Assembly: GCA_000018565.1 (NCBI GenBank)
Contig: CP000875.1
Coordinates: 505,199-569,198, forward strand
DNA length: 64,000 bases
Origin: Herpetosiphon aurantiacus DSM 785
GTDB lineage: Bacteria; Chloroflexota; Chloroflexia; Chloroflexales; Herpetosiphonaceae
Direction: 5' to 3'
Shown: positions 1-64,000 of the stretch, piece after piece
Position numbering within the stretch: the stretch's first letter is position 1
Layout of the letters: each line of letters opens with the position of its first letter
Made by a program: the position numbers and the translations under genes
Notes under the pieces: generated by a model
What the model was told of the DNA's origin: nothing
Seen by the model: the letters and a program-made list of their open reading frames with translations, nothing else
The model's database searches: none

Positions 1-3
1 GGG

Positions 4-1520
4 TTGTTGCTATGCTTGGGGGTGTTGAGCACCTGCCAAGCCCAACAGCCCACCCCAACCGTGATTACTCAAGCTAGCCCAACCATGCCACCAGCAGTAG
101 CCCAAGCCAGCCCAACCCAACCAAGCGCCACCCCAACCCCGCTACCCTTGCGTGTGCCCACCAATGAACGGGTGTTGGTGCAATTGAAAAAACCTGAATT
201 TGGCTTAGATATTAACTATTTTTGGATAGAACCAAGTGGCGAATTAACCGCTGTTGGTGCCGAATATCCTTATAAATTTATCAGTATCTTTGCTGAACAG
301 CAACTTGCAATTACCCATTTGGCCCATTTTATTCAGCTTTTTGATTTGACAACCAATCAATAGAGCAACCAGTCTCTGCTACCGAAATCCTACTCCCTGA
401 AACTGAGCGTTACCCACTAGCGATGTTCGCCAAGGGAAGGGTTTCATATTCGACTCTCTGGAGCGATCAACAAGTTGATCTGCTTGAGAATATGGATGTA
501 GTCGTCAATCGGCCTTATTTACCAGCTTTAGTCTTGTATATGCGCTACAATCCAGACCCTCAGCCTCATGAGCTATGGTTGTATGATCCACAAATGCAGA
601 CCCATACTCAAATTGAGTATACGAACCCAGATTATGTATTCAATGGGATGAGTCAAGCTTTGATCGATCCCAATTTGTAACAAGTGCTGATTATCCGAGT
701 GCCCCATGAATCGCCCCGTTTGTTGCGCTTAGATTTAGTCACCAATCAGCTTTCTGCATTTGAAACAACGTTCCAGCCGAATGATTACCGACGGATTGAG
801 CCGCTGGCCTGGCATGGACAAACACTCTATGTCTTGTTTCATGATCAACCAAATGGCTCCGCTACGCTCCAGCCAGTGTTAGCCAAGCTAACGCTTAACC
901 AACAAGCTAAAATCGAGATTTTAGCCGAATTAGCCGATTGGCCTGATTATTGGGTCAGTGCCAACCAACAAGCCCTCGTTTATCGCCAAAGCCAAACGGC
1001 CACTGAACAAACGCTGGTCTGGTGGAATTTAACCGATCAAACCTCACGCACGCTCACATTGCCGTTGGTATCGCACGCTGCCCTAGCCTTGGCTCCCGAT
1101 GGCTCGGCCTTGGCGATGGTCACGCTTGACCCAACCCAGCAGGTGGCCGAATTGCGCCGCTACGACTATGCCAGCCAAACTTGGCAGACACTTGATCAAC
1201 AGGCAAGCGGTCAGATTGTCACCACCAATCCTGTTGTTGGTTGGTCGGCGGATAGTCAACATTTGTGGTGGCAACGAAGTTTGCCACAGCCGTTGCTTGC
1301 CAAGGAGTATCGCGTGTACACAGCAACCGGAGCGTTGCAATCGACTGACGAATTGCCATTGCATCACCAGGCGGTGGTGAGTGCGGATGCTGAAACTCTC
1401 GTTTTAGTTGGGGTGGCGGGCACAATGCTTCAAGAACGCCAACATGGGCGCATAACCGCCCAGTTTCCTTTGCCCGTTGATCTCTTGGAGCAAAAGGTGC
1501 TAGCTGGAGTCAATCGCTAA
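4..1520 (+). pseudogene. Possibly disrupted secreted beta-propeller (TolB/PD40-like) gene. Three consecutive ORFs (4..363, 423..680, 684..1520). ORFs 2 and 3 are in the same frame, separated only by TAA at 678..680. ORF 1 is in another frame and enters from upstream of the window.
   Basis: Signal/lipobox-like N-terminus (LLCLGVLSTC). The motif LDL(V/T)TNQ recurs in ORF 1 and ORF 3. A single in-frame stop sits between ORF 2 and ORF 3. No separate RBS for ORF 3. Confidence 0.3.
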
Positions 1521-1645
1521 AAGCCAGACCCCAGCTTGGTTGTTACCAAACTGGGGTTTTCGATTAAGTTGCTGCTTAGTACTCATTGGCAGCTAGAGTT
1601 TCGCCCCACGGCATTGGTTGGTTGCAGTCACAAAACTCATATCCT
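1521..1645. repeat. Direct repeat copy A (about 125 bp, about 80% identical to 4413..4537). Contains a terminator hairpin agaccccagcttgg..ccaaactggggt.
   Basis: Aligned by eye to copy B. The reverse strand reads L*LPMSTK, a decayed version of the protease C-terminus LYLPMITK* that copy B encodes. Confidence 0.7.
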
Positions 1646-1763
1646 TGTGTGTACCCAATCAGTCTTGGGGCTGATGGGTACTCAGTCATGCGATGGGCTA
1701 GCTTTGGGGCCAAGCGGCTTAAACTGAGCCTGTGCTTACATCCATGCCAACGAGGAGACCACG

Positions 1764-2774
1764 GTGTCAGTTATTGATGTTCGTAATTTGGGCAAAACCT
1801 ACCGCACCATTGAAAAAGAAGGCGGAGTCAAAGGGGCGATCAAGGCGCTCTTTCGGCCTCAATATCGCGAAAAAGTGGCAGTTCACGATTTGAATTTTCA
1901 AATCGATGCTGGCGAAATTGTCGGCTATATTGGAGTCAATGGCGCTGGCAAATCGACCACAATCAAAATGTTGACGGGAATTCTCTACCCTACGACTGGC
2001 GCTGTTACAGTTTTGGGTCACGATCCGCAGCGTGAGCGGGTGGCTAATGCGCGTAATATTGGGGTCGTGTTTGGTCAGCGTAGCCAGTTATGGTGGGATT
2101 TAGCGCTGATCGAATCACTCAATTTGGTTGCCAATATTTATGAAGTCGAGCCAAGCCGCTATAAGCAATTGCTCAGCCATTTCAGCGAGGTCTTAGAGCT
2201 TGACGAAATTTTAAAAACGCCGATTCGCTCGATGTCGCTCGGCCAGAAAATGCGAGCCGAACTAGCGGCAGCCTTCATTCACGAACCCAAAATTGTGTAT
2301 CTTGATGAGCCGACGATCGGGCTTGATGTCATGGTCAAACAGCGGATTCGCGAATTTATTAAAGATTACAACCAAACGCATAATACGACGGTGATGCTTA
2401 CGACCCACGATTTAGGTGATATCGAGCAGCTTTGTTCGCGGGTGATCATCATTGATGCTGGCAGCAAAGTCTACGATGGGCCGTTGCATGCCATCAAGCA
2501 ACAATTTGGCAAATATCGCACAATTACCTTTGAAACCAACCAACCAATTACCAATGTGCAATTGCCACCAGCCTGCGAGCAATTAAGTTTGAGCGAATAT
2601 AGCCTTGAATTGAAGTTTGATCGCAGCCAATTAAGTGCCAGCCAAGTAGCCACAGCCTTGATGCAGCAAATAGATGTGGCCGATTTTACCTTGAATGAGC
2701 CTGATCTTGAGAGTATCATCAAACATTTATATCAAAACCCCACAGCCTATAACGAGGTAGCAGTTAATGAATAA
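1764..2774 (+). CDS. ABC transporter ATP-binding protein (GTG start)
   Basis: Walker A GVNGAGKST, ABC signature LSLGQKMR, Walker B IVYLDEPT. RBS GAGGAG 8 nt upstream of GTG. Confidence 0.9.
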   Translation: MSVIDVRNLGKTYRTIEKEGGVKGAIKALFRPQYREKVAVHDLNFQIDAGEIVGYIGVNGAGKSTTIKMLTGILYPTTGAVTVLGHDPQRERVANARNIGVVFGQRSQLWWDLALIESLNLVANIYEVEPSRYKQLLSHFSEVLELDEILKTPIRSMSLGQKMRAELAAAFIHEPKIVYLDEPTIGLDVMVKQRIREFIKDYNQTHNTTVMLTTHDLGDIEQLCSRVIIIDAGSKVYDGPLHAIKQQFGKYRTITFETNQPITNVQLPPACEQLSLSEYSLELKFDRSQLSASQVATALMQQIDVADFTLNEPDLESIIKHLYQNPTAYNEVAVNE

Positions 2775-3579
2775 ACTTGCTTATCGTTTGCGCATCTATC
2801 GCAGTGTGGTTGGCATGAATATTAAAGAAATGCTAGCCTATAATTTATGGTTTTGGTCGCAGCTTGGGGCGCATCTCTTCCTCACAATTGTGTATGTTTC
2901 GTTTTGGAAGGCACTGTATAGCGAACGCGAAACCATCGCAGGCCTAACCATGCAACAAACCTTAACCTATATCATCTTGGCCCGCATGATTGCGCCATTG
3001 GTACAATGGGGCTATACCCAAGAATTTGGCTATTGGATTCGTGAAGGCACCATTTCTAGCGAATTATTGCGACCAGTTGATTTTCAAGAACGCATTTTTA
3101 TTGGACATCTAACCAGAACGTTTGTTGCCTTAGCGCAACAACTTTTAGTAACCGGCAGCTTTGCAGTTTTAGTGTTTGATATTCGCTTACCAACTGATCC
3201 ATTAATTTGGCTAAGTTTTCTGATTTCGTTATTACTTGGCTGTAGTATTTTATTCTGCTTTGATTGGATTTTTGGCTGTGTCGCTTTTTATTCAACCGAA
3301 GTTTGGGGTTTACAAGTCGTGCGAGGCTCTATTTTGATGCTGTTTAGTGGCGTACTTTTGCCATTAACCATGTTGCCTTCAGGTTTACAAACCCTTGCCC
3401 AATGGATGCCCTTTGCTCAAAGTGTGTCGATTCCGGTATCGTTATTGAGCGGCATTACGCCACTGGATCAGCTTGGATCGATTTGGTTGCAACAATTAGC
3501 TTGGCTAGCGGTCATGTTAATGCTTTCCCGCTTGATGTTCAACTTCAGCGTGCGCAAAATAACCGTACAAGGTGGCTGA
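2767..3579 (+). CDS. ABC-2 type transporter permease
   Basis: Multi-TM hydrophobic protein. ATGA overlap with the ATPase gene. RBS gaggt. Confidence 0.8.
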   Translation: MNKLAYRLRIYRSVVGMNIKEMLAYNLWFWSQLGAHLFLTIVYVSFWKALYSERETIAGLTMQQTLTYIILARMIAPLVQWGYTQEFGYWIREGTISSELLRPVDFQERIFIGHLTRTFVALAQQLLVTGSFAVLVFDIRLPTDPLIWLSFLISLLLGCSILFCFDWIFGCVAFYSTEVWGLQVVRGSILMLFSGVLLPLTMLPSGLQTLAQWMPFAQSVSIPVSLLSGITPLDQLGSIWLQQLAWLAVMLMLSRLMFNFSVRKITVQGG

Positions 3580-3581
3580 TA

Positions 3582-4370
3582 ATGCTGCGTTATAGCAAAA
3601 TCTATTGGTATTTCGTCGTTCAGCGTTTCAAAATTTTGATGGAATATCGGCTGAATTTTTTTATTGGCTCGATTTCAACCGTGCTATTTCAAGGTGCGAG
3701 CATTATTGCAATGTGGGCAGTTTTGCGCCAAGTTCCAAGCATCCAAGGCTGGACACTTGAGCAAATTCTACTAATTTACGGCTTGTTGACCTTATCCAAA
3801 GGCATCAATCATTTGTTTGCTGATAATCTTTGGGTGATTGGGCGCGATTATATTCGACCTGGCCAATTTGATCGTTTTTTGGTGCGGCCAATTAATCCAT
3901 TATTCCATTTATTAGCCGATCGAATTTGTCATGATGCGATTGGTGATTTTATTGTCGGCTTTGGCTTGGTTGGTTATGCAATGGTCAAGTTACAATTACC
4001 AATTACCCTGGCAAGCATTAGTTTTATCATATTAATGGTTATCAGTGGGGGCATTATTTTTATTGCGCTGAATTTAATCACTGCGGCAACTGCTTTTTGG
4101 ATTATGGATTCAATTCCGGTAACCAATCTAGTGTTCAGCACCAATGAATTTGCGCAATATCCGCTAACCTTTTATCATCGCTCAGTCGGCATTTTATTGA
4201 CATGGCTGTTACCATATGGCTTTGCCTCGTATTATCCGGCCAGCTATTTACTCGGCCACTCGATTGGCTGGATGGCATGGCTGGCTCCGCTGATAGCGCT
4301 CGTGAGTATCACCATTGCCTATCGCTTTTGGGTATTTGGCCTCAAACACTACGGCAGCACTGGCTCGTGA
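3582..4370 (+). CDS. ABC-2 type transporter permease (second)
   Basis: In-frame ATG at 3582, 2 nt after the previous stop. Multi-TM. The longer 3402 start would overlap the upstream permease. Confidence 0.8.
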   Translation: MLRYSKIYWYFVVQRFKILMEYRLNFFIGSISTVLFQGASIIAMWAVLRQVPSIQGWTLEQILLIYGLLTLSKGINHLFADNLWVIGRDYIRPGQFDRFLVRPINPLFHLLADRICHDAIGDFIVGFGLVGYAMVKLQLPITLASISFIILMVISGGIIFIALNLITAATAFWIMDSIPVTNLVFSTNEFAQYPLTFYHRSVGILLTWLLPYGFASYYPASYLLGHSIGWMAWLAPLIALVSITIAYRFWVFGLKHYGSTGS

Positions 4371-4412
4371 GAATTGCTCTACGGGTTGGTATTCTACCTT
4401 CAATCGCTAAAA

Positions 4413-4537
4413 AGCAAGACCCCAGCTTGATAATAACCAAGCTGGGGTCTCCAATTAAGCTGCTACTTGGTGATCATTGGTAGATAGAGATTCGAGCCAC
4501 GGCACTGGTTGGTTTCAGTTACGAAGCTGATATCATC
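4413..4537. repeat. Direct repeat copy B. Its left part is the intrinsic terminator of the protease gene; its right part encodes the last ~25 codons of the protease.
   Basis: Hairpin 4417..4450 (agaccccagcttg/caagctggggtct) with a T-run on the minus strand. Similar to 1521..1645. Confidence 0.7.
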
Positions 4538-7516
4538 GATACTAAAGCGCACAATGTTGGCAGTTGAGTTATTGACTGAATCGAAGCGCAAGACATGCTC
4601 GCCGGCACTCAGATCGGTCAACGGAATCGTGACTTTGGCATAGCCATTGTCATATTCGGTATTTGCGTCGCTAACCCGGAAAATTTCCTCACCATCAAGG
4701 CTAAGCTTGACGTAATCTTGAATTCCCCGACCGTTATGCGCGTAAATCGAGAGGTAGAATTCCAGCGTTGCATCGCCTGCGGTTGTCGTGAAGGTTTGTT
4801 GGGCAAAGGCTGTTTCGGTCGTGCCTGAGCGTGCGCCAAAGCGCAACCAACTTGTGCCAGTCCGTGGTGCGCCAGCACAACCAGGCAATGAACACAATGG
4901 CGGCGAAACATCGCTAAATGAGTTTGAGAAGGCTTGCCAATTGGTGCCAAGCTCGAAGCCACCATTAATCAGGCTTTGGCCAGCTGGCTCAACCTCGATA
5001 TTAAATACTTGACTGGCTGTCAGGTTGCCGCTATCGCGCACAGTTACGGTAATCGGGTAGGTGCCAACTGCGCTGCTACAGGCACAATTCACGTTAGCCT
5101 TCAAGATCCCAGCTTGGTTGCTGATGCTAACGTTCATGCCTGTTGGTGCGCCAGCGGTACTGACTGTCAACGCACCCGCCAAATCAAGATCATCCGAGGC
5201 AGTGCCAATGGTCGCGCTGGTTTGCTTGCCTTGTTGCACCAATACGTCGCTGCTAAGGAACAAACTTGGCGCGGCTGGTGCGGCTGGGCCATTACAGGTG
5301 TAAATTTCAAAGTCGTCGATCGACCAGGTAACTGAGCGATTTGGCGTTGGGGTATCGCCAAGCGCGACCTTGAATCGGAAGCGGATCGATTGCCCAGCCA
5401 AGCTGGCTAAGTTCAAGCGGCTGGCGTTATAGCCATTGCTGTTGCCAACATAGGCTTGCTCGCCGCCAAACGCGCCATCTTCGGCGATATTAGTTGGGCC
5501 GTTGAAGCTAAACAAACCAGCAGCTGACTGCCAAGTACTACCATTGTTGGTGCTATATTCCACCACGCCCGCATCGATTGGCGCATAGAAATCATAGGCA
5601 TGGCGGAAGTAGGCAAAGCCATTGGCGGGAACCGTGACACTCGCATTTTGGGTAAAGGCCGATTCTTCAACCGCCTGATTCCACCCATACACACCGTTAT
5701 AGTTGGTTGCTGAGCCACTACCGCTAGTTGCATATGTCCCAACGAGTGGCGCTGGATTGGTAGTCCAAGTTTCGGTGCTGCCACTCAAGGCGCTTGCACT
5801 CCAACGATTATTGGGCAAGGCCTCAAAATCTTCGTTGAAAACGGTCGTTTGGGTTTGGCCAGGGCTACAAGCAGCAATATCAGGGGCTGGCGCGTTGGTT
5901 GGCTGAAGATCCATTTCGGTTGCCAAAATGGTTTTATTGACTTCAACACAATCGGCGGCGGTAATCCCATGGCTGCCTGTCAGGCTGGTACAGGCTTGGC
6001 GCAAGGCCGAAGCAAGGTCGGCATAATCGCTGCCCGAAGTTAACGAGCTAATTTGGGTTTCATAGAATAAATGGGCAGTTTTGGTGATGCCAATTGAGGC
6101 GATGGTTTGGCCGTTGAACGTATCGCCATCGCTTAAAAGATAGGCAGCCTTATTGGCGACACCACTGTTACTGTGCACCCCACCACTATCAAGCAGATTA
6201 GGATCGAGCACATACAATTCGCTCAACATGCGGTCGGGCTGATCACCTTGGGTTGGGTCTTGCATATTGCGAATCCCGCCCAAATCCTCGCCCATAATCC
6301 AGCGGGTAGTTTCGTCATCGTCGGCGCTACCATTGGTTTGATCCATAAATTCGCCGAAGATATCCGACATGGCTTCGTTGATTGCACCTGATTGGAAGTA
6401 GTAGAACAGGTTCGAGGTATATTCGGTTACCCCGTGCGACAATTCGTGGGCAACCACATCGTCGGCAGCAGCAAAGCCTTGGCCATAGGTCATTTGGCGA
6501 CCATTCCAGAAGGCGTTGCCATACGGGCAGCCCGCGCCAGGTGGGCAGTGCTTGACCAGTGAGATCAAGTTCATGCCGTTGTTGTCGATGCTGTTACGGC
6601 CAAAGAACAAGTTGAAGAAGTCGTAGGTATCACCCGAATAATCGTAAGCGGCATCGATATCAGCATCGTTGCTAGCGGCTGAGCCTTCGGTGCGCACATA
6701 TTCGCTTGGTTGATCACAGTTGTTATTGGGATTATCGTCGTTATCGACCACGTTGTTATCGTTACAAACGAAGCGATTTTTAGCAAAGCCAATTTGATTG
6801 AAGGCTAAGCTAATTTCGCCTGACTGGGCGTTAACGAACACATATTCGCGAATCGGGTTGCTGCTGGTTGATTCAACCGTAACAAACCAAACCAGGCTGC
6901 TTTTTTGTAAGCCTGTGCCACCCAACAAAGCTGGGTTATAAATTGCTAATTCGCTTTTGCTCACGTTCAACGCTGCCAAATTGACATCGTATTTGGTGGC
7001 AACATAGGTTTGGGCGGTATTAATCGCCTTGGCTTGGTCAATTTTGGGGTTGGTGTTTAAATTGAGATTTGGCAACACTTCGCCGTTGATGCTCAGTAAT
7101 TCACCAGCCTGATTGACTTGAACTTGCAATTCGCCAGCAATGACTGGCACGCCTTGGTAGCGCTGTTTATAACGCACAACCTGGCGACCATCTTGGGTGG
7201 TGCTAGTTTTGGCAACGGTGGCATCGCTGGCTTGAGCTAAGCCGAACAAATTGCCATATTCAGCCAAATAGGCATTGGCAATGTTGAGCGTATCAGCGCG
7301 ATTCAAGCCTACTGGTTGATCGAGGGTTGTGCCAGCGGCTGCGCCAATCCAGCGCACATAGCCAGTTTGGCTGTGGCGAGCAACATTGGCTCCTTGGCTG
7401 AGCAAGCGATTGATGGGCGAATTGGTGGTGGGCGTTTGGGCATTGCTCCGGCTTAACGGCAGCATGCTCACAACAATTAATACTGCTAGCAAACGCAGCA
7501 TTCGCATCGAACGCAT
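4463..7516 (-). CDS. Secreted M4 (thermolysin-family) zinc metalloprotease with a long C-terminal extension
   Basis: HExxH in VVAHELSHGV, then GAINEAMSDIFGE (the third Zn ligand region). Signal peptide MRSMRMLRLLAVLIVVSMLPLSRSNAQ. RBS aaggaaag before the ATG at 7516 (the 7654 start is rejected). Confidence 0.85.
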   Translation of the reverse strand: MRSMRMLRLLAVLIVVSMLPLSRSNAQTPTTNSPINRLLSQGANVARHSQTGYVRWIGAAAGTTLDQPVGLNRADTLNIANAYLAEYGNLFGLAQASDATVAKTSTTQDGRQVVRYKQRYQGVPVIAGELQVQVNQAGELLSINGEVLPNLNLNTNPKIDQAKAINTAQTYVATKYDVNLAALNVSKSELAIYNPALLGGTGLQKSSLVWFVTVESTSSNPIREYVFVNAQSGEISLAFNQIGFAKNRFVCNDNNVVDNDDNPNNNCDQPSEYVRTEGSAASNDADIDAAYDYSGDTYDFFNLFFGRNSIDNNGMNLISLVKHCPPGAGCPYGNAFWNGRQMTYGQGFAAADDVVAHELSHGVTEYTSNLFYYFQSGAINEAMSDIFGEFMDQTNGSADDDETTRWIMGEDLGGIRNMQDPTQGDQPDRMLSELYVLDPNLLDSGGVHSNSGVANKAAYLLSDGDTFNGQTIASIGITKTAHLFYETQISSLTSGSDYADLASALRQACTSLTGSHGITAADCVEVNKTILATEMDLQPTNAPAPDIAACSPGQTQTTVFNEDFEALPNNRWSASALSGSTETWTTNPAPLVGTYATSGSGSATNYNGVYGWNQAVEESAFTQNASVTVPANGFAYFRHAYDFYAPIDAGVVEYSTNNGSTWQSAAGLFSFNGPTNIAEDGAFGGEQAYVGNSNGYNASRLNLASLAGQSIRFRFKVALGDTPTPNRSVTWSIDDFEIYTCNGPAAPAAPSLFLSSDVLVQQGKQTSATIGTASDDLDLAGALTVSTAGAPTGMNVSISNQAGILKANVNCACSSAVGTYPITVTVRDSGNLTASQVFNIEVEPAGQSLINGGFELGTNWQAFSNSFSDVSPPLCSLPGCAGAPRTGTSWLRFGARSGTTETAFAQQTFTTTAGDATLEFYLSIYAHNGRGIQDYVKLSLDGEEIFRVSDANTEYDNGYAKVTIPLTDLSAGEHVLRFDSVNNSTANIVRFSIDDISFVTETNQCRGSNLYLPMITK

Positions 7517-7735
7517 AAATCTTTCCTTACACACTAAACGAATAACGCTCAGCATCACGCTATAAGGAAGAGTTGCCAGACCCCTCCCGATGCTGCCTAA
7601 TCCTCGCTCACCAGAGTTTCTCTCCGACCCGCGTTGCCAACCTCCCAAAAGCACTAGATGATCATATCAGCAATAGCGTTTGGCGATTATAGCGCATTCT
7701 GGCCAAAATGTGCATAGATCTTAAGATCGAGTTAT

Positions 7736-7760
7736 CTCAAAAATTGGGCCAATTTTTGAG
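7736..7760. promoter_or_regulatory. Perfect 10-5-10 palindrome ctcaaaaatt-gggcc-aatttttgag between the divergent protease and hrcA genes
   Basis: Exact inverted repeat read directly from the sequence. Confidence 0.4.
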
Positions 7761-7826
7761 ATTTTGTCGCAATTAGTTGTTGCTTTGGCGAAATGTTAGA
7801 GCGATGTAAGAGCTAGCGCTGCCCCG

Positions 7827-7855
7827 TTGCTTGCTCTATCGCGGCGTGTTACAAT
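7827..7855 (+). promoter_or_regulatory. Sigma-70-like promoter of the hrcA operon (TTGCTT-N17-TACAAT)
   Basis: Hexamers with 17-nt spacing, about 45 nt upstream of the CIRCE element. Confidence 0.55.
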
Positions 7856-7900
7856 ATTCAGCGGCGTGCGGCGAGCACGCCACTCTTATAACTTACCGAG

Positions 7901-7927
7901 TTAGCACTCCTCGGCCAAGAGTGCTAA
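7901..7927. promoter_or_regulatory. CIRCE operator (TTAGCACTC-N9-GAGTGCTAA), the HrcA binding site
   Basis: Perfect match to the CIRCE consensus, 14 nt upstream of hrcA. Confidence 0.92.
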
Positions 7928-7940
7928 AGCGAGGTGAGCG

Positions 7941-9005
7941 ATGCATCTTGAACTCAATGAGCGGCGACGACGGGTTCTTAAGGCGGTTATTCAACAATAC
8001 ATCGATACGGCAACGCCAGTAGCCTCGCAAGACCTTGCTAGGAGTTTGGGGGTTAGTTCGGCGACTGTCCGCAACGAAATGGCGGCGTTAGAAGATGCTG
8101 GCCTGTTGACGCATTTGCATACCTCGGCTGGGCGTTTGCCAACTGATGCTGGCTATCGCTTTTTTGTCGAAAATTTGATGGATCGGGCGGCGCTTTCGAC
8201 CCAAGAACAGCGCATGATCCAACATCAGTTTTATCAAATCCGCTCGGAATTGAACCAATGGATTCATTTGGCAGCAGCGGTTTTGGCTCGCACCGCCCAA
8301 ACGGCGGCGGTGGTTACGCCCCCGCGAGCCTACGAGAGCCGCTTCAAACATATCGAGTTAATTTCAATCAACGATGCCTTGGTCTTGTTGGTGTTGGTGT
8401 TGCACGAAGGCTCGGTCAAGCAGCAAACGCTGCCTGCCGACCCCAATACGACCCAAGAGCAACTAAGCCGCATCGCCGGACGAATTAATGAGTTGTGTCA
8501 TGAAGCCTCAGCCAAGGCGATTGCCAACATCGCTCACAATCAGTCAACCAACCAGCCGCCGCTTAGCAGTTTTGAAGTGCTGGTGATCGAGAGCGTGGCG
8601 CGGGCCATGCAACAATTCGAGGAGCATGTCAACGAATTAATTCATCACGATGGCCTGCTAGAGATGTTGCATCAACCAGAATTTGGCCAGGTGACGCGGG
8701 TACGCGAGGTGCTTTCGATCCTTGAAGGCGGCACCATGCTTGAGTCGTTGATTCCCCAAGCCTTGGCTTCGGATGGCGTGCAAGTGATCATCGGTGGTGA
8801 ACATAGCCGCGATGAACTGCGCGACTATAGCGTGATTTTGTCGCGTTACGGGGTCAATGGCGATGTTGCTGGTGTGGTAGGGGTTTTAGGGCCGCGTCGC
8901 ATGGCCTATCCACGTTCCATCTCCAGCGTGCGTTATATTGCTGGCGTGATGAGCGATTTGATGGGCGATTTATATGGCGAACGCAAAATAGAACCATCAG
9001 AATAG
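7941..9005 (+). CDS. hrcA: Heat-inducible transcription repressor HrcA
   Basis: N-terminal winged-helix region [36 protein letters not shown]. Sits downstream of CIRCE and is followed by grpE-dnaK-dnaJ. Confidence 0.95.
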
Positions 9006-9063
9006 TGCTAGACGCTAGGCTGTGATCATACAAGTTTGATCTTTACGGAGGTACGGAGTTCTC

Positions 9064-9579
9064 ATGACGGAAGAAGTGCAAGCACAATCAACTGACGATA
9101 CCAATCCTCAAGGCGATGCCGAAAGCCTGAACGAACGGATCGCCACGCTCGAACGCGAAGTTGAAGAACACAAAACCAACTGGATGCGAGCAATTGCTGA
9201 TTTCAAAAATTACAAACGCCGCACCGAAAGCGAACGCGAGGAGTTGATTCGCAATGCTAGCGCTGGTTTGATGTTGAAATTGCTTCCAGTGCTCGATGAC
9301 CTGCTCTTGGCGATGGGTCAAATTCCCGCTGAAATTGAAAACAATCAGTGGATTGGCGGCGTTAAACAAGTACAACGTAAATTTGAAACGGTGCTTGAAG
9401 GCGCTGGCCTGCAACCAATTCCTGCCGTTGATGAAGAATTTGATCCGAATATTCACGAAGCAATTATGTTTGAAGAAGGCGACGAAGCGCAATCAAACAA
9501 AGTTGTGGCCGAATTACGCCGTGGCTATAAGCTTGGCGAACGGGTCTTGCGTCCAACGGTCGTCAAAGTCGGCAAGTAG
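9064..9579 (+). CDS. grpE: Nucleotide exchange factor GrpE
   Basis: Coiled-coil N-terminal region and GrpE-like C-terminus. Position in the operon. RBS ggagg. Confidence 0.9.
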
Positions 9580-9674
9580 GAGCAACTAGTCAAAGCATCG
9601 TTTTAAGTGGCATTGCTGCCGTGATTGGCCGTCGCTTAGCGATGCTTTGTCGCTGTCTGTGGAGCACGAGCTAT

Positions 9675-11531
9675 ATGGGTAAAGTGATCGGTATTGACCT
9701 TGGAACAACCAATTCAGTGGTTGCGGTCATGGAAGGTGGCGAGGCGGTGGTGATTCCTAACGCCGAAGGCGCTCGCACCACTCCTTCAATTGTTGCCTTG
9801 AGCAAAAACGGTGAACGCACGGTTGGCTTGGTTGCCAAGCGCCAATCGGTCACCAATCCCGAAAATACAATTTATTCGGTCAAGCGCTTTATTGGTCGTA
9901 AATTGGATCATCCCAGCGTCCAACGCGATAAAGATTTGATTCCCTACCGCATGACCAGCGCTCCCAATGGCGATGCGCGGGTCTTGATGGGCGGTCGCGA
10001 TTATTCGCCGCAAGAAGTTTCGGCCATGATTTTGCAAAAACTCAAAGCCGATGCCGAAGCCTATTTGGGTGAGCCTGTCAGCCAAGCGGTGATTACGGTT
10101 CCGGCCTATTTCGATGATTCGCAGCGCCAAGCGACCAAAGATGCTGGCAAAATTGCTGGCCTTGAAGTATTGCGAATTATCAACGAGCCAACCGCCAGCG
10201 CCTTGGCGTATGGCTTGGAGCGCAACAGTAACGAATTAATTGTCGTCTATGACCTTGGTGGTGGTACGTTCGATGTTTCCATTTTGGAGCTTGGCGAGGG
10301 TGTGTTTGAGGTTCGGGCGACCAACGGCGATACCCACCTCGGCGGCGATGATTTTGATCAAAAGATTATCGATTGGCTAGCCAGCGAGTTTCAACGCGAA
10401 AATAATATCGATCTGCGTAGCGACCGTATGGCACTGCAACGTTTGAAAGAAGCTTCGGAAAAAGCTAAGCAAGAACTTTCGAGCGTGTTGCAAACCGATA
10501 TTTCGCTGCCATTTATCAGTGCCGATGCCAGTGGCCCCAAACACTTGAACACCACTCTGACCCGTGCCAAACTTGAGCAACTGACCGCTGATTTGGTCGA
10601 ACGCACGCTCAAGCCAATCAAACTGGCCTTGCAAGATGCTGGTTTGAAGCCAGGCGAAGTTGATGAAGTGATTTTGGTTGGTGGCCAAACCCGCATGCCC
10701 GCAGTGCAGGCTGCGGTTAAAAAATTCTTTGGCAAAGAGCCACACAAGGGTGTAAACCCTGATGAAGTGGTGGCGATTGGGGCTGCAATTCAGGCTGGCG
10801 TGCTGGCTGGTGATGTTACCGACGTGTTGTTGCTTGACGTAACGCCATTGACCTTGGGGATCGAAACCTATGGCGGCGTGATGACACCATTAATTGATCG
10901 CAACACCACGATTCCAACCAAGCGCTCACAAATTTTCTCAACTGCCAGCGACAACCAAAACAGCGTTGAAATTCATGTGTTGCAAGGCGAACGGGCTGAA
11001 GCTCGACATAACAAATCCTTGGCGCGTTTTACCCTCGATGGCATTCCAGCCGCGCCGCGTGGCGTGCCGCAAATTGAAGTTATTTTTGATATTGATGCCA
11101 ACGGGATTGTCAACGTCAGCGCAACCGATAAAGCTACCAACAAAGAGCAAAAAATCACGATCACGCCATCATCGGGCTTGAATGATGATGAAATTTCAGC
11201 CATGATTCGCGATGCCGAAGATCATGCCGATAGCGATGCTCGCCGCCGTGATCAGATTGCGACCCGCAACAAAGCCGATGGCGTGATCTACGCTGCTGAT
11301 CGGATGTTGCGCGAAGCTGATGATAACGTTGATTACACTGCCCGCAACACGGTCGAAGATCGGATTGCAGCGCTACGGGCGGTGCTTGATGGCGATGATA
11401 TGGAAGCGATCAACAATCGTACCGCTGAATTGAGCGTGGCAATGCAACGACTCAAACCAGCGCCCGATTTTGGCATCGAGCCAGAAACGCCGAGCCAAGA
11501 CCACGGCTCCGCCGACGAGGTGGAACTGTAA
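9675..11531 (+). CDS. dnaK: Molecular chaperone DnaK (Hsp70)
   Basis: [22 protein letters not shown], and the full Hsp70 architecture. Start moved to the conserved MGKVIG. Confidence 0.97.
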
Positions 11532-11535
11532 GCGA

Positions 11536-11660
11536 AAGTCAAAAATCTAAAATCAAAAGTCAGAAATCAAAGGGCGAAATACTCCAAAGATTTCGAAAAG
11601 ACCATCGATTCTGACTTTTGACCTTTGGCTTTTGGCTTTTGACCTTTGACTTTTGACTTT
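11536..11660. repeat. Inverted arrays of 7-bp repeats (AAARTCA x5 / YTTTGRC x7) between dnaK and dnaJ
   Basis: aaagtcaaaaatctaaaatcaaaagtcagaaatcaaag ... ctgacttttgacctttggcttttggcttttgacctttgacttttgacttttt. Confidence 0.75.
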
Positions 11661-11676
11661 TATCATAGGGATATGT

Positions 11677-12813
11677 ATGGCAACCGAGGCAAAGCGCGAT
11701 TACTACGAGGTTTTGGGTGTGGGCAAAAGTGCCTCGCCTGACGAGATCAAGAAGGCCTACCGCAAGTTGGCCATGCAATATCACCCCGACCGCAACCCAG
11801 GCAACGTCGAGGCTGAGAATAAATTCAAAGAAGCGACCGAAGCCTACGAAGTGCTTTCCAACGACCAAAAGCGCCGCATGTATGATCAATTTGGTCATGC
11901 TGGCAGCAGCGGTCAAGGCTTTGATCCGTTTGCCGGTTTTGGTGGCGCTGGCGGCGATCCATTCAGCACAATTTTTGATGCCTTTTTTGGCCAAGGTGCA
12001 CGCGGTGGTAGCCGTGGTGGCACTCGCCAAGGAGCCGATTTACGCGCCGACCTCGTAATTAGCTTTGAAGAGGCTATTTTCGGCACCGAAAAAGAGCTTG
12101 ATTATCGTCGGCTCGAATCGTGTGGACCTTGTGGTGGTAATGGCGCAGAGCCTGGTACCGAACCAACTCGCTGCCCCAAATGCCAAGGTTCGGGCGAAAT
12201 GCGCGTCCGCACTTTCCTCAACATGGTCACGGTAACCACCTGTGATCAATGTAATGGTCGCGGCGTGATTATTCCCATCCCATGCAAAACCTGCCGTGGT
12301 GAAGGCCGCGTTCGTGAGACCGTCAAGCGCAAACTAACCGTGCCAGCAGGCGTTGACGATGGCATGCGGATTCGGATTGGCGGCGCTGGTGATAGTGGGC
12401 CAAGTGGTGGCTCAGCTGGCGATTTATATGTCAACTTGCGAGTACAACCACACGATTTCTTTGTGCGCGAAGATAACAATATTCTGTTGCAGCTGCCAAT
12501 TAATCTGGTGCAAGCCGCTTTGGGAGCGCAACTCAATGTGCCAACTGTTGATGGCGATGAGCCATTGAATGTACCAGCGGGCACACAGGATGGCACAGTC
12601 TTTACTTTGCGCGGCAAAGGCGTGCCCTACATTGATTCATCGGGGCGAAATTTGGGCCGCCGAGGTGATCAGATGGTTGTGGTCAAAGTGCGTGTGCCAA
12701 CCAAACTCAACGACGAGCAACGCGAACTTTTCCAAAAACTTGGCGAAACCATGGGTATGGACCATTTCGAGCAAAAAGAGCGCGGCTTCTGGAGCAAAAT
12801 CTTCGGGAGTTAA
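11677..12813 (+). CDS. dnaJ: Molecular chaperone DnaJ
   Basis: J-domain with HPD (YHPDRNPG), a Gly-rich region, and four CxxCxGxG zinc-finger repeats. Confidence 0.95.
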
Positions 12814-12941
12814 GCCATGTTGGTTAATGGGGTAGGGTTGGCTAACTAGCTACCTACCCTTTGCACCTTTGGTTTAACCACTTTTTCACCCATTGTTACT
12901 ACTTGCGATTAAATTCATGGGCAAAAAGTCGATTTTGCCTC

Positions 12942-12970
12942 TTGTAACTCGTGAGTACTTTTGGTACAAT
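12942..12970 (+). promoter_or_regulatory. Sigma-70-like promoter TTGTAA-N17-TACAAT upstream of the zinc-ribbon protein gene
   Basis: Near-consensus hexamers with 17-nt spacing, about 125 nt upstream of the ATG at 13098. Confidence 0.5.
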
Positions 12971-13097
12971 GGTTGCGTTGACATGGTTTGGTTCCTCACA
13001 TTACCTCGGACTGAGTGGATATGCAATCTCTTCCCTGAGCTTCGTGACTCCAACCTGAAACAATTGGATACATTACCATAGTTGGAGAAACAAGCTA

Positions 13098-13511
13098 ATG
13101 AGCTTTACCGACAAGACGTTGAACTGCCGCGATTGTGGCAACGAGTTCGTATTTACTGCTGGCGAACAAGAATTTTACTCACAAAAAGGCTTTGACAACG
13201 AGCCAACTCGCTGTTCAAACTGCCGCCAAGCCCGCAAGCAAAATCGCGGTGGCGGTGGCTACGAAAGCTCAAGCCGTGGCGGTGGCGGTGGTGGTTATAG
13301 CCGCAACAGCTATGGCTCAGATCGTGGCGGTTACAGTTCAGATCGTGGCGGTTACAGTTCAGATCGTGGTCAACGCGAAATGCACACCACCACTTGTTCA
13401 TCATGTGGCGGCCCTGCACAAGTGCCATTCGTACCACGTGGCGACAAACCAGTCTACTGCCGTGACTGTTTCCAAAGCCAACAATCATCATCACGCTCGA
13501 ACCGCTGGTAA
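13098..13511 (+). CDS. Zinc-ribbon protein (FmdB-like CxxC...CxxC at the N-terminus, second CxxC...CxxC at the C-terminus) with a Gly/Tyr/Ser/Arg-rich low-complexity linker
   Basis: CRDCGNEF...CSNC and CSSCGG...CRDC. Tandem 21-bp nucleotide repeats encode SDRGGYS x3. RBS ggag. Confidence 0.75.
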   Translation: MSFTDKTLNCRDCGNEFVFTAGEQEFYSQKGFDNEPTRCSNCRQARKQNRGGGGYESSSRGGGGGGYSRNSYGSDRGGYSSDRGGYSSDRGQREMHTTTCSSCGGPAQVPFVPRGDKPVYCRDCFQSQQSSSRSNRW

Positions 13512-13549
13512 GATTCTTGGGGAATCAATCCTCATTCTTATAAGCAAAA

Positions 13550-13583
13550 CCGCTGCTCTTACCAAAGAGCGGCGGTTTTTTTG
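13550..13583 (+). terminator. Rho-independent terminator
   Basis: GC-rich hairpin ccgctgctctt/aagagcggcgg followed by a run of 7 T. Confidence 0.75.
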
Positions 13584-13755
13584 TGATCCTCACAACTTCA
13601 AGATAGTTCTTTAGTACGGATCACGGAGTAGTACTAGTGCTATCCTCGATTAGCTGCGTTATACTATAGCCCATACTATTTAACACTTTTTAGCCTGATT
13701 CTTAGAACAATAAAGCCTGTTTGTAATGGTTTATCGTATGAACAACGGCCAGCGC

Positions 13756-13859
13756 TCCCTCACCCCCAGCCCCCCCTCTCCCGTACGCGAGGCGAGGGGG
13801 AACCGCTCCAGCAGTGCTCCCCTCGCCCGCCTCCGTGGGAGAGGGGCTGGGGGTGAGGG
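13756..13859. repeat. G-rich palindromic intergenic element (family copy 1)
   Basis: ccctcacccccagccccc...gcgaggcgagggg / cccctcgcccgcc...gggagaggggctgggggtgaggg. The two halves are reverse complements of each other. Confidence 0.8.
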
Positions 13860-13941
13860 AACGGAAACATGGTTGCCAACCCAATGAACCATTACACCTA
13901 TTGGCTAGCTTTGTACAACCTCTTCCAACGGAGGTACTGGC

Positions 13942-14817
13942 ATGCGTCGTGTTTGGTGGGGTGTGGCTGGTTTAGCTCTCATCGGAATGATCACAGTTTT
14001 GATTTGGTGGCTAGCAAAACCGCTTGAAACAACCTTGGAACGTGCCCAACGCACAGGCATGATCCGGATTGGCTATGCCCCCGAAGCGCCTTTCTCGTAT
14101 CGCGATGCTACTGGCACTGTGGTTGGCGAAGAGGCAGTGGTGATTACTTGGGTGATGCAGCGCCTAGGAGTTTCTCAGCTGGAATGGGTGCAAACCGAAT
14201 GGGCCGATTTAATTCCTGGCTTACAAGCTGGGCGTTTTGACTTGATTGCCAGTGGAATGTTTATTACCTGTGAGCGAGCCGAACTCCTTGCGTTTAGCCA
14301 ACCAACCTTTGCCCTCAGTCCAGCTATGCTCGTCGCTAAAACTAACCCATTGGGCATTCAGAGTTTTGCCGATTTTCAGCGGCCAGATCGGCGTTTGGCG
14401 GTGATGCGTGGTGCACGTGAGGCCGAAATTGCCCAAGCCCTGGGGATTGCGCCAGAACAATTATTATTTGTGCCCGATGTGCAAACAGGCTTGGCGGCAG
14501 TGCTGGCAGGCCGTGCCGATGCCTTAGCCTTGACCGATATCAGCATTGATTTGTTGGTATTACAAGCGCCAGATCAAGTTGAACGAGCCATGCCGTTTGT
14601 GCCACCAATTATTGATGGAAATTTAAGTATTGGCTATGGAGCCTTTGCGATGCGTCATAAGGATGCACATTTGCGCACAGCAATTGATCAACAGTTGATT
14701 GGATTTATTGGCAGTGACGAACATTATGGCTTAATTGCGCCGTTTGGGTTTTCGCGCGAGCAATTGCCCAATCGTTCAACCGCCAGTCTGCTCCAAGGTT
14801 GTGAGAATGGCTCATGA
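13942..14817 (+). CDS. Membrane-anchored periplasmic substrate-binding domain protein (family 3 SBP-like), probably a sensor partner
   Basis: N-terminal TM segment, then an SBP-like domain. ATGA overlap with the downstream histidine kinase. Confidence 0.6.
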   Translation: MRRVWWGVAGLALIGMITVLIWWLAKPLETTLERAQRTGMIRIGYAPEAPFSYRDATGTVVGEEAVVITWVMQRLGVSQLEWVQTEWADLIPGLQAGRFDLIASGMFITCERAELLAFSQPTFALSPAMLVAKTNPLGIQSFADFQRPDRRLAVMRGAREAEIAQALGIAPEQLLFVPDVQTGLAAVLAGRADALALTDISIDLLVLQAPDQVERAMPFVPPIIDGNLSIGYGAFAMRHKDAHLRTAIDQQLIGFIGSDEHYGLIAPFGFSREQLPNRSTASLLQGCENGS

Positions 14818-16955
14818 AGCGTTTTGCTTGGTTGCGGCGCAAAGAATTACGCCCATTAATCGCTTTATTGAGTGTGGCTTTAGTTTCGATTGCCCTGTTG
14901 CAATGGAATTATTACCAAATGCGCTCGATGATTCAATCGCAAATCACGGCGTTTAATGGGATGACTCAAGCCCGTTTGAATATGAAACGTGGCTATTTGA
15001 TTGCTGAGCAGGTATTAAATGGCAACCAAACCCTGCTGCCCCAAGATGCAATTGCCTATCTTGATCAGGCGATTTTGGCGGTTGATGATTGGCAGCAAGG
15101 TAAAAATCCCGTTGTAGTCTTTGATCAATTGTTGCCGCCAGATCCACCAACGCAGCAAGCGCTCACTGACTATCGCCAGCATTTGGTCAGCTTTCGAGCC
15201 TTATTATTGCAACATCTCAATCGCCCACAAGAGCAAGCCCAAACCACGATTGATCGCCGAATTGCCTTCTCAGAGTTGGAATCTGAAGCTGAGCAGTTGG
15301 AAAATCGTTTATACCTTGATTTGGAATTATCAATTAAACGGCAGGCCGAGCGCTATTCGTTGATGTTGGTTGGCTGGCTGATTTTCTTGGTGATTATTGC
15401 GGGAGTTGTCTATCGTTTGTTGGGTTTGCAGCGCTTGGCGGTGGCTCAATTGGCCGCCAGCGAAAAACAATTTCGAGCGCAATATCGTGGCATTCCAATT
15501 CCAACCTATACATGGCGTTGTATTGACGACGATTTTATTCTCGAAGGTTTTAACGATGCAGCGATGATTATTACCCAAGGAGCAATTACCAAATTTGTCA
15601 ATCAATCAGCTAGAATTGTCTATCGCAATGAGCCAGAGATTTTACACCATTTTGAGCGTTGTCAACGTGAAAAAATAACACTTCATCAAGAAATTCGCTA
15701 TGAGTTTAAATTAATCAATCAAGTTAAAGATTTGTATGTGAGCTATGTGTTTATCGAACCAGATTTTATTATGGTGCATACCGAAGATCGAACTGATCGC
15801 AATCAGTTGCAAATGCAATTAATTCGTGCCCAGAAAATGGAAAGTATTGGGCGCTTGGCTGGTGGGGTAGCTCACGATTTCAATAATTTGTTAACTGCAA
15901 TTAGCGGTTATACAACCTTGGCGATTGATAGTGCTCAGCAAGGCTTTCCGGTGGTCGAAGAATTAACTGAAATTCAACATGCCACTGATCGAGCAGCAAT
16001 GCTTACCAGTCAATTATTAACCTTTGCACGTAAGCAGCAAATCCAACCAAAAATTGTCAATATCAACGATTTAATTATGTCGATGGAGAAATTGATTAGA
16101 CGAGTTTTACCAGAATCAATTCAATGGCGAACTGTACTTAATGTTAATATTGATTTAGTTTTGGCTGATATCGGCCAGATTGAGCAAGTATTATTGAATT
16201 TAGTAGTCAATGCGCGTGATGCTATGCCTCAGGGTGGAAATTTGCTGGTTGAAACAAATAATGTTGCAGTTGATGCAAATTATGCACGAACTCATATTGA
16301 TGTACCAATTGGCAATTATGTTTTATTCGCGGTGAGCGATACCGGCATCGGCATGACCCAAGAAGTCCAGAGTCGGGCATTTGAGCCATTTTTTACCACT
16401 AAAAGCGATCACGAAGGTACTGGTTTGGGTTTAGCCACCTGTTATGGCATTATCAAGCAACATGGCGGCCATATTGGTTTGTATAGCGAAGTTAATCATG
16501 GCACGACGATTAAAATTTATTTGCCACGTTCAGAGCAAGCTCAACTCGATGATGCTCCAAGCCTCATCCAAAACTTACCTCGTGGCACGGAAACGATTTT
16601 GGTGAGCGAGGATGAGCCGCAGGTACGGGCGGTTTTGGTGCGGATGCTCCAAGGCTTGGGCTATAGCGTGCTCGAAGCACTGCATGGCTCCGAGGCCTTG
16701 GCCTTGCTCCAAGCCCAGGCGCTTGGCACAATTCAGCTCTTAATTACTGATATGGTTATGCCACAAATGGGTGGTTTTGAGCTGAGCCAACGGGTTGCTG
16801 AGCTTGATCCTCAGCTCAAAATTTTGTTTATTTCGGGCTACTCCGAGCATAGTTTGGCGCAACATCAGCAATTAGCCCAACAGCCTTTGTTGCTGAGCAA
16901 GCCATTTTCACTGGCTACTTTGGCGCAAACAGTCCGCAAGGTGCTGGATGATTAG
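14814..16955 (+). CDS. Hybrid sensor histidine kinase / response regulator
   Basis: TM segments. HisKA H-box AHDFNNLLTAISGY. HATPase N/G boxes (NARDAM, DTGIGM, GTGLGL). C-terminal receiver (LLITDMVMP). Confidence 0.9.
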   Translation: MKRFAWLRRKELRPLIALLSVALVSIALLQWNYYQMRSMIQSQITAFNGMTQARLNMKRGYLIAEQVLNGNQTLLPQDAIAYLDQAILAVDDWQQGKNPVVVFDQLLPPDPPTQQALTDYRQHLVSFRALLLQHLNRPQEQAQTTIDRRIAFSELESEAEQLENRLYLDLELSIKRQAERYSLMLVGWLIFLVIIAGVVYRLLGLQRLAVAQLAASEKQFRAQYRGIPIPTYTWRCIDDDFILEGFNDAAMIITQGAITKFVNQSARIVYRNEPEILHHFERCQREKITLHQEIRYEFKLINQVKDLYVSYVFIEPDFIMVHTEDRTDRNQLQMQLIRAQKMESIGRLAGGVAHDFNNLLTAISGYTTLAIDSAQQGFPVVEELTEIQHATDRAAMLTSQLLTFARKQQIQPKIVNINDLIMSMEKLIRRVLPESIQWRTVLNVNIDLVLADIGQIEQVLLNLVVNARDAMPQGGNLLVETNNVAVDANYARTHIDVPIGNYVLFAVSDTGIGMTQEVQSRAFEPFFTTKSDHEGTGLGLATCYGIIKQHGGHIGLYSEVNHGTTIKIYLPRSEQAQLDDAPSLIQNLPRGTETILVSEDEPQVRAVLVRMLQGLGYSVLEALHGSEALALLQAQALGTIQLLITDMVMPQMGGFELSQRVAELDPQLKILFISGYSEHSLAQHQQLAQQPLLLSKPFSLATLAQTVRKVLDD

Positions 16956-17041
16956 AGCGAATTAAGCCACAGATTGACACAGATGGTTAGGATTTGTTTT
17001 TGCATACTAACGATTCAATAGTTGTACCTACAAGCGGTTTT

Positions 17042-17067
17042 GCCACGAATTGCACGAATTACACGAA
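17042..17067 (-). repeat. TTCGTGNNN x3 tandem 9-mer repeat (minus-strand orientation)
   Basis: cacgaattgcacgaattacacgaa is the reverse complement of ttcgtgtaattcgtgcaattcgtg. Confidence 0.7.
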
Positions 17068-17114
17068 CTAATTTAAGCCTAAAACCCAATAAAATAATCC
17101 ACAAATTGAAATTT

Positions 17115-17176
17115 AGGGGGTGCAGGGGGATGAAAACACCCTGCGTTCCCCGCCTTGAGGCGGGGCGGAGGGGTGG
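17115..17176. repeat. G-rich palindromic element (variant copy 2)
   Basis: gggggtgcaggggga..ccctgcgttccccgccttgaggcggggcggaggggtg. Confidence 0.6.
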
Positions 17177-17344
17177 TGATCACGAATGAATATTAAAAAC
17201 TACTACTGTAAGCTAGAACGGAGGGAGAGTGATCCTCAATCTACGCATAAAACCCCTAAAGACTACATGAAATAAAAGCAGAATTGGCAACTAGCCCAGC
17301 TCAAGGTATGCTTAACCAAAAGCAATTTTAGAGGTAGCTGACCA

Positions 17345-17977
17345 ATGAAAAAATACAAACTAGTGCTGTTTGATTTTGATGGAACCTTGGCCGATTCAAT
17401 TCCTTGGTTGGTCAAGGCGATCAACGGCGTGGCCGAGAAATATAAGTTTCGCCAACTTACGCCCAAGGAATTTACCGAGTTGCGCGGCCAAAACCCCCGC
17501 GAGGTGATGAAATATATGCAGGTGGCTTGGTGGAAAGTGCCATTAATTGCCCGCCATATGCGCCAACTGGCCGCCCAGAATATTCGCCATATTCAGCTTT
17601 TCGATGGCATGGAATTGATTTTGGCTCAATTGGATGCTGCTGATGTGCGTTTGGGCGTGGTCAGCAGTAATAGCGAAGAGAATGTACGCCATGTGTTGGG
17701 TGATGCCTTGGCCAATGTGGTTGAGTTTTACGAATGTAGCGTGCCAATTTTTCGCAAACGTGCCCGTTTTGAGCGAATTGTGCGCAAAGCTAACCTTGAG
17801 CGCGAAAAAATTCTATGCGTTGGCGATGAGATTCGCGATGCTGAGGCGGCCAAGCAAGCTCAATTGGCCTTTGGTGCGGTGGGCTGGGGCATGAGCCGCA
17901 TTCAAGATTTTGCCCCCTATGCGCCGCGCGAAGTGTTTTTTCAGGTTTCCGATATTGCCACCCGCCTGATCGATTGA
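17345..17977 (+). CDS. HAD-superfamily hydrolase (phosphoglycolate phosphatase-like)
   Basis: Motif I LVLFDFDGTLADS. Later GVVSSNS and VGDEIRD motifs. Confidence 0.8.
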   Translation: MKKYKLVLFDFDGTLADSIPWLVKAINGVAEKYKFRQLTPKEFTELRGQNPREVMKYMQVAWWKVPLIARHMRQLAAQNIRHIQLFDGMELILAQLDAADVRLGVVSSNSEENVRHVLGDALANVVEFYECSVPIFRKRARFERIVRKANLEREKILCVGDEIRDAEAAKQAQLAFGAVGWGMSRIQDFAPYAPREVFFQVSDIATRLID

Positions 17978-18075
17978 ATTGCTGATCGAGCAACCAGATT
18001 TTTCGGTTTTTTGGGGGTACAATACATGTGGTTCAGTACTGAACGGTATTGATTGTGTGTTTTGGAGGAAGCTCG

Positions 18076-18927
18076 ATGAGCCTCGGTTCTCTAACATTTC
18101 GGCTTGGTGGTGATCTCGAAATTCGGCGGTTGGGCTTTGGTGCGATGCGCATCACAGGCGATGGAATTTGGGGCGAACCAAGCGATCGCGAACAATCTAA
18201 GGCGGTATTACGCCGCGCTGTCGAACTTGGCGTGAATTTTATTGATACTGCTGATTCATATGGCCCCGATGTCAGCGAATGTTTGATCGGCGAAGCCTTG
18301 CACCCCTACTCAGCTGATATGGTGATTGCAACCAAAGGTGGCTTGCTGCGCGGCGGCCCGAATATTTGGTATTCCAACGGGCGGCCTGAACATTTGCGCA
18401 TTTCGCTGGAAAAAAGCTTGCGCCAATTAAAACTGGAACGGATTGACCTTTACCAATTGCATCGAATTGATGCCCAAGTGCCTTTGGAAGAATCGTTGGG
18501 GGCGCTGAGCGATCTACGCAACGAAGGCAAAATTCGTCATATTGGCCTGAGCGAAGTTAATAACGAACAATTGGCCCAAGCGCAAAAAGTCGTGCCGATT
18601 GTTTCGGTGCAAAATCGTTATAGCATTGGCGACCACGAATGGGAAAGCATGGTCGATGCCTGCGAAGCCCAAAATATCGCTTTTATTCCATGGTTCCCGT
18701 TGGCGGCTGGCCGATTAACTGCGCCTGGTGGCACGCTTGATCAAATTGCCAAAAAATACGAAGCTAGCGTTGGCCAAATTGCCTTGGCATGGTTGCTCAA
18801 ACGCTCGCCAGTGATTTTGCCAATCCCTGGAACATCCAAAGTTAAGCATCTCGAAGAAAATATGGGTGCTGAAAAAATCGCCCTGAGCGACGAAGATTTC
18901 CAAACCCTGCGCGAGTTGCAAGCCTAA
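18076..18927 (+). CDS. Aldo/keto reductase family oxidoreductase
   Basis: IDTADSYG, LGLSEV and the rest of the AKR fold. RBS ggaggaag before the ATG at 18076. Confidence 0.85.
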   Translation: MSLGSLTFRLGGDLEIRRLGFGAMRITGDGIWGEPSDREQSKAVLRRAVELGVNFIDTADSYGPDVSECLIGEALHPYSADMVIATKGGLLRGGPNIWYSNGRPEHLRISLEKSLRQLKLERIDLYQLHRIDAQVPLEESLGALSDLRNEGKIRHIGLSEVNNEQLAQAQKVVPIVSVQNRYSIGDHEWESMVDACEAQNIAFIPWFPLAAGRLTAPGGTLDQIAKKYEASVGQIALAWLLKRSPVILPIPGTSKVKHLEENMGAEKIALSDEDFQTLRELQA

Positions 18928-18930
18928 GTA

Positions 18931-18960
18931 ACATCAAAAGGCAAAAGTCAGAAGTCAAAA
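18931..18960. repeat. AAARKCA heptamer array (aacatca aaaggca aaagtca gaagtca aaag)
   Basis: Same 7-bp unit as the dnaK-dnaJ intergenic arrays. Confidence 0.6.
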
Positions 18961-19021
18961 GATGGAATATGGCTACTGGCTATGGACTATCGGAACATTT
19001 TGTAGAATTGCCTTTTGTCTT

Positions 19022-19128
19022 CCCTCACCTCCTAGCCCGAACGCGAGGCGAGGGGGAACTTTCCCATTATGAAGGAAGGGTGGAACGCCCCTCGCCCACC
19101 GCCGTGGGCGAGAGGTTGGGGGTGAGGG
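19022..19128. repeat. G-rich palindromic element (copy 3)
   Basis: tccctcacctcctagcccgaacgcgaggcgagggggaac ... cccctcgcccaccgccgtgggcgagaggttgggggtgaggg. Confidence 0.8.
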
Positions 19129-19178
19129 AACGAGACCTGTCTGTTAATCTAATTATTCCATATAGCCCATAGCCACAT

Positions 19179-19203
19179 TTCGTGCTCTTCGTGTTCTTCG
19201 TGG
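19179..19203 (+). repeat. TTCGTGNNN x3 tandem 9-mer repeat
   Basis: ttcgtgctcttcgtgttcttcgtgg. Confidence 0.7.
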
Positions 19204-19442
19204 ATCAACGTTAAAAACAAAAAGGGTAGCGAGGCTACCCCAATCAACCACCACATATCACTTCCACACACTAAAATTCACACGTCGCACCCCTCGCTGA
19301 GTATTGTAGCAACTTCCTACGCAACTGCCTAGCACCTAAGTGTAACAATCAGGTAACAATTGGCTGATAAACGCCTGATGTTGCTCTGAGACTTGTTTTT
19401 TTGGCTAAAATAGCGCTATGCAACAGTTTGGAGGTTTGGGCT

Positions 19443-20132
19443 ATGAGTCGCATCCTGATTGTCGATGATGATCCAGCGATTTTGAGTGGGGTCAGCACCT
19501 TGTTGGAGCAAGCAGGCTATGAGATTGCTCAGGCGGCTAGTTTGGCTCAAGCTCGTTCGCATTTGCAGGCATTTAATCCCCCAAGCTTGGTGATTCTCGA
19601 TTTGATGCTGCCTGATGGTGATGGCTTTGAGTTGTGTCGCCAAATTCGCCAAGGTGGCCAATATCTGCCAATTCTGATGCTTTCAGCCCGCGATGAATTA
19701 CAGGATCGGGTTGAAGGCTTGACGGTTGGCGCTGATGATTATCTGACCAAGCCGTTTGCACCTGCCGAATTAGTGGCTCGGGTGCGGGCGATTTTGCGCT
19801 TGGCGCAACACCAACGTGAGACGATTGGCTCATTCGAATGCGGCAAATTGCGCTTCGATTGCGAATTACAACGCGCTTGGTGGGATGAGCAATTACTCGA
19901 ATTAACGCCTAAAGAAAGCGGAGTTTTGTTACAGCTGATGCGTCAGCCGAGCCATGTTTGGGGGCGTTTGGCCTTGCTCCAAACCGTTTGGGGCACAAAT
20001 TTCTTGGGCGATTCGCGGATTGTTGATGTGTGTGTGCAACGCTTACGTGCTAAAATCAACCAACTTGATGCGAATGCCGACCCGATTCAGACCGTGCGTG
20101 GTTTTGGCTATCGGTTAAAGTGTGAGCCATGA
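19443..20132 (+). CDS. OmpR-family response regulator (receiver plus winged-helix DNA-binding domain)
   Basis: ILIVDDD, the phospho-acceptor D in VILDLMLPDGDG, and a C-terminal wHTH (VRGFGYRL). RBS ggagg. Confidence 0.9.
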   Translation: MSRILIVDDDPAILSGVSTLLEQAGYEIAQAASLAQARSHLQAFNPPSLVILDLMLPDGDGFELCRQIRQGGQYLPILMLSARDELQDRVEGLTVGADDYLTKPFAPAELVARVRAILRLAQHQRETIGSFECGKLRFDCELQRAWWDEQLLELTPKESGVLLQLMRQPSHVWGRLALLQTVWGTNFLGDSRIVDVCVQRLRAKINQLDANADPIQTVRGFGYRLKCEP

Positions 20133-20941
20133 TTGTTCTACCGCTCAAATCGTTGCTTTTTGGAATTTTATTGCTACTGTGGCTGGTTGCCAGCTTTGCT
20201 TGGTGGCTTGGTCAGCGTGGCAAACGCCCCATTATCCAACATAGCGCCGATCCATTATTGCGCCAACAAATTGCTCAGCATCGCGCCTTTATTGGCACGC
20301 TTTCGCATGAATTACGCACACCATTAACCGCTCTTTTGGCGCATACCGCAATTGTGCACAACCAACAAAGCGAGCCAGCCGTGCGCGAACATTCGTTGCT
20401 CACCTTGGAGCGTGAAGCTCAACGTATGGCTCGCTTGGTACGCGATTTGTTGGAATTGCACCGTTTGGAATTAAGCGATGAATTGCCCTTGGTTCCGGTG
20501 AATGTGGCGTTGTTGGCCGAAGAAGCGATTGCCAGCGTGTGGGTGATGGCCGATGAAGCCCAAATTGAACTGCAATTCGAGGCTGACCCAACCCATCAGC
20601 GAGTTTTGGCGCATCCTGATCGCTTAAAACAAGTCTGGCTCAATTTGTTGATGAATTGTTTGCGCTATTGTCGTGCAGGCGATCTGGTGATTGTGCGGGT
20701 GCTGGCGAGTGAGCAAGGGTTACGTTGTAGCATTGAAGATAGTGGGCCTGGGATTGCTGCCACTGATTTGCCGCATGTGACCGAGCCACTCTATCGCGGG
20801 GTCTTGGATAACGAAGGCAGCGGCTTGGGCTTGAGCCTAGTCAAACAGATTTTGGCGCGGCATCATAGCACCCTCCAGATTGAAAGTAGCACCAACCCGC
20901 CAACTGGCACACATATATGGTGGATCTTGCCCTATGACTAA
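20129..20941 (+). CDS. Sensor histidine kinase
   Basis: N-terminal TM segment. H-box LSHELRTPLTAL. HATPase motifs (DSGPGI, GSGLGL). ATGA overlap with the response regulator. Confidence 0.9.
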   Translation: MIVLPLKSLLFGILLLLWLVASFAWWLGQRGKRPIIQHSADPLLRQQIAQHRAFIGTLSHELRTPLTALLAHTAIVHNQQSEPAVREHSLLTLEREAQRMARLVRDLLELHRLELSDELPLVPVNVALLAEEAIASVWVMADEAQIELQFEADPTHQRVLAHPDRLKQVWLNLLMNCLRYCRAGDLVIVRVLASEQGLRCSIEDSGPGIAATDLPHVTEPLYRGVLDNEGSGLGLSLVKQILARHHSTLQIESSTNPPTGTHIWWILPYD

Positions 20942-22337
20942 ATTGCGGTGGCTTAGCCTGCTCATTCTTGGTTCGATCATCTACTGGCTTTTGCCAATCG
21001 ACGGCAATTTAGTGCTTCAGACCAACCAACAAGCTGGTTGGCCCCAAATTTGGTTTGAACGCGATACCCAAGATCAACAATGGATTTATGTGCGCGATAA
21101 TCAGCCATGGGTTTATGTCGCTTTGACGCTTGATGGCACGAGTTTACAGCGTGATCAGCAATTTGCGGCTGGTAGTGAGCCATGGACTTGGCGTTGGAGC
21201 AGCACTAGCAATACTTTAACCCAAGCCGATATTCGCTTTTATCACGATTGCGATCGTGGTTGCCAAGAACGTGGCAGTCTGATGATTGGTCAGCCTGAGC
21301 CAACCGCTACTCCGCGCCAAAGTAGCCTGCTTGGCGCAATGTTTGCCAACCCCGATCGCGATTGGCATGGTCGGGCGGCGTGGTCGGTAGATTTGGTGTA
21401 TGCGCTGCGAGCCGATGAGAGCCAATGGAGTGTTGATGCCCTAGCTTCGCGGGTGGCGGCGGCACATAAGGCTGGATTGCGGGTGATTATCCGCGTTGCC
21501 TATGATCAAGGCCAAAGTTTGCCACCAAATAATGATGAAACGGCCTTGGCGATCTTTTTGCGCTTTTGCCAGCGCTTGGCCCACGATCAACGTTTGCAGG
21601 CAGTCTATGGTTATAGCATTGGCAATGGTTACAATAGCTTGGGTGAAAATAGCCTCAGCCAAGAACCGCTGACTCCTGCGTGGGTAGCACGAATCTTAGT
21701 TGGGTATGGCGTTGCAACCGAACGCCACGATAATGTGATTGAAACCATGCGCGGTTTGAATCCCCAATTGAAACTGCTGGTTGGGCCAGTGCGGCCTTGG
21801 AGCAACGAGGCAGATGGCGCTTGGGCCGACCCGTTGAATCAGCCATGGCTTAATTATTTTAATAGTTTATTGGTCTTGCTTGATCAAACGATTCGGAGCA
21901 AGCATCAACAGCAAATTAATGTTGCCCCCGATGGCTTTGCGCTGAGTACGGCTGGTTGGCCTGAGCGTAGTGCCGATCCCGCTCAAGAGCCATTGAATGA
22001 TCTGTATTTGAGTCAATCTGGCAAGGCCCAACGTGGTTTTCGAGTCTATCGCGATTGGCTGACGATTATCAATCGCTACCCGAGCACCGCCAATCGTCCG
22101 GTTTATATCACCGCCACCAATACATTTCACCCAGAGCAAGCACGCACGCCGCTGGAAAATTACCCCAAAGGTTGGCTCAGCAATGCCTTGGCTGAAGTCA
22201 GCAGCAACCCACAGGTGCAAGCCTTATGTTGGTTTGTTGATCAGCCGTTTGGTCAACAATGGTACGAATGGAGCCTGAGCGAACCTCAAGGCAAACTGCA
22301 TGAAGCCGCTCAGGAGTTTGATCAACTGTTGCGCTAG
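20934..22337 (+). CDS. Signal-anchored secreted hypothetical protein (possibly a TIM-barrel glycosyl-hydrolase-like fold)
   Basis: N-terminal TM/signal LRWLSLLILGSIIYWLLP. The ORF closes a large gap. No conserved motif I can name. Confidence 0.5.
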   Translation: MTKLRWLSLLILGSIIYWLLPIDGNLVLQTNQQAGWPQIWFERDTQDQQWIYVRDNQPWVYVALTLDGTSLQRDQQFAAGSEPWTWRWSSTSNTLTQADIRFYHDCDRGCQERGSLMIGQPEPTATPRQSSLLGAMFANPDRDWHGRAAWSVDLVYALRADESQWSVDALASRVAAAHKAGLRVIIRVAYDQGQSLPPNNDETALAIFLRFCQRLAHDQRLQAVYGYSIGNGYNSLGENSLSQEPLTPAWVARILVGYGVATERHDNVIETMRGLNPQLKLLVGPVRPWSNEADGAWADPLNQPWLNYFNSLLVLLDQTIRSKHQQQINVAPDGFALSTAGWPERSADPAQEPLNDLYLSQSGKAQRGFRVYRDWLTIINRYPSTANRPVYITATNTFHPEQARTPLENYPKGWLSNALAEVSSNPQVQALCWFVDQPFGQQWYEWSLSEPQGKLHEAAQEFDQLLR

Positions 22338-22795
22338 GGTTGTGGCTCGATGCTGATCTGCGTTAGTACCGAGTTAGCAATAAAGCATTGCTCATGGGCT
22401 TGATGATGAAATTGCTCAATTTGTTCGCTGCTAGGAGCTGGTTCGGCCCAAATGATGTTTGGGCGGAGCGTAACTTTGGTCATGGCGATTTTGCCAGTGC
22501 TATTTTTGCCCATTTTGCCGCTGGCCTGATCCTGATAGTGCTCGACGACCAAGCCAGCCTCGGCCACAATTGATAAAAACCATAACATATGACAGCTTGA
22601 TAGGGCGGCGATAAATGCTTCCTCTGGATCAACCGCTTGCTCGTCGGAATAGGGCAATGGCACGACGTGCGGTGATGACGAGCCTTTTACAACTTGACCA
22701 CCATCAAAAATCCAACGATGAGCGCGGCTATACTTGCCATCGCTAAATGTTGCCGCTTGCCGTTCCCATTCAATCGTTACCGTGTATTTAGCCAT
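22334..22795 (-). CDS. OsmC/Ohr family peroxiredoxin-like protein
   Basis: Length (153 aa) and the conserved AALSSCHMLWF region typical of the OsmC family. Confidence 0.7.
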   Translation of the reverse strand: MAKYTVTIEWERQAATFSDGKYSRAHRWIFDGGQVVKGSSSPHVVPLPYSDEQAVDPEEAFIAALSSCHMLWFLSIVAEAGLVVEHYQDQASGKMGKNSTGKIAMTKVTLRPNIIWAEPAPSSEQIEQFHHQAHEQCFIANSVLTQISIEPQP

Positions 22796-22814
22796 ACGTT
22801 ACTCCTGAACTCTT

Positions 22815-22980
22815 GATAAGGATGAAGGATGAATTATGTGAAACCGCAAAGATCGCGAAACTTAGCTCCATGATTGCTTAACGATATTCCAAGCTGCCAA
22901 CGAACCTAACATTCGTGTCCTTCGTGTCCTTCGTGGTTAACAATGATCTTCATCCCTCATCCTTCATAATTCATCCTTTG
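22815..22980. repeat. MITE-like unit: imperfect inverted repeats (aaggatgaaggatgaattatg / cataattcatccttcatcc) flanking about 110 bp that contains a TTCGTG 9-mer triplet (22912..22936)
   Basis: Both arms read from the sequence. The inner triplet is ttcgtgtccttcgtgtccttcgtgg. Confidence 0.55.
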
Positions 22981-23078
22981 GTTTTTCCCCCACATGGTTA
23001 CCCTATCGCGGCCATTGTGGAATGTTAATAACTCTGGTACTGTTTTTAATAACGCTTTTATTTTGGAGATGCTGGCAT

Positions 23079-24017
23079 ATGTCCTTAGGATCAGGATCAC
23101 AGCTGAACAATGCTGAACGAACCGAGACATTGCAAGAGCTTGGGCTGCTTGATGTTTCTTTCGACCCAGCTTTTGATCGTTTGACCCGCTTAGCAAGCAA
23201 GGTTTTGCAAGCACCAGTGTCGTTACTTTCGCTCGTTGAACATCATCGGCAATATTTTAAAAGCCATATTGGGTTGGCTGAGCCATGGGCCGAGCGCCGC
23301 GAAACCCCATTAACCCATTCGTTTTGCCAACATGTGGTCAGCAATGGTCAAGAATTAATTGTGACCGATGCCCGCGAACATCCCTTAGTTCACGATAATT
23401 TGGCTATCCCCGATTTGGGCGTGATTAGCTATGCAGGTATGCCGATTCGCAGCGGTGGCCATGTACTTGGCTCGTTCTGTGTGATCGATGGCAAGCCCCG
23501 GGTTTGGACGGCTGATGAACTGGATATTCTGCATGAATTTGCTGAATTGTTGATGACCGAACTCAAACTACGCCAAGAAATTCGTATCCACCAACAGGAT
23601 ATTCGCGAGCGGGAGCGCTTGCAAAACGAGTTGATCGGCTTGCAACAAGCCTTGCTCGATGAGCTTTCAACCCCGCTGATTCCTTTAAATGATCAGGTAT
23701 TGGTCGTTCCATTGATTGGAGCGCTCGATCAGCAGCGTGCGCAACGGATGACCGAGGCGCTATTAACTGGTGTCGGTAAATATCGCGCTGATTTTGTGAT
23801 TCTCGATATTACTGGTGTGCCCGTGCTCGATACCTATGTGGCATCGTTGTTGGTGCAAACCTCGCAAGCAATTCAACTGCTCGGTGCGCGAATGGTATTA
23901 ACGGGTTTGCGCCCCGAAATTGCCCAAACCATCGTCAGCGTTGGCCTCGATTTGCGTAGCGTTGTGACCTATAGCACGCTGCAACAGGGCATCGAATATA
24001 CCTTTCGGCGTAAATAA
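23079..24017 (+). CDS. GAF domain plus STAS (anti-sigma-factor-antagonist-like) domain protein
   Basis: N-terminal GAF-like region. C-terminal LIPLNDQVLVVPLIGALDQQRAQRM...VILDITGV is STAS-like. Confidence 0.65.
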   Translation: MSLGSGSQLNNAERTETLQELGLLDVSFDPAFDRLTRLASKVLQAPVSLLSLVEHHRQYFKSHIGLAEPWAERRETPLTHSFCQHVVSNGQELIVTDAREHPLVHDNLAIPDLGVISYAGMPIRSGGHVLGSFCVIDGKPRVWTADELDILHEFAELLMTELKLRQEIRIHQQDIRERERLQNELIGLQQALLDELSTPLIPLNDQVLVVPLIGALDQQRAQRMTEALLTGVGKYRADFVILDITGVPVLDTYVASLLVQTSQAIQLLGARMVLTGLRPEIAQTIVSVGLDLRSVVTYSTLQQGIEYTFRRK

Positions 24018-24022
24018 GTTTG

Positions 24023-24049
24023 TTATTTTTACAATGGCGGAGTTTAACG
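24023..24049. terminator. Hairpin (aatggcggag/ctccgccatt) between convergent genes
   Basis: 10-bp perfect stem. Weak U-tract. Confidence 0.4.
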
Positions 24050-24065
24050 CTCCGCCATTTCGCAC

Positions 24066-25646
24066 TTAAGCAGTTTTGCGCTTGAATTTGCGTTGCAATG
24101 CTGCACCGAAAAATTGCAGCGCATCAAGTTTGAGACACCACAATAAGCCCAAATAGATCAAGCTACTGCCGCCGCCTGCCACGAGCAATAACACAAGCGC
24201 ATTGAATTTGCTTGGCGTTGTCGGCAACAATTGTAGAATGCCCCAACAACTAGCGGCCATTACCAAGGCAGCGCTGGCAATTTTCGCGCTCGCTTGGAGC
24301 ATGGCCTGACCATCAAACACCCGCAAACGCCGATGGGCAACCACCGCCATCACCAAGGCATGAACGGTTAATTGCGCCACATTGCCAGCAATCAAGCCAT
24401 ACATCCCCCAAGCGCGATAGCTCAAACCAGCTACCAAAAAATAGCTAGCAATTGCTGGTGCTTGCACTAAATTGGGCAACAAGGTGTGTTTACGGGCATA
24501 AAAGGCGAAAATTAACGGCTGATCGATTGCGGCGGCCAGCATGCTTGGCAAATAAGCCAATAATACCAAGGCGGTGATCCGCGTGTTTTCGGCGGTAAAT
24601 TTGCCACCTTCAAACAAAATTCGTACCACTGATTCGCCAAGCAAGCCAAAAATCACCAACATTGGCACAATTAAGAGCAGCACCACTTTTAACCCAATGC
24701 CCAAAATGCGCCGAAAACCAGCCTCATCGCCATCGCTGTTGAGCCGCGATAAGGTTGGCAAAATCGCAATCGAGATTGCCGCTGCCACCAAGCCCAGCGC
24801 AAATTGAATAAAGGTCGTGGCGCTACGCATATAGGCCGCCGATTGTTGATCGATGCTGCCTGCAAGCTGACGATCGATCAGCGTTCCCACAAATGAAAAG
24901 CTAATGCCAAGCGCAACTGGTGCATACAGCAAGCCAATTCGTCGCACGCCTGGATGCCGCCAGCGCAACATCGGGCGTAGCCGCGCACCGCGTAGGGCTG
25001 GCAGTTGTAGGGTTACTTGGGCCAATGCCCCTGCGACCATGGCCCAACCCAATACCCGCGCATCCTGCGGCCAAAACCAAATCAGCACAATCAAGGCCAA
25101 ATTAAAGACCGTTGAGGTAAACGCTGGTAATGAGAAGCGGCGTTGCGCTTGTAATAAGCCTGTCAGCACGCCCGACAAACACATAAAAACCACCGCAATC
25201 ACCATCGAGTGCAGCATTGATACGCCAAGACTGAGCATGGTTGGGCTGGCCACGATTTTGGCAGCTAGCACCTGATTGATCGGCTCGGCAAAGATCCAGA
25301 CCAAGCCACCAAGCAGGCCAAGCACCAGCGCCAGCATGGTCAAAATGGTGTTGATAATCTGCCAAAGATCGCCATCATCGTGCTGATCGATGTAATCAGT
25401 TAGGACTGGAACCAGCGCCGCGCTGACCAAACCGCCAACCAAAAAATCGTAGAGTTGGGTTGGTACAGCACTGAGCAACGAGTAGAGGCTGGTTTCGGCT
25501 CCCACCCCAAAATTGTGGTTAATAACTTTATCGCGGACAAGGCCAAGAATGCGGCTGGCAAAATTGCCAACCATTAATAACAAAGCGGCTAGCGCGATAC
25601 TGCGGCCAGCCGTTGTTTGGGTTTTCGTTTCAAGTTTGGTGTTCAT
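24066..25646 (-). CDS. murJ: Lipid II flippase MurJ (MviN)
   Basis: 14-TM protein of the MOP superfamily. N-terminal FASRILGLVRDKVI is typical of MurJ. Confidence 0.85.
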   Translation of the reverse strand: MNTKLETKTQTTAGRSIALAALLLMVGNFASRILGLVRDKVINHNFGVGAETSLYSLLSAVPTQLYDFLVGGLVSAALVPVLTDYIDQHDDGDLWQIINTILTMLALVLGLLGGLVWIFAEPINQVLAAKIVASPTMLSLGVSMLHSMVIAVVFMCLSGVLTGLLQAQRRFSLPAFTSTVFNLALIVLIWFWPQDARVLGWAMVAGALAQVTLQLPALRGARLRPMLRWRHPGVRRIGLLYAPVALGISFSFVGTLIDRQLAGSIDQQSAAYMRSATTFIQFALGLVAAAISIAILPTLSRLNSDGDEAGFRRILGIGLKVVLLLIVPMLVIFGLLGESVVRILFEGGKFTAENTRITALVLLAYLPSMLAAAIDQPLIFAFYARKHTLLPNLVQAPAIASYFLVAGLSYRAWGMYGLIAGNVAQLTVHALVMAVVAHRRLRVFDGQAMLQASAKIASAALVMAASCWGILQLLPTTPSKFNALVLLLVAGGGSSLIYLGLLWCLKLDALQFFGAALQRKFKRKTA

Positions 25647-26359
25647 GCAAAAAGTGTCGTTTCTGGCTGATCGTTCAATCCGAACGAAGGATACACGCGA
25701 TGGAGATAGACCGTATTAAACCAATCGGCTTGGTCAAGGAATTGTTGCCAATCGTGGCGCTGGGTTGCGTGGGCTTCCAAAGCCGCCCGTTTGGTATCGG
25801 CATACTCGCTCACATCGATAATTGTGGTGGCTGGCAATGGGTCGGGATATTCATTGCTGCTGGCGGCGTTGACTGAGCGCGGGCTATTTGGGGCAACGCT
25901 TTGATAATACAAGCGCGGCTGCTCAATCGTTGGGTGCAAAGCCAAATATTGGGCAAAAGCTTGGGTTGTGGCCATACTAATCGCAATATGGTCGGGGTGA
26001 CCATAAATTCCATCAGGCCCAAAGGTCAGCACGATGGCTGGTTGCTCAGCATTCAACACTTCTACAATCTTATCGCGCAACTCGGTGGCGTTGGCCAACG
26101 CTAAACCACCATCGGGATAATCCCAGACGATGCTTCGATCAACCCCAATTGCTTGGCAGGCTTGATGCAGTTCTTCCAAACGCACTGATCCTAAGTTCTC
26201 AGGATTGATTGCTAGTTCAGGGCTAATTTGGCCTAGTTCGCCATGGGTTGCGGTAATAATGACCGTGCGATAGCCAGCAGCATGGGCTTGGGCCAGCACC
26301 CCAACAGGGCCAAATGCTTCATCATCGGGGTGCGCCCAAACAGAGAGGATGGTTGGCAT
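25643..26359 (-). CDS. PIG-L/LmbE family N-acetylglucosaminyl deacetylase
   Basis: N-terminal AHPDDE motif, then HxDH later in the protein. Confidence 0.8.
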   Translation of the reverse strand: MPTILSVWAHPDDEAFGPVGVLAQAHAAGYRTVIITATHGELGQISPELAINPENLGSVRLEELHQACQAIGVDRSIVWDYPDGGLALANATELRDKIVEVLNAEQPAIVLTFGPDGIYGHPDHIAISMATTQAFAQYLALHPTIEQPRLYYQSVAPNSPRSVNAASSNEYPDPLPATTIIDVSEYADTKRAALEAHATQRHDWQQFLDQADWFNTVYLHRVYPSFGLNDQPETTLFA

Positions 26360-26375
26360 GGTTGCGGTTCCTCGG

Positions 26376-27050
26376 CTAAACAGGCTCGATCAAATGCAGA
26401 TCAAACACGCGTAGGAAAATTCGAATAAGCCGTTGTTGCACATCGTTGAAGGCTGGCACAACGGGCAATAATTCGGCCAACGAGGTTACGCCATAATCGT
26501 GAATACCACAGGGCACGATTGCGGTAAAATCAGCCAAGTTGGTGGTGACATTCAAGGCAAAGCCATGCGACGTAACGCCACGGGTATTCGAGCGCACCCC
26601 AATCGCGGCAATTTTGCGGTCGCCCACCCATACGCCAGTATAACCAGGAAAGCGTCGCGCACTTAGCCCATATTCAGCCAGCAGTTCGATGATCACTGCT
26701 TCGAGCATGCGCAAGTATTGATGCAAATCGCGGCCATGATCGCGAATTTGCAAAATGGGGTAGCCGACTAGCTGGCCTGGCCCATGGTAGGTAATATCGC
26801 CCCCGCGATCAACTTCGATCAAGGCTGCGCCACGTTGTTGCAGGGTTTCGGGGCTGACCAAAAGATGCTCATAGCCGCCCGAGCGCCCAATCGTGTAAGT
26901 GGCAGGATGCTCCAACAATACCAAGGTATCGGGAATCGTTTCAGCGCTGCGTTGGCTGACTAATTCGCGTTGCAATTCCCAAGCGGCGTTGTAATCGAGC
27001 ATCCCAAGGATTTGCACCTTTAATAAACGTTGGGTTTGCTGGATTGTCAT
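26376..27050 (-). CDS. lipB: Lipoyl(octanoyl) transferase LipB
   Basis: Length (224 aa) and the conserved region ITYHGPGQLV..., consistent with LipB. Confidence 0.85.
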   Translation of the reverse strand: MTIQQTQRLLKVQILGMLDYNAAWELQRELVSQRSAETIPDTLVLLEHPATYTIGRSGGYEHLLVSPETLQQRGAALIEVDRGGDITYHGPGQLVGYPILQIRDHGRDLHQYLRMLEAVIIELLAEYGLSARRFPGYTGVWVGDRKIAAIGVRSNTRGVTSHGFALNVTTNLADFTAIVPCGIHDYGVTSLAELLPVVPAFNDVQQRLIRIFLRVFDLHLIEPV

Positions 27051-27481
27051 AGTGGCATCAAGCTAATCATCTCGCCGCCGAAGGGTGAGGCTTGGGTCAA
27101 GCGACTGCCATAACTGGCGGGTTGGCTATCAGCCCAATCGACATAATCAGCGTTGTATTGACCATTAAAATAGACATGCACCACTTGGTTATGAGTCACA
27201 CGGCTCATTGCATCCCAGACTTCGTTATCATCGTGCGAATGGGCCACTAACATCGCTCGCTCAGGCATAAACTCATCTTCTTCAGGTGGAATGACTAAAC
27301 CGAGCCATTGATTGGGATATTGAGCTTCGATGATTTCGATTGTTTCGGTGCGCCCACGACTTTCCATCGCGGTATATGGGCAGCCACAATTACAACTCAC
27401 GCCACATTCAGCAGTGCCACATTTGCCGGTAGACACCCGCCCGCCATGGTCGGCAGTGGTTAATTGAATCAAAACAGGCAT
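27047..27481 (-). CDS. Hypothetical protein with an N-terminal Cys cluster (CGTAECGVSCNCGCPY), translationally coupled to lipB
   Basis: ATGA overlap with lipB. No recognisable family. Confidence 0.5.
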   Translation of the reverse strand: MPVLIQLTTADHGGRVSTGKCGTAECGVSCNCGCPYTAMESRGRTETIEIIEAQYPNQWLGLVIPPEEDEFMPERAMLVAHSHDDNEVWDAMSRVTHNQVVHVYFNGQYNADYVDWADSQPASYGSRLTQASPFGGEMISLMPL

Positions 27482-27617
27482 AGCTTAAACTCACAATTTG
27501 AGAACAAACGCTCAGCCAGCATGATAGCACAATCGGGTTATTCTGGCCCAAATCGCTAGCAATTGATGAATTTCTGCTATACTAGCACGCTAGCTACGAC
27601 AACAGAAAGGTTGATCT

Positions 27618-28733
27618 ATGGTTGGACGTGAACTTTATCGGTTGTTGCAATGCCCAACGTGTAACTCACGGGATTTGGCGGTCTATGCTGAGCATGTCTT
27701 ATGTGCTGGCTGCCGCAATCAATATCCCATTCACAAGGGCTATATTGATTTAATGCCGCGACAAACCGAATTTGATTATATTTCAAAATATGTTTCCGAA
27801 GAAGAAAGCATGGGCGAGGAGCTTGATTATCGTGAGATGGCTCCCCCATTATTGGCAGCAGGCGTGCGTCATCGCCAAATTCGGCGCATGCTCGAGCTTA
27901 AGCCAACCGATATTGTGTTTGATAATGCCTGTGGCAATGGTCGTTTTGGCTTATGGAACGCCGATGCCGTTGGCTTGCTGGTTGGCAGCGATCCAGCGGT
28001 GCTGTTCGCCGACCAAGCTTTAGCCGAGATGGAATTGGCGCAAGCTGATTCGCGGCGTTTGCCATTTGTCGATGGCGCGTTCGATAAATCGCTCTCGGTC
28101 GATGTGCTCGAACACTTTCCCCGCGATGTCATCCACGATTATTTGGTCGAGACGGCGCGGGTCTTGAAAGTTGGCGGACGGGTGGCGATCTTCTCGAATA
28201 CCCGTGAAATGTCGCCAATTCAGCCAATTATCAATATCTCCAAGCGCTTGGGCAAATTCTTTGTCAAGCAAGGGGTCTACGATTTCGAGCGCGAAGCACG
28301 ACGTAAATCCGACCACATCAAAGATCTCAAAACCTGGGACGATGTTGAGGCGGCTTTGGTAGAAGCAGGCTTGAAGCCTGTCAAAGTCGTATTTTGGAAT
28401 AGCGTGTTTACCTCGTTTGTTGAGCATGTGCTGATGAAACTGGGTGAATCGTTGATTGCCAAGCGTAAAACTGCCAAAGCTGCCAGCGCAACCGTGTTGA
28501 CCGACGAGGCCGTGAACGCTTCGGCTGGTGCACAGCGCGAAATTGTCGCTCGCCGCGCGATGCGTCGCCACCTTACCCCAACTTCGCCAATTTACTGGGC
28601 ACTCTATACCATCACGTTACTGATGGAATTAGATTTGTGGTTGTTTGGCTGGATGCGCACTGGCCCCTATTTTGTGCTGGCTGAGAAGGTCGAAGGCCGT
28701 TATGTGCCAGCGCCCTTACCCGCCGAAGAGTAA
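27618..28733 (+). CDS. Class I SAM-dependent methyltransferase with an N-terminal Trm112-like zinc ribbon and a C-terminal membrane segment
   Basis: CPTCNS...CAGC ribbon. SAM motif VFDNACGNGRFG. C-terminal hydrophobic helix. Confidence 0.75.
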   Translation: MVGRELYRLLQCPTCNSRDLAVYAEHVLCAGCRNQYPIHKGYIDLMPRQTEFDYISKYVSEEESMGEELDYREMAPPLLAAGVRHRQIRRMLELKPTDIVFDNACGNGRFGLWNADAVGLLVGSDPAVLFADQALAEMELAQADSRRLPFVDGAFDKSLSVDVLEHFPRDVIHDYLVETARVLKVGGRVAIFSNTREMSPIQPIINISKRLGKFFVKQGVYDFEREARRKSDHIKDLKTWDDVEAALVEAGLKPVKVVFWNSVFTSFVEHVLMKLGESLIAKRKTAKAASATVLTDEAVNASAGAQREIVARRAMRRHLTPTSPIYWALYTITLLMELDLWLFGWMRTGPYFVLAEKVEGRYVPAPLPAEE

Positions 28734-29256
28734 AATTCAGCCCTGCTGCTCAGTCGAGTAGCAGGGCTTTTTTATTTTGTGCCTTTATTTATCTTCTTGT
28801 AGGTATGGGTATTTCAGGTTTACAAATGAACACAACCATGTATTTTAGAATATATAAGTATGTATTTTATGTGAATTGATTTATTAAATTTAGATCTTAT
28901 AAATTATCAAAGCTTTACTATTATGCCTAAAATGTATATTGCATAATAAAGAGATATATGCTCTCATCTGTTTTGAGAGATATTCAACCGTGCTTCTTCT
29001 CTATCCTATCTCACAATTAATTCTAAATATACAGTGATATAGCTATCCTAGCATATGTTGCTTTACATTAGATCTAAGAACTCTCTATTTTGTATTTAAT
29101 TATTTTTAATGATTAAATATTTTTCTTCGTTAGATTATATATTTTATAACTCGATTTAAATAATAATTTCATTAAATATCATATCTTTTTAATACGTGTA
29201 ATATTAAAAAGAGTGATGCTATGATTTTTCGCCATTCTTGTAAAGGAGAGATTTCC
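28734..29256. other. About 520-bp AT-rich (roughly 25% GC) non-coding region opening a low-GC island
   Basis: Composition very unlike the flanking DNA (about 50% GC). No ORF longer than 60 aa. Confidence 0.8.
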
Positions 29257-29937
29257 ATGTTCAAAAAACTCAGCCTGATCGCATCAGTGGTACTTATGCT
29301 CATTGTGACACAATTTACGCCAGTCGAAGCACAAGAGCAATCACGCCAAATGGTTTTGGTGGCGGTTGATGTAAGTGCTATGTGTAGCGAATCGATTGAT
29401 TCCGCCAAGAATCATCCATGCGAAAAGGGAAGCAGTATCAGTGTCTATAGCATGCCTCTAGAGGACGCACAAAAACAAGGATACGGCGAATATGTCTTTA
29501 TTACCGGGGATACTACGTTGGATCGGCTTGCTTCTAAACAACTTGCTGATACACTCCATTTACAACTTACCAATGATAAACAAAAAGCTCCTGCTAATAC
29601 CCAAGCTTGTGGATCATATTATAAGAGTATTTCGCGCTCATTTACCATGGGCGGAGGGGTCTACAAACTTGATACATCGGTTCAGTACAAAGTTAATCCT
29701 ACTTGCCAAGTATCAGAAGAAACATATCGTGTAAAAACCTCAAAGACCCACTATGAATTACTTACATGGTCGATCAATTTCCCCAATGTCAATGTTTATA
29801 ATTCAATCCAATCTCAGCCAGGTTTAACCTGGACATCATATGCCTATAATGTTTGGATGAACTCAGGATTCCAACTTTCTGCCGAAACGTATTTTCCTGG
29901 GGAAACACACTGGGAATATTATACGTTGTACCAATAG
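29257..29937 (+). CDS. Secreted hypothetical protein (signal peptide MFKKLSLIASVVLMLIVTQFTPVEA), low-GC gene
   Basis: RBS aaggagag. About 41% GC. Cys-containing secreted protein with no recognised domain. Confidence 0.6.
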   Translation: MFKKLSLIASVVLMLIVTQFTPVEAQEQSRQMVLVAVDVSAMCSESIDSAKNHPCEKGSSISVYSMPLEDAQKQGYGEYVFITGDTTLDRLASKQLADTLHLQLTNDKQKAPANTQACGSYYKSISRSFTMGGGVYKLDTSVQYKVNPTCQVSEETYRVKTSKTHYELLTWSINFPNVNVYNSIQSQPGLTWTSYAYNVWMNSGFQLSAETYFPGETHWEYYTLYQ

Positions 29938-30034
29938 ATCCAAGAATATAAATTACCACTTGTAAGTAATGTCGATCATCCCTCGTGGTGAACACATCAA
30001 TCAAAGCCCGAGGGATGATCAAAGAAAGTAGGTT

Positions 30035-30601
30035 ATGCAACGTTTGATCGTAGCTATGCTGCTGTTGGTGATCCTCATCGGTTGTCGCCAACAACAAACA
30101 ACCCAGCCGCTTACTCCTTCGCCAATCAATAGTATTGATTCACGGAAGATTGAGGCAATCATTCTTAAGCCATTTCAGAATGAGCAGATTCAGAATCTTC
30201 AAATGTATCCAGTGGCAGGGCTTAACGAGGGAATGCTGTTTGTGTATCAGCTCGATTCAGCAAGAGGCAAAGCAATTGGTTTGTTGACTGGAGTTGAAAC
30301 TTTAGGCGAATTCTCAATCCGTAGCCAGTCCCTTGATATTCTTGGGCCTCAGAAGCCGTATGGTTTTTATCTGAGCAATGATGGTGGACAACCAAATTAC
30401 ATTGGCTATGGCTATATTCAACATCCAGAAACGATTAAGCAACTGCGAATTATATTGAGCGATGGTAACAGCTTGGTTGTTACTGGGAATACGATTACTG
30501 GCTTGGTCATGCCCAAACATAATCCGCCAATTCGACTAGAAGTTGTGGGAATAGATGGCACGATCATTGAACAGAATCCAATCACGCTTCCCACTCCTTG
30601 A
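30035..30601 (+). CDS. Lipoprotein (signal peptide with lipobox LIGC)
   Basis: MQRLIVAMLLLVILIGC. About 45% GC. Confidence 0.6.
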   Translation: MQRLIVAMLLLVILIGCRQQQTTQPLTPSPINSIDSRKIEAIILKPFQNEQIQNLQMYPVAGLNEGMLFVYQLDSARGKAIGLLTGVETLGEFSIRSQSLDILGPQKPYGFYLSNDGGQPNYIGYGYIQHPETIKQLRIILSDGNSLVVTGNTITGLVMPKHNPPIRLEVVGIDGTIIEQNPITLPTP

Positions 30602-30606
30602 AATGT

Positions 30607-31629
30607 TTAGCCACCCCAAACCTCGTTTTCGTGGCGCACGATCATGCTAATTGGCAAAATGGTATTTTCGCTGCTAGGAGTTTTGCCTTCGATCAGCTCG
30701 ATCAACACATTGGCGGCGGTTGCACCAAGATCGTACATTGGTTGGTGCAACGAGGTCATGCTGGGGTTGAGGCTGGCGGCAGTTGGCACATCATCAAAAC
30801 AGACCACGGTTATATCATCAGGCACGCGCAGCCCTTGGGTATGCAAGGTTTGTAATACGCCTGTGGCCATCACGGCGCTGCTGACAAACAGGGCGCTTGG
30901 CCGTGGTTGCAAGGCTAGTAATTGCTCAATTGCCGCTTGGCCGCCTTGTTCAGTCTCATTTCCAGTGGCAATCAATGCTGGGTGAATTGGCAAACCTGCC
31001 TCGCGATAGGCCTGTTGATAGCCCTCAATCTGATCGTGGGTGGCCAGTGCATGCAACGAGCCAACGATCATGCCAACCGATTGATGGCCAAGTTTCAGCA
31101 GATGATGCACTGCTTGGTAGCTACCCGCAAAATGGTCAATATCGACGCTGACAATATGATGCAGCAAGGGATGTTTGCCCACCAGCACCATCGGCACGCG
31201 GTCGGCGATCAGTTGCGGTAACAATGGATCATTGATTGTATTGGGAATCACGATTCGGCCATCGACGCTGCGACCATTCAGTAATTTAGTCGCTGGATCA
31301 TCGGCCCGATTGGCGCTATCCAACGAGACCATTAATACATAGCCCTTGGCATTACAAGCCTCGGTCATGCCCTGAAGCAGGTGCGAAAAGGTCGGGTTAC
31401 GAAAGATTGTGGCAGTAGTGCGCGAAATAAAGACCGCAATTACTTTGGGGCGTTGGCCTGCCAAGGTTCGCGCTGCTGCATGCGGGGTGTAATGATGCTC
31501 CTGCATCACGGCGAGCACTCGTTCGCGCACTTCGGCCCGTACATGCGGCTGATTGTTCAGCACCCGCGAAACCGTTGCAATCGAGACATGCGCCAATTCT
31601 GCAATTTGTTCAATCGTCAATGATGCCAT
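30607..31629 (-). CDS. LacI-family transcriptional regulator
   Basis: N-terminal HTH TIEQIAELAHVSIATVSRVLNN and a periplasmic-binding-protein-fold effector domain. Start set at MASLTIEQ. Confidence 0.9.
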   Translation of the reverse strand: MASLTIEQIAELAHVSIATVSRVLNNQPHVRAEVRERVLAVMQEHHYTPHAAARTLAGQRPKVIAVFISRTTATIFRNPTFSHLLQGMTEACNAKGYVLMVSLDSANRADDPATKLLNGRSVDGRIVIPNTINDPLLPQLIADRVPMVLVGKHPLLHHIVSVDIDHFAGSYQAVHHLLKLGHQSVGMIVGSLHALATHDQIEGYQQAYREAGLPIHPALIATGNETEQGGQAAIEQLLALQPRPSALFVSSAVMATGVLQTLHTQGLRVPDDITVVCFDDVPTAASLNPSMTSLHQPMYDLGATAANVLIELIEGKTPSSENTILPISMIVRHENEVWGG

Positions 31630-31640
31630 AACGCGACCTA

Positions 31641-32996
31641 CTAATTCCCTTCTGGACCAAGTGGCTGATAGGTTTGTTGGCGCAGTTTGTTCAGCAACCA
31701 AAAAGCTGCGCCACAGAGCAATAATTCTGAAATAGCTTCGGCGGCCCAAATGCCATTTAGGCCAAATAGCTGTGAGCCAAGCAATAAAATGGGCAGTTTA
31801 ATGCCAATAATGCTGCCAACTAGCAGCAATAGGGCTTGTTTGGCCCAGCCTGCCGCTTGTAAGGCCGCCGCGCTGACCAGCGAAATTCCGGTTAATGGAT
31901 AGGCCAGTGCTAACAAACGCAAGGCAGTTTGGCCTTCGGCAATCAAGGCTTGGTCATGCGAGAGCAGCGAAATCAAGCCACTAGGAATGATCAAGCATAT
32001 GCTGCTAATCAGTAGGCCATAGCCAACCGCTGCTCGCAGCGAAAGCTTAATTGTTTGCCATACGCGCTGAAGATTGCGCTGCCCAAGATTATAGCCGACA
32101 ATTGGCTGCATGCCTTGAATAATTCCAGTTTGCGGTGTCATCAAGCCGCTGTACAAGCTGCCAACAATCGCAAAAACGCTCAAAGCACTAGTGCCGCCAA
32201 GCGTTCGCAACAGATTATTGGTCACAATTGCCATAATGCTAGCGCTGAGATTTTTAATCAGCGAGGGCGAGCCAATCAGCAAAATTTCGCGCATAATCGC
32301 CCAATCGGGCTTAAAGTAGCTCAGTCGTATGTTATATGAGCGTTGTTTGCGAAAAAAGAAAAAATAGATGCTCATGCCAGCTGAAGCAGCCTGCCCAAGC
32401 ACCGTCGCAATGGCTGCACCTGTCATACCCAGCGGAAAAACAATCACCAACAACCACCAAAATCCAATCGTCAGGCTAACCGGAATGATCCAGATCGCGG
32501 TTGAAAAGCCGGTATTGCCGTCGGCGCGGATAATTGCCGAGTAGCCTGTGCTAGTAATTGCGCCCAAAAAGATGATGCGACCATAGTCGATGGCGTAGGG
32601 CGCAATGCTTTCGGTCGCGCCCAACAAATAGACAATTGGCTCAATTGCCAACGTGCCAATCACGCTGATAATGAGTGCCGCCGCCCAAAAAATAATGAAG
32701 GTATTGGCAACAACTCGCGCTGCTCGATCGGGCTGATGTGCTCCCAAGGCGCGTGAAACAACTGAAGCTCCGCCAGCACCAACCGTAGTTGAAACTGCTC
32801 CCAAGGCCAAGAGCACCGGCGCGATAATTGCAGCACCCGCCGCCGCTAAACCATTAATTCCAATCGAAAGTACATAGGTATTGGTGATGCTATAAATTGT
32901 ATAGACCAACAGCGAGATGGTGGTTTGCGACGACATCGCTAATAGCAACTTGCCGATGGGAGCGGTTCCTAATTTTTCAATGCTAGCTGTTGCCAT
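31641..32996 (-). CDS. MATE family efflux transporter
   Basis: 12-TM protein of the MATE family, by length and composition. Confidence 0.8.
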   Translation of the reverse strand: MATASIEKLGTAPIGKLLLAMSSQTTISLLVYTIYSITNTYVLSIGINGLAAAGAAIIAPVLLALGAVSTTVGAGGASVVSRALGAHQPDRAARVVANTFIIFWAAALIISVIGTLAIEPIVYLLGATESIAPYAIDYGRIIFLGAITSTGYSAIIRADGNTGFSTAIWIIPVSLTIGFWWLLVIVFPLGMTGAAIATVLGQAASAGMSIYFFFFRKQRSYNIRLSYFKPDWAIMREILLIGSPSLIKNLSASIMAIVTNNLLRTLGGTSALSVFAIVGSLYSGLMTPQTGIIQGMQPIVGYNLGQRNLQRVWQTIKLSLRAAVGYGLLISSICLIIPSGLISLLSHDQALIAEGQTALRLLALAYPLTGISLVSAAALQAAGWAKQALLLLVGSIIGIKLPILLLGSQLFGLNGIWAAEAISELLLCGAAFWLLNKLRQQTYQPLGPEGN

Positions 32997-33001
32997 ACAA
33001 T

Positions 33002-33979
33002 CTAATCAGCCTTGAGCCAATCCATGGTTGCGCCGAGCAGTTGACGGGCAATTGTGCGTACAAAATCGGTATCGTAATTGCGATAGTAGCATTCGATCGC
33101 CATCACCAGCGCCAAATATAACGAATACAGTTGATTGCGCTGTTCTTCCGCAGGCGTAAAAGCTATTTTGCCATAGCCCTGCATAAAATTGCTCAGGCTT
33201 TCGCCCGAGAATGGCCGAAATTGGGCTTCCATCAAGGGATCGCCCCATAGCGCCCGCTCAAAATCGATGATCCCAACAATCTTGTCATGCTCCACAAAAA
33301 AGTTGGCGTTCCAAGCATCCCAATGTACCAGATAAGGCGTGGTAACTTCATCAAGCGCAGCGGCATGCTTCAACACCGCCGCGCGAATTTCAGCATAGCT
33401 ATATTCAAGTTCAACGTTTTTACGCTGACCATCAGCCAACAAGGCATCGATTAACGTGATAAATGTGGCTTTCCAGCTATCGCCGCGTAGTTTGGGGTTG
33501 CCTTCGTAGCCAAAATAGCTGCCGCTAAATTGATTGATTTCGTGGATAATCGCCCCGATGTGCTGATCAACCTTGGCTTGGACTGCTGGCTCAAGCGCTG
33601 CCCGCACATGTTCGAGATTATCGCCAGCAATTTTTTGCATAAAAAAGTAAGGCGAATCGCACATGCTCAAGCTTTCGTCAAAAAAATAAATTGTTGGCAC
33701 AGGAATCGCTGGATTTTGCTGGACCAAGCGCATGGTCGCGACTTCGGTCTGCATAATATTGCGCTCGTAGCTCAGCACATCGGCATCAGGTAGTGGCGCA
33801 ATTTTGAGCACAACTTCGCGGCCATCGGCTAAACTGATGGCGTAGGCAGCATTAAACCAACCATCTTTGAGTTCTTGAATTGCTTGTTCGTGGGGGGCAA
33901 GCTGCATGCCTTCGAAGGCATGGGCTACCATGGTAGCAATTTGCTCGCGGGTTTTGGCATTTTTGGTGGTGCTATACAT
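33002..33979 (-). CDS. Aminoglycoside/choline-kinase-like phosphotransferase (APH family)
   Basis: Catalytic region HWDAWNANFF and IIDFE, the APH/ChoK Brenner motif. Confidence 0.75.
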   Translation of the reverse strand: MYSTTKNAKTREQIATMVAHAFEGMQLAPHEQAIQELKDGWFNAAYAISLADGREVVLKIAPLPDADVLSYERNIMQTEVATMRLVQQNPAIPVPTIYFFDESLSMCDSPYFFMQKIAGDNLEHVRAALEPAVQAKVDQHIGAIIHEINQFSGSYFGYEGNPKLRGDSWKATFITLIDALLADGQRKNVELEYSYAEIRAAVLKHAAALDEVTTPYLVHWDAWNANFFVEHDKIVGIIDFERALWGDPLMEAQFRPFSGESLSNFMQGYGKIAFTPAEEQRNQLYSLYLALVMAIECYYRNYDTDFVRTIARQLLGATMDWLKAD

Positions 33980-34183
33980 TGGCTGCCTTTCACAACGCTG
34001 CTAACGCTGAAAACCTCCAACCCAGCCGCCCCGATCGGGAGAACCAAAGCGACTGGGTTGGAAGTTCAAGGAGAGTATGCTTCGAACACGCGAGGTAAGC
34101 GCATCCAGGTCGTTGGCGCAGTGTTTGCCGTACTTTGCCCGACGACCTTTCTGAGGAGAAACGCTCAAGCAACGGCAGTGTTT

Positions 34184-34197
34184 CTGAAACGTTACAG
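34184..34197. promoter_or_regulatory. LacI-family operator-like palindrome CTGAAACGTTACAG
   Basis: 13 of 14 positions palindromic, with a central CG. Lies in the 300-bp divergent region shared by the APH-MATE-LacI operon and the paralog gene. Confidence 0.35.
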
Positions 34198-34305
34198 AAG
34201 TATACCATAGCAGTTAATGCGATGCAATAGACTTATTGCAATGATTTTATTAACGTGGCATGGCTGCTGCTTTAGCCTAAATTGCCCAAAATAGTTGAGG
34301 TTGAT

Positions 34306-35307
34306 ATGAATTTTCGTGAATATCGGATTGCTGCGCCGAATGTGCGCTCGTTATGTTGGCATGACCAGAGCTTGGTCGATTGGGTAGCTGGTGGCACGCG
34401 CTATCAGTTGGATGGCCCGATTAAACGTTCATCAACGGTCTATCCGTTTGGCTTTGATGCGGCGGTGCAATCGGCTTCAGGTGAGGTCGTGGTAATTTAT
34501 CAGCGCTTAGGAACCAAGGGTTTAGTGCTTAACAATGGCCAAATTGTGCGCGAAATTAACCGCAGCTACTACTACGCCGACAGCTATGAGTATCCCATCG
34601 CGATTCTTCAACATGCCGATTTGAATGAAGTATTGGTGCATTGCCCCGAAAAATACAATCAACTTGAGCTTGAAGATGTTGTCACAAATCGACGACTGAA
34701 TGAAGCCGAACGCAAGCCAGTCGAGATTTTTCATTCGCGATTAAGTGTTAGCCCCAAAGGCAAATGGTTGGTGAGCGCTGGTTGGCAGTGGCAACCGACC
34801 CATACCGTGGCAATTTACAACGTTGATGAGATCTGGGCACAACCGCAAATCCTCGATACTGAAGGTTTTTGTCCGTCAATTCAAGTCGATATTAGCTCGG
34901 TCAGCTTTTTAGATGAACAAACCCTGCTGATTATCACCGATGAATTTGCTAACCTGAGTGCCGATTTGGTTGATACGCTGGTACAACGACGCGGCGCACA
35001 TAGCATCGGCTACTACGATCTGCTCAATCGCCAATTTCGCGCCACCGTCGAGGCCGAGGAGATTGTGGGCACAGCTATGGCGCTGAGCGAACGCTATGTG
35101 GTTGGTTTTTACGATCATCCAAAATTGTTCGATTGTACCACGGGCAAGGTTGTGCAGCGCTGGCCCGATTTAGCCACAGGCCGTCAAACCCATAGCATGA
35201 TCGGCAGGCTTGATCAATCCATCCCGCCAATCGCCTTTGATCAAGCTAACCAACGTTTTGCGGTGGCCGATGCCAAGGGCATTACGGTGATTGAATTGAG
35301 TTTATAG
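34306..35307 (+). CDS. Hypothetical protein, paralog 1 of a tandem pair
   Basis: Shares long conserved blocks with 35422..36429 (REYRI, VRSLCW, AAVQS.SG..VIYQRLGT, FYDHPKLFDCTTGK, IAFDQANQRFAVADAKGITVIEL). Confidence 0.7.
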   Translation: MNFREYRIAAPNVRSLCWHDQSLVDWVAGGTRYQLDGPIKRSSTVYPFGFDAAVQSASGEVVVIYQRLGTKGLVLNNGQIVREINRSYYYADSYEYPIAILQHADLNEVLVHCPEKYNQLELEDVVTNRRLNEAERKPVEIFHSRLSVSPKGKWLVSAGWQWQPTHTVAIYNVDEIWAQPQILDTEGFCPSIQVDISSVSFLDEQTLLIITDEFANLSADLVDTLVQRRGAHSIGYYDLLNRQFRATVEAEEIVGTAMALSERYVVGFYDHPKLFDCTTGKVVQRWPDLATGRQTHSMIGRLDQSIPPIAFDQANQRFAVADAKGITVIELSL

Positions 35308-35421
35308 GGCTAATAACAGCAGTTCTCGCCCTCAGTTAACTACATTCTCCATCAATCGATGGTTAATACAAGGAGATTCTTCTTATACTATAGTGGGCAA
35401 CGAGATTATTGAGGGTTAGTA

Positions 35422-36429
35422 ATGCACTATCGAGAATATCGAATTTCAGCGGTTGGTGTGCGTTCGCTTTGTTGGGACAAACAGAAACTGATTGATTGGG
35501 TGACTGGAACAATCTATCAACTTAATGGAACTGCTGACCGATTTCATCGTGGCTATGGTCAAACATTTGACGCGGCGGTGCAATCGACATCTGGTGATTT
35601 AGCAGTTATTTACCAGCGCCTTGGCACAGCGGGAATGCTGATTGATCGGCATAAGCCACTACGAACGTTAACGCGTGATAAATACCATGCTACTATTTAT
35701 GAATATCCCGTTGGGTTTCTTCACGATGCTCAAGGGCGTGAATTGTTGATCCATTGCCCTGAACGTTATCTCAAACTTGAAATTGAAGAGGCCCGCACCG
35801 GGCGTTCAGCAGCCTCGTTGAATAAAACCCTCATTGAGCGCTTAAGGTTATGGTTTGCCGAAACGGATGATCGTAATCCGATGGATATATTTCACTCGCG
35901 CTTAATCCAAAGCCCTGGTGGTCGGTGGTTGTTGAATGCTGGTTGGATTTGGCATCCGTATGATACCTTCGTGCTGTATGAAGTAGCCGATGTATTAGCC
36001 GATCCCCGTATGCTTGATTCGAATCACTTTGAATTTGCCTATCCAATAGTTGCTGAGATTAGTGCCGCAGCGTTTCTTGATGATCAAACCTTAATCCTTG
36101 TTAACAGCGAATATCCGGAAGATGATGAAGAATCTCCTAAGTATCACGAAGATCCGCTGTTCCATAGTGGCCCTTATAGCATTGGTAGCTACGATCTGAT
36201 TAATCGTCGCTATCGTTCGGTTGTCAAAGCTGAGGAAATTGTTGGCACCATGATGCCATTAAGCGAGCGCTATTTAATTGGTTTTTACAAGCACCCAAAA
36301 TTATTCGATTGTACGACTGGTAAGATTATTCAGCGCTGGCCACAGCTTAATACAGGCACGCAAACCAGTAGTTTATTAATGAAGCCAGAGTTGATTCCCC
36401 CACCGTTTGCCTTTGATCAAGCTAACTAA
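35422..36429 (+). CDS. Hypothetical protein, paralog 2. An in-frame TAA at 36427..36429 truncates it relative to paralog 1; the remaining tail (RFAVADAKGITVIELSD) is still readable downstream.
   Basis: FAFDQAN then TAA, then cgttttgcggtggccgatgccaaggggattacggtgattgag, which matches the paralog 1 C-terminus. Confidence 0.7.
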   Translation: MHYREYRISAVGVRSLCWDKQKLIDWVTGTIYQLNGTADRFHRGYGQTFDAAVQSTSGDLAVIYQRLGTAGMLIDRHKPLRTLTRDKYHATIYEYPVGFLHDAQGRELLIHCPERYLKLEIEEARTGRSAASLNKTLIERLRLWFAETDDRNPMDIFHSRLIQSPGGRWLLNAGWIWHPYDTFVLYEVADVLADPRMLDSNHFEFAYPIVAEISAAAFLDDQTLILVNSEYPEDDEESPKYHEDPLFHSGPYSIGSYDLINRRYRSVVKAEEIVGTMMPLSERYLIGFYKHPKLFDCTTGKIIQRWPQLNTGTQTSSLLMKPELIPPPFAFDQAN

Positions 36430-36518
36430 CGTTTTGCGGTGGCCGATGCCAAGGGGATTACGGTGATTGAGCTTAGCGATCAATTGTGAGTGGTACAATA
36501 GCCGCTGCTGATGTGTGA

Positions 36519-37400
36519 TTGGGGTTGGCAATGCGGCGACAAAAACCATTGGATTGGGCAACACTTGGGCCAATTGCGGTGCTGTTGGGCTTGTTATTGT
36601 TGATTGTGAATCAGCTTAATCAACCCAAAAATCAGTATGCTCCGTTGAGTGCCTATTTTAATGATGCTGCGGCGAGTGTGCCGCAAAGCCAACTTACCCC
36701 CTTGCCGCCCACAACGTTACAAGCGATTGAGCAAAGCAACGCCGCTGGCAGCTCCAACCAAATCGATTTGGTACTCGAAGCTGAGCTGTATCAAGACCAA
36801 AGTAACGAGTTAGCCAGCGAATTGCAAATTGCCCTCGATTATGTTCAAGAACGTACCAATATCCGTTTGGCCGAACGGGTTACGGTGGTGATCAGCCAAG
36901 ATGCCCAATGTGGCTTCCATGGCGTAACCTACTCCGATGTGCGAGTGATTTATATCTATAGTTGTGCTGGGGTGGCACGCAGCCGTGTGGTGAATATTGC
37001 TGCTCATGAATTTGTCCATCAATTAGAGCAGGATCGCTATGGCGCTGCCCATTTGAGCACCGACTTGGTGCTTTCTGAGGGTTTTGCAACTTGGGGCGCT
37101 GGCCGTTATTGGCTGGGCAGTGCCAGCGATTTTACGAGCTTTGCCCGCGATTATCAGGCCAACGGGCAAGCCTTACCCTTGGCAACCCACTATGCTGGCG
37201 TTGGCATCGATGGTATGAACGTGCTCTATTATCAATGGGCGAGTTTTGTCGATTATTTGATTAATAACTATGGCCGTGAAGCCTTCGATCAATTGTATAT
37301 TTCGGGTGGCGAACGTCAACCTGGCGCAGCCAATTACGCAGCAATCTACAATCGCTCGTTTGGTTTGCTTGAGGCTGAATGGCGGCAAACGCTGGATTAG
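36519..37400 (+). CDS. Membrane-anchored hypothetical protein with an HExxH motif (putative metallopeptidase-like)
   Basis: N-terminal TM segment. AAHEFVHQLE motif. Confidence 0.5.
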   Translation: MGLAMRRQKPLDWATLGPIAVLLGLLLLIVNQLNQPKNQYAPLSAYFNDAAASVPQSQLTPLPPTTLQAIEQSNAAGSSNQIDLVLEAELYQDQSNELASELQIALDYVQERTNIRLAERVTVVISQDAQCGFHGVTYSDVRVIYIYSCAGVARSRVVNIAAHEFVHQLEQDRYGAAHLSTDLVLSEGFATWGAGRYWLGSASDFTSFARDYQANGQALPLATHYAGVGIDGMNVLYYQWASFVDYLINNYGREAFDQLYISGGERQPGAANYAAIYNRSFGLLEAEWRQTLD

Positions 37401-37442
37401 GCCGTGCTACAATGGCCCAAGCAATTGTGCAAAGGAGAGTCT

Positions 37443-38342
37443 ATGCATCCGCCGTTTGGTCCGAATTTGCTTGAGTTAGGCCCGATTGTAATTCGTATGT
37501 ATGCGATTGCAATTTTGAGTGGCGCTATGCTGGGGGGCTGGCTCGGCGCTCATCGTGCCCGCGCCCGTGGCTATAATCCCAATATCGTTTGGGATTGGTT
37601 GATCGTTGGCTTGATTTTGGGCGTTGCCGGCGGGCGAATTTGGTATGTGGCTTCATCGTGGCCGCAATATCGTGATGGCCCATTTATCGATATGATCAAC
37701 ACTACAAAGGGCGGCTTGGCCATTCACGGAGCGATCGTTGGCGCAGTATTGACGGTGATCATCGCCGCCTGGCGCACCAAAACCAATGCTTTGACCTGGA
37801 TGGATGTCTTGGCTCCATGTTTGAGTGTTGGTCAAGCGATTGGGCGCTGGGGCAACTTTTTCAATAACGAAGCCTACGGCGGCCCAGTTAGCAACGGTTT
37901 GCCCTGGAATTTGGATATTCCAGCTCAATATCGGATTCGTGGCACTGAACAATATGATGCCTCAACCCGTTTTCATCCCACCTTTTTATACGAATCGCTT
38001 TGGAATTTAGGCGTGTTGTTTTCGATTGTCTTTATCGAACGCCGCTTTCGTGGGCGCTTACGCAACGGCGATTCATTGCTGATTTATGGTGTGCTCTATT
38101 CGATTGGCCGCTTTTGGATCGAAGATCTGCGGGTTGATAAGCTCTGTACTGGCGGCGTTGGTGGCGCGATTTGTAACGATAGCCTCTCGACCGCCCGTTT
38201 GACCAGCATTGTGTTGATTGTTGGTTGTAGCGCCTTGTTTGTGTTGCGCCGAGTGTTGCAGCGCAATCCACCAGCCAGCAGCTACCAACAATGGGATGAA
38301 CCATGGCAACCAGAGCCTGAAACCGCCAAAGCCGCCGCTTAA
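37443..38342 (+). CDS. lgt: Prolipoprotein diacylglyceryl transferase Lgt
   Basis: Lgt signature region GGRIWYV...HGAIVG...GRWGNFFNNEAYG. RBS aggag. Confidence 0.9.
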   Translation: MHPPFGPNLLELGPIVIRMYAIAILSGAMLGGWLGAHRARARGYNPNIVWDWLIVGLILGVAGGRIWYVASSWPQYRDGPFIDMINTTKGGLAIHGAIVGAVLTVIIAAWRTKTNALTWMDVLAPCLSVGQAIGRWGNFFNNEAYGGPVSNGLPWNLDIPAQYRIRGTEQYDASTRFHPTFLYESLWNLGVLFSIVFIERRFRGRLRNGDSLLIYGVLYSIGRFWIEDLRVDKLCTGGVGGAICNDSLSTARLTSIVLIVGCSALFVLRRVLQRNPPASSYQQWDEPWQPEPETAKAAA

Positions 38343-38478
38343 TCACGATCAGGAGCTTGGGGAATTGACCTCAAGCTCTTTTTTCGCAACAATCCAGCTC
38401 TAACCCACGTATGTTTTGCAAGATTTTTAATCCCCATTGGCCGTTTCCTGCGATGTTCTTTTTGAGAAAGGGTCTGCT

Positions 38479-39903
38479 ATGTTTGGAGTTCTGCGTGGGT
38501 GCTCGCCGCACCTCGATCAACCGACCCATGCCGCGTGGTGGAGCCACATTTGTGGTATGTGCCTAACCTTGCGCGACCAGCATGGCCAAGTTGCTCGCAT
38601 TACCACCAATTACGATGCTGCTTTGCTTTCGGCGTTGTACGAAGCTCAACGCGCTGAGCAAGGCTCCCGCCGCACGAGTGTTTGCGCGTTACGTGGTTTT
38701 CGGGCGCTCGATGTGGTCGCTGCTGATAATCATGGTTCACGCTATGCTGCCGCCGTAAGTTTGCTGATGGCCGCAATTCGGCTGCGCGATAATGTGGCCG
38801 ATCGCGATGGTTGGGCTGGTAAAGTGCCCTTGGTTGCTAACACGGTTGCTAAACGTTGGGATAAAAAAGCTGAGCAAACCGCCCGTGAGTTGGGCTTCGA
38901 GCCAGCTTTATTGCGCCAACAAGCCGTCGCTCAGGCTGAAGTCGAGGCCTTGGTCAATGCCGATTTTTGCACCTATTCGGCTCCGACTGAAGCTGCGGTG
39001 GGTGCGGCGTTTCGGCATACGGCGATTTTGGCCAACCAACCGAGCAATGCCGAGCCACTTGAGCAAATGGGCCGTATGTATGGCCGCATGATGTTGCTGC
39101 TCGATAGCTACAACGATGTGGCTGAAGATCAAGCCCGTGGCCATTTCAATGCCTTGTGTGCCACGCCCCAAGCCGAATTGCGCACGGTTGCCCATAAAAT
39201 CTTCAACGATGCTTTTGCCAATTTGCGCCAACAATGGCAACGTTTGAGCTTGCTGCAAGCACATTTGGTTGAAGTGTTGTTGCTGAATATGTTGCCAGCA
39301 ATTGGCTCGAAAGCCTTTGGCGCATGCAAACGCCATAGTTTGGCTTGTGCCACGGTCTTGCCAGTTGCGGCGGCTTTATTACCAGCCATGGCCAGCGATT
39401 ACGATGACGATCCTTCACGGCGCGACCCCAACCGCGCTTATACTGGGCCAACCCGCGCCCTCAAGCCCCACGAAAACCCTGAATATCAAGGTCAATATCC
39501 ACAACAGCCGCCCTATCAAGGCCAATATCCGCAACAACCATATCAAGGCTATCCACCACAATCCAATCCAAATGATCCCTCGATGTTGCCGCCTGGCTCG
39601 TTGCCGCCAGCTAGTTCACACCCGGTTCCGCCGCCAGGCCATTATCAAGATCGTAAGCGCGATGTAGCGATGGGCGCAGCCTTATGCTGTTGTCAGAGTC
39701 GTAGCCGTCGTCACCACCACTCGCATCGTTCACGTATCGTGTGTTGTGACGATGATTGCTGCGATTGTTGCCAATGCACCTGCTGCTGTTGCGATGCCAC
39801 CGATGCCTGCGAAGGCGATGGTTGTAGTTGCTGCGAATGTGGGGGCTGTGGTGAATGTGGCAGTTGCTGCGAATGTGGCGATTGCTGTAGCTGTGATTGT
39901 TAA
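38479..39903 (+). CDS. Hypothetical protein with a Pro/Gln/Tyr-rich repeat region and an extremely Cys-rich C-terminal tail (metallothionein-like)
   Basis: YQGQYPQQPPYQGQYPQQPYQGYPPQ, then CCCQSRSRRHHHSHRSRIVCCDDDCCDCCQCTCCCCDATDACEGDGCSCCECGGCGECGSCCECGDCCSCDC. Confidence 0.7.
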   Translation: MFGVLRGCSPHLDQPTHAAWWSHICGMCLTLRDQHGQVARITTNYDAALLSALYEAQRAEQGSRRTSVCALRGFRALDVVAADNHGSRYAAAVSLLMAAIRLRDNVADRDGWAGKVPLVANTVAKRWDKKAEQTARELGFEPALLRQQAVAQAEVEALVNADFCTYSAPTEAAVGAAFRHTAILANQPSNAEPLEQMGRMYGRMMLLLDSYNDVAEDQARGHFNALCATPQAELRTVAHKIFNDAFANLRQQWQRLSLLQAHLVEVLLLNMLPAIGSKAFGACKRHSLACATVLPVAAALLPAMASDYDDDPSRRDPNRAYTGPTRALKPHENPEYQGQYPQQPPYQGQYPQQPYQGYPPQSNPNDPSMLPPGSLPPASSHPVPPPGHYQDRKRDVAMGAALCCCQSRSRRHHHSHRSRIVCCDDDCCDCCQCTCCCCDATDACEGDGCSCCECGGCGECGSCCECGDCCSCDC

Positions 39904-39965
39904 CATAAGCAACCCCGCCAAGCAGCCTAGTCGCTTGGCGGGGTTGCATTGTTTATCTGTAGTTT

Positions 39966-40412
39966 TTAGGCGCGGGCAGTGATTTGGCGGCCAGTCAAGC
40001 GTGGGCTGAGCAAGTTGTCAAGCGCCAATGAGCCTGAGCCAAGCAGCACCAAAGCCACGCTAGCAGCGATCAACGCCAACACATATTCGTAGCCACCTTC
40101 GCGTGATGAGAAGCCAGCATCCAAGTGCACGGTAACCAAAGCCACAACCATAGCGATTGCTTCAGCCACTGCAACATAACGAGTAAACAAGCCGAGCATC
40201 AACATAATCCCGCCGATCAATTCCGTTGCAATCAACAAAATTGCCATAAAGGTTGGCGCTGGAATTCCAAGGCTAGTCAAGAAGCCAGCGGTTCCCTCAA
40301 TCCCGCCATTGAATTTATCCAAACCGTGCATAAAGAAAATAAAACCAACGACAATCCGCAAAATGGCGATGCCAAAACCTGGCTTATCGAGTAATTTATT
40401 GATGCTTGCCAT
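39966..40412 (-). CDS. DoxX family membrane protein
   Basis: About 148 aa with 4 TM helices. The LRIVVGFIFFMHGLDKF region is typical of DoxX. RBS aggag. Confidence 0.75.
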   Translation of the reverse strand: MASINKLLDKPGFGIAILRIVVGFIFFMHGLDKFNGGIEGTAGFLTSLGIPAPTFMAILLIATELIGGIMLMLGLFTRYVAVAEAIAMVVALVTVHLDAGFSSREGGYEYVLALIAASVALVLLGSGSLALDNLLSPRLTGRQITARA

Positions 40413-40620
40413 GACCGTTTGCTCCTTTCAAGCAGTGGTTGATTAGACTGCGCTCACTATAAAGCTAGATAGTCCGAAACAACGTCCTTGCTCACGTCCC
40501 AAAGGTCAATAAAAGATTAATAAACGATGAAGTAGCGATGAAGATTGGGCAAAATGGTTAATTTTTTGCAGGTTAAATGCTAGTTTGAGCAGCTAAAATT
40601 CGCACGGCTTTAAATCAAAG

Positions 40621-40701
40621 CCCCTCGCCTGCCGCAGCGGGAGAGGGGTTGGGGTGAGGGGGCGTTAAAACCTACTCTTGCGAGAGGGGTTGGGGTGAGG
40701 G
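40621..40701. repeat. G-rich element, two right-half units (copy 4)
   Basis: cccctcgcctgccgcagcgggagaggggttggggtgaggg ... gagaggggttggggtgaggg. Confidence 0.75.
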
Positions 40702-40712
40702 CATTTCATTAT

Positions 40713-43043
40713 TTATTTGGCGGTTGCACTTTGGCGTTTGACGGCAACCTCAGTTTTGCGATGCTGCAAGTGCTCGGCAATCACATAAGAGCCAATCACA
40801 AATGCGCCAGCTGCAACTTGGGCCGCAATGCCTTCCCACGTCGCATAGAAACCCAGCCACATATTGGCCCAGTAGGGGATTTCGAGGCTACGAATTGGGT
40901 GCAGCGGCATCCAGCCAACCAACTGCATAATGTGCATGGTGTTGCCAACCATAATCAACAAGACCGCGCCAATCATCACCCCAGTCACGATCAGCATCTT
41001 CTTATGGGGCAATTTGGCTTGCAGTCCAAAGACCAGCACACCAACCAAGGCTGTGCCACCAAGCCCCATAGCCACGCCGGCTAACACCACTTGGGTGCTG
41101 GCTTCAAGCACGAGCGCTTGCAAAAAGAGCACAGTTTCAACGCCTTCACGGTAGATGCTGGTAAAGCCCAAGGTGATCAAACCGAGCCAAAGCCCAGCCT
41201 TGCCACCAATAATTCGGCGCTTTTGGGCATGAAAATTGGCCATCCAGCCAGTCCAGTAGACTTTGTGGAAAAACCAGTTGGTGATTAACAACAGCACGGC
41301 GATGGCAATTAATGAAACAATCGCTTCGATCTTTTCTTGATCGCCACGCCGAATCAGTTCGGTGATCAAGCCCCGCGCCAGCACCCACGTCAATACCGTT
41401 GCTAACATGGCGAGGGTTGCACCGATCCAAATTGGTTTGCGATAGCCACGTTGTTCGCCAATTTTGAGGCTTGCCAACAACGAAGCCAAAATTAACACCG
41501 CCTCTAAGCCTTCGCGAAACACAATCACGGCGGCGCTAGTTGCTACCGCTTCGGGCGTGCTAGAGCCGCCAAGCGCATCTTGGGCTAAATCCAATTGTTT
41601 ATCCAAGGCTTGGCGGCTAGCGCGAATATCGCTGAGCGAAGCTTTTTGGCGAATCAACTCAGCTAGGCCAGTAAATTCATCTTTGCCATACCAAAACAGG
41701 TTTTCAATTGGCGCTTTATATTCAGGAGCAAACACAATCAAACGCGCTTCTGGGCCAGATTCCAACACAGCGTAGGCTTCCAAACGGGCCGATTCGGCGA
41801 GATCATATTGGTCGCCAGCCACCGCATTTTCCATCTGATCAAGCATTGAAGCGATTACATCGAAATCGCCTTCGAGGCTGGATTTCTGCCACTCGGCGGG
41901 CATAATTTCGGCCAAGGTTGTGGTGATATGATCGACTTTGGCTTGAACCGCATCTGGCTCGGCCACACTCGTCCGTTGAGCTGCAGCGGTCAGCATCGTT
42001 TCCAGCTCGCGTAGATCGCTGGCGACTTGTTGAGTTTTGGTCGAATCAATTGCGATCAAAAGGCTTTCGAGGTCGCTAAAGGCAGCGGCTGCGCCATTGC
42101 GAAAGGTCGTTGCTTCTTGAATTTCGAGATCCAGCGTAACTTGGCCGTTGCGCACGCCTCGTTCATATTCTACTGGCACTAAGCTTAAGAAACGGCGCAT
42201 CTGGCCAGCGCGGCGTACTTGCTCCGATGGGCTAAGGGGAGCCGCCCGAAAACCGCTCAGCGAGCCTTCAAAGCTGCCGATTGCCGCTTCAAGCTGGTTG
42301 TTGCTGAGTGCTGCTTGACGTAAGTTTTCAGCATTAACCAAAGCTGCATCGACCTTCTCAGGGTGCTGGCTACGATAGGCTGGCTCTAAAATAGCAAAAT
42401 AGCCTTGAATCGCCGCACCAGCCTCAGCTTGTTGAATTAAATTGCCTTTTTGGGCAGCGCTGCGTAGAGTGCGCAAACTCTCGTTAAGCTTGGCCTGATA
42501 GGTATCCAACAAATCGGCATCAAGGGCAGTTCGCGCATCGGCGGCGCTGTAGGCTGCTTGTTTCCATTGCTCGATTGCCCGAGCAGCATCGCCGTTGGGG
42601 CGCGAAAAACGGGTGGCATTGCGAAATTCGCGAACGGGCAGCCATTGCAGTGCTTGCTCAGGTTTGCCAGTATCGATCGCTTGACCAACAATTCCATAAC
42701 TGGCCTTGAGCAAATGCGTCCAGAGCAAAGCCCGTTGTTGGGCAAATCCGGCCACATCTTGTTTTTCCAAGGCTTGGGCTAAATCGGTCCAACGTGTGGC
42801 GATTTCCGCTGCTTGTTGGGGCGCTAAATTGGTCAAATCTTTAGCCAAGGCCTGATCGTACAAGGCTTGGGCTTGGTTAAGCAGGCTTTGGGCTTGAGCA
42901 GGATCATTGGTGAGAATTAATTGGGCTTGCACCAGCAGCGAACGCACCGATTCGCTGGCTTGGGCTGGTGATGGTTCGGCTGCCATGGCCGACCATGGCA
43001 ATAAAGAGACGACCAACGCCAGCAAAAAACGACGCAACCACAT
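40713..43043 (-). CDS. FTR1-family high-affinity iron permease fused to a roughly 480-aa N-terminal periplasmic helical domain
   Basis: Signal peptide MWLRRFLLALVVSLLPWSAMAA. Two REGxE motifs (FREGLEAVL, YREGVETVL) in the C-terminal 7-TM region. RBS taggag. Confidence 0.8.
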   Translation of the reverse strand: MWLRRFLLALVVSLLPWSAMAAEPSPAQASESVRSLLVQAQLILTNDPAQAQSLLNQAQALYDQALAKDLTNLAPQQAAEIATRWTDLAQALEKQDVAGFAQQRALLWTHLLKASYGIVGQAIDTGKPEQALQWLPVREFRNATRFSRPNGDAARAIEQWKQAAYSAADARTALDADLLDTYQAKLNESLRTLRSAAQKGNLIQQAEAGAAIQGYFAILEPAYRSQHPEKVDAALVNAENLRQAALSNNQLEAAIGSFEGSLSGFRAAPLSPSEQVRRAGQMRRFLSLVPVEYERGVRNGQVTLDLEIQEATTFRNGAAAAFSDLESLLIAIDSTKTQQVASDLRELETMLTAAAQRTSVAEPDAVQAKVDHITTTLAEIMPAEWQKSSLEGDFDVIASMLDQMENAVAGDQYDLAESARLEAYAVLESGPEARLIVFAPEYKAPIENLFWYGKDEFTGLAELIRQKASLSDIRASRQALDKQLDLAQDALGGSSTPEAVATSAAVIVFREGLEAVLILASLLASLKIGEQRGYRKPIWIGATLAMLATVLTWVLARGLITELIRRGDQEKIEAIVSLIAIAVLLLITNWFFHKVYWTGWMANFHAQKRRIIGGKAGLWLGLITLGFTSIYREGVETVLFLQALVLEASTQVVLAGVAMGLGGTALVGVLVFGLQAKLPHKKMLIVTGVMIGAVLLIMVGNTMHIMQLVGWMPLHPIRSLEIPYWANMWLGFYATWEGIAAQVAAGAFVIGSYVIAEHLQHRKTEVAVKRQSATAK

Positions 43044-43313
43044 ACAAGCTCCTAAAAATGTGATTTGCTGCTGCTCACGTTGGGCAACAGCATAGTAAAC
43101 CGACAAAGGACGTGACCTGCATGCCAACAGTTCACGCCCTTTGCTCCTTAAGTTGCTTGATGGAGGGACGCACACCCAGCTCCATCAACCTTGCTCTGTC
43201 GCAACTTCTTGCTCATTGATAGCATAGATATACCTGTGGTGTAGCCAGCATATCTATTGTACGAGGATTTGTTAATCCGTTCGCGAACCTATTTTATACT
43301 GAGAATAAGCAGC

Positions 43314-44390
43314 TTATTCGCTGATTTTAATATTCAAACGAGCAGCAATTTGGCTGACTTGACCTGTAATTGCATCAGCACGATTTTGGGCTTCAGCACC
43401 AAGCAAATCGGATTCTTCAGCCGTAAAGTGTTGGCCAGCTTGTTCTTTTTTATAGACATCGGCCACAAAATCGCGTAATGCTTGCAAATTGGTTTTGATT
43501 TGGCGATCTTGGTCGGCATCGAGCGCGGCAACTTTAGGGCTGAGGCTATCGTACACCACCTGCAAACTGCCCAAAATATCGCCAATATCGGCCAATCGTG
43601 AGATAGCCACAAAATCGCGTTGGGTGCTGCTATCGCCAGCCACAAAGCGTGAGTTCTTCCATGAATCGAAATATTCGTTCATGGTTGGCACCATCACGAC
43701 CAAGGCGCTAAATGCATCGGTGTCGGTTGGTTCCCAAGCCTTGGCAGCGGTATCAAGCTCGGTTGCAGTGGCTTTGAGCTTTTGGGCAGCGGCCAACAGC
43801 ACATTGGCTTCGGGCAACGATTCGCCAAATTCTACCGTGCCGTTGCCATTGATATCAGCTTCAACATCGGTAACGCGGAAGGCATCGTAAGTGCCCCAGA
43901 GCGTGCTTTCGGTTACGCCAAACAAATTACCAGGTTTGGCAATCGTGCGGCCATCAGCTAACGTCAAATCATAATTGACCACGCTATCGCCGCCTTCTTC
44001 TGCCGAAGCACCAGCATCAAGCGTCACATCGAAATCGGCCAAACTGCTTACGCCTGCAACGATCCCTTCCATTTGCTCGTAGGTAGGGCTGGATTTCAAC
44101 CAAGCGGCTTTGGCATCGTTTAATGCAGTGCCAACCTCGGCTTGTTTGCTACTCCAGAGGGTCGCATAATCAAAATTGGCAGCTTTCGCCAAATCATAAT
44201 AACGCTGACTTGCGGTCTCCAAAGCGGTGCTGCTATTGATCAAATCGCCAGTTTTGCCCAAAAGATAGGTCTTGATTGCCCCAAGTTCGCCAGCAGCAGG
44301 TGCTTGGGTCGGTTGAGTGGTAGGAGCAGTTTCAGCGCCACAGCCAGCGAGAACTGCCACAAGGGTTAATGCACAAAGCCAACGATACAT
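43314..44390 (-). CDS. Lipoprotein partner of the FTR1 permease (possibly EfeO/imelysin-like)
   Basis: Lipobox LAGC. All-helical Ala/Asp/Glu-rich protein. Same operon as the FTR1 gene. Confidence 0.5.
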   Translation of the reverse strand: MYRWLCALTLVAVLAGCGAETAPTTQPTQAPAAGELGAIKTYLLGKTGDLINSSTALETASQRYYDLAKAANFDYATLWSSKQAEVGTALNDAKAAWLKSSPTYEQMEGIVAGVSSLADFDVTLDAGASAEEGGDSVVNYDLTLADGRTIAKPGNLFGVTESTLWGTYDAFRVTDVEADINGNGTVEFGESLPEANVLLAAAQKLKATATELDTAAKAWEPTDTDAFSALVVMVPTMNEYFDSWKNSRFVAGDSSTQRDFVAISRLADIGDILGSLQVVYDSLSPKVAALDADQDRQIKTNLQALRDFVADVYKKEQAGQHFTAEESDLLGAEAQNRADAITGQVSQIAARLNIKISE

Positions 44391-44501
44391 GAGCCAGAAA
44401 CCTCCAAATGCCAAAGCTTGTAGTTAAATCGGTTAATACTGAAAAAACAGTTTTTATTGCGATTGGCAGAGTATACGTCGCGCTAATACTTCTGTCAAAC
44501 G

Positions 44502-44512
44502 AGAATGATTCT
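44502..44512. promoter_or_regulatory. Fur-box-like palindrome AGAATGATTCT upstream of the iron-uptake operon
   Basis: Perfect 5-1-5 palindrome resembling the GATAATGATAATCATTATC core. About 110 nt upstream of the lipoprotein start. Confidence 0.3.
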
Positions 44513-44621
44513 TAGATTTAGCTGATTAAATGGGGTTAAATACGCTTCAAGCTATCGGCTAGACAATGGTACAATTTGTGATAATACAGCGCTGTTAACA
44601 ATAGTATAGATGCCCTCACCC

Positions 44622-44723
44622 CCTAGCCCCCTAGCCCGCCGAGCGAGCGAGGGGGAACCACTAAGTGAAACGCCCCTCGCCCGCCGCAGTGGGAGAGGGG
44701 TTGGGGTGAGGGCAGGCACTACA
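44622..44723. repeat. G-rich palindromic element (copy 5)
   Basis: gccctcaccccctagccccctagcccgccgagcgagcgagggggaac ... cccctcgcccgccgcagtgggagaggggttggggtgaggg. Confidence 0.8.
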
Positions 44724-44788
44724 TTGCAAACCGAATAAACTATTATCCATACGCTGTAGCTATTCTAGTTTGAGAAAGGAACAATTGA

Positions 44789-46087
44789 ATGCTAAGTGAC
44801 ATAGCCAGCGAGCTAGGAATTGTCTTGGTATTGCTGGTTGCCAACGGGGTTTTTGCTGCATCGGAGCTAGCCATGGTTTCGGCGCGGCGTTCTCGCTTAG
44901 AACAACAAGCCGCCGATGGCGATCTTCGGGCAAAGAAAGCCCTGCAACTCGCCGACCAACCTGATCGTTTATTAGCCACGGTTCAAGTTGGCATCACATT
45001 AATTGGTACGTTTGCAGCAGCTTTTGGGGGTGCTAACATTAGCAAGCCCTTTGCCGAATACCTAAAAACGGTTCCTGCGCTCGCTCCCTATGCCGATTCA
45101 ATTGCATTTACGGTGGTTGTATTGCTCATCACCTATCTTTCGTTGATTATTGGTGAGCTTGTGCCCAAACGCTTAGCATTGCTGCATGCCGATGCGATTG
45201 CCCGTAATTTAGCGCCGCTGCTGGCTTGGCTTTCGTGGCTAACCCGGCCAATTGTCTGGGTCTTGACCACCTCATCGACAGTGATTCTGACGTTAATTGG
45301 CCAAAACAAAAAACCCGATTCTAGCGTAACCGAAGATGATATTTTGTATATGACTCGCGAAGGTCGGGCTGGCGGCACGGTCGCCTTGCACGAAGAGGCC
45401 TTGATCTCACGGGTATTTGATTTTTCGGATCGTACAGCCCGCATGTTGATGACCCCACGGCCTGATGTTGTAGCGGTCAGTGCTAACACTCCCTTGGACG
45501 AAATTACGCGGATTGCGGTTGAACATGGCTATTCACGCATGCCAGTTTACGAAGGTGATTCGCTAGATCGAGCAATTGGGACGATCTATATTAAAGATGT
45601 GTTGCCTTCAATGTTGGGCAACGATCAACGCCAATTGCGTGAATTGGTGCGCCCGCCAACGTATGTATTGGAGCACGAACCAGTTTCCAAGATGTTGACC
45701 CTGTTTCGGCGCACTGGCTCACACATGGCCTTGGTTGTCGATGAATATGGCCAAATTGCTGGAATTTTAACCCTCGAAGATGTGCTTGAAGAATTGGTTG
45801 GCGATATTCGCGATGAATATGACTCCAACGAAGAACAAACCATGGTCAAACGTGATGATGGCTCATGGCTGATCGACGGCTCGGAATCATACGAAGTGAT
45901 TGCAACCCGCTTGAGTATTCCAATTAATGATGATAACGACTTTGTGACGATTGCTGGCTATGTGTTGAACGAACTGCATCGGTTGCCCAACGTTGGCGAT
46001 CATGTAACTTGGGATGAATACGATGTCGAAGTGATCGATATGGATGGTCGGCGGATTGATAAGGTGTTGATCAAAAAACGCGCCTAA
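44789..46087 (+). CDS. CNNM/HlyC-CorC family transporter (DUF21 + CBS pair + CorC_HlyC)
   Basis: N-terminal 4-TM DUF21, CBS domains, then the C-terminal CorC domain. RBS aaagga. Confidence 0.85.
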   Translation: MLSDIASELGIVLVLLVANGVFAASELAMVSARRSRLEQQAADGDLRAKKALQLADQPDRLLATVQVGITLIGTFAAAFGGANISKPFAEYLKTVPALAPYADSIAFTVVVLLITYLSLIIGELVPKRLALLHADAIARNLAPLLAWLSWLTRPIVWVLTTSSTVILTLIGQNKKPDSSVTEDDILYMTREGRAGGTVALHEEALISRVFDFSDRTARMLMTPRPDVVAVSANTPLDEITRIAVEHGYSRMPVYEGDSLDRAIGTIYIKDVLPSMLGNDQRQLRELVRPPTYVLEHEPVSKMLTLFRRTGSHMALVVDEYGQIAGILTLEDVLEELVGDIRDEYDSNEEQTMVKRDDGSWLIDGSESYEVIATRLSIPINDDNDFVTIAGYVLNELHRLPNVGDHVTWDEYDVEVIDMDGRRIDKVLIKKRA

Positions 46088-46168
46088 ACTGCTGAATCGA
46101 CAATCGAGCAATGACGAAGCTCCTTGGAGTTTCGTCATTGTTGTTAATCGGCCTAGATTTGAGGTGTT

Positions 46169-46759
46169 ATGCTTGATTTAGCCAGTGCTTTAGCCCAATT
46201 TCCCATATTAGAAACCGAGCGTTTAGTATTACGCCAGCCAGTGCAGGCTGATCGGGACGCAGTTTTTGCGATTATGGCTGATCCGCAGGTGTTGCGCTAT
46301 TTTGGCCAATTGCCAATGGAATCACCAGAGCAAGCTGAACGGCGTTTGCACAACATCAGCCAATCATTTGAGCAAAAAATTGGCGTGCGCTGGGCGATAA
46401 CCCTGCGTGAAACTGGTGAATGGCTTGGCTCGGGTGGTTTTTGGCGTTTTATGAACGAGCATGCCCGAGCCGAAATTGGCTACGAATTGGCCGCAGCGTG
46501 GTGGGGCAAAGGTATTATGGTCGAGGCGTTGCAAGCCATGCTGCAATTTGGCTTTACAACCCTCAAATTGCATAGCATCGAGGCGCAGATTCATCCACTT
46601 AATCATGGTTCGCGGCGGGTGCTCGAAAAACTTGGCTTTCACCAAGAAGGGCTGCTGCGCGAAAACTACTTCGATTTAGTTGAGCAACGCTTTACCGATA
46701 CCGCAGTGTTTGGCTTGCTAGGGGCTGATTGGCGCTTACAGCATGGTTTAAAAGATTAA
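46169..46759 (+). CDS. GNAT family N-acetyltransferase (RimJ/RimL-like)
   Basis: Acetyl-CoA binding region WWGKGIMVEAL. Confidence 0.8.
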   Translation: MLDLASALAQFPILETERLVLRQPVQADRDAVFAIMADPQVLRYFGQLPMESPEQAERRLHNISQSFEQKIGVRWAITLRETGEWLGSGGFWRFMNEHARAEIGYELAAAWWGKGIMVEALQAMLQFGFTTLKLHSIEAQIHPLNHGSRRVLEKLGFHQEGLLRENYFDLVEQRFTDTAVFGLLGADWRLQHGLKD

Positions 46760-46841
46760 GCTCAGTTAAACCAAAGCTTTGACTTTTTATCTCCGCTACG
46801 GTAGCATAACCTGCGATTGAAACCCATGGAGGTTCTTACAG

Positions 46842-47072
46842 ATGCGCAAACAAATTTTGGCTAGTCTCTTAGTTTTGGCAATCTTGGCTGGTTGTTCAAC
46901 CACAGGTTCGGCTCCAACCACCGCTCCGGTGGTCAGCCAACCAACCAGTGCTGCTCCAGCGGCAACTCCAGCAACCTACCCAACCCCAGCCGAGGGCAAT
47001 GTGGTCGTCGAACCAACCTTGGAGCCAGCCCAATACCCAGTGCCACAAGCCTATCCGGCTCCAACTCCCTAG
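46842..47072 (+). CDS. Small Pro/Thr/Ala-rich lipoprotein (76 aa)
   Basis: Lipobox LAGC after the signal peptide MRKQILASLLVLAILAGC. Followed by a strong terminator. Confidence 0.5.
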   Translation: MRKQILASLLVLAILAGCSTTGSAPTTAPVVSQPTSAAPAATPATYPTPAEGNVVVEPTLEPAQYPVPQAYPAPTP

Positions 47073-47127
47073 GTTGCACGGGCTTGGTGGTAGTGATATA
47101 CTGTAACCAGAATGAAGTACACAGACC

Positions 47128-47160
47128 GAAACGTGGGTGTCCCCCACGTTTCTTCTTGTC
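47128..47160 (+). terminator. Rho-independent terminator (gaaacgtggg-tgtcc-cccacgtttc + TTCTTG)
   Basis: 10-bp perfect stem followed by a T-rich tract. Confidence 0.65.
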
Positions 47161-47247
47161 AGCAATGTTAACCAACGCAGGGTGGCTCGATCAAAGCAGG
47201 TATTATGCTGATGCCTGACCCACTGCACCCCCTAAGCGAGGCTAGAT

Positions 47248-48582
47248 ATGAAAAGTGATTTTTACGCAGCTATTTCACAGATTGCCGCTGAACGTGGCAT
47301 TCCCCGCGAGTCGGTGCAGGATGTTGTCGAACAAGCCTTAATTTCTGCCTATCGGCGCTATTTGGGCAGTAATCCACCACCAGTTGACGTTAAGATTGAA
47401 TTAGAGCCAAATACTGGGCGGATTCGGGTTTACGCTGAAAAGCAAGTCGTCGATGAAGTGATGGATGATCGCTTCGAAATCGATATTGAAGATGCCCGTA
47501 ACGTTCGCGCCGATGTTGAAATTGGCGAAACGGTTTATGTGGAAAGCACGCCCGACGATTTTGGGCGGATTGCCGCCCAAACCGCCAAACAGGTGGTATT
47601 GCAACGGATCAAAGAAGTTGAACGCGACCATATCTATGGCGAATACTTTGATCGCGAAGGCGAAATTGTCACTGCCACCGTGCAGCGCACCGCCAAAGGC
47701 AACGTAATTTTAGAAGTTGGGCGAGCCGAAGCGATTTTGCCCCAAAAAGAGCAAATTAGCCACGACAACTATCGCCATGGCCAACGCCTCAAAGTCTATT
47801 TGATGGAAGCTCGCCGTGATGATCCGCGTGGCCCGCGCTTGGTCGCCTCGCGCACCCACAAAGATTTGATCAAACGCTTATTTGAAATGGAAGTGCCCGA
47901 AATCTACAACGGCACGGTTGAAATTAAATCGATCGCCCGTGAACCAGGTTTACGCTCGAAAGTCGCCGTCCATGCCCGTCAAGAAGGCATCGATCCGGTT
48001 GGCTCGTGCGTGGGGATGCGCGGGATTCGGATTCAAAATATTGTGAATGAACTGAACGGCGAGAAAATCGACGTGGTGCAATGGGGTGCTGATATGCGGG
48101 TATTTATTGCCAACGCCCTCAGCCCAGCCCAAGTCGTCGAAGTTCATCTTGATGAAGGCGAAAAAACGGCCACGGTGGTCGTGCCAGATAAACAATTGTC
48201 GTTGGCAATTGGCAAGGAGGGCCAAAACGTTCGTTTGGCAGCCAAACTGGTTGGCTGGCGCATCGACATCAAGAGCGCATCTTCACTCTTAGAGGAAGAA
48301 CGGGCTGCTGCTGAAGCGCGTGAGGCTGCCGCGTCGGAACAAATGCTGCAAGAAGCAGCGCTCTCAACCGCCAAAGTTGAAACCCGCAAGGTGCGGGTCG
48401 ATTCCTTGGTCACCTATCAAGGGCGACAATATGGCCCCTTGCCAGTTGAACTAATTGGCGAAGAAGTAGCGTTGCGAGCCGCCGCCCAAAAACTCAATAT
48501 TTATTTCAATGACAAGCTGATTGCTAGCTATATCATCGATGATGAGGCTGGTGACAGCGACGAGACGGATACCGAGGCATAG
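47248..48582 (+). CDS. nusA: Transcription termination/antitermination factor NusA
   Basis: N-terminal domain, S1 and two KH domains. The conserved nusA-ylxR-infB-rbfA gene order follows. Confidence 0.95.
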
Positions 48583-48585
48583 CCT

Positions 48586-48909
48586 ATGGCTGCTCAAAAG
48601 CAGTCGCCGCGCCCACGCCATGTGCCACAGCGCATGTGTGTTGCTTGTCGGCGTACCGAGAGTAAACGTCAGTTGGTACGTCTTGTGCGCTTGGCCGACC
48701 AAAGTGTTGTGGTCGATCCAAGCGGCAAGCAAGCGGGCCGTGGTGCATATCTCTGTGCTGAACGCCCATGTTGGACGAATGCGCTGAAACGCGGGGCTTT
48801 AGAACGAGCCTTGCGCGTTGAATTGAGCGCGATTGATCAGCAGGCACTCCAAACGATTGCTGATCAATTTCCCGATGCTGAACCAGCGGTGGAGGCTGCG
48901 ATGAACTAA
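48586..48909 (+). CDS. YlxR/RnpM family (DUF448) protein
   Basis: RMCVACR motif. Sits between nusA and infB. Confidence 0.85.
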   Translation: MAAQKQSPRPRHVPQRMCVACRRTESKRQLVRLVRLADQSVVVDPSGKQAGRGAYLCAERPCWTNALKRGALERALRVELSAIDQQALQTIADQFPDAEPAVEAAMN

Positions 48910-48990
48910 GCCGCATCACTGCCTTCGCCTCTGGCTTCGGCTTCCCAAACCTCAACACCCCCTTGGTGTTGGGTATTAGGAGGACCATAG

Positions 48991-51237
48991 ATGCCAGTTT
49001 CTCAAAAAAATACTCGCGATGGCGTAAGTGATCGCGCAAACAATCGCAAATCTGGCCGTGAAGGCTTCTCCGCTAGTAGCGGCGGCAGCGGTGGTAACCG
49101 TGGCGGCGGCGGTGGTGGCGGTGGCAACCGTGGCGGTGGTGGCGGTAGCGGTGGTAACCGCAATCGGCCTCAATCGCCTGGTGGTGCTCGTCCTGCCCGT
49201 AGCGGCGAAGACGATCGTAACCGCTCTGGTGGCGGCGGCGGTGGCGGTGGTGGCAACCGCAATAATAACCAAAGCCGTGGTGGCGGCGGCCCAGGTGGCA
49301 ATCGTGGTGGCGGCGGTGGCGGCGGTGGCGTTCCACCTCGTGGTAGCGGTGGCGTTCCACCCCGGGGCAGCGGTGGCCGTGGCCAAAACAACAATCAGCA
49401 AGGCGGTCGTGGCCGTGGTACGCCAATTATGGCTCGCCCAGTTGCTCCCGCCCGCCCACGTGGCCCAGTTGAGCTTGGGCCGGTCATGACGGTGCGTGAG
49501 TTATCCGAAGCACTCAGTGTTGGCGCAGCCGATATTATCAAAGAAATGCTCAAGCAAGGCATTTTGGCGAATATTAATCAGCAGCTTGATTATGAAACTG
49601 CCGCCGTGATTGCCGCCGAGTTTGATATCGAAACCTCTGAGCATGTGCCAGAACGGATGGCTGGCTTGGTTGATGATATTGGCGATGCGTTGCGGGCTGA
49701 AACAGCTGAAAATCTCAAAACCCGCCCACCAGTCGTCACGATCATGGGTCACGTTGACCACGGTAAGACCAAATTGCTCGATGCTGTGCGCTCAACCCGC
49801 GTGGCGGAAGGCGAAGCTGGCGGGATTACCCAGCACATTGGCGCGTATCAGGTTGAAATCCATGGCCGCAAAATTTCGTTCTTGGATACGCCTGGTCACG
49901 AAGCGTTTACCGCAATGCGGGCACGGGGAGCCACGGTTACCGATATTGTTATTTTGGTGGTAGCTGCCGACGACGGTGTGATGCCGCAAACGGCTGAGGC
50001 AATTGCCCACGTCAAAGCGGCTGGTGTGCCAATGATCGTGGCAATCAACAAAATCGATGTGCCTGGAGCCAATCCCGACCGCGTGCGCCAACAACTTGCT
50101 GGCGAAGGTGTAACTACCGAATCGTGGGGCGGCGATGTGCCCGATGTCGAAATTTCGGCCAAGCACAAGAAAAATATCGATGGCCTGTTGGATATGGTCT
50201 TGTTGGTCGCCGATTTGCAAGAATTGAAGGCCAACCCAGACAAACCAGCAATCGGTACAATCGTTGAAGCTGAGCTTGATAAAGGCCGTGGCCCAGTCGC
50301 AACCGTGCTGATTCAAAACGGCACGCTGCGCCAAGATGATATTGTGGTGGTCGGGGCAACCCACGGCAAGATTCGCGCAATGTTTACCGACATTGGCCGC
50401 CGGATTCGCATCGCTGAGCCAGCCACACCAGTCTCGATCATTGGGCTTTCAGAAGTGCCACAGGCTGGCGATATTTTGCAAGTGCTCGATGATCCACGGA
50501 TTGCCCGCGAGGTCGCAACGGTACGCCAACGCCAACGCCAAATGGAGCATATGGCCAATCAGCTTGGCAAAGCTACCACGCTTGATGAAGTGTACAAACA
50601 AATTCAAGCAGGCAAAATCAAAGATCTCAATATTATTCTCAAGGCTGACGTGCAAGGCTCAATTGGGGCAATCGAACACTCATTGGCTCAGTTGAACGAG
50701 AAACAAAGCGAGATCCAAATCAAGATTTTGCACCGTGGTACTGGCACAATCAGCGAATCGGACGTGAGCTTGGCCGTGGCTTCGCACGCGATTATCATTG
50801 GCTTTAATGCTCGGCCCGATGCTGCTGCACGCCGCAGCGCTGAAGCCAACGGGATTGATATTCGCTTCTACAACATCATTTACCAATTGATCGAAGACCT
50901 CAACAAGGCCATGATCGGGATGCTCGATCCTGAGATCAAAGAAGTAACCGATGGCTTTGCTGAAGTGCGCAATACCTTCCGCTTGCCATCACGCGAAGTT
51001 GTGGCTGGCTTGATGATGATCGACGGTAAAGTTACCCGTAACTCATTGGTACGGGTCTTGCGCTCAGGGGTCGTGCTGCACGATGGCCGAATTGGCTCGC
51101 TGCGCCGTTTCAAAGACGATGTGCGCGAAGTGCTTTCAGGCTATGAATGTGGGATTCAGATCGATGGCTTCAACGACATCGAAACTGGCGATACCATGGA
51201 ATTCTATCGCAAGGAAAAGATTATTCGTACCTCGTAA
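48991..51237 (+). CDS. infB: Translation initiation factor IF-2 with a Gly/Arg/Asn-rich N-terminal extension
   Basis: G-domain [20 protein letters not shown] aggagg. Confidence 0.97.
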
Positions 51238-51335
51238 GCTGAATTAAATTCTAGCGTGGAGACAAATAGATCTGTTGGCGACAGCAGATATATTTGTCTC
51301 CATTCTGCATTATCACTACCGTGGGAGTGACTGTT

Positions 51336-51716
51336 ATGGCAAAAAACAAACGAGTTGAACAAGTTGCTGAAGAAATCAAAACGATTTTGAGCAACGCGAT
51401 TCAATTTGAAATTCAAGATCCGCGCTTGGGGTTTGTAACCCTCACCAGCGTCAATGTTAGCCCAGATTTGTATCATGCCAATATTAATGTGAGCGTGATG
51501 GGCGATGATACAGCCCGTAAAGATTCGCTAGCAACGCTTGATCGAGCCAAGGGCTTTTTACGGCGTGAGCTTGGTCAACAAATGAAACTGCGAGCCGTGC
51601 CTGAGCTACATTTCCATCTTGACGTGACGATTGATACCCGTCAATATATGGACACGCTGTTTAACCAAGTCGATGAGGAACGGCGGGTTAATCCACCCAA
51701 ACTAGACGACGAATAA
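51336..51716 (+). CDS. rbfA: Ribosome-binding factor A
   Basis: RVEQVAEEIKTILSNAI...DPRLGFVTLTSVNVSPDL is typical of RbfA. RBS ggag before the ATG at 51336. Confidence 0.9.
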   Translation: MAKNKRVEQVAEEIKTILSNAIQFEIQDPRLGFVTLTSVNVSPDLYHANINVSVMGDDTARKDSLATLDRAKGFLRRELGQQMKLRAVPELHFHLDVTIDTRQYMDTLFNQVDEERRVNPPKLDDE

Positions 51717-51726
51717 GGATACCACG

Positions 51727-52719
51727 ATGCTGTATACCACTATTCAACAAGCGGCTCCAGCCTTGCGTGAAGCCATGACCGCCGCACGCCACATTTTGGT
51801 TACCTCGCATATCAATCCTGATGGCGATGCAGTTGGTTCGAGCATCGGGATCACCCGTATCCTACGGGCGATGGGCTGTCGGGTAACCATGGTTTTGCCA
51901 ACCGATCTGCCAAGTTTGGCGGTGGTGTTGCCCGATGCTCCCGAAGTTGGGGTCTATAGCCAGGGCGCAAGCTTGCCCGACGATGTTGATTTAGTGGTGT
52001 TAGTCGATACTGGCAGCATCTCGCGAATTGAACCGATTTTCAGTGCTGAACGCGCTTATTTGGCCCAGCGCCCGTTATTGGTGATCGATCATCATGCTAC
52101 GAACAGCGGCGAAGGTTTTTTAAATTTAGTCATGACCGAAGCAGCGGCAACCTGCGAAATTTTGGGGTTGCTGGCCCATGCTTGGAATCAAGCGATTGAT
52201 GCTGAAACTGCCACCGCGCTGTTGATGGGCTTGGTGACTGATACCCAAAGTTTCCAGACAGCGCATACTAGCCCGCGCACGTTGCGGGTGGCTGCCGATT
52301 TGTTGGCAGTTGGTGGGCGCTTGAATGATGTGATGCGTTCGATGATGTATGGCAAGCCATTTGCCCATGCCAAAGCGTTGGGCTTAGCGATGGAGCGCAT
52401 GCACGACGAAGGCGATATCATCTGGACTGAATTTACCCAAGCCATGCAACAAGGTACCGGGGCTGACGATGAGGCAGGCGATGAAATTACCGCTTATCTT
52501 AGCCGTGTGGCCACCGCCAAAGCCTATGTATTATTTAAAGAGCGGCGTGATGGCACGGTCAAAATCAGCTTGCGCTCCAAACCTGGCATCGATGTTGGCA
52601 GCGTGGCCCATGCCTTGGGTGGTGGTGGCCATCGCGAGGCAGCTGGCGCAACCTTGCAAATGGGCTTGGCCGAGGCTCGCGATTTGGTGTTAGGTGAATT
52701 ACGGGCTGCCTTAGCCTAA
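51727..52719 (+). CDS. nrnA: DHH-family phosphoesterase (NrnA-like oligoribonuclease / pAp phosphatase)
   Basis: DHH motif (VIDHHA), and DHHA1 with GGGH near the C-terminus. Confidence 0.85.
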   Translation: MLYTTIQQAAPALREAMTAARHILVTSHINPDGDAVGSSIGITRILRAMGCRVTMVLPTDLPSLAVVLPDAPEVGVYSQGASLPDDVDLVVLVDTGSISRIEPIFSAERAYLAQRPLLVIDHHATNSGEGFLNLVMTEAAATCEILGLLAHAWNQAIDAETATALLMGLVTDTQSFQTAHTSPRTLRVAADLLAVGGRLNDVMRSMMYGKPFAHAKALGLAMERMHDEGDIIWTEFTQAMQQGTGADDEAGDEITAYLSRVATAKAYVLFKERRDGTVKISLRSKPGIDVGSVAHALGGGGHREAAGATLQMGLAEARDLVLGELRAALA

Positions 52720-52758
52720 ATCAATAGAAAGGTTGTTGGCTCGTTAATCAACGGGGCA

Positions 52759-53643
52759 TTGTTAGCTATGCTGCATGGATTTTTAAACATTGATAAACCT
52801 CAAGGCATAACCTCGACCGATGTGGTGCGGGTGGTCAAACGTAATGCGCGTCAAAAACGCGTTGGTCATGGCGGCACGCTTGATCCCATGGCAACGGGCG
52901 TGCTGCCGATTGCTTTGGGCAACGCCACGCGCTTGCTCGAATATCTGCTTGAGGAAGAGCGAAAAGCCTATACTGCAACCCTTCGACTGGGCATTACCAC
53001 TGATAGCGATGATGTTGAGGGCGCAGTGATCGCCGAAGCACCGATTCCGCCACTTGATCCAGCCTTGATTGAAAGCGTGCTCAGCCAATTTCGCGGCGCG
53101 ATCAACCAAGTTCCGCCGCAATATGCAGCAATTCGCGTCGATGGTAAGCGCATGTATGAATATGCCCGCGAAGGCAAGCATATCGAGTTGCCCGCCCGCC
53201 CAATCACCATTGAGCAACTTGATCTCTTGGCATGGGATGCCCAGCAATTAACGATTGCCGTTGATTGCAGCAAAGGCACCTATATTCGAGCGATTGCCCG
53301 TGATATTGGGGCATTGCTCGGTTGTGGTGCGCATTTAACTGCCTTACGCCGTACCCGCGCTGGAGCCTTTGATCTGAGCAACAGCATTGGCTTGGCCGAG
53401 CTTGATCAACAACCTGAGGTTTTTGCCGCAGCTTTATTGCCACCGCAGGCAGCAATTGCCAACTGGCCATTAATTAATTTGGCTGATGCGATTGTGGCGG
53501 ATGTGCGCATGGGTCGAGTTGTGCAGGTTGATAGCCAAGCCGAACGGGTTGGGTTGCTCGATCAAGCAGGCCAATTGGTAGCGATTGCCGTATTGCGTGA
53601 AGCTGGCTATCAGCCAATCAAGGTCTTTGCCGCCGAGGAATAA
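52759..53643 (+). CDS. truB: tRNA pseudouridine(55) synthase TruB
   Basis: GFLNIDKPQGITS and the catalytic GHGGTLDP motif. Confidence 0.92.
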   Translation: MLAMLHGFLNIDKPQGITSTDVVRVVKRNARQKRVGHGGTLDPMATGVLPIALGNATRLLEYLLEEERKAYTATLRLGITTDSDDVEGAVIAEAPIPPLDPALIESVLSQFRGAINQVPPQYAAIRVDGKRMYEYAREGKHIELPARPITIEQLDLLAWDAQQLTIAVDCSKGTYIRAIARDIGALLGCGAHLTALRRTRAGAFDLSNSIGLAELDQQPEVFAAALLPPQAAIANWPLINLADAIVADVRMGRVVQVDSQAERVGLLDQAGQLVAIAVLREAGYQPIKVFAAEE

Positions 53644-53767
53644 AAGCTGAGGCTATGGGCTTTTGGCGCTAGGGATTTATGGTCTATCCCAAACAAACTT
53701 CCGCTTGCCCAGAGCCTTCAGCCTAGAGCCTTATGCTCTGCTTTGTTAATAACGAACCCTTGAACTT

Positions 53768-54262
53768 CTAATGCGTCGCGTATGGTAAATAAACGAAATT
53801 GGCAGGCACGACTTTGAATGTGCGGGTGACACTTTGGCCTTGAAACGAACCACAATCATACTCAACATGCCAATTCCAAGCTTCTAAGGCATCGGCGGGG
53901 AGTGCTTGGGTTTGGGTATAGCTATAGGTAAATGACGATGGTGGTGGGCCAGAACCCATAGTGCCATTGAAAATATAGTTGCGATCGCCTGGGCCATTGA
54001 GGTAGATTTTGTGACCACAACGTGGGCCTTGCCAATTAAACGTCCATGAATTTGGGGCAATAGGTTGTGCCAAAACGGCATTATCGGCTGGTGATTGTAA
54101 AACTGATTCTGGCGGCGGAGTTGCAGTTGGCCCACCGCTGGCTTGCACAAGCTTGGTTGATGTTGCTGAATTAGCATTACCAGGATCAACCACAATACCG
54201 ACGACGAACAGTCCGATCAGCCCTATCAAAAGCATAGAACCTAAGCGTTTGATCCAATCCAT
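53768..54262 (-). CDS. Signal-anchored hypothetical secreted protein
   Basis: N-terminal TM LLIGLIGLFVVGIVV. No recognisable domain. Confidence 0.5.
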   Translation of the reverse strand: MDWIKRLGSMLLIGLIGLFVVGIVVDPGNANSATSTKLVQASGGPTATPPPESVLQSPADNAVLAQPIAPNSWTFNWQGPRCGHKIYLNGPGDRNYIFNGTMGSGPPPSSFTYSYTQTQALPADALEAWNWHVEYDCGSFQGQSVTRTFKVVPANFVYLPYATH

Positions 54263-54573
54263 ACCATCCTCCTAAACCATAGCCTCAGCTGTATCAATAA
54301 CAGCTAATATGCTATAGATTGATGGTAGTTTTTTCGGGTGCAATACACAATAGCCGATCATGGCTAGATTTACGCAGGATATGAGGATTATCAAGCTGAA
54401 ATTTAAATCTGACCTCTGATTCACTAGAACCTGACCCCTCGTACCTCTGTGTCTTTGGCTTAAAATCCAAATCTTCGCCCCCAACCCTTGAATGATCTTC
54501 AAATAGTGAAAAAAAAAGTGTTGTGTGTATCTAAATCTAGTGAAGCATATTCATCCTAGATTTGGAGGCTTTT

Positions 54574-55398
54574 ATGCCGGTTGTTGGAACTGCTCCCGTA
54601 AAGCCGTGCCCTCAATGTCAATTTCGTAATAAGTCTAGCGCAACATGTTGCCAAAAGTGTGGGCAAAATTTGGCTGCTGCACAAGCGCCTCAATCATATC
54701 AGCCAATCGCTCGCCCTACGGTTATCCCATCCGTTAATACAAGCATGGCAACTCCAACAACCAAGCCAATTGCCCCAACATCAATCCAGCTTTCGCCAAA
54801 CTCGGCTAGGAGTATGCTTCAGCCAAATCGCCAGCAATTATTGGCACAGCTGCAAATGTTTGCTTATGGCCTGATTGGCTTAGGAGCAGTCATTCTGGTT
54901 GGGTTAATCTTTGGTCTCTTTGTTAAAGGAGGCCTGAGCGGCGATTTAGGGGGTATTTTAGGTGGTGGGGTTGAGATTGGAGGCAGTGCTATCCATCTTT
55001 TGCTGTTATTACTTGCAACTTTATTTGAGGCGGGATTATCCAATGGAGGGATTATCGCCTTCGTTGTAATTATTATCATCCTGCTATTGCCTGCATATGC
55101 AATTTTTGCTATTACAACTGGCTCAAAAATCGCTAAGGCAATTATATTAAATCAAATGCCCTATTCTATAAAAAATCTTCAAATATTTAGCGGAATAATG
55201 ATCGGATTTTTTGGATTGATCTATGCATTAACTAATATTCAATTTAAGATGAATAGTAATGGGTTAGGAGGCTTTGGCGCGGAGGCTGGAATTGGTTTAG
55301 GATGGGGATTTACATTAAGTCTTTTCATAATGTTAGGAATATTTATTGGCTGTATTTGGTATAAAAATATAGCATTAAAACTTTTAGTTAACCCATAA
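54574..55398 (+). CDS. Zinc-ribbon (CPQC...CQKC) N-terminal domain fused to a Gly-rich 4-TM membrane domain; first gene of the vWA-PP2C-kinase module
   Basis: RBS ggagg. Double CxxC motifs in the first 30 aa. Four hydrophobic helices. Confidence 0.7.
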   Translation: MPVVGTAPVKPCPQCQFRNKSSATCCQKCGQNLAAAQAPQSYQPIARPTVIPSVNTSMATPTTKPIAPTSIQLSPNSARSMLQPNRQQLLAQLQMFAYGLIGLGAVILVGLIFGLFVKGGLSGDLGGILGGGVEIGGSAIHLLLLLLATLFEAGLSNGGIIAFVVIIIILLLPAYAIFAITTGSKIAKAIILNQMPYSIKNLQIFSGIMIGFFGLIYALTNIQFKMNSNGLGGFGAEAGIGLGWGFTLSLFIMLGIFIGCIWYKNIALKLLVNP

Positions 55399-55408
55399 AG
55401 GAGCAATT

Positions 55409-56077
55409 ATGGAATACGGATTAGAAAGCCCAATCAACTACGAACAAAAATGTCTGTGCATTCTAGTTGTTGATACATCAGGATCGATGCAAGGCAGGCC
55501 TATTGATGAATTGAATCAAGGTTTACAAGTATTTCATCAAGATATTAGCAATAGTTTTTCAACTGCCCAACGACTAGAAATCTGCCTTGTTGAATTCAAT
55601 AGTCAAGCTGATTGTATTGTTGAGCCTAGCTTAGTCGATCAATTTCATATGCCGATTTTGGCTGTTGCTGGCACAACCAAGTTGGTTGATGGGGTTAGGC
55701 TAGCGATTCATAAAGTCCAGGAACGCAAAAGCTGGTATCGTTCAACCGGACAACCCTATTATCGGCCTTGGATTATTTTAATGACTGATGGTGAGCCAGA
55801 TAGCGATCAAGATGTGGCTGGCTTGGCGCGTGAGATTCAGCATGGGGTCAACAATAAACAATTTGTCTTTTTTCCAATTGGGGTACAAGGGGCTGATATG
55901 CGTATGTTGCAACAGATTAGCACCCCTGATCGTCCTCCGATGCTGTTGCAAGGTTTACGCTTTGAAGCATTTTTTGACTGGTTAAGTGCAAGCCTATCAA
56001 TGGTTGCCAGTTCAACTGATGGTCAAGTTATTCAGTTACCATCAACAAGCGGTTGGGGAATTCTTCCCGTATCCTAA
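55409..56077 (+). CDS. von Willebrand factor A domain protein (TerY-like)
   Basis: MIDAS motif DTSGSM, plus downstream T (TKLVDG) and D (MTDGEPD) motifs. 10 nt after the previous gene. Confidence 0.85.
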   Translation: MEYGLESPINYEQKCLCILVVDTSGSMQGRPIDELNQGLQVFHQDISNSFSTAQRLEICLVEFNSQADCIVEPSLVDQFHMPILAVAGTTKLVDGVRLAIHKVQERKSWYRSTGQPYYRPWIILMTDGEPDSDQDVAGLAREIQHGVNNKQFVFFPIGVQGADMRMLQQISTPDRPPMLLQGLRFEAFFDWLSASLSMVASSTDGQVIQLPSTSGWGILPVS

Positions 56078-56133
56078 AATTGGTTGAGGTTAGTCGGCCA
56101 AAACTGACTAACCTCTTTTTTAAGGATGATCTG

Positions 56134-57549
56134 ATGAAACAGAATCAACGACCGCTTATTTTTGGGTTATTTACGCTGCTCCTGCTGAGTAGTATGCTGA
56201 TTGGCTTGCTCTTGATTCGGTTATCTACAACGAAGCAGCAAGCAACTGTGCCGAACCAGCAAGCAGCTACAACGAAACAGCAAGCAACCGCAACAAAGCA
56301 GCAACCAATTGCCAATTCACGTTCAATGACCATCACTCAATCAATCCTGCTTGCTACGCTTGAAGCGATCCCAGCCCCGATACCGACAATCGCGCCAATC
56401 TCTAATTCTGACCTAGCTAAGCTCGACCTTGCCAAACCAACACCTGTTCTTCGAGCCGCAAATAATACTAAGAATGACCTAATCACAGGCTTTTTATGGT
56501 TGAGTGTGCTCATACTTGGCGGATATTTTTTATGGTCACGGTGGTTGGGTTCGCTTCAACTCTTGCCACAAGATCATCCTCGGCCTACGCAGTCTAGGCC
56601 GAAATCATTGGCCACGCCGCCAATTAATCCTGTCCAGCCAAAGCCCAGCCCAGCTATTGTTCCTATGCCTGCCAGCAGCCCTAGACCAACAGCTGAGCCT
56701 AGGAGACGTAATGCTAACTATCAATTACATATATTTCAAGATTCGGTCATCGGGCTGAGCCATACTCAACACGGCTTGCCATGTCAAGATAGCTCAGCTC
56801 ATAGAGCGCTGGATAATGGCTGGGGAGTTGCAGTAGTGGCTGATGGGTTGGGCAGTCGTAAATTATCAGATCGTGGCTCGCAATTTGTGGTTAAACACAC
56901 CTGTGAAAAACTATTTGATCTATTGCACCACTATGCTTGGCATAAAACCAACCAATTACCCACAGAGCAGCAATGGCAGGGCTATGTGAAGGCTGCTTTT
57001 TATGATGTTTATAAGGAATTACTCCAGGAAGCTAAAGTAAACGATCAATCGATTCATGAGTATGCCTGCACATTAATCAGTGTTATTTATAGCCCAATTG
57101 GCATTTTGGTGGCTCATGTAGGTGATGGTCGGGCTGGTTATAGCGATCGGTATGGTCAATGGCATTCGATGATTACGCCCCATAAGGGTGAAGAAGCCAA
57201 TGAGGTGATGCCGTTTACTGCCGATCAAGTCTGGAAAAATCCTCAAGAGCTGATCGAATGTCGGGTGATTCAAGAACCTATTTGTGGGTTTGTCTTGATG
57301 TCTGATGGATGCGAGAAACATACCTTCCAGTGTAGTCAATTTGATCAAGCGAATGAGCGTTGGCACGACCCAAATCAACCACATCAACAATTTTTTGATC
57401 GGTTACAACAACTATTTCGTGAACAAAAACAAAAAGGTTGTAAAGCTGAAGAATTAAAAAAGATGTTTAAAGATATTCTATTGCGAGGGACTACAGGTTT
57501 TGCAAATGAGTCAGATGATAAAACCATGATTCTTGGTTTGTGGATCTAG
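56134..57549 (+). CDS. Membrane-anchored PP2C-family Ser/Thr phosphatase with a Gln/Thr-rich repeat linker
   Basis: N-terminal TM. QQAT.TKQQAT repeats. PP2C motifs VVADGLGS, VAHVGDGRAGY, VLMSDGCE. Confidence 0.8.
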   Translation: MKQNQRPLIFGLFTLLLLSSMLIGLLLIRLSTTKQQATVPNQQAATTKQQATATKQQPIANSRSMTITQSILLATLEAIPAPIPTIAPISNSDLAKLDLAKPTPVLRAANNTKNDLITGFLWLSVLILGGYFLWSRWLGSLQLLPQDHPRPTQSRPKSLATPPINPVQPKPSPAIVPMPASSPRPTAEPRRRNANYQLHIFQDSVIGLSHTQHGLPCQDSSAHRALDNGWGVAVVADGLGSRKLSDRGSQFVVKHTCEKLFDLLHHYAWHKTNQLPTEQQWQGYVKAAFYDVYKELLQEAKVNDQSIHEYACTLISVIYSPIGILVAHVGDGRAGYSDRYGQWHSMITPHKGEEANEVMPFTADQVWKNPQELIECRVIQEPICGFVLMSDGCEKHTFQCSQFDQANERWHDPNQPHQQFFDRLQQLFREQKQKGCKAEELKKMFKDILLRGTTGFANESDDKTMILGLWI

Positions 57550-57568
57550 GCATGATATAAGGATTTTA

Positions 57569-58771
57569 ATGATGACTTTTAGCTATCGAACCAAACAGCA
57601 TATCCATGTTCAACTTGATCAGCTGAATCCGCTTGGTAAGGGTGGCGAAGGTAGTGTCTATTCTGTTATCAATACGCCGAACTACCCTAATCACTGTGCA
57701 AAAATTTTTCATCCTAACCGATTAACTGCTGATTTAGAGCGAAAAATTAACTTTATGGTCGATAATCAACCTTCAACTCTCATAAGTACAAATTATCGGA
57801 TTGCTTGGCCGATTGCTTCGTTATATCACAATAAAAAATTCTATGGTTTTATTATGCCAAAAGCATTTGATAAAAGTATTGGCCTTGAGCGTGTAACTCA
57901 ACCTCAGATTAGCCTCAAAGGTATTGATACTCAATGGATTAAATATCAGCGCAATGATAAACAAGGGATGATTAATTGTTTTAAAGTTTGTGTAAATATT
58001 GCCTTCATTGTTAACCTTATTCATCAAATGAAAAAATATACCTTTGTTGATCTAAAACCTCAAAATATTTTAGTTAACCTCAATGGTTTTGTATCGATTA
58101 CCGATATTGATTCGATGCAAGTGTATGATCCTCAGAAAAATCTGTATTATAAATCTGTAGTTTCTACTGCTGAATACTCGCCACCTGAATATCAAAGCTA
58201 CTTGAAAAAAGGAGGAAATATCACACAAGAATGGGATAATTTTTCGATGGCAGTAATTTTTTATCAATTAATGACCGGGGTTCACCCGTTTGCCGCAACA
58301 TTTGGTGGTAAATTTAGTAATTCAACAACAATTGATGATCATATTAGCCAAAGCTTATTTGTATTTGGAGATAATCGGCAGACAATAACGAAATTGCCAC
58401 CATTACATACATATTATCAGCAAATTCCATTGAATATTCAACAATTATTTTTACGAGCATTTGATAAACCAGTCAGCCAGCGCCCAACTGCCGAAGAGTG
58501 GGGGCAGAATCTATTTGAGTTAGTTTCTAAGGATTCGCATTTGATCGCATCGAACACAGCAGTTGCGGCGCTGGCATTACCAGTAAAATCAGCCTTGAAG
58601 CCGGCTGCTCAATCAACAACTGGCCATGTTCAGATGTTCCAATTAACGAAGGCTTCCACTCATAGTCAGGGGTCTCAATCAACGAAAGCTCCACATAAGA
58701 GTTATGCTTGGGTTGGTTGGCTGATTGTGCTCGTTTGTATTATTGTGGTGATTGCTGTTGCCAACGCCTAA
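57569..58771 (+). CDS. Atypical eukaryotic-like Ser/Thr protein kinase with a C-terminal TM anchor
   Basis: G-loop LGKGGEGSVY. Lysine region CAKIF. Catalytic loop FVDLKPQNILVN. ITDIDS in the DFG position. YSPPEY in the APE position. C-terminal helix WVGWLIVLVCIIVVIAV. Confidence 0.8.
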   Translation: MMTFSYRTKQHIHVQLDQLNPLGKGGEGSVYSVINTPNYPNHCAKIFHPNRLTADLERKINFMVDNQPSTLISTNYRIAWPIASLYHNKKFYGFIMPKAFDKSIGLERVTQPQISLKGIDTQWIKYQRNDKQGMINCFKVCVNIAFIVNLIHQMKKYTFVDLKPQNILVNLNGFVSITDIDSMQVYDPQKNLYYKSVVSTAEYSPPEYQSYLKKGGNITQEWDNFSMAVIFYQLMTGVHPFAATFGGKFSNSTTIDDHISQSLFVFGDNRQTITKLPPLHTYYQQIPLNIQQLFLRAFDKPVSQRPTAEEWGQNLFELVSKDSHLIASNTAVAALALPVKSALKPAAQSTTGHVQMFQLTKASTHSQGSQSTKAPHKSYAWVGWLIVLVCIIVVIAVANA

Positions 58772-59673
58772 AGGCCAATAATGCCGCGCCGACGCAAAAA
58801 GGGCAAGATACTTTGTTCAAGTGGGCGATCGGTGCGGATGCCAGCATAGGTTGCGCCATAGCGTTGACATACTTGTTCGTGCATGCGTACCCAACGAACT
58901 AATTTTTCGCGATAGGCTTTGTGCGTTTGTTGATCAAGCTCAAGCGCCAGTACTTGGCCAGTTTCGCTATCCTCGAATTCGACTGGGCCAGTCAGGGTCG
59001 GCTTAATTTCTTCGGGGTGCAGTAGATGCAAGACGACAACTTGCCAAACTGGTGGAGCGGCAGCCCGCAGCAATGGCTCTAAATCGCTTGTCCATAAATC
59101 TGAAATAATTAAAAGCATGCCGCCAGCACTGCGCCGAACTGCTTGAATAACTGGGGTGAATGAGGTTTGTTCAGCCCAGTTCAAATTGCTTAAATAACGC
59201 AGCATATCAGGGCCACGCGCCCGACTGACCATCGGCCCAAATGGCTTGATTAATTTGCTGGTGAAGGGCCAAATTGTGGTTTGATCGTTTGAGGTTAGGC
59301 CGAGGTAGCCCAGCATTGCCGCTAATCGCAAGGCATAACGGCCTTTGTGCAACTCACCATGGCCCCAATCCAACGAGGCTGAGCAATCCAAGGCGATGGT
59401 TACATTAATATCTTGCTCGGTTTCGCCCAGTTTGAGATGCAAATCTTCGTGACGGGCATAGGCAAACCAATCAACGTGGCGCAGATCATCGCCTGGGCTA
59501 TAGGCGCGATGGTCGCTAAATGTTGGTGCGGGCAAGCGGCGGCGTGAGGCATGTTCGCCACTCAAACCACCACGCAAGTTACGGCGCGAACGCAAGGCCA
59601 AGCGCTCGATCCGCGCTAAAAATTCTGGGTTGAATAGATCGCCGCTAGCGCCCGAAGTAGTCTTGAATCGCAT
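58768..59673 (-). CDS. DUF58 domain protein (vWA-like; the usual MoxR partner)
   Basis: GDDLRHVDWFAYAR...INVTIALDCSASL is the DUF58 signature. Start set at MRFKTTSG to remove the overlap with the upstream gene. Confidence 0.8.
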   Translation of the reverse strand: MRFKTTSGASGDLFNPEFLARIERLALRSRRNLRGGLSGEHASRRRLPAPTFSDHRAYSPGDDLRHVDWFAYARHEDLHLKLGETEQDINVTIALDCSASLDWGHGELHKGRYALRLAAMLGYLGLTSNDQTTIWPFTSKLIKPFGPMVSRARGPDMLRYLSNLNWAEQTSFTPVIQAVRRSAGGMLLIISDLWTSDLEPLLRAAAPPVWQVVVLHLLHPEEIKPTLTGPVEFEDSETGQVLALELDQQTHKAYREKLVRWVRMHEQVCQRYGATYAGIRTDRPLEQSILPFLRRRGIIGL

Positions 59674-60979
59674 CGCGTAGCTCCGCTGGAATATTGGCTG
59701 GATCGTTAATATTGTCAGGAACGCTGCCACCACTGCTCTCAGGATTTCCGCCGCCAGTACCTTCACCACCTGGCAGAGTGATTGAGATATCGCCGCCAGT
59801 GCCAGCGGTGGTTTCGCCAGTTGGTGGGGCTTCAGGCAAATCGAGATCAGGGCCAAGTGGATCAGCGGGGGGCGATGAACGACTGCCAGTAGCTGAATTA
59901 TTGCCAGCACCATTATTATTGGGCTGGCCAGTTTCAGGTTGTCCAGTCTGGCCTTGTTGCTGGTCGCTGCCTGCCTGAGGATCGTTGCTGGTTTGGCCTT
60001 GTTGCTGGTCTCCATTGCCAAAATCGGCTTGAGCATTATCAAGTTGATCAGTTAGTTGGGCCAAATCTTCGAGTGCATCGGCAGCATTTTGAGGATTCCC
60101 ACGCAATTGGTCGGCATTGTTGCGCAAACGCTCGGCCACTTCAGGCTGATCTTGCAACTGCTCGGCAGCTTGCTCAAGCCCATCGGCTATTTCGTTGCGG
60201 GTTTGGGGCGATAACTGATCGGCTTGATCGGCTAGCTTGGCCAGCTCCTCGCTGGCTTGTTGCACATCGCCACGGCGTAGCGCATCGGCGGCAGCGCGGG
60301 TTGCGCCATTATCGCTCAAGCCATCGGCTAAAGCATCGGCTATTTCTTGGCCTTCGGGGCCAAGCTCGGGCTGTTGATCAGGTTGGCTGCCAACTGGCTG
60401 ATTGGGATCGGCAGCTGGATCTTGCTCGGCGGCAGGCTGCTGGGGTGGCTCGGTGGTCGCCAAACTTGCCAATTCGCTCAATGGCTCGGTGGTGGCAGCG
60501 GGCAAACCGGCGTTGATTTGACCAAGCACAAACAGTCCAGTTGCCAACAGCGCGGCTAAGCCTAAACTTTGCCATTCAAGCGCAATTGGGGCAAGCACAC
60601 GGCTGGTTGCATCGCGGGCGACACTGGGCAAACGTCGATTCGCCCGTTCAAGATTGACAGCATGAAAACCATCACGCTGATTTTGAAACTCGCTGGCAGT
60701 GCTCAGTTGGGCATTTAATTGATATTGTTGATCAAGTAATTGTGCTAAGTGAGCAGGTGAGAGAATCGACTTCCAAGCATAAACCACGCCCAACGCTGCA
60801 ACGAGAATCACGATTAAACTTAGAATTGGCCATGAAAGCGGCCAAGCTAGCCAGTTTCGGCCAATTAAGCCAAGGCACAGCACGCCAAGCGTCATCCATG
60901 CGGCGCGAATCAGCAGGCGCTGGCGGTGATAGCGCTGGAGTTCTGTATGTAATTCAGTCAGTTGTTGATTAATATTCAT
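59645..60979 (-). CDS. Membrane protein with 3-4 N-terminal TM helices and a long acidic Gln/Asp/Ala/Gly-rich low-complexity C-terminal region, co-transcribed with the DUF58 gene
   Basis: 29-bp overlap with the DUF58 start. Composition. Confidence 0.6.
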   Translation of the reverse strand: MNINQQLTELHTELQRYHRQRLLIRAAWMTLGVLCLGLIGRNWLAWPLSWPILSLIVILVAALGVVYAWKSILSPAHLAQLLDQQYQLNAQLSTASEFQNQRDGFHAVNLERANRRLPSVARDATSRVLAPIALEWQSLGLAALLATGLFVLGQINAGLPAATTEPLSELASLATTEPPQQPAAEQDPAADPNQPVGSQPDQQPELGPEGQEIADALADGLSDNGATRAAADALRRGDVQQASEELAKLADQADQLSPQTRNEIADGLEQAAEQLQDQPEVAERLRNNADQLRGNPQNAADALEDLAQLTDQLDNAQADFGNGDQQQGQTSNDPQAGSDQQQGQTGQPETGQPNNNGAGNNSATGSRSSPPADPLGPDLDLPEAPPTGETTAGTGGDISITLPGGEGTGGGNPESSGGSVPDNINDPANIPAELRDAIQDYFGR

Positions 60980-61139
60980 TGTGTGCTCCTAGCCTTGGCA
61001 CGCTGGTGAATAGCTGCATGCGCTGAAGCGTGGGAAGTGCAACCAATCAATTGCTTTTAGGAGTGTACCATAGAATGACAATGGATCGGCCTCTGCTATA
61101 ATTGACAGTTGGAACTGATACACCACCGCAGGAGGATTT

Positions 61140-63143
61140 GTGACTCAAGCACATACACTCGATGAACGGGCCATCAATACAATCCGCATGTTGTCGGTTG
61201 ATGGTGTGCAAGCGGCTAATTCGGGCCACCCAGGTTTACCAATGGGGGCAGCGGCCATGGCTTATGTGCTCTGGACGCGCCACCTCAAACATAATCCGGC
61301 TAATCCAGATTGGGCTGATCGCGACCGCTTTGTGCTGTCGGCGGGCCATGGCTCAATGCTGTTGTATAGTTTGTTGCATCTCACGGGCTATGATCTTTCG
61401 CTCGATGATTTGAAGAATTTCCGCCAATGGCATAGTAAAACCGCTGGTCACCCAGAATATGGTTATGCCGCCGGCATCGAAACCACAACTGGGCCACTTG
61501 GCCAAGGATTTGCCACGGGCGTGGGTATGGCGATTGCTGCCCGTCACTTAGCAGGCACGTTCAATCAGCCTGAACTCGAAATCGTCAAGCATCATATTTA
61601 TGCGATTGTCTCCGATGGCGATTTGGAAGAGGGGATTAGCGCCGAAGCTGCTTCGTTGGCAGGTCACCTCAAATTGGGCGAACTTATCTATCTGTATGAT
61701 GATAACGAAATTTCGATTGAAGGCGATACCTCAATTGCCTTTACCGAAGATGTGCCAGCCCGTTTCCGCGCCTATGGCTGGCATGTCCAAGAGATCGACG
61801 GGCTTGATCCTGAGCAAGTTGATGCAGCCTTGCATGCTGCCAAAGCGGTGACCGATCAGCCATCGTTGATTGTGGCTCACACCGTGATTGGCTTTGGCTC
61901 GCCCAATCGGGCTGGCACGGCCAAAGCTCACGGCTCGCCGCTCGGCCCCGATGAAGTTAAATTGACCAAGGAAGCGCTTGGTTGGCCGCTCGAACCAACC
62001 TTCTACATTCCTGAAGAAGTCTTGGCCCACTTCCGCCAAGCCTTGGATCATGGTGCGGCGGCAGAGCAAGCCTGGAACGAATTGCTCGAACGCTACACGG
62101 CGGCGCATCCTGAAAAAGCTGCTGATTTCAAGCAACGCATGTCGGGTGAATTGCCAGCAGGTTGGGATAGTACCTTGCCAGTTTGGCCAGCTGATGCCAA
62201 AGGCGTGGCAACCCGCAAATCATCAGAAACTGCCTTGAATGCCTTGGCCGAGCAAATTCCAGCGCTCATTGGCGGCTCAGCTGATTTGGCCGAATCGACC
62301 TTTACCTTGATCGAGCATGCTCAATCGTTCCAAGCCGATACGCCGCAAGGCCGCAATATGCACTGGGGGATTCGTGAGCATGCTATGGTTGCTGCCGTCA
62401 ACGGGATGGCGTTGCATGGCGGCACGATTCCTTACGGCGCAACCTTCTTGGTTTTCAGCGATTATTGCCGTGCCTCGATTCGCTTGGCAGCCTTGATGGG
62501 CATTCGCACGATTCAAGTCTTTACTCACGATAGCATTGGGGTTGGCGAAGACGGCCCAACCCACCAACCAATCGAACACATTCCATCGTTGCGGATTATC
62601 CCCAATTTGAATGTGATGCGGCCTGGTGATGCCAACGAAACCAGCCAAGCTTGGCGCGTAGCAGTCAGCCATAAAGGCCCAACCTTGCTGGCCTTGACCC
62701 GCCAAAACTTACCAACGCTTGATCGCACCCGCTATGCCTCGGCTGAGGGTGTGGCTCAAGGTGGCTATGTCTTGGCTGATAGCGCTGGTCAACCAGAATT
62801 AATCATCATTGCAACTGGCTCGGAATTGCAACATGCCGTGGCGGCCTACGAGCAATTGAGTGGCGAAGGAGTCAAGGTACGGGTGGTCAGTATGCCATCA
62901 ACCTTGCTGTTCGACGCTCAGTCAGTGGAATATCGCGAGAGCGTACTGCCCAAGGCTGTGACCAAACGGATTGCGATTGAAGCTGCGCATCCCGTGACCT
63001 GGTATAAATATGTTGGGACTGAGGGCGATATTATTGGGATTGATCACTTCGGTGCTTCAGCGCCAATTAATATTTTGATGAAGGAATTTGGCTTTACCGC
63101 CGAAAACCTGATTGCTCGTGCCAAGGCCTTGTTGGCCAAATAA
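61140..63143 (+). CDS. tkt: Transketolase
   Basis: TPP-binding region [10 protein letters not shown]...[10 protein letters not shown], and the full 667-aa architecture. GTG start after RBS aggagg. Confidence 0.95.
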
Positions 63144-63215
63144 TTAATCGATCGATCAAACGGATAACGCGAAGGACGAGTTGCTCGTGCTTCGCGTTAT
63201 GCTGTGGAAAGGCAA

Positions 63216-63665
63216 ATGATTATGAAAATTGCGGTCGGAACCGATCATGGTGGTTTGATTTTGAAGCAAGCAGTAATTGAAGAAGTGCAACGGCTGGGCC
63301 ATGAAGTGCTCGATTTTGGCACCGATTCGCCTGCTTCGGTCGATTATCCCGATTTTGCTGCGGCTGTGGGTAATGCTGTAGTAAGTGGCCAAGCTGAACG
63401 TGGCATTGCGATTTGCGGTAGTGGCGTTGGCGTGACGGTCGCCGCCAATAAAATTAAAGGGGTGCGAGCCTGTTTGTGCCACGACACCTATTCGGCGCAT
63501 CAAGGGGTTGAGCACGACGATCTGAATGTATTGTGTTTGGGCGGGCGGGTGATTGGCCCAGCCTTGGCTGGCGAAATTGTCCAAGCATTTTTGAGCGCAA
63601 CGTTTCACAATGAAGCTCGCTTTACTCGGCGCTTGGATAAAGTGATTGCCTTAGAAAACCAATAA
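63216..63665 (+). CDS. rpiB: Ribose-5-phosphate isomerase B (RpiB/LacAB family)
   Basis: [11 protein letters not shown], and CGSGVG containing the catalytic Cys. Confidence 0.9.
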
Positions 63666-63675
63666 ATTACGGCTA

Positions 63676-63712
63676 AAACAAAGCCCCGTGCTTATTACAA
63701 GCACGGGGCTTT
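63676..63712. terminator. Bidirectional rho-independent terminator (aaagccccgtgctt-atta-caagcacggggcttttg)
   Basis: 13-bp perfect stem. A-run upstream and T-run downstream. Confidence 0.8.
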
Positions 63713-63730
63713 TGAATTTAGGTGATTAGT

Positions 63731-64000
63731 TTAGTTCTTGGTGATTGCTGGCAAGAAGACCAACGATGGGCCTTCTGGCTCAGCTTCGGCAACACAAGCC
63801 TTAACACTGACGTTATCGATCTTCCAGCCATCAGGGCGGCCAACCGAATCGTCGGATGCAAGGCGGAAGCGGAACATCACGCTTTGGCCGTTGTAAGCAT
63901 TCAAATCAACCACGCTCTTCAACCAATCTTGGGGGTCTCCACACCAAGCTTGGCTACCATTGAGTGGGTTGGTTGATGCATTAATTGCACCGTTATACGG
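63731..64000 (-). CDS. 3' end of a secreted-protein gene that continues beyond the window; its C-terminal domain resembles the C-terminus of the M4 protease
   Basis: ...GQSVMFRFRLASDDSVGRPDGWKIDNVSV resembles ...GEHVLRFDSVNNSTANIVRFSIDDISF at the end of 4463..7516. Confidence 0.5.
   Translation of the reverse strand, partial: PYNGAINASTNPLNGSQAWCGDPQDWLKSVVDLNAYNGQSVMFRFRLASDDSVGRPDGWKIDNVSVKACVAEAEPEGPSLVFLPAITKN

Follow-up and report, generated by a model that had tools for sequence, protein, structure and literature searches.

A conserved cysteine-string tail on an isoprenoid-synthase-fold protein of the DUF5685 family in Herpetosiphon aurantiacus

The window, by which the whole 64,000-nucleotide stretch of Herpetosiphon aurantiacus DNA is meant, has a G+C content of 49%. 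The gene of interest lies on the plus strand at 38479-39903, where a single open frame, already recognized as such in a first-pass annotation, encodes a protein of 474 aa. This protein is 100% identical to ABX03117.1 / WP_012188025.1 / UniProt A9AV39 (Herpetosiphon aurantiacus) and carries the name "DUF5685 family protein" (NCBI). The features of the locus are given below; A1 and A2 denote the alignments of fused (58 sequences) and tail-less (26 sequences) family members, respectively.

38464..38472, plus strand: putative Shine-Dalgarno-like GAGAAAGGG, 6 nt 5' of the ATG (read from the sequence).
38479..39903, plus strand: complete DUF5685 family CDS, 474 aa and stop (ORF and translation, 100% identical database protein).
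38479..39318, plus strand: N-terminal DUF5685 domain (residues 1-280), helical throughout except for a single beta hairpin, with the fold of trans-isoprenyl diphosphate synthases.
38545..38562, plus strand: H23-x-C25-G26-x-C28 motif in the first long helix (invariant columns in A1 and A2).
38683..38697, plus strand: C69-A-L-R72-G in a beta hairpin (invariance in A1 and A2, 4lob alignment, hairpin 64-80).
38788..38802, plus strand: D104-N-V-A-D108, first Asp-rich motif, DxxxD (invariance, HMM alignment, end of helix 85-108).
39103..39150, plus strand: D209-SYN-D213-VAE-D217-QARGHF-N224, second Asp-rich motif, DxxxDxxxD...N, at the SARM position (invariance, 4lob alignment).
39337..39396, plus strand: uncharged hydrophobic, Pro-containing SLACATVLPVAAALLPAMAS, residues 287-306, between KRH and DYDDD (Kyte-Doolittle 1.89 over 19 residues).
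39397..39681, plus strand: disordered Pro/Gln/Tyr-rich linker, residues 307-401 (composition, positions, pLDDT < 50).
39682..39900, plus strand: cysteine-string tail, residues 402-474, ending CSCDC (composition; kept in 78 of the best 80 species loci).
39697..39735, plus strand: basic/His patch SRSRRHHHSHRSR, residues 407-419, preceded by the first Cys triplet (LCCCQ) and followed by the main Cys run.
39909..39947, no strand: GC-rich hairpin of 16 bp between the convergent DUF5685 and DoxX genes (terminator scan, sequence).

A longer ORF would result from an alternative TTG start at 38437. This start is unlikely because all homologs begin with MFG(V/I)xR, at the ATG, and because GAGAAAGGG is located 6 nt before that codon. 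At the other end of the gene, the hairpin is likely a bidirectional terminator. Rfam and tRNA scans of the window gave no matches. EfeU/EfeO-like genes occur downstream in the window, on the opposite strand, and are not kept outside Herpetosiphon. The adjacency to lgt reported earlier is present in Herpetosiphon and is confined to it (2 genomes). A lipoprotein that serves as substrate of Lgt was considered and ruled out: apart from this restricted neighborhood, a signal peptide or lipobox context is missing, and the N-terminus (MFGVLRGC) lies inside the folded domain (pLDDT 82-96) and is kept in clades not adjoining lgt. Comparison of gene neighborhoods revealed neither a conserved operon for the fused clade nor a metal-resistance or transport gene as its conserved neighbor. 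The Streptomyces-type fused gene adjoins a divergent sepF paralog and an acyl-CoA dehydrogenase gene, the Pseudonocardiales-type gene lies between coaE-region genes and uvrB, and further lineages have yet other neighbors. These neighborhoods reflect lineage synteny and form no functional cluster.

The first-pass annotation could name no family for the N-terminal domain. The Pfam search supplies one: residues 1-261 match profile positions 1-254 of 272 of DUF5685 (PF18937, E 4.6e-28) with a score of 98.8 bits against a cut-off of 26.7, and the window protein is a bona fide member of a family whose Pfam model covers the N-terminal domain only. The AF2 model of this domain has a pLDDT > 93, and the top 50 Foldseek matches all belong to one superfamily, that of the isoprenoid synthase fold; the domain shows the all-alpha class I architecture of that fold. 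The best PDB sequence match of the family profile is the polyprenyl synthetase 4lob (E 0.01), with which it aligns over two stretches, placing D104/D108 on DDxxD and D209/D213/D217 on DDxxDxxxD. PF00348 (polyprenyl_synt) gave no match to the window protein at E up to 1. Older database entries bear the names "expression regulator" and "regulatory protein", which are treated as legacy annotation because a DNA-binding domain or any other support for them is absent.

In A1, the residues M1, F2, G3, C25, G26, C28, C69, D104, D108, D209, D213, D217, and N224 show little or no variation, and their equivalents are invariant in A2. The two groups are homologous (hhalign probability 99.1%, E 4.7e-19). 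C25, G26, and C28 are common to the fused and tail-less clades, and C69 is the third invariant Cys; the fourth position varies, with H23 in the fused clade replaced by Tyr in the split clade, and C8 shows variation as well. The first Asp-rich motif (D103/D107 in A2) is placed by AF2 at the C-terminal end of helix 85-108. The second (D200, D204, D208, and N215 in A2) aligns with DDILDYTSD of 4lob, and its i, i+4, i+8 spacing (D209/D213/D217) is presumably analogous to that of the NSE/DTE triad of class I terpene synthases. In the 4lob alignment, C69 and R72 fall directly behind the GGKRxRP IPP-binding loop. C25, C28, and C69, together with H23 in the fused clade, occupy the IPP-binding place of canonical enzymes.

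Between the domain and the tail, SLACATVLPVAAALLPAMAS is conserved within Herpetosiphonaceae and modeled with a pLDDT < 50; this segment may be membrane-interacting. The linker that follows differs in length and sequence among homologs. Its Tyr/Gln/Pro repeat, previously described as three copies of YQGQYPQQP, does occur at 39484-39561 (residues 336-361), in the form of two full copies and a partial YQGYPPQ.

The tail comprises 28 Cys, 9 Asp, 7 Gly, 7 Ser, and 4 Glu, so that the earlier estimate of about 40% Cys in the last ~75 residues agrees with the measured 28 in 73 (38%). Over the last 53 residues the Cys content rises to 47%, with 9 CC, 8 CxC, and 4 CxxC motifs, and aromatic residues are lacking; the tail as a whole is devoid of Trp. 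Given the Cys frequency of 0.92% in the other long ORFs of the window, P(>=28 of 73) is 8e-38, and any other 73-aa stretch in the six-frame ORFs of >= 100 aa in the window has at most 8 Cys. The His/Arg patch noted ahead of the Cys-rich tail was recovered as SRSRRHHHSHRSR, and a basic patch ahead of the Cys run (RRR, RKKR) is common in homologs. AF2 models the tail with a pLDDT of 35-45 and without a docked conformation. Searches of residues 301-474 against Pfam gave no match at E up to 10, the metallothionein and CYSTM models included; NCBIfam and PADLOC gave no match to the tail, and the CYSTM model did not match the tails of five homologs either. The TG(C/T)-rich DNA underlying the tail had been singled out as a potential source of error. 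Tandem Repeats Finder detects one 18-nt unit there (3.4 copies, 70% matches, 39826-39887), and the tail Cys are encoded by 14 TGC and 14 TGT codons; thus the tail is not a simple DNA repeat. The unusual fusion of such a tail to a large globular domain is real, the latter being the DUF5685 domain (residues 1-280).

Relatives of the protein are encoded in at least 584 species genomes of Actinomycetota and Chloroflexota, including most Streptomyces-type actinomycetes (the Streptomyces coelicolor ortholog is probably SCO1748), and the representative library contains 1,947 DUF5685 clusters when grouped at 50% identity. Literature searches for DUF5685 returned no functional study, only mention in a list. 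Loss of the tail from homologs had been named in the first-pass annotation as grounds for abandoning its proposal; a Cys/Asp/Gly-rich tail ends the protein in 78 of the best 80 loci and, since it is conserved, this objection fails. Family-wide, the tails consist of 37.5% Cys, 15.5% Asp, and 13.8% Gly, with about 4% aromatic and about 3% aliphatic residues, and are dominated by CxC (mostly CDC), CC, and CxxC. Their length and sequence vary among homologs and their composition is kept. Cys is the final residue in 46 of the 80 fused proteins, often as part of CxC or CC. Comparison of the tail codons with those of Herpetosiphon sp. NSE202 yields 22 synonymous and 7 non-synonymous differences, indels that are all in-frame, and a switched codon at 9 of the 25 conserved tail Cys, a pattern indicating that the tail is under purifying selection between the two Herpetosiphon species. 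The cysteine string is, on this comparative evidence, a hallmark of the whole Actinomycetota/Chloroflexota clade. The gene product is a cytoplasmic protein of three parts: an isoprenoid-synthase-fold domain, a disordered linker, and a cysteine string. The DUF5685 identity, the IPPS fold, and the genuine, conserved tail can, taken together, be regarded as very well established.

A search with P0230 for relatives of low G+C content gave one extra protein, leading to the tail-less clade. In some tail-less clades, a Cys-rich C-terminus is found on a protein encoded 1-2 genes downstream. At seven P0262-like loci (L088, L090-L094, L097), a translationally coupled downstream gene, which overlaps the DUF5685 gene, specifies a protein ending in a hydrophobic stretch and a Cys cluster (e.g., GCVCECMDC or LLCECFDSCDC). 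Two other arrangements were each seen at one locus: a downstream J-domain protein (PF00226, E 4.3e-20; L099) consisting of J domain, low-complexity linker, and a Cys string ending FCAKLCALDMCMNLCCDMDVCLCC, and a 63-aa Cys/Asp-rich peptide two genes downstream ending NDDCCDDACEAACCGAGVGCCDGICDDTCM (L102). The trans partners carry 4-8 Cys after a hydrophobic stretch, and Cys is the final residue in 7 of 9, again often as CxC or CC. The clade-A partners have no Pfam J-domain match; their hhalign similarity to the L099 J-protein is weak (probability 36%, E 3.8e-4) and restricted to the middle region, outside the J domain. For the clade B genes (L103-L117), no Cys-rich partner was found within the fetched flanks. 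Their conserved neighborhood includes a canonical polyprenyl synthase (PF00348, E 2e-43), and ferredoxin-type and thioredoxin-fold proteins are also encoded there. An NrdG-like radical-SAM activase gene is present in the tail-less operons of one clade only, and at L010 a lycopene cyclase gene is divergent from the fused gene. Over deep divergence, the Cys module stays with the domain, either fused to it or on a separate protein; an enzyme-partner relation explains this, and a plain metal sponge does not. The related genomes suggest that the tail is the enzyme's working partner, perhaps a target of lipidation, beyond any role as a metal sponge.

The best model, to which we give tentative preference with rather less than even confidence, is a prenyltransferase-like enzyme that has the cysteine string as acceptor or partner and S-prenylates it in cis. 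The domain would be a Mg2+-dependent, prenyl-diphosphate-binding transferase rather than a chain-elongating synthase. Its two acidic motifs would bind and ionize an allylic prenyl diphosphate, and the three-Cys(/His) site would bind a metal ion, in the simplest case Zn2+, for positioning or activating a thiolate. Through the flexible linker, the cysteine string could enter the active site of its own enzyme and have its thiols S-prenylated in cis, while in the split systems Cys thiols would be S-prenylated in trans. The tail, acidic and soluble beforehand, would thereby become a membrane anchor with several lipid groups. The outcome would be a bacterial counterpart of the eukaryotic lipidated cysteine strings and CXC/CC tails, and the enzyme would be related to the peptide prenyltransferases of ComQ type (trans-IDS-like) but directed at Cys. 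That DUF5685 proteins are the first bacterial protein-cysteine S-prenyltransferases, i.e., IPPS-fold, Zn-assisted enzymes that poly-prenylate a cysteine string, is conceivable but doubtful. The acceptor under this reading can be assigned only hesitantly: it might be the protein's own tail in Actinomycetota and Chloroflexota, and elsewhere the downstream J-domain "cysteine-string" proteins or small peptides.

Several observations were counted for S-prenylation, namely the fold and the active-site residues, the conservation of the tail, the occurrence of a Cys-rich C-terminus in cis or in trans to the domain, the isoprenoid genes nearby (the clade B polyprenyl synthase and the L010 lycopene cyclase), and the Cys endings of both fused tails and trans partners. 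Counted against it were the 28 Cys flanked by Asp, which are far more than an anchor needs, the effect of nearby carboxylates, which raise the thiol pKa, a tail composition nearer to phytochelatin and metallothionein than to known lipidation sites, the undocked tail of the AF2 model, the clade B genes without a Cys-rich partner in the fetched flanks, the single loci behind the J-domain and peptide partners, and a fused clade without a conserved operon pointing to a pathway. Prenylation of adjacent-gene peptides by IPPS-fold enzymes has been described for ComQ/ComX, PalQ, the ChrPC P domain, and StheQ/StheX (PMC13290415 section 2.4; bioRxiv 10.64898/2026.08.29.745113). However, all characterized trans-IDS-like peptide prenyltransferases target Trp, which counts against a Cys target (PMC13290415), and they share a Gln immediately upstream of the second Asp motif (PMC13290415 section 2.4).

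The metal-binding or redox function originally proposed for the tail is the main rival to S-prenylation, still live but not the best-supported reading. A reduced, cytoplasmic Cys/Asp tail of metallothionein or phytochelatin type might bind Zn(II), Cu(I), Cd(II), or Fe in metal-thiolate clusters, a reading only slightly less likely than S-prenylation and likewise below even odds; with the same reserve, the tail might then buffer, store, or sense metal and perhaps supply or control the metal sites of its enzyme. Its Cys/Asp/Gly composition, its CxC/CC/CxxC motifs, and its paucity of aromatic or aliphatic residues are chemically compatible with thiolate metal binding, and any such Cys-rich peptide binds soft metals in vitro. 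The alternation of acidic residues and Cys resembles (gamma-Glu-Cys)n phytochelatins, the His-rich patch SRSRRHHHSHRSR precedes the main Cys run in Herpetosiphon, and the composition is maintained while length and sequence vary, as in metallothioneins; a profile match to a metallothionein-1A fusion is weak and non-significant (E 3.1). The tail is, however, strongly acidic, whereas metallothioneins are usually Lys-balanced in charge. Moreover, the Pfam metallothionein models do not match and a conserved metal-resistance or transport neighbor is absent, and metal binding leaves unexplained both the constant tie to an IPPS-fold domain with invariant catalytic-type residues and the short hydrophobic Cys clusters on the J-domain-type partners of tail-less clades. 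An entirely different origin of the tail, through an assembly or frameshift error or low-complexity read-through of the TG(C/T)-rich repeat, is hardly credible. The other frames of the tail DNA are open and give Ala/Val/Thr-rich peptides, and a few homolog entries (e.g., P0171, P0216, and P0228) end in Ala/Thr/Val tails and are evidently frameshifted. Nevertheless, the frame continues from domain to tail in 78 of the best 80 species, from the 49% G+C of the window to high-G+C Streptomyces, the identical protein occurs on 11 contigs, including a 6.35-Mb chromosome, and both the balance of TGC and TGT codons and the excess of synonymous changes with in-frame indels relative to NSE202 contradict an error. 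On these comparative data, an artifact is already refuted.

The two remaining readings concern topology and the cofactor. In a CYSTM-like tail-anchor, the hydrophobic stretch ahead of the Cys run would span the membrane, leaving the acidic Cys tail outside in a disulfide-bonded or metal-binding state, which is unlikely; nor is there much probability that the IPPS-like domain acts at the cytoplasmic face on a polyprenyl lipid with the tail not a substrate. Consistent with such an anchor, actinobacterial homologs carry a hydrophobic Cys-rich segment of about 20 residues (e.g., LLAGCAVWAGLACTCQMCC) after the basic patch, residues 287-306 of the window protein are SLACATVLPVAAALLPAMAS, a Kyte-Doolittle value >= 1.6 is reached by 33 of the 80 fused proteins, the trans partners show a clear hydrophobic stretch ahead of the Cys cluster, and UniRef names one Streptomyces homolog a CYSTM domain protein. 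A PQY-rich region followed by a Cys-rich hydrophobic end is also the layout of eukaryotic CYSTM proteins, and membrane-potential-driven translocation favors acidic tails. On the other hand, the hydropathy of these stretches collapses once Cys is scored neutral, the Herpetosiphon segment has two Pro and only a short counterpart in close relatives, and Pfam CYSTM does not match. Many Chloroflexota-type members (e.g., P0012 and L010) lack a hydrophobic stretch between domain and tail; transmembrane topology therefore cannot be a family-wide requirement. It is quite improbable that the three invariant Cys instead hold a [4Fe-4S] cluster with one free iron in an enzyme acting on a diphosphate substrate, as improbable as the Cys tail being a built-in redox buffer, scaffold for assembly, or reservoir of clusters. 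IspG, IspH, and radical-SAM enzymes have clusters of this kind, and exactly three invariant Cys (CxxC and one distant Cys) are common to all DUF5685 clades, with a varying fourth position. The NrdG-like activase of the tail-less operons and the ferredoxin-type and thioredoxin-fold proteins of the clade B neighborhoods point the same way, but three Cys suit a catalytic Zn site equally, the activase adjacency is confined to one clade, and the neighborhoods compared give the fused clade no link to Fe-S assembly genes. To our knowledge, no Fe-S enzyme has an IPPS fold.

If S-prenylation of the cysteine string is correct, DUF5685 would bring to prokaryotes an equivalent of the lipidated anchors of cysteine-string and Rab type, and would add a new branch to the ComQ-like peptide prenyltransferases. 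A tail that is a prenyl acceptor would mean bacterial protein S-prenylation by a fold so far known to prenylate Trp alone, and anchoring by isoprenoid lipids would thereby be tied to the Hsp70/J-protein systems of bacteria. A tail that is instead a metal-thiolate module would rank among the densest genetically encoded thiol ligands known, placed on an isoprenoid-type enzyme. Either outcome would give a function to a conserved Streptomyces gene.

Among the published descriptions found for DUF5685, none includes the Cys tail, the isoprenoid-synthase fold, or the trans-encoded Cys-rich partners. Compared with the trans-isoprenyl diphosphate synthases (PF00348; solanesyl-, nonaprenyl-, and hexaprenyl-PP synthases, IspB, and FPPS), the window protein has DxxxD and DxxxDxxxD in place of the canonical DDx2-4D and DDxxD. 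Both motifs begin and end with Asp as the canonical ones do (D104/D108; D209/D213, with D217 in addition), whereas the second Asp of each "DD" is N/H or S/A in DUF5685. The C69/R72 hairpin replaces the GGKRxRP IPP-binding loop, "KT" becomes "PT" (P169-T170), and the Gln before the second motif is L206. DUF5685 also adds the HxCGxC...C metal-type site and the C-terminal Cys string.

The tail shares with metallothioneins and phytochelatins its Cys content, CxC/CC/CxxC motifs, scarcity of aromatic residues, and intrinsic disorder. A metal-binding tail on a folded protein has a precedent in SlyD, one of the metallochaperones (e.g., SlyD and HypB). In contrast to metallothioneins, the DUF5685 tail is strongly acidic, belongs to a 474-aa enzyme-like protein, and is always coupled to one enzyme fold; in contrast to both groups, it comes without a metal-homeostasis context or model match. 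In CYSTM proteins (PF12734), as in DUF5685, a Cys-rich hydrophobic C-terminal part comes after a region rich in Pro, Gln, and Tyr. However, CYSTM proteins stop right after the TM, whereas DUF5685 adds 40-70 acidic Cys-rich residues and in some members lacks the hydrophobic stretch.

In eukaryotic CSP/DNAJC5 and the CXC/CC-tailed Rab GTPases, a dense Cys string anchors the protein to the membrane, depending on lipidation. The lipid is attached to CSP by S-palmitoylating DHHC enzymes and to Rabs by geranylgeranylating alpha-alpha-barrel zinc enzymes, and neither enzyme type is present here. The resemblance to CSP lies in the L099 partner of a tail-less DUF5685 protein (J domain, linker, and Cys string), and that to Rab GTPases in the CxC or CC endings of many DUF5685 tails. 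Pfam detects no J domain in the window protein, and the likeness is architectural, without demonstrated sequence homology. A parallel in gene organization is comQ-comX, in that DUF5685 is followed by an overlapping gene whose product has a conspicuous C-terminus. The trans-IDS-like peptide/amino-acid prenyltransferases (ComQ/ComX, PalQ, ChrPC P domain, StheQ/StheX, and Ord1) have in common with DUF5685 the IPPS fold and a genetically linked candidate acceptor, and their prenyl group usually resides near the C-terminus of the adjacent-gene product (PMC13290415; bioRxiv 10.64898/2026.08.29.745113). Unlike in ComQ, PalQ, ChrPC-P, and StheQ, the Trp acceptor is absent from the window tail and the Gln position is occupied by L206, this position being non-Gln in the A1 consensus. 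In DUF5685, the candidate acceptor is instead a run of Cys, fused to the enzyme in roughly 600 or more species.

The DUF5685 gene is a single long open reading frame, as the first-pass annotation had it. A TTG start at 38437 is unlikely; the ATG at 38479 is preferred because every homolog begins MFG(V/I)xR at that position and because GAGAAAGGG precedes this ATG by 6 nt. The product shows 100% identity to ABX03117.1/WP_012188025.1 (UniProt A9AV39) of Herpetosiphon aurantiacus DSM 785, on record as "DUF5685 family protein" (NCBI) and "Expression regulator" (UniRef); the gene is already catalogued in a domain-of-unknown-function family and its existence is not new. Its features and immediate surroundings are:

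37404-38342: lgt (PF01790), upstream of the DUF5685 gene
38479..39903, + strand: DUF5685 coding sequence, one long ORF, 474 aa from ATG
Residues 336-361, + strand: Tyr/Gln/Pro repeat, two full copies and one partial
Residues 407-419, + strand: His/Arg patch SRSRRHHHSHRSR
39909-39947: strong hairpin between the DUF5685 gene and the convergent DoxX gene

Cys makes up 28 of the final 73 residues (38%) and 47% of the last 53, which include 9 CC, 8 CxC and 4 CxxC. Given the 0.92% Cys of the other long ORFs in the window, this has P = 8e-38, and no other 73-aa stretch holds more than 8 Cys (six-frame ORFs of at least 100 aa). The extraordinary Cys content described earlier is thus borne out, as is the His/Arg patch; the Tyr/Gln/Pro repeat exists, with one of its three reported copies incomplete. 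The suspicion of a repeat or assembly artefact finds no footing in the DNA: the tail uses 14 TGC and 14 TGT codons, and Tandem Repeats Finder returns a weak 18-nt repeat (39826-39887) and nothing else. Three more ORFs of 63-112 aa overlap the tail in other frames (39611-39982, both strands), encoding Ala/Val/Thr- or His/Arg/Asn-rich peptides; they were rejected as genes and regarded as by-products of TG(C/T)-rich coding sequence. The same Ala/Thr/Val tails occur in the frameshifted database homologs P0171, P0216 and P0228.

The tail is a family property. Among the 120 database homologs that match best, from Chloroflexota and from Streptomyces, Kitasatospora and many further actinomycetes, all except 3 fragments carry 10-28 Cys in the last 60 residues, and the usual ending is ...CDCGCDC. 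Relatives occur in at least 584 species (one genome scanned per species), and in 78 of the 80 best species loci the conserved domain runs into a Cys-rich tail in one reading frame; one exception is ended by a contig edge and the other has 9 Cys. A library of 50%-identity representatives yields 1,947 clusters at E <=1e-3 (142 at E <=1e-30). Nearly all full-length entries among the best 150 of these carry the tail, the exceptions being fragments or obvious frameshift entries whose ends are the Ala/Thr/Val frame of the same DNA. Family-wide, tails have a median length of 46 aa (range 13-122) and consist of 37.5% Cys, 15.5% Asp and 13.8% Gly; hydrophobic and basic residues are very scarce, and Asp is the residue most often found between two Cys. 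Compared with the Herpetosiphon sp. NSE202 ortholog, 62 aligned tail codons show 22 synonymous and 7 non-synonymous differences, all indels are in-frame, and 9 of 25 conserved Cys use the alternative codon. Because of this conservation, the synonymous excess, the in-frame indels and the Cys codon switches, comparative sequence analysis indicates that the tail is a selected protein feature; an assembly or frameshift origin is excluded by the family-wide conservation and the NSE202 codon comparison. Neither of the refutations named beforehand applies: homologs lacking the tail entirely, or a frameshift that would remove it. Actinobacterial loci (L009-L087) have a conserved pre-tail segment, missing from Herpetosiphon, that comprises a basic patch, a hydrophobic stretch rich in Cys (GCAVWAGLxCTCQxCC) and a near-invariant DPW(S/T)G. 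In many Chloroflexota, a Trp adjoins the first Cys at the start of the tail, which may be relevant since known peptide prenyltransferases of the isoprenyl diphosphate synthase (IPPS) fold target Trp.

The N-terminal domain, for which the first-pass annotation could name no family, matches DUF5685 (PF18937, E 4.6e-28); NCBIfam has no model for it. An AlphaFold2 model built from 58 aligned homologs consists of helices apart from a single beta hairpin (64-80), with pLDDT >93 over residues 11-280 and <50 throughout after residue 283, i.e., disordered. The top 50 Foldseek matches all belong to the isoprenoid synthase superfamily, and the best PDB match of the family profile by sequence is the polyprenyl synthetase 4lob (E 0.01, two aligned stretches). 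In this alignment, D104 and D108 coincide with the two outermost Asp of DDxxD, and D209, D213 and D217 fall on DDxxDxxxD. All five are invariant among the 58 homologs, together with N224, R40, T43, N44, D46, R72, E156, P169, T170, G198, R203 and the Cys-containing H23-x-C25-G-x-C28 and C69. In contrast to chain-elongating synthases, the domain lacks their defining features: a Pfam search gives no PF00348 match, a hairpin with C69 and R72 takes the position of the IPP-binding loop, "KT" becomes "PT", and the Gln preceding the second Asp motif becomes Leu. The protein is hence no canonical IPPS. Fold, retained Asp motifs and missing synthase features lead us to see in the domain a class I isoprenoid-fold enzyme that has diverged. 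Binding of a Mg-diphosphate substrate has probably been kept and IPP condensation probably lost; a 3-Cys(/His) metal-type site, positioned relative to the Asp motifs by alignment, appears to have been acquired where the IPP site was.

A remote member, P0262 (290 aa), leads to a clade of tail-less DUF5685 proteins that is homologous to the fused clade over the full length of the domain (hhalign probability 99.1%, E 4.7e-19) and keeps its invariant Cys and Asp. In 7/7 loci of this clade reaching far enough (L088, L090, L091, L092, L093, L094, L097), the next gene overlaps the DUF5685 stop codon. The partner proteins (229-287 aa) terminate in a hydrophobic stretch of ~20 residues followed by a Cys cluster (...AAAAAIIGCVCECMDC, ...LLAVIGCICECADC, ...AFVLLCECFDSCDC, ...CEPCTVCNCCSSCCSMTNG). 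In a different subclade, at the single locus L099, the downstream gene (1791-2420) encodes a canonical J domain with HPD (PF00226, E 4.3e-20), a Gly/Ser/Tyr/Asn linker and the C-terminal string FCAKLCALDMCMNLCCDMDVCLCC, the same architecture as in eukaryotic cysteine-string protein. At another single locus (L102, 29% G+C, span 1531-3339), a 63-aa ORF two genes after DUF5685 has a Cys/Asp-rich C-terminal half and ends ...NDDCCDDACEAACCGAGVGCCDGICDDTCM; the product of the intervening gene, 278 aa long, contains several Cys motifs, among them CKIKCSLFNYCCGYCP. Neither product has a Pfam match, and the arrangement is RiPP-like. Such endings are rare: of the 1,731 ORFs in the tail-less loci that reach 30 aa, 24 have at least 4 Cys in the last 20 residues, and those of the 24 that are not partner genes are mostly short and spurious. 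Clade B (L103-L117) has no Cys-rich partner inside the flanks fetched; conserved around it are genes for a canonical polyprenyl synthase (PF00348, E 2e-43), for an Hsp70 truncated to 510 aa and for a membrane protein with DUF2232. Thus DUF5685 domain and Cys-rich C-terminal module occur together, fused or in adjacent genes, over very deep divergence. This Rosetta-stone pattern favours a direct functional link between the two. J-domain/Hsp70 proteins and isoprenoid genes recur as side links across DUF5685 loci.

Several loci show further organization. In clade B (L111 4001-8640, also L103, L105-L108, L114-L117), DUF5685 and a 157-173-aa gene converge on the DUF2232/polyprenyl synthase/Hsp70 trio, and one subgroup has a polyprenyl synthase that itself terminates in ...DCLGGGCSEECSPID. 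A conserved same-strand row around tail-less DUF5685 genes (L088 886-10990; L090 1468-10900; L091 864-10864; L092 1386-10870; L093 1556-8173) comprises, in order, an EccC/FtsK-like ATPase (~1,100 aa), a 57-63-aa helical protein, DUF5685, the Cys-tailed 230-aa protein, a 340-aa protein ending CxxC..C, a NrdG-like radical-SAM activase (182 aa), a Ser/Thr kinase, a 390-aa protein and an FHA protein. The row stays below the threshold of every PADLOC and NCBIfam system model and looks like an undescribed multi-gene system.

The surroundings of the fused gene are less constant. In the window it follows lgt and is convergent with DoxX, which is followed by an FTR1-type permease and imelysin, an order found again among 80 species loci in Herpetosiphon sp. 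NSE202 and nowhere else. Streptomycetaceae have a divergent sepF paralog and an acyl-CoA dehydrogenase, Pseudonocardiales have coaE-region genes and uvrB, and Streptosporangiales and Chloroflexota show still other arrangements. Because neighbours track lineage, there is no conserved operon in these 80 loci, and the adjacency to lgt, correctly reported, carries no functional weight. The protein has neither signal peptide nor lipobox context and is not an Lgt substrate. Other neighbours deserve mention. The fused-type DUF5685 gene of one Chloroflexales MAG has a lycopene cyclase gene (PF05834, E 5e-85; L010 4114-5346, - strand) on its upstream side in divergent orientation, the single sighting of this isoprenoid-pathway neighbour. 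The window FTR1-family iron permease (40713-43175, - strand, 820 aa) has its permease part at residues 547-750 and a ~540-aa N-terminal region with no Pfam match; with the following imelysin gene (43314-44414, - strand; Peptidase_M75, EfeO-like) it makes up an EfeU/EfeO-like iron uptake pair, in which this N-terminal extension is unusually long. Upstream of lgt, two genes (36519-37400 and 35422-36429, both + strand) have no Pfam match and are syntenic in NSE202 (L008); one of them encodes a 293-aa protein whose hydrophobic N-terminal segment and HExxH-type motif HEFVH suggest a membrane-anchored metalloprotease.

Tentatively, and with less than even confidence, we propose a prenyl-diphosphate-dependent transferase that would S-prenylate the cysteine string in cis. 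Its starting points are the IPPS-fold domain with its invariant diphosphate/Mg-type motifs, the 3-Cys site where the IPP site used to be, the flexible linker, and the cysteine string, which is universally retained and can come from a partner in trans. The domain would use a prenyl diphosphate, and the string would be the acceptor and become a lipidated membrane anchor. As a rule, S-alkylation uses zinc-activated thiolates. The model was chosen because it accounts for most of these starting points. Against it, the characterised trans-IDS-like peptide prenyltransferases all target Trp and carry a signature Gln that the domain lacks, the Cys number and flanking Asp look better suited to metal binding than to lipidation, AlphaFold2 gives no docked tail, and clade B shows no partner in its flanks.

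Those same tail residues suit the original suggestion of a metallothionein- or phytochelatin-like, metal-binding tail. Its composition fits, but obligatory coupling to an IPPS fold and the short, hydrophobic Cys clusters found in trans partners are left unexplained, no metallothionein model matches, so that the window protein falls outside the metallothioneins, and there is no metal-homeostasis context; we consider this reading only slightly less probable than S-prenylation. A tail-anchor or CYSTM-like topology with the tail outside the cell is improbable, since some family members have no hydrophobic stretch at all, and the window protein does not qualify as CYSTM. An Fe-S or redox role of the 3-Cys site is more improbable still. 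S-prenylation is provisionally preferred. We found no published description of DUF5685 as a trans-prenyltransferase fold with retained acidic motifs, of the cysteine string as its clade-wide hallmark, or of the pairing of tail-less DUF5685 with Cys-rich C-termini encoded in trans, one of them on a bacterial J-domain "cysteine-string" protein. DUF5685 proteins are very widespread, occur in model Streptomyces and lend themselves to direct tests by simple mass-spectrometric and metal assays.

By analogy, the window protein may be classified as an IPPS-fold transferase type linked to a peptide or protein acceptor. IPPS-fold enzymes that prenylate the product of a neighbouring gene include ComQ/ComX, PalQ, the ChrPC P domain and StheQ/StheX (PMC13290415; bioRxiv 10.64898/2026.08.29.745113), and every characterised trans-IDS-like peptide prenyltransferase acts on Trp and has a signature Gln (PMC13290415). 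Unlike in these ComQ-type Trp prenyltransferases, the signature Gln is missing from the DUF5685 domain, which places the window protein outside their group; its putative mode of action resembles theirs.

What the first reader, a model, noticed from the sequence alone, without database searches (positions are those of the whole stretch)
54574..58771. Four-gene membrane-associated signalling module: Zn-ribbon/4-TM protein, TerY-like vWA, PP2C phosphatase, atypical Ser/Thr kinase
Four tightly spaced same-strand genes (gaps of 10-55 nt). The vWA gene carries a complete MIDAS motif (DTSGSM...TDG). The PP2C gene carries three metal-binding DG motifs. The kinase is eukaryotic-like but divergent (FVDLKPQN instead of HRD, TDID instead of DFG). 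The vWA + PP2C + kinase triad matches the 'TerY-P' architecture from comparative genomics (Anantharaman/Iyer/Aravind), which I believe has since been reported in anti-phage screens. In this locus every catalytic partner is membrane-tethered: an N-terminal TM on PP2C, a C-terminal TM on the kinase, and an extra upstream Zn-ribbon membrane protein. The PP2C linker is a tandem QQAT.TKQQAT repeat. The module sits immediately after the conserved nusA-infB-truB operon and is convergent with an orphan DUF58 gene. It is the most system-like unexplained block in the window.
Basis: partly seen in the sequence, partly recalled or inferred. Interest (0 to 1): 0.8.

Follow-up and report, generated by a model that had tools for sequence, protein, structure and literature searches.

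The report
Membrane-anchored vWA–phosphatase–kinase triad plus orphan
This is a real four-gene operon in Herpetosiphon: three genes are a membrane-anchored version of a known but functionally unsolved bacterial trio (adaptor, phosphatase, kinase; E. coli YegL-PphC-YegI, the "TerY-P" class), and the fourth is a zinc-ribbon membrane protein found only in this genus.

Summary
Four co-directional genes with ribosome-binding sites lie at 54574-58771, separated by 10, 56 and 19 nt. They match H. aurantiacus Haur_0481-0484. Genes B, C and D pass Pfam thresholds for VWA, PP2C_2 and Pkinase, and their catalytic and MIDAS residues are invariant across relatives.

All three are homologous to E. coli YegL, PphC and YegI, and to the tellurite-operon TerY/PP2C/kinase triad. 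So this is a true TerY-P-class triad. The "atypical" kinase motifs and the membrane anchoring are family traits already shown for YegI.

The triad is only remotely related to the TerY-P homologue from E. coli G3/10 used in anti-phage work. An anti-phage role here is therefore inferred, not shown.

The order vWA-PP2C-kinase recurs in nine loci from other phyla, often on plasmids, mobile elements or viral contigs. Three of these carry EAD11 adaptor genes. The Zn-ribbon/multi-TM gene A is confined to Herpetosiphon, where it is syntenic in all genomes examined and fast-evolving.

In all three Herpetosiphon species compared, the module is GC-poor and evolves faster than its flanks.

Verdict: a new variant of a known kind, of moderate interest.

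The parts
54530..54566 (+). Conserved inverted repeat or 5'-UTR hairpin just upstream of gene A. Its 3' arm covers the first 3 nt of the GGAGG Shine-Dalgarno sequence. It is either a candidate operator or a translational control element.
   Evidence: It lies in the only conserved block of an otherwise divergent 311-530 nt intergenic region. RNAalifold gives a 13-bp stem with one compensatory pair, CG<->AU. The single-sequence fold is -19.0 kcal/mol, z = -3.8. Only three sequences are available, so support is weak.
54574..55398 (+). Gene A (Haur_0481, 274 aa). It has an N-terminal CxxC...CxxC zinc ribbon (residues 12-29, nt 54607-54660), a P/Q/A-rich linker of variable length, and 4-5 glycine-rich TM helices (about residues 90-268). 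It is a genus-restricted orphan.
   Evidence: The start has an RBS. The Pfam DZR match is weak. TM segments are predicted. The orthologue alignment shows an invariant Zn-ribbon. Homologues exist only in Herpetosiphon. dN/dS is 0.21-0.36, so the gene is a real coding sequence under relaxed purifying selection.
55409..56077 (+). Gene B (222 aa): a soluble TerY/YegL-type vWA protein with a complete MIDAS (D22, S24, S26, T90, D127).
   Evidence: Pfam VWA scores 41 bits. B is 43% identical to E. coli YegL, E 8e-48. It is about 26% identical over more than 83% of its length to the ter-operon TerY vWA genes on 2,318 plasmids. The MIDAS residues are invariant. No TM segment is predicted.
56086..56115 (+). 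Conserved 12-bp GC-rich hairpin followed by a U-tract, in the B-C intergenic gap. It is a candidate intrinsic terminator or attenuator that would let A-B be expressed above C-D.
   Evidence: It matches the terminator scan. The fold is -19.3 kcal/mol, z = -4.3. The stem is kept in two other species with a compensatory A-U to G-C change, but their U-tracts are weaker.
56134..57549 (+). Gene C (Haur_0483, 471 aa): a membrane-anchored PP2C_2 phosphatase. Layout: TM1 at residues 5-33; a roughly 80-aa outside loop carrying the QQAT repeat (nt 56225-56308); TM2 at residues 115-135; a Pro-rich linker; and the cytoplasmic PP2C domain at about residues 205-471.
   Evidence: Pfam PP2C_2 scores 137.5 bits. 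TM segments are predicted and the repeat is found. The metal-binding Asp residues are invariant. C is homologous to E. coli PphC (E 4e-14) and to the ter-operon PP2C (E 3e-14).
57569..58771 (+). Gene D (Haur_0484, 400 aa): a YegI-type Ser/Thr kinase. The kinase domain spans about residues 20-312 and is followed by a linker and a C-terminal tail-anchor TM (residues 376-400). The stop codon overlaps that of the convergent DUF58 gene.
   Evidence: Pfam Pkinase scores 70.1 bits. K45, D161, K163, N166, D179, D181 and S182 are conserved. D is 27% identical to E. coli YegI, E 1e-21. The profile match to the ter-operon kinase has probability 99.1%. The TM segment is predicted and the stop overlap is seen.

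Best explanation
The block is one operon (Haur_0481-0484). It encodes a reversible Ser/Thr phosphorylation switch of the TerY-P / YegL-PphC-YegI class, assembled on the cytoplasmic face of the membrane.

**Shown by homology.**
- D is an active-type YegI-like kinase. Its D-x-D-S activation segment (S182 corresponds to YegI Ser162) is the autophosphorylation site.
- C is a Mn/Mg-dependent PP2C that resets the kinase, as PphC does for YegI.
- B is a soluble TerY-type vWA protein with a complete MIDAS.

**Inferred.**
- The kinase is held at the membrane by a tail anchor.
- The phosphatase is held there by two TM helices that expose an ~80-residue, fast-evolving outside loop. This loop is the likely sensor of an envelope-level cue.
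- B uses its metal site to bridge the phosphorylated partner to a target.
- The genus-specific protein A is the membrane output or partner. Its invariant cytoplasmic zinc ribbon would be the docking or phosphorylation handle. Its glycine-rich helices would be the part that acts on the membrane.

**Most likely biological role.** A conflict-type (anti-phage or anti-invader) or envelope-damage response. It was probably inherited from a mobile, low-GC cassette and then fixed in the Herpetosiphon chromosome.

**On the confidence value.** The identity of the triad is near-certain. The stated confidence applies to the whole layered model, including the inferred role of A and the conflict-type function.
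For: **Domain identity and conserved catalytic residues.**

**Homology to characterised proteins.**
- E. coli YegL/PphC/YegI. Published biochemistry shows that YegI is active despite lacking HRD and DFG, that its DSD motif and Ser162 are essential, and that it sits in the inner membrane (bioRxiv 10.1101/819920). PphC dephosphorylates YegI (bioRxiv 10.1101/303594).
- The ter-operon triad.

**Operon structure.** Gaps are short, each gene has its own RBS, the A-B gap of 10 nt is identical in three species, and the organisation is the same throughout.

**Topology.** Hydropathy and the positive-inside rule.

**Context of related triads.** The order vWA-PP2C-kinase is kept in nine non-Herpetosiphon loci. 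These include:
- a plasmid (L094)
- a mobilisable element (L099)
- an IS-flanked copy (L089)
- neighbours such as STAND, HipA and EAD11 genes

Five further IMG/VR viral contigs carry complete triads.

**Evolutionary signature.**
- The module has GC3 of 0.30-0.39, against 0.43-0.56 in the flanks.
- dN/dS is 0.21-0.36 for A and about 0.30 for C, against 0.01-0.08 for the housekeeping genes on either side.
Against: - No experiment links this branch of triads to any phenotype. E. coli yegL-pphC-yegI is silent under tested conditions and its role is still unknown in 2026 (PMC13232886).
- The module sits at a fixed place between housekeeping operons in every Herpetosiphon genome examined. There are no flanking mobility or defence genes. 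This is unusual for a defence island.
- Gene A has no recognisable effector domain. Its structure model is unusable (pLDDT 42).
- A is absent from all other triads, so it cannot be a general component of the mechanism.
- The role of the vWA protein as bridge or substrate is pure inference.
- TM predictions come from a simple hydropathy scan, not a dedicated predictor.
Confidence: 0.45

Rival explanations
1. It is a bona fide member of the TerY-P anti-phage defence family (Gao et al. 2020; E. coli G3/10 homologue) and works the same way.
For: - The three-domain architecture and gene order are the same.
- TerY-P was reported to protect against T7-like phages (PMC7699616).
- Relatives of the window triad occur on plasmids, mobile elements and viral contigs.
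Against: - BLASTP of B, C and D against the G3/10 proteins gives E = 0.02, no domain alignment, and 0.47.
- Profile comparison gives probability 94% for the vWA (superfamily level), 0.1% for the phosphatase and 61% for the kinase.
- The TerY-P-like systems shown to defend have an OB fold at the kinase C-terminus (PMC11090510). This kinase has only a TM tail.
- PADLOC gives no hit, but it also fails on E. coli YegL and PphC, so that result is uninformative.
- The locus is fixed in the core chromosome.
Confidence: 0.12
2. It is a housekeeping envelope-stress or metal-stress signalling module with no role in conflict. The PP2C outside loop would sense an envelope or ion cue, and the kinase/phosphatase pair would tune a membrane process through A.
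For: - The module is syntenic and present in all Herpetosiphon genomes seen, over synonymous divergence of at least 1.
- Its neighbours are housekeeping genes.
- The E. coli homologues are also chromosomal at a fixed locus.
- TerY triads were originally tied to tellurite and metal stress operons (PMC11090510).
- B is strongly conserved (dN/dS 0.06).
Against: - Composition is atypical, and A, C and D evolve fast compared with every flanking gene.
- The closest relatives sit in mobile or conflict-type contexts with EAD11 adaptors.
- No ter genes and no transporter lie nearby.
Confidence: 0.3
3. Gene A is only a neighbour: a lineage-specific membrane orphan that happens to lie upstream and is not part of the triad's function.
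For: - A is absent from all nine triad loci outside the genus and has no relatives in 1.84 billion representative proteins.
- Its synonymous divergence between two species is about three times that of B and C, which hints at a separate history.
Against: - A lies on the same strand, and the gap to B is the same 10 nt in three species.
- No terminator-like site lies between A and B, whereas one lies between B and C.
- A shares the low GC3 of the triad.
- Its zinc ribbon is invariant while the rest of the protein diverges.
- Other triads also carry variable small membrane or zinc-ribbon genes immediately upstream, for example DUF805 plus a 60-aa CxxC protein in L092 and a membrane protein in L089.
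Confidence: 0.12

Closest known systems
E. coli K-12 YegL - PphC (YegK) - YegI
   Same: - All three proteins are homologous: 43%, 25% and 27% identity, with E 8e-48, 4e-14 and 1e-21.
- The gene order is the same: vWA, PP2C, kinase.
- The kinase has a non-HRD catalytic loop and D-x-D-S in place of DFG, with identical spacing between the catalytic Asp and the D-x-D motif (18 residues).
- The kinase is a membrane protein.
- The locus is chromosomal and fixed.
   Different: - PphC is a soluble 253-aa protein. Here the phosphatase has a ~200-residue N-terminal extension with two TM helices.
[quoted passage not shown] Here the kinase ends in a single tail-anchor TM and has no zinc motif.
- E. coli has no gene equivalent to A.
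TerY-P triad of tellurite-resistance (ter) operons, e.g. IncHI2 plasmid pEh27_2 (Anantharaman, Iyer and Aravind 2012, as summarised in PMC11090510)
   Same: - TerY-type vWA, PP2C and kinase lie in the same order.
- B is about 26% identical to the TerY vWAs.
- The PP2C match has E 3e-14.
- The kinase profile match has probability 99.1% and E 9e-19.
   Different: - The ter locus has three TerY paralogues, one with a TerY-C metal-binding domain, plus TerD/TerW and biosynthetic genes.
- None of those is present here.
- The ter proteins are not membrane-anchored in the same way.
TerY-P anti-phage system (Gao et al. 2020; E. coli G3/10 homologue, NZ_CP060075 59618-62877)
   Same: - It is a three-gene cassette of vWA, Ser/Thr phosphatase and Ser/Thr kinase in the same order.
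   Different: - Sequence relationship is at or below the limit of detection.
- The TerY-P-like systems shown to defend have an OB fold at the kinase C-terminus (PMC11090510).
- The cassette lies next to a type I R-M system in a variable island.
Membrane-anchored triads of Bacteroidota/Chloroflexota (unnamed; loci L010, L089, L090, L092, L094, L097, L099, L100)
   Same: - These are the closest relatives: B 52-59%, C 30-39% and D 34-43% identical.
- The PP2C has an N-terminal TM anchor.
- The kinase has a TM 60-80 residues after the kinase domain.
- The cassettes have low GC.
   Different: - The upstream accessory genes differ: EAD11 adaptor proteins, DUF805 plus a small zinc-ribbon protein, other membrane proteins, or none.
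- The kinases often carry outside SH3_3, TPR, Sel1 or other domains, and are sometimes duplicated in tandem.
- Many sit on plasmids or mobile elements rather than at a fixed core locus.

Membership tests
TerY-P triad (sensu Anantharaman/Iyer/Aravind; definition taken from PMC11090510 and PMC4978471) | TerY-like vWA protein with MIDAS | tested here: met
   Pfam VWA scores 41 bits. The MIDAS residues are invariant. B matches the ter-operon TerY vWA genes at full length, about 26% identity, and is 43% identical to YegL.
TerY-P triad (sensu Anantharaman/Iyer/Aravind; definition taken from PMC11090510 and PMC4978471) | Adjacent PP2C-like phosphatase | tested here: met
   PP2C_2 scores 137.5 bits. 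The catalytic Asp residues are invariant. The match to the ter-operon PP2C has E 3e-14.
TerY-P triad (sensu Anantharaman/Iyer/Aravind; definition taken from PMC11090510 and PMC4978471) | Adjacent Ser/Thr kinase of the same clade | tested here: met
   Pkinase scores 70.1 bits. The profile match to the ter-operon kinase has probability 99.1% and E 9e-19 over 304 columns.
TerY-P triad (sensu Anantharaman/Iyer/Aravind; definition taken from PMC11090510 and PMC4978471) | Kinase fused at its C-terminus to a zinc ribbon (or OB fold) | tested here: not met
   The kinase ends in a TM helix and has no Cys/His motif. A zinc ribbon is present only in the separate protein A. This fusion is described as typical in PMC11090510 but is not universal.
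TerY-P triad (sensu Anantharaman/Iyer/Aravind; definition taken from PMC11090510 and PMC4978471) | Association with ter genes or with DNA-processing/restriction modules | tested here: not met
   The neighbours are nusA-infB-rbfA-truB, a DUF58 operon and transketolase.
E. coli YegL-PphC-YegI clade | Significant pairwise homology of all three proteins, in the same order | tested here: met
E. coli YegL-PphC-YegI clade | Kinase lacks HRD and DFG, has an essential D-x-D followed by an autophosphorylated Ser, and is membrane-bound (bioRxiv 10.1101/819920) | tested here: met
   The window kinase has VD161LKPQN and D179-I-D181-S182 and a C-terminal TM. Kinase activity itself cannot be tested here.
TerY-P anti-phage system (E. 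coli G3/10 type) | Sequence-family membership of the three proteins | tested here: not met
   BLASTP gives E 0.02, no domain alignment, and 0.47. hhalign probabilities are 94%, 0.1% and 61%.
TerY-P anti-phage system (E. coli G3/10 type) | Hit to a curated defence-system model | tested here: inconclusive
   PADLOC gives no hit for A, B or C and only generic kinase hits for D. The same library also misses E. coli YegL and PphC. NCBIfam release 20 gives no TerY-P family hit even for the G3/10 proteins. DefenseFinder models are not available.
TerY-P anti-phage system (E. coli G3/10 type) | Protection against phage | not testable with these tools
   This needs a phage challenge of the cloned operon.
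EAD-coupled conflict systems (Kaur et al. 2020, PMC7159879) | An effector-associated domain on a component or on an adjacent gene | tested here: not met
   No EAD hit is found on A-D or the flanking genes. EAD11 is present upstream of related triads in L010, L089 and L097.
Double zinc ribbon (Pfam DZR) membrane proteins, for gene A | Score above the Pfam gathering threshold | tested here: inconclusive
   The score is 17.9 bits against a cut-off of 27.3. The CxxC-x10-CxxC pattern is invariant. The profile search hits the zinc ribbons of many multi-ribbon proteins at E 1e-9 to 1e-4.

The most novel reading that the evidence does not exclude
Gene A is a previously undescribed output component of a TerY-P-class switch. 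It would be a glycine-rich multi-pass membrane protein whose invariant cytoplasmic zinc ribbon is engaged by the vWA protein, or phosphorylated through the kinase/PP2C pair, to permeabilise or remodel the membrane. Under this reading the upstream position of these triads is a swap-in slot for lineage-specific effectors: EAD11 adaptors, DUF805 plus a zinc ribbon, or other membrane proteins. This locus would then offer a simple four-gene system for finding out what TerY-P/YegLKI triads actually control.
Probability: 0.2. Interest if true: 0.6.

Novelty: new variant of a known kind. Interest (0 to 1): 0.35.

Why it matters
Triads of vWA, PP2C and kinase are widespread. They occur in E. coli K-12 itself, in tellurite-resistance plasmids, in CoCoNuT restriction systems and in a reported anti-phage system. 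Yet nobody knows what signal they sense, what the vWA protein does, or what the output is.

This locus adds three points:

1. A sizeable Bacteroidota/Chloroflexota branch has both enzymes anchored in the membrane. That points to an envelope-level signal.
2. The position just upstream of the vWA gene is occupied by different lineage-specific genes in different hosts: EAD11 adaptors, small zinc-ribbon proteins or membrane proteins. This is the pattern expected of exchangeable effectors or adaptors.
3. In Herpetosiphon a compact four-gene version is fixed in the chromosome. Its candidate output is a single orphan membrane protein, which makes it experimentally tractable.

The analysis also shows that the name "TerY-P" covers at least two branches too distant for a phenotype to be transferred between them by homology.

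Tried and rejected
- **Structure of gene A.** AlphaFold2 on the 4-sequence alignment gave pLDDT 42 and pTM 0.27. The model is unusable, so no fold search was run.
- **Genome-collection scan with the kinase alignment.** Presence or absence across Chloroflexota therefore could not be surveyed systematically.
- **PADLOC.** There were no hits for A, B or C. The E. coli control showed the library cannot recognise this class, so the negative result carries no weight.
- **NCBIfam.** No TerY-P models are present, even though PGAP uses such names.
- **Rfam on 53000-61500.** Nothing was found at E <= 1.
- **Primary literature.** The Anantharaman 2012 paper (PMC4104200) is not held. Its definition of the triad was taken second-hand from PMC11090510 and PMC4978471.
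- **Literature on the locus tags.** A search for Haur_0481-0484 found nothing.
- **PDB sequence searches.** They found only generic vWA and kinase structures, and none for the PP2C_2 domain.
- **Rejected idea: A's zinc ribbon split off from the kinase.** The YegI-type motif after the kinase is C-x5-H-x(n)-C-x-W-C. The motif in A is CPQC-x10-CQKC. They are at most analogous.
- **Rejected idea: the DUF58 gene is part of the system.** It is convergent with the module, has its own upstream partner, is highly conserved (95-96% identity), has normal GC, and is absent from all other triad loci.

Full report
**1. What is in the sequence**

Four co-directional ORFs occupy 54574-58771. Each has a purine-rich ribosome-binding site a few bases before an ATG:
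- A: 54574-55398, 274 aa
- B: 55409-56077, 222 aa
- C: 56134-57549, 471 aa
- D: 57569-58771, 400 aa

The gaps are 10, 56 and 19 nt. Gene calls on public contigs that carry the identical proteins give the same boundaries. Exact-sequence look-up places the proteins in Herpetosiphon aurantiacus DSM 785: gene A is Haur_0481 (ABX03132), and the PP2C and kinase are ABX03134 and ABX03135, i.e. Haur_0481-0484 by consecutive numbering. They also occur in a Herpetosiphon MAG. No paper mentions these locus tags. The stop codon of D overlaps the stop of a convergent DUF58 gene.

**2. Domain identities**

Pfam gives the following:
- B: VWA, 41 bits (cut-off 23.8)
- C: PP2C_2, 137.5 bits (cut-off 24)
- D: Pkinase, 70.1 bits (cut-off 31.7)
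- A: only a sub-threshold double-zinc-ribbon match, 17.9 vs 27.3 bits

- vWA: MIDAS residues D22-x-S24-x-S26, T90 and D127.
- PP2C: CQD219, AD237G, GD331G, SD391G and D461D462KT.
- Kinase: GGEG loop, K45, VD161-L-K163-PQ-N166 and D179-x-D181-S182.

Tandem Repeats Finder confirms the QQAT repeat as a 21-nt unit in 4 copies at 56225-56308. It is not conserved in the orthologues.

A hydropathy scan gives:
- two TM segments in C (residues 5-33 and 115-135) ahead of the catalytic domain;
- one TM at the extreme C-terminus of D (residues 376-400);
- four to five TM segments in A after a zinc ribbon and a P/Q/A-rich linker;
- none in B.

With the positive-inside rule, the zinc ribbon, the PP2C domain, the kinase domain and the vWA protein all face the cytoplasm. 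An ~80-residue loop of C faces outward.

**3. What the triad is**

B, C and D are homologous to E. coli K-12 YegL (43% identity, E 8e-48), PphC/YegK (25%, E 4e-14) and YegI (27%, E 1e-21). Those three genes lie in the same order in E. coli.

They are also homologous to the archetypal TerY-P triad of tellurite-resistance operons.
- B matches the TerY vWA genes of 2,318 plasmids at about 26% identity over more than 83% of its length.
- One such locus on an IncHI2 plasmid reads TerW, TerY, TerD-family, TerY, TerY-C, PP2C, kinase.
- Its PP2C aligns with C at E 3e-14.
- Its kinase matches the profile of D's family with probability 99.1%, E 9e-19, over 304 columns.

The triad is therefore a true member of the TerY-P class as defined in PMC11090510 and PMC4978471.

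The features that made the kinase look unusual are family traits. YegI has VGDxxQxS instead of HRD and DSD instead of DFG. Changing DSD to DFG abolishes its activity. Ser162 after the DSD is the essential autophosphorylation site. YegI is an inner-membrane protein (bioRxiv 10.1101/819920). The window kinase has the same spacing between the catalytic Asp and the D-x-D motif (18 residues) and has S182 at the position of Ser162. PphC is a Mn-dependent phosphatase that dephosphorylates YegI (bioRxiv 10.1101/303594).

**4. Relation to the reported anti-phage TerY-P**

The supplement of bioRxiv 10.1101/2022.08.27.505566 gives the start of a TerY-P homologue from E. coli G3/10. I located it in the G3/10 chromosome, where RefSeq names its three genes "TerY-P anti-phage system...".

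Against these proteins the window's B, C and D give BLASTP E-values of 0.02, no domain alignment, and 0.47. Profile comparison gives 94% for the vWA (superfamily level), 0.1% for the phosphatase and 61% for the kinase.

The architecture is shared, but the families are too far apart to transfer a phenotype.

PADLOC finds nothing for A, B or C. It also finds nothing for E. coli YegL and PphC, so that negative result is uninformative. As late as 2026 the role of YegL-PphC-YegI was still unknown and the genes were not expressed under tested conditions (PMC13232886).

**5. Relatives and their neighbourhoods**

The kinase has relatives at 34-43% identity in Bacteroidota, Anaerolineae and unassigned metagenomic contigs. 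Every one of the nine such loci I could read has vWA, PP2C_2 and kinase in that order.

In this subfamily:
- the PP2C usually has an N-terminal TM anchor, with or without a large outside domain;
- nearly every kinase has a TM 60-80 residues after the kinase domain, followed by nothing or by SH3_3, TPR, Sel1 or other outside domains.

Membrane tethering is therefore a subfamily trait, not a peculiarity of this locus. Kaur et al. 2020 already noted kinases fused "to TM helices" in vWA-PP2C-kinase sets (PMC7159879).

The contexts are often mobile or conflict-like:
- a plasmid with RepA, ParA and a relaxase (L094);
- a mobilisable element with relaxase and VapE (L099);
- an IS-flanked copy (L089);
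- neighbours such as a STAND NTPase (L090) and HipA (L092).

Five IMG/VR viral contigs also carry complete triads.

The gene just upstream of the vWA gene varies:
- EAD11 adaptor proteins in L010, L089 and L097;
- a DUF805 membrane protein plus a 60-aa CxxC...CxxC protein in L092;
- other membrane proteins;
- nothing in Acaryochloris.

**6. Gene A**

A word-indexed search of 5.8 billion proteins found only three clusters, all from Herpetosiphon. An exhaustive profile search of 1.84 billion representatives found one full-length relative, which is the Herpetosiphon cluster. Otherwise it found only zinc-ribbon matches in unrelated multi-ribbon proteins.

In H. llansteffanensis and Herpetosiphon sp. 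NSE202 the gene sits in the same place, 10 nt upstream of the vWA gene. Among orthologues that are 53-58% identical overall:
- the first 19 residues and the four Cys are invariant;
- the linker varies in length by 18 residues;
- the glycine-rich TM region and the C-terminal CIWYKN motif are conserved.

dN/dS of 0.21-0.36 shows a real gene under relaxed purifying selection. The structure model was of too low confidence to use. A is thus a genus-restricted orphan that is stably linked to the triad.

**7. History of the module in Herpetosiphon**

The four genes are syntenic between truB (plus a 164-aa minus-strand gene) and the DUF58 operon in all genomes seen.

- Composition: they are GC-poor in all three species (0.35-0.45, against 0.52-0.56 for most flanking genes). 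GC3 in the window is 0.30-0.39 against 0.43-0.56.
- Divergence: protein identity to the other species is 53-57% for A, 87% for B, 62-63% for C and 70-72% for D. The housekeeping flanks are 89-96% identical.
- Selection: dN/dS is 0.06 for B, 0.12-0.16 for D and about 0.30 for C, against 0.01-0.08 for the housekeeping flanks.

The nearest triads are in low-GC Bacteroidota, with GC of 0.33-0.37. This fits an old horizontal acquisition that was then fixed. That origin is an inference.

**8. Regulatory features seen**

A 12-bp GC-rich hairpin with a U-tract lies in the B-C gap at 56086-56115. It folds at -19.3 kcal/mol, z = -4.3. The stem is kept in the other two species with a compensatory change, although their U-tracts are weaker. 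It could lower C-D expression relative to A-B.

Just upstream of A, the only conserved block of the intergenic region contains an inverted repeat at 54530-54566. Its 3' arm covers the first three bases of the Shine-Dalgarno sequence, and it shows one compensatory pair. Three sequences cannot distinguish an RNA hairpin from a DNA operator.

**9. Mechanism**

Shown by homology:
- a YegI-type kinase that autophosphorylates on the Ser after D-x-D;
- a PP2C that reverses this;
- a TerY-type vWA protein with an intact metal site.

Inferred:
- all of these act at the inner face of the membrane;
- the outside loop of the phosphatase, which is the fastest-evolving part of C, is the likely sensor;
- the vWA protein bridges the phosphorylated partner to a target;
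- A is the lineage-specific membrane partner or output.

I favour a conflict-type or envelope-damage response, because of the contexts of the relatives and the evolutionary signature. The fixed core location and the absence of any recognisable effector keep a housekeeping stress-signalling role a serious rival.

**10. Verdict**

This is a TerY-P-class triad, but of the YegL-PphC-YegI branch rather than the branch reported as anti-phage. Its "atypical" and membrane-bound features are already known for the family. What is new is modest: a membrane-anchored subfamily that has not been described as such, a variable accessory slot upstream of the vWA gene, and a genus-specific zinc-ribbon membrane orphan in that slot.

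Noticed in passing
window 56086-56115: A terminator-like hairpin (12-bp stem plus TTTTTT) lies inside the operon, between the vWA and PP2C genes. It is conserved with a compensatory change in two other Herpetosiphon species. It suggests A-B and C-D are expressed at different levels.
   Followed up: partly
window 54530-54566: A conserved inverted repeat or 5'-UTR hairpin overlaps the first bases of gene A's Shine-Dalgarno sequence. It lies in the only conserved block of an otherwise divergent intergenic region whose length varies from 311 to about 530 nt.
   Followed up: partly
window 53768-54262 (- strand): A 164-aa protein with an N-terminal signal or anchor and no family match is divergently transcribed from gene A. 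It is syntenic in all three species but only 65% identical (dN/dS 0.12-0.25), evolving much faster than the housekeeping flanks. Whether it belongs to the module is unknown.
   Followed up: no
window 58768-58771: The kinase stop (TAA, 58769-58771) and the stop of the convergent DUF58 gene (58768-58770, minus strand) overlap. The same overlap is seen in the gene calls of the other two species. No terminator lies between the two convergent operons.
   Followed up: no
L007 5755-6624 vs L008 10001-10873: Between H. llansteffanensis and strain NSE202, synonymous divergence of gene A is 0.70. The adjacent vWA and PP2C genes show about 0.25. This may reflect allele replacement by recombination, or misalignment in the repetitive linker.
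   Followed up: no
L010 4632-7241; L089 5118-5483; L097 2253-2624: EAD11 (effector-associated domain 11) proteins lie immediately upstream of the vWA gene in three independent triads related to the window's. I did not find this linkage described in the papers read.
   Followed up: partly
L010 9992-13324; L089 8001-11125; L097 5088-8188: In three related triads the kinase gene is duplicated in tandem: one long copy with an outside domain and one shorter copy.
   Followed up: no
window 54574-54670 (GenBank ABX03132, Haur_0481): The original GenBank annotation of H. aurantiacus DSM 785 calls this gene at 242 aa. That start lies downstream and cuts off the invariant zinc ribbon. The RefSeq protein WP_287045171.1 has the full 274 aa.
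   Followed up: yes
window about 28500-30600: This is the other lowest-GC stretch of the window (about 0.40). It holds two small genes for secreted proteins or lipoproteins (29221-29937 and 30035-30601). They were not scanned against any family library.
   Followed up: no
window 48991-49500 (infB 5' end): IF2 has a long Gly/Asn/Arg-rich N-terminal low-complexity region. In the other two species the gene is called about 145 residues shorter, with a separate small ORF upstream in H. llansteffanensis (L007). This region may therefore be variable or mis-called.
   Followed up: no
L102-L106 (IMG/VR viral contigs): Complete YegL-type vWA-PP2C-kinase triads occur on contigs classified as viral. In one of them (L105) the kinase lies upstream of the vWA gene. 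I did not check whether these are prophage cargo or misclassified host DNA.
   Followed up: partly

What the first reader, a model, noticed from the sequence alone, without database searches (positions are those of the whole stretch)
58768..60979. Orphan DUF58 (vWA-fold) gene plus acidic membrane protein without a MoxR ATPase, convergent on the vWA-PP2C-kinase module
DUF58 proteins normally sit directly downstream of a MoxR AAA+ ATPase (Bat/MoxR operons). Here the two-gene unit lies directly after tkt's divergent promoter region, with no AAA+ gene in the window. Its 3' end overlaps the kinase stop by 4 bp, so the two modules converge on one another. Two vWA-fold systems back to back could be functionally linked. 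The acidic protein has a roughly 300-aa low-complexity tail rich in D/E/Q/A/G.
Basis: partly seen in the sequence, partly recalled or inferred. Interest (0 to 1): 0.5.

Follow-up and report, generated by a model that had tools for sequence, protein, structure and literature searches.

The report
Leftover half of a MoxR–vWA operon
These two Herpetosiphon genes, an unnamed acidic membrane protein and a DUF58 protein, are the conserved remainder of a widespread MoxR/Bat-type envelope operon that has lost its ATPase gene from the locus, and the kinase module beside them is an unrelated, come-and-go gene island.

Summary
On the minus strand, a 444-aa membrane protein (60979-59645) overlaps a 301-aa DUF58 gene (59673-58768; Pfam E=1e-29) by 29 nt. 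No MoxR gene lies in the window or within 8.7 kb beyond tkt.

The pair is not a free-standing oddity. In Rokubacteria and other phyla, homologues of both genes sit in MoxR – membrane protein – DUF58 – BatA/VWA – VWA/GATase1-like operons. Across the class Chloroflexia (Roseiflexus, Oscillochloris, Herpetosiphonaceae) the same operon lacks MoxR. In the genus Herpetosiphon only the first two genes remain at this locus, and the BatA/VWA gene sits alone elsewhere in the genome. Both genes are under strong purifying selection (dN/dS 0.03 and 0.09).

The membrane protein matches no Pfam or NCBIfam model, including DUF4175 and DUF4129. It belongs to an unnamed family defined by a TM hairpin, a conserved loop motif and a C-terminal "IPxxYRxxVxxYF" motif.

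The convergent VWA–PP2C–kinase module is a low-GC TerY-P-type island. It is present in three of five Herpetosiphon genomes and absent from two, with identical borders, so the proposed functional link is not supported.

Whether a MoxR acts in trans could not be tested.

The parts
59645..60979 (-). Gene for the 444-aa 'acid-family' membrane protein. It is the first gene of the unit, with ATG at 60979 and AGGAG 6 nt upstream.
   Evidence: Searches give the ORF and ribosome-binding site. One search found only 22 homologues by single-sequence search, all Chloroflexia-type. Searches show homology to the membrane protein of MoxR operons in other phyla (hhalign probability 99.3%, E=2.4e-20). Pfam and NCBIfam give no family.
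60752..60919 (-). TM1-TM2 hairpin (about residues 21-76), preceded by an Arg-rich N-terminus (residues 1-25, predicted cytoplasmic).
   Evidence: Hydropathy segments 21-40 and 42-76. R21 and R25 are invariant. Helices are predicted in the model. The topology is inferred from the positive-inside rule.
60566..60751 (-). Predicted cytoplasmic loop (residues 77-138) carrying the family signature LDxxYxLxxQLxTAxE (D83, L88, T94, A95 and E97 invariant).
   Evidence: The same motif appears as 'ADRxFGLxDRVATALE' in the Rokubacteria-type members. This loop is the part of the profile that carries the cross-phylum match with low compositional bias.
60503..60565 (-). TM3 (about residues 139-159). It places the C-terminal 284 aa outside the cytoplasm.
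   Evidence: Hydropathy analysis. The orientation is an inference.
60020..60364 (-). Conserved acidic helical domain (residues 206-320, net charge -17), flanked by a Pro/Gln-rich linker (161-205) and a Gly/Gln/Thr-rich disordered linker (321-420).
   Evidence: pLDDT about 90-95 with six helices. Many columns are invariant. dN/dS is 0.02-0.05. Sequence confirmed. No solved structural relative was found.
59648..59719 (-). C-terminal signature DPxxIPxELRDxIQDYF (residues 421-444). Its last codons overlap the DUF58 start.
   Evidence: D426, P431, R435, D436, Y441 and F442 are invariant. The motif [YLFH][RHK]xx[IVL]xxYF near the C-terminus occurs in 51 of 1390 ORFs longer than 250 aa across all loci. 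Every one sits at the operon position next to DUF58 or MoxR. dS is depressed here because of dual coding.
58768..59673 (-). DUF58 gene (301 aa, no TM segment, predicted cytoplasmic). It is translationally coupled to the upstream gene by a 29-nt overlap (59645-59673).
   Evidence: PF01882 E=1e-29. Start-codon context. No hydrophobic segment. dN/dS is 0.026-0.033 against four Herpetosiphon genomes.
59374..59388 (-). MIDAS-type DxSxS motif (D96-C-S98-A-S100) of the DUF58 domain.
   Evidence: Translation reads DCSAS. D96, S98, S100 and D192 are invariant in 38 DUF58 proteins from many phyla.
60980..61139 (.). 160-bp divergent intergenic region shared with tkt. It presumably holds the promoter of the two-gene unit.
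   Evidence: A strong sigma-70-like site was found only for the tkt direction (+ strand, 61075-61102), and none for the minus strand. No Rfam match.
54370..58771 (+). NOT part of the unit. This is the neighbouring 4.4-kb TerY-P-type island: a Zn-ribbon membrane protein, VWA, PP2C_2 and a Ser/Thr kinase. Its kinase stop abuts the DUF58 stop.
   Evidence: Pfam domains. Indel borders at window 58771/58772 and 54369/54370. GC 41%. No remnants in genomes that lack the island. The architecture matches the TerY-P triad as described in PMC11090510.

Best explanation
The two genes are the conserved first half of a Bat-like MoxR-DUF58-vWA envelope operon, not a stand-alone or kinase-linked system.

Shown:
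- The ancestral arrangement, still seen in Rokubacteria/Methylomirabilota, other Chloroflexota, Entotheonella, delta-proteobacteria and others, is MoxR + acid-family membrane protein + DUF58 + BatA(N-terminal TM)/VWA + VWA/GATase1-like.
- In the class Chloroflexia the MoxR gene is absent from the operon.
- In the genus Herpetosiphon the BatA/VWA gene has also moved to another chromosomal site.
- That leaves the membrane protein and DUF58, which remain translationally coupled and under strong purifying selection.

Inferred mechanism:
- The membrane protein is a transmembrane coupler. Its Arg-rich N-terminus and conserved loop (LDxxYxLxxQLxTAxE) face the cytoplasm and dock the soluble DUF58 vWA-like protein, possibly with an invariant Asp or Glu completing the DUF58 MIDAS site.
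- Its long acidic ectodomain, with a conserved helical bundle and a C-terminal IPxxLRDxIQDYF motif, lies outside the membrane. There it could engage the outward-facing MIDAS-bearing VWA domains of the BatA-type partners, or bind divalent cations.
- The complex would serve cell-envelope maintenance or stress tolerance, like other Bat/MoxR-vWA systems whose precise biochemistry is still unknown.
- Any ATPase input would have to come from a MoxR encoded elsewhere. This was not tested.

The convergent VWA-PP2C-kinase module is an independently acquired TerY-P-type cassette that happens to have landed at the 3' end of DUF58.
For: - Identity of the genes: DUF58 by Pfam. The membrane protein is homologous to operon partners in other phyla (HMM E 1e-10 to 1e-17 with low bias in the N-terminal part; hhalign 99.3%; shared C-terminal motif found only at that operon position).
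- Gene order in 80 species-representative loci plus metagenome loci: 18 MoxR-acid-DUF58, 3 acid-MoxR-DUF58 (plus 5 more by motif), and 17 acid-DUF58 without MoxR, 16 of them Chloroflexia. BatA/VWA_2 and VWA/GATase1-like follow downstream. MoxR, BatA, VWA and GATase1-like were verified by Pfam.
- Herpetosiphon: the locus holds acid-DUF58 only. A BatA/VWA_2 orthologue sits alone in a conserved different context in H. llansteffanensis CP188824 and in a second lineage.
- Both genes are functional: dN/dS 0.03 (DUF58) and 0.09 (membrane protein). The MIDAS DxSxS is invariant. The 29-nt overlap is conserved.
- Independence from the kinase module: presence or absence with identical borders, foreign GC, faster divergence (72% against 86% for flanks), and loss in H. 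geysericola although its two closest relatives carry it.
- A BatA-type VWA domain faces the periplasm in Borrelia BB0173 (PMC5700661). This is compatible with an outside contact for the acidic ectodomain.
Against: - No experiment or co-folding supports the proposed contacts between the loop and DUF58 or between the ectodomain and BatA VWA.
- The topology rests only on hydropathy and the positive-inside rule.
- The vWA fold of this DUF58 could not be confirmed structurally. The single-sequence model has pLDDT 39, and no solved homologue was found by sequence.
- Presence of a trans-acting MoxR in Herpetosiphon was not established. The MoxR search returned no Herpetosiphon protein in its top 120, which is uninformative.
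- The function of Bat-type operons is itself unresolved. A full bat deletion in Leptospira biflexa had no phenotype (PMC3557215).
- The fate of the VWA/GATase1-like gene in Herpetosiphon is unknown.
Confidence: 0.6

Rival explanations
1. MoxR-independent system. In Chloroflexia the membrane protein-DUF58(-BatA-VWA) machinery works without any AAA+ ATPase. The DUF58 acts as a passive MIDAS adaptor or scaffold and not as a MoxR cofactor.
For: - No MoxR lies within about 10 kb on either side in at least 12 Chloroflexia loci with full flanks, including the complete genomes of Roseiflexus castenholzii and Oscillochloris.
- The genes are nonetheless tightly conserved.
- 16 further DUF58 loci from other phyla have neither MoxR nor the membrane protein nearby.
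Against: - Absence in cis says nothing about trans. One relative (L068) has MoxR about 5.6 kb downstream of the DUF58 gene, so relocation does happen.
- MoxR genes are common in bacterial genomes (general knowledge, not tested here).
- DUF58 residues conserved in MoxR-linked homologues are all retained.
Confidence: 0.25
2. The DUF58 pair and the convergent VWA-PP2C-kinase module form one functional unit, for example phosphorylation control of a vWA scaffold, as in the bifidobacterial PFNA cluster where a kinase sits with MoxR, DUF58 and a transglutaminase.
For: - The genes are physically adjacent, with stops 4 bp apart and no terminator between them.
- The adjacency is kept in three Herpetosiphon genomes.
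- Kinase-MoxR-DUF58 clusters exist in Bifidobacterium (PMC8430577, from its abstract listed).
Against: - The module is missing from L013 and H. geysericola L014 with clean, identical borders, and the pair there is intact and equally constrained.
- Its composition is foreign.
- No relative outside Herpetosiphon has this module at that position in the loci whose flanking genes were listed; flanks of the other loci were screened only for MoxR, BatA and VWA/GATase1-like.
- TerY-P triads are described as self-contained, mobile signalling or defence cassettes (PMC11090510).
Confidence: 0.07
3. A decaying relic. After losing MoxR and BatA from the locus, the two genes are non-functional leftovers on their way to pseudogenisation.
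For: The operon has been progressively reduced along the lineage leading to Herpetosiphon.
Against: - dN/dS is 0.03 and 0.09 at dS of about 0.9-1.2.
- Both reading frames are intact in all five Herpetosiphon genomes and in many metagenome contigs.
- The overlap and ribosome-binding sites are conserved.
Confidence: 0.03

Closest known systems
Bat (Bacteroides aerotolerance)-type / MoxR-DUF58-vWA operons (B. fragilis BatI, Leptospira bat, Borrelia bb0170-bb0176)
   Same: - A DUF58 protein with a MIDAS-type motif.
- In relatives, the same downstream partners: a BatA_N + VWA_2 membrane protein, further VWA proteins and a MoxR AAA_3 ATPase.
- The operon logic is described in PMC5700661.
   Different: - No MoxR and no BatA/VWA gene at this locus.
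- The partner gene is an unnamed acidic three-TM protein that I did not find described as a Bat component in the papers read.
- The last operon gene in relatives is a VWA/GATase1-like protein, not TPR/SH3 BatC-E proteins.
Rokubacteria/Methylomirabilota-type operon: MoxR - membrane protein - DUF58 - fused BatA/VWA/GATase1-like (about 1460 aa)
   Same: - Homologous membrane protein (hhalign 99.3%) and DUF58 (34-38% identity).
- The two genes are in the same order and immediately adjacent.
   Different: - MoxR lies directly upstream and the large vWA fusion directly downstream.
- The ectodomain of the membrane protein is different in sequence and less acidic.
DUF4175 / TIGR02302 (alpha-proteobacterial membrane proteins with Gln/Gly-rich tails) and DUF4129. 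The family descriptions here are recalled from memory.
   Same: Similar overall design: a few N-terminal TM helices followed by a long low-complexity tail predicted to lie outside. Genomic association with MoxR/DUF58 genes is also from memory.
   Different: No sequence match. Pfam at E<=10 on 22 family members and on 6 cross-phylum members, and NCBIfam at E<=0.01, returned neither family.
TerY-P triad (TerY-like VWA + PP2C + Ser/Thr kinase + Zn ribbon), for the neighbouring module only
   Same: The neighbour has exactly these domains and behaves as a mobile cassette, as described for TerY-P (PMC11090510).
   Different: - The Zn ribbon is on a separate membrane protein and is not fused to the kinase.
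- The kinase and PP2C carry TM segments.
- The DUF58 pair is not part of the cassette.

Membership tests
DUF58 (Pfam PF01882) | Match to the family HMM above the gathering score | tested here: met
   103.7 bits against a cut-off of 23.4, E=1e-29, covering profile positions 1-209 of 216.
DUF58 (Pfam PF01882) | MIDAS-type DxSxS motif and downstream conserved Asp | tested here: met
   The motif reads DCSAS at residues 96-100. D96, S98, S100 and D192 are invariant in 38 homologues.
DUF58 (Pfam PF01882) | vWA (Rossmann-like alpha/beta) fold | tested here: inconclusive
   The single-sequence AlphaFold model has pLDDT 39 and is unusable. No solved homologue was found by sequence. There is only indirect support: bona fide VWA domains of operon partners cross-hit the DUF58 model.
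MoxR-DUF58-vWA (Bat-like) operon | MoxR (AAA_3) ATPase gene adjacent to DUF58 | tested here: not met
   No MoxR in the 64-kb window or in 8.7 kb beyond tkt. None in the loci of four other Herpetosiphon genomes.
MoxR-DUF58-vWA (Bat-like) operon | BatA_N/VWA membrane protein gene in the same operon | tested here: not met
   Absent from the window. An orthologue exists as a solo gene elsewhere in Herpetosiphon genomes.
MoxR-DUF58-vWA (Bat-like) operon | Common descent of the DUF58 and its partner gene with those of complete operons | tested here: met
   The best DUF58 relatives outside Chloroflexia lie in complete operons. The membrane protein is homologous across phyla.
MoxR-DUF58-vWA (Bat-like) operon | A MoxR encoded anywhere in the genome (trans partner) | not testable with these tools
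The MoxR protein search listed only its 120 best hits, none from Herpetosiphon, which is uninformative.
DUF4175 / DUF4129 (for the acidic protein) | Match to the family HMM | tested here: not met
   Neither family appears in the listed output (best 25 per list) of the Pfam scans of 22 members at E<=10 and of 6 cross-phylum members at E<=0.01. NCBIfam gave nothing.
TerY-P triad (joint membership with the neighbouring module) | Conserved co-occurrence of the pair with the VWA/PP2C/kinase genes | tested here: not met
   The module is absent from L013 and L014 while the pair is intact. It is also absent next to the pair in the non-Herpetosiphon relatives whose flanking genes were listed.
Known anti-phage defence systems (PADLOC) | Match of either protein to a defence-system model | tested here: not met
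   No hit for DUF58 or the membrane protein. Only generic kinase-domain hits for the neighbouring kinase.

The most novel reading that the evidence does not exclude
The acid-family protein would be a so-far undescribed core subunit of a widespread MoxR-DUF58-BatA-VWA envelope machine. Its signature is an R-rich N-terminus, a TM hairpin, a DRxLxLxxRLxTAxE loop, a third TM, a variable acidic ectodomain and a C-terminal IPxxYRxxVxxYF motif. It would be the transmembrane link between the cytoplasmic ATPase/DUF58 pair and the vWA proteins facing outward. On this reading, a whole bacterial class (Chloroflexia) runs the module with no dedicated MoxR. That would mean DUF58 proteins have an ATPase-independent role.
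Probability: 0.25. Interest if true: 0.55.

Novelty: new variant of a known kind. Interest (0 to 1): 0.33.

Why it matters
MoxR-DUF58-vWA (Bat-type) operons are among the most widespread bacterial gene clusters that still lack a known biochemical function. This locus shows two things.

- A conserved membrane protein with no Pfam or NCBIfam model belongs to many of these operons. By HMM or motif it is present in 47 of the 80 closest DUF58 loci.
- One bacterial class keeps the membrane protein-DUF58 pair under strong selection after the ATPase gene left the operon.

This gives a natural dissection of the system. It offers a minimal two-gene core for interaction and topology studies, and a clear genomic test of whether DUF58 needs MoxR. 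For genome annotation, it warns against reading function into adjacency with a mobile TerY-P cassette.

Tried and rejected
- Pfam (E<=10), NCBIfam and PADLOC on the acidic protein and its family gave no family.
- Foldseek of the acidic protein's model against the PDB gave only generic helical bundles, best E=0.38. A profile search of PDB sequences gave nothing meaningful. The AFDB library was unavailable.
A planned co-fold of the cytoplasmic loop with DUF58, using a paired alignment of 42 genomes (built), was dropped for the same reason.
- Looking for MoxR elsewhere in Herpetosiphon. A protein search with a Chloroflexota MoxR returned 8000 hits and listed 120, none from Herpetosiphon. Literature searches found nothing usable. 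The question stays open.
- Rfam, promoter/terminator and repeat scans of the region gave nothing relevant.
- The idea that the island was deleted leaving remnants was rejected. No significant protein remnants (best tblastn E = 0.07) occur in the genomes without it.
- The idea that the pair is decaying was rejected on dN/dS.


Full report
**1. What is in the sequence**

The minus strand carries two overlapping genes.
- The upstream gene (60979→59645) encodes 444 aa and has an AGGAG ribosome-binding site.
- The downstream gene is a DUF58 gene. Its credible start is the ATG at 59673, with GGAG 8 nt upstream, and it ends at 58768, giving 301 aa.
- The two genes overlap by 29 nt. Public gene calls on 20 contigs give the same two products.

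The DUF58 assignment is secure: PF01882, E=1e-29, 103.7 bits against a cut-off of 23.4. The DUF58 stop and the stop of the convergent kinase share a 4-bp footprint. tkt starts 160 bp upstream, in the divergent direction.

A Pfam-verified MoxR (L047, AAA_3 E=2.4e-61) finds nothing in the window, either by phmmer on all ORFs or by six-frame tblastn at E<=10. The source contig, 100% identical to the window, continues 8.7 kb past tkt without a MoxR gene.

**2. The organism**

The closest named homologues are from Herpetosiphon, including H. llansteffanensis, H. geysericola and Herpetosiphon sp. NSE202.

**3. The acidic protein**

The protein has five parts.
- An Arg-rich N-terminus.
- Two TM helices.
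- A 60-aa loop with the invariant pattern LDxxYxLxxQLxTAxE.
- A third TM helix.
- A 284-aa tail with net charge -39.

The tail is only partly low-complexity.
- Residues 206-320 form a conserved helical domain (pLDDT 90-95, dN/dS 0.02-0.05).
- This domain is flanked by a Pro/Gln-rich linker and a Gly/Gln-rich linker.
- The last 20 residues carry an invariant DPxxIPxELRDxIQDYF motif.

By the positive-inside rule, the N-terminus and loop are cytoplasmic and the tail lies outside. This is an inference.

No Pfam, NCBIfam or PADLOC model matches the protein, including DUF4175 and DUF4129. Neither the PDB fold search nor the PDB sequence search gives a relative.

**4. What the pair belongs to**

Distant homologues of the acidic protein in other Chloroflexia are always followed by DUF58. 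After that come a BatA_N/VWA_2 membrane protein and an 840-920-aa VWA/GATase1-like protein. No MoxR lies within 10 kb. This holds in the complete genome of Roseiflexus castenholzii.

I scanned species-representative genomes with a DUF58 alignment, which gave 80 loci. I mapped these loci with local profiles.
- 18 loci, mostly Rokubacteria/Methylomirabilota, read MoxR – membrane protein – DUF58 – fused BatA/VWA/GATase1-like.
- 3 loci read membrane protein – MoxR – DUF58.
- 18 loci read MoxR – DUF58.
- 17 loci read membrane protein – DUF58 without MoxR; 16 of these are Chloroflexia.
- 16 loci have DUF58 with neither gene nearby.

The membrane proteins of the different phyla are truly homologous.
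- The HMM match lies in the TM-hairpin/loop region and has low compositional bias.
- hhalign gives 99.3% probability, E=2.4e-20.
- The C-terminal motif [YLFH][RHK]xx[IVL]xxYF occurs in 51 of 1390 long ORFs. Every occurrence is at that operon position. Six of these proteins were missed by the HMM.

The acidic protein is therefore a conserved component of this MoxR operon family that no Pfam or NCBIfam model covers.

**5. The state in Herpetosiphon**

Only the first two genes remain at this locus in all five genomes examined. A BatA/VWA_2 orthologue, 50-52% identical to the operon-encoded one of other Herpetosiphonaceae, sits alone in a different and conserved context in two lineages. No MoxR or DUF58 lies beside it.

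The two genes are not decaying. At dS of about 0.9-1.2, dN/dS is 0.026-0.033 for DUF58 and 0.083-0.095 for the membrane protein. The MIDAS DxSxS is intact and invariant across 38 homologues.

**6. The convergent module**

Window 54370-58771 encodes a Zn-ribbon membrane protein, a VWA protein, a PP2C_2 protein and a Ser/Thr kinase. This is the TerY-P triad architecture, which is described as a self-contained and often mobile signalling or defence cassette (PMC11090510).
- Its GC is 41% and its GC3 is 30-39%. The pair has 54% and 47-51%.
- It is replaced by 220-460 bp of repeat-rich spacer in L013 and in H. geysericola L014, with the same borders.
- H. geysericola lacks it although its two closest relatives carry it. 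Flanks in that clade are 92-94% identical.
- It diverges faster than the flanks, at 70-72% against 85-86%.
- The genomes without the island hold no significant remnants (best tblastn E = 0.07).

The pair is equally constrained with or without the island. The adjacency is therefore incidental.

**7. How the pair most likely works**

Shown:
- The pair is the membrane-protein/DUF58 core of a Bat-like MoxR-vWA operon.
- It is retained under selection after MoxR and BatA left the locus.

Inferred:
- The membrane protein couples the two sides of the membrane.
- Its conserved cytoplasmic loop docks the soluble DUF58, perhaps with an invariant acidic residue at the MIDAS site.
- Its acidic ectodomain meets the outward-facing VWA domains of BatA-type proteins. 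The VWA domain of Borrelia BB0173 faces the periplasm (PMC5700661).
- ATPase input, if any, comes from a MoxR encoded in trans.

Unknown:
- The cellular role of Bat-type systems is unresolved. A full bat deletion in Leptospira had no phenotype (PMC3557215).

**8. What could not be settled**

I could not determine whether any MoxR exists elsewhere in Herpetosiphon or other Chloroflexia genomes. I could not confirm the vWA fold structurally, and I could not test the proposed contacts.

**9. Verdict**

The finding is real, but it is largely explained as a reduced variant of a known operon type. The proposed link to the kinase module is not supported.

Two points go beyond the ordinary. One is the unnamed, cross-phylum membrane partner. 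The other is the class-wide absence of MoxR from the operon.

Interest is modest at 0.33. Novelty class: new variant of a known kind.

Noticed in passing
window 54370-58771: A four-gene TerY-P-type cassette (Zn-ribbon membrane protein, VWA, membrane-anchored PP2C_2, and a Ser/Thr kinase with a C-terminal TM). It has GC 41% and is variably present among Herpetosiphon genomes with identical borders. The Zn ribbon is a separate protein and is not fused to the kinase.
   Followed up: partly
L013 12212-12674; L014 10906-11127: In genomes without the island, the spacer after DUF58 is filled with short dispersed or tandem repeats. Examples are three copies of about 50 nt, 'GTGGCTAAAATCAGCCTTCGCGTGTTTCGTAGATTGATAGTTAACGCAGAGC', in L013, and 'AGTCAGAAGTCAAAAGTCAGAAGTCAAAA' and 'TTCGTGCTCTTCGTGG' runs in L014. 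These may be REP/MITE-like elements that mark a recombination hotspot.
   Followed up: no
window 53645-53658 and 54277-54290: A perfect 14-nt inverted repeat brackets the 164-aa ORF of unknown function (53768-54262, minus strand), which lies next to the island border.
   Followed up: no
L095 6275-7690; L008 4701-6134: In Roseiflexus castenholzii and one metagenomic Chloroflexia locus, a Peptidase_MA_2 gene sits directly upstream of the membrane-protein gene, in the position MoxR occupies in other phyla.
   Followed up: no
L030 10876-15258 and equivalents in about 20 loci: In Rokubacteria/Methylomirabilota, the BatA_N/VWA_2 and VWA/GATase1-like proteins are fused into a single protein of about 1460 aa with three VWA matches. 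This argues that the two Chloroflexia proteins act as one unit.
   Followed up: partly
L094 10001-14162; L096 3238-4980 and 14689-14980: The relocated solo BatA/VWA_2 gene of Herpetosiphon lies in a conserved context (Pyr_redox, PatA_N-like, BatA, methyltransferase). An FHA/Zn-ribbon Ser/Thr kinase is nearby. In L096 a type III CRISPR Cmr cluster is inserted between them.
   Followed up: no
window 59648-59719: Synonymous divergence collapses in the last 24 codons of the membrane-protein gene (dS 0.07-0.40 against about 1.0-1.3 elsewhere). This is consistent with dual-coding constraint from the overlapping DUF58 start and its ribosome-binding site.
   Followed up: yes
L009 13066-15200: Near the Chloroflexia operon in L009, a convergent FHA protein and a VWA/Zn-ribbon protein are encoded. 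This is another vWA signalling pair close to a DUF58 operon, and its significance is unknown.
   Followed up: no
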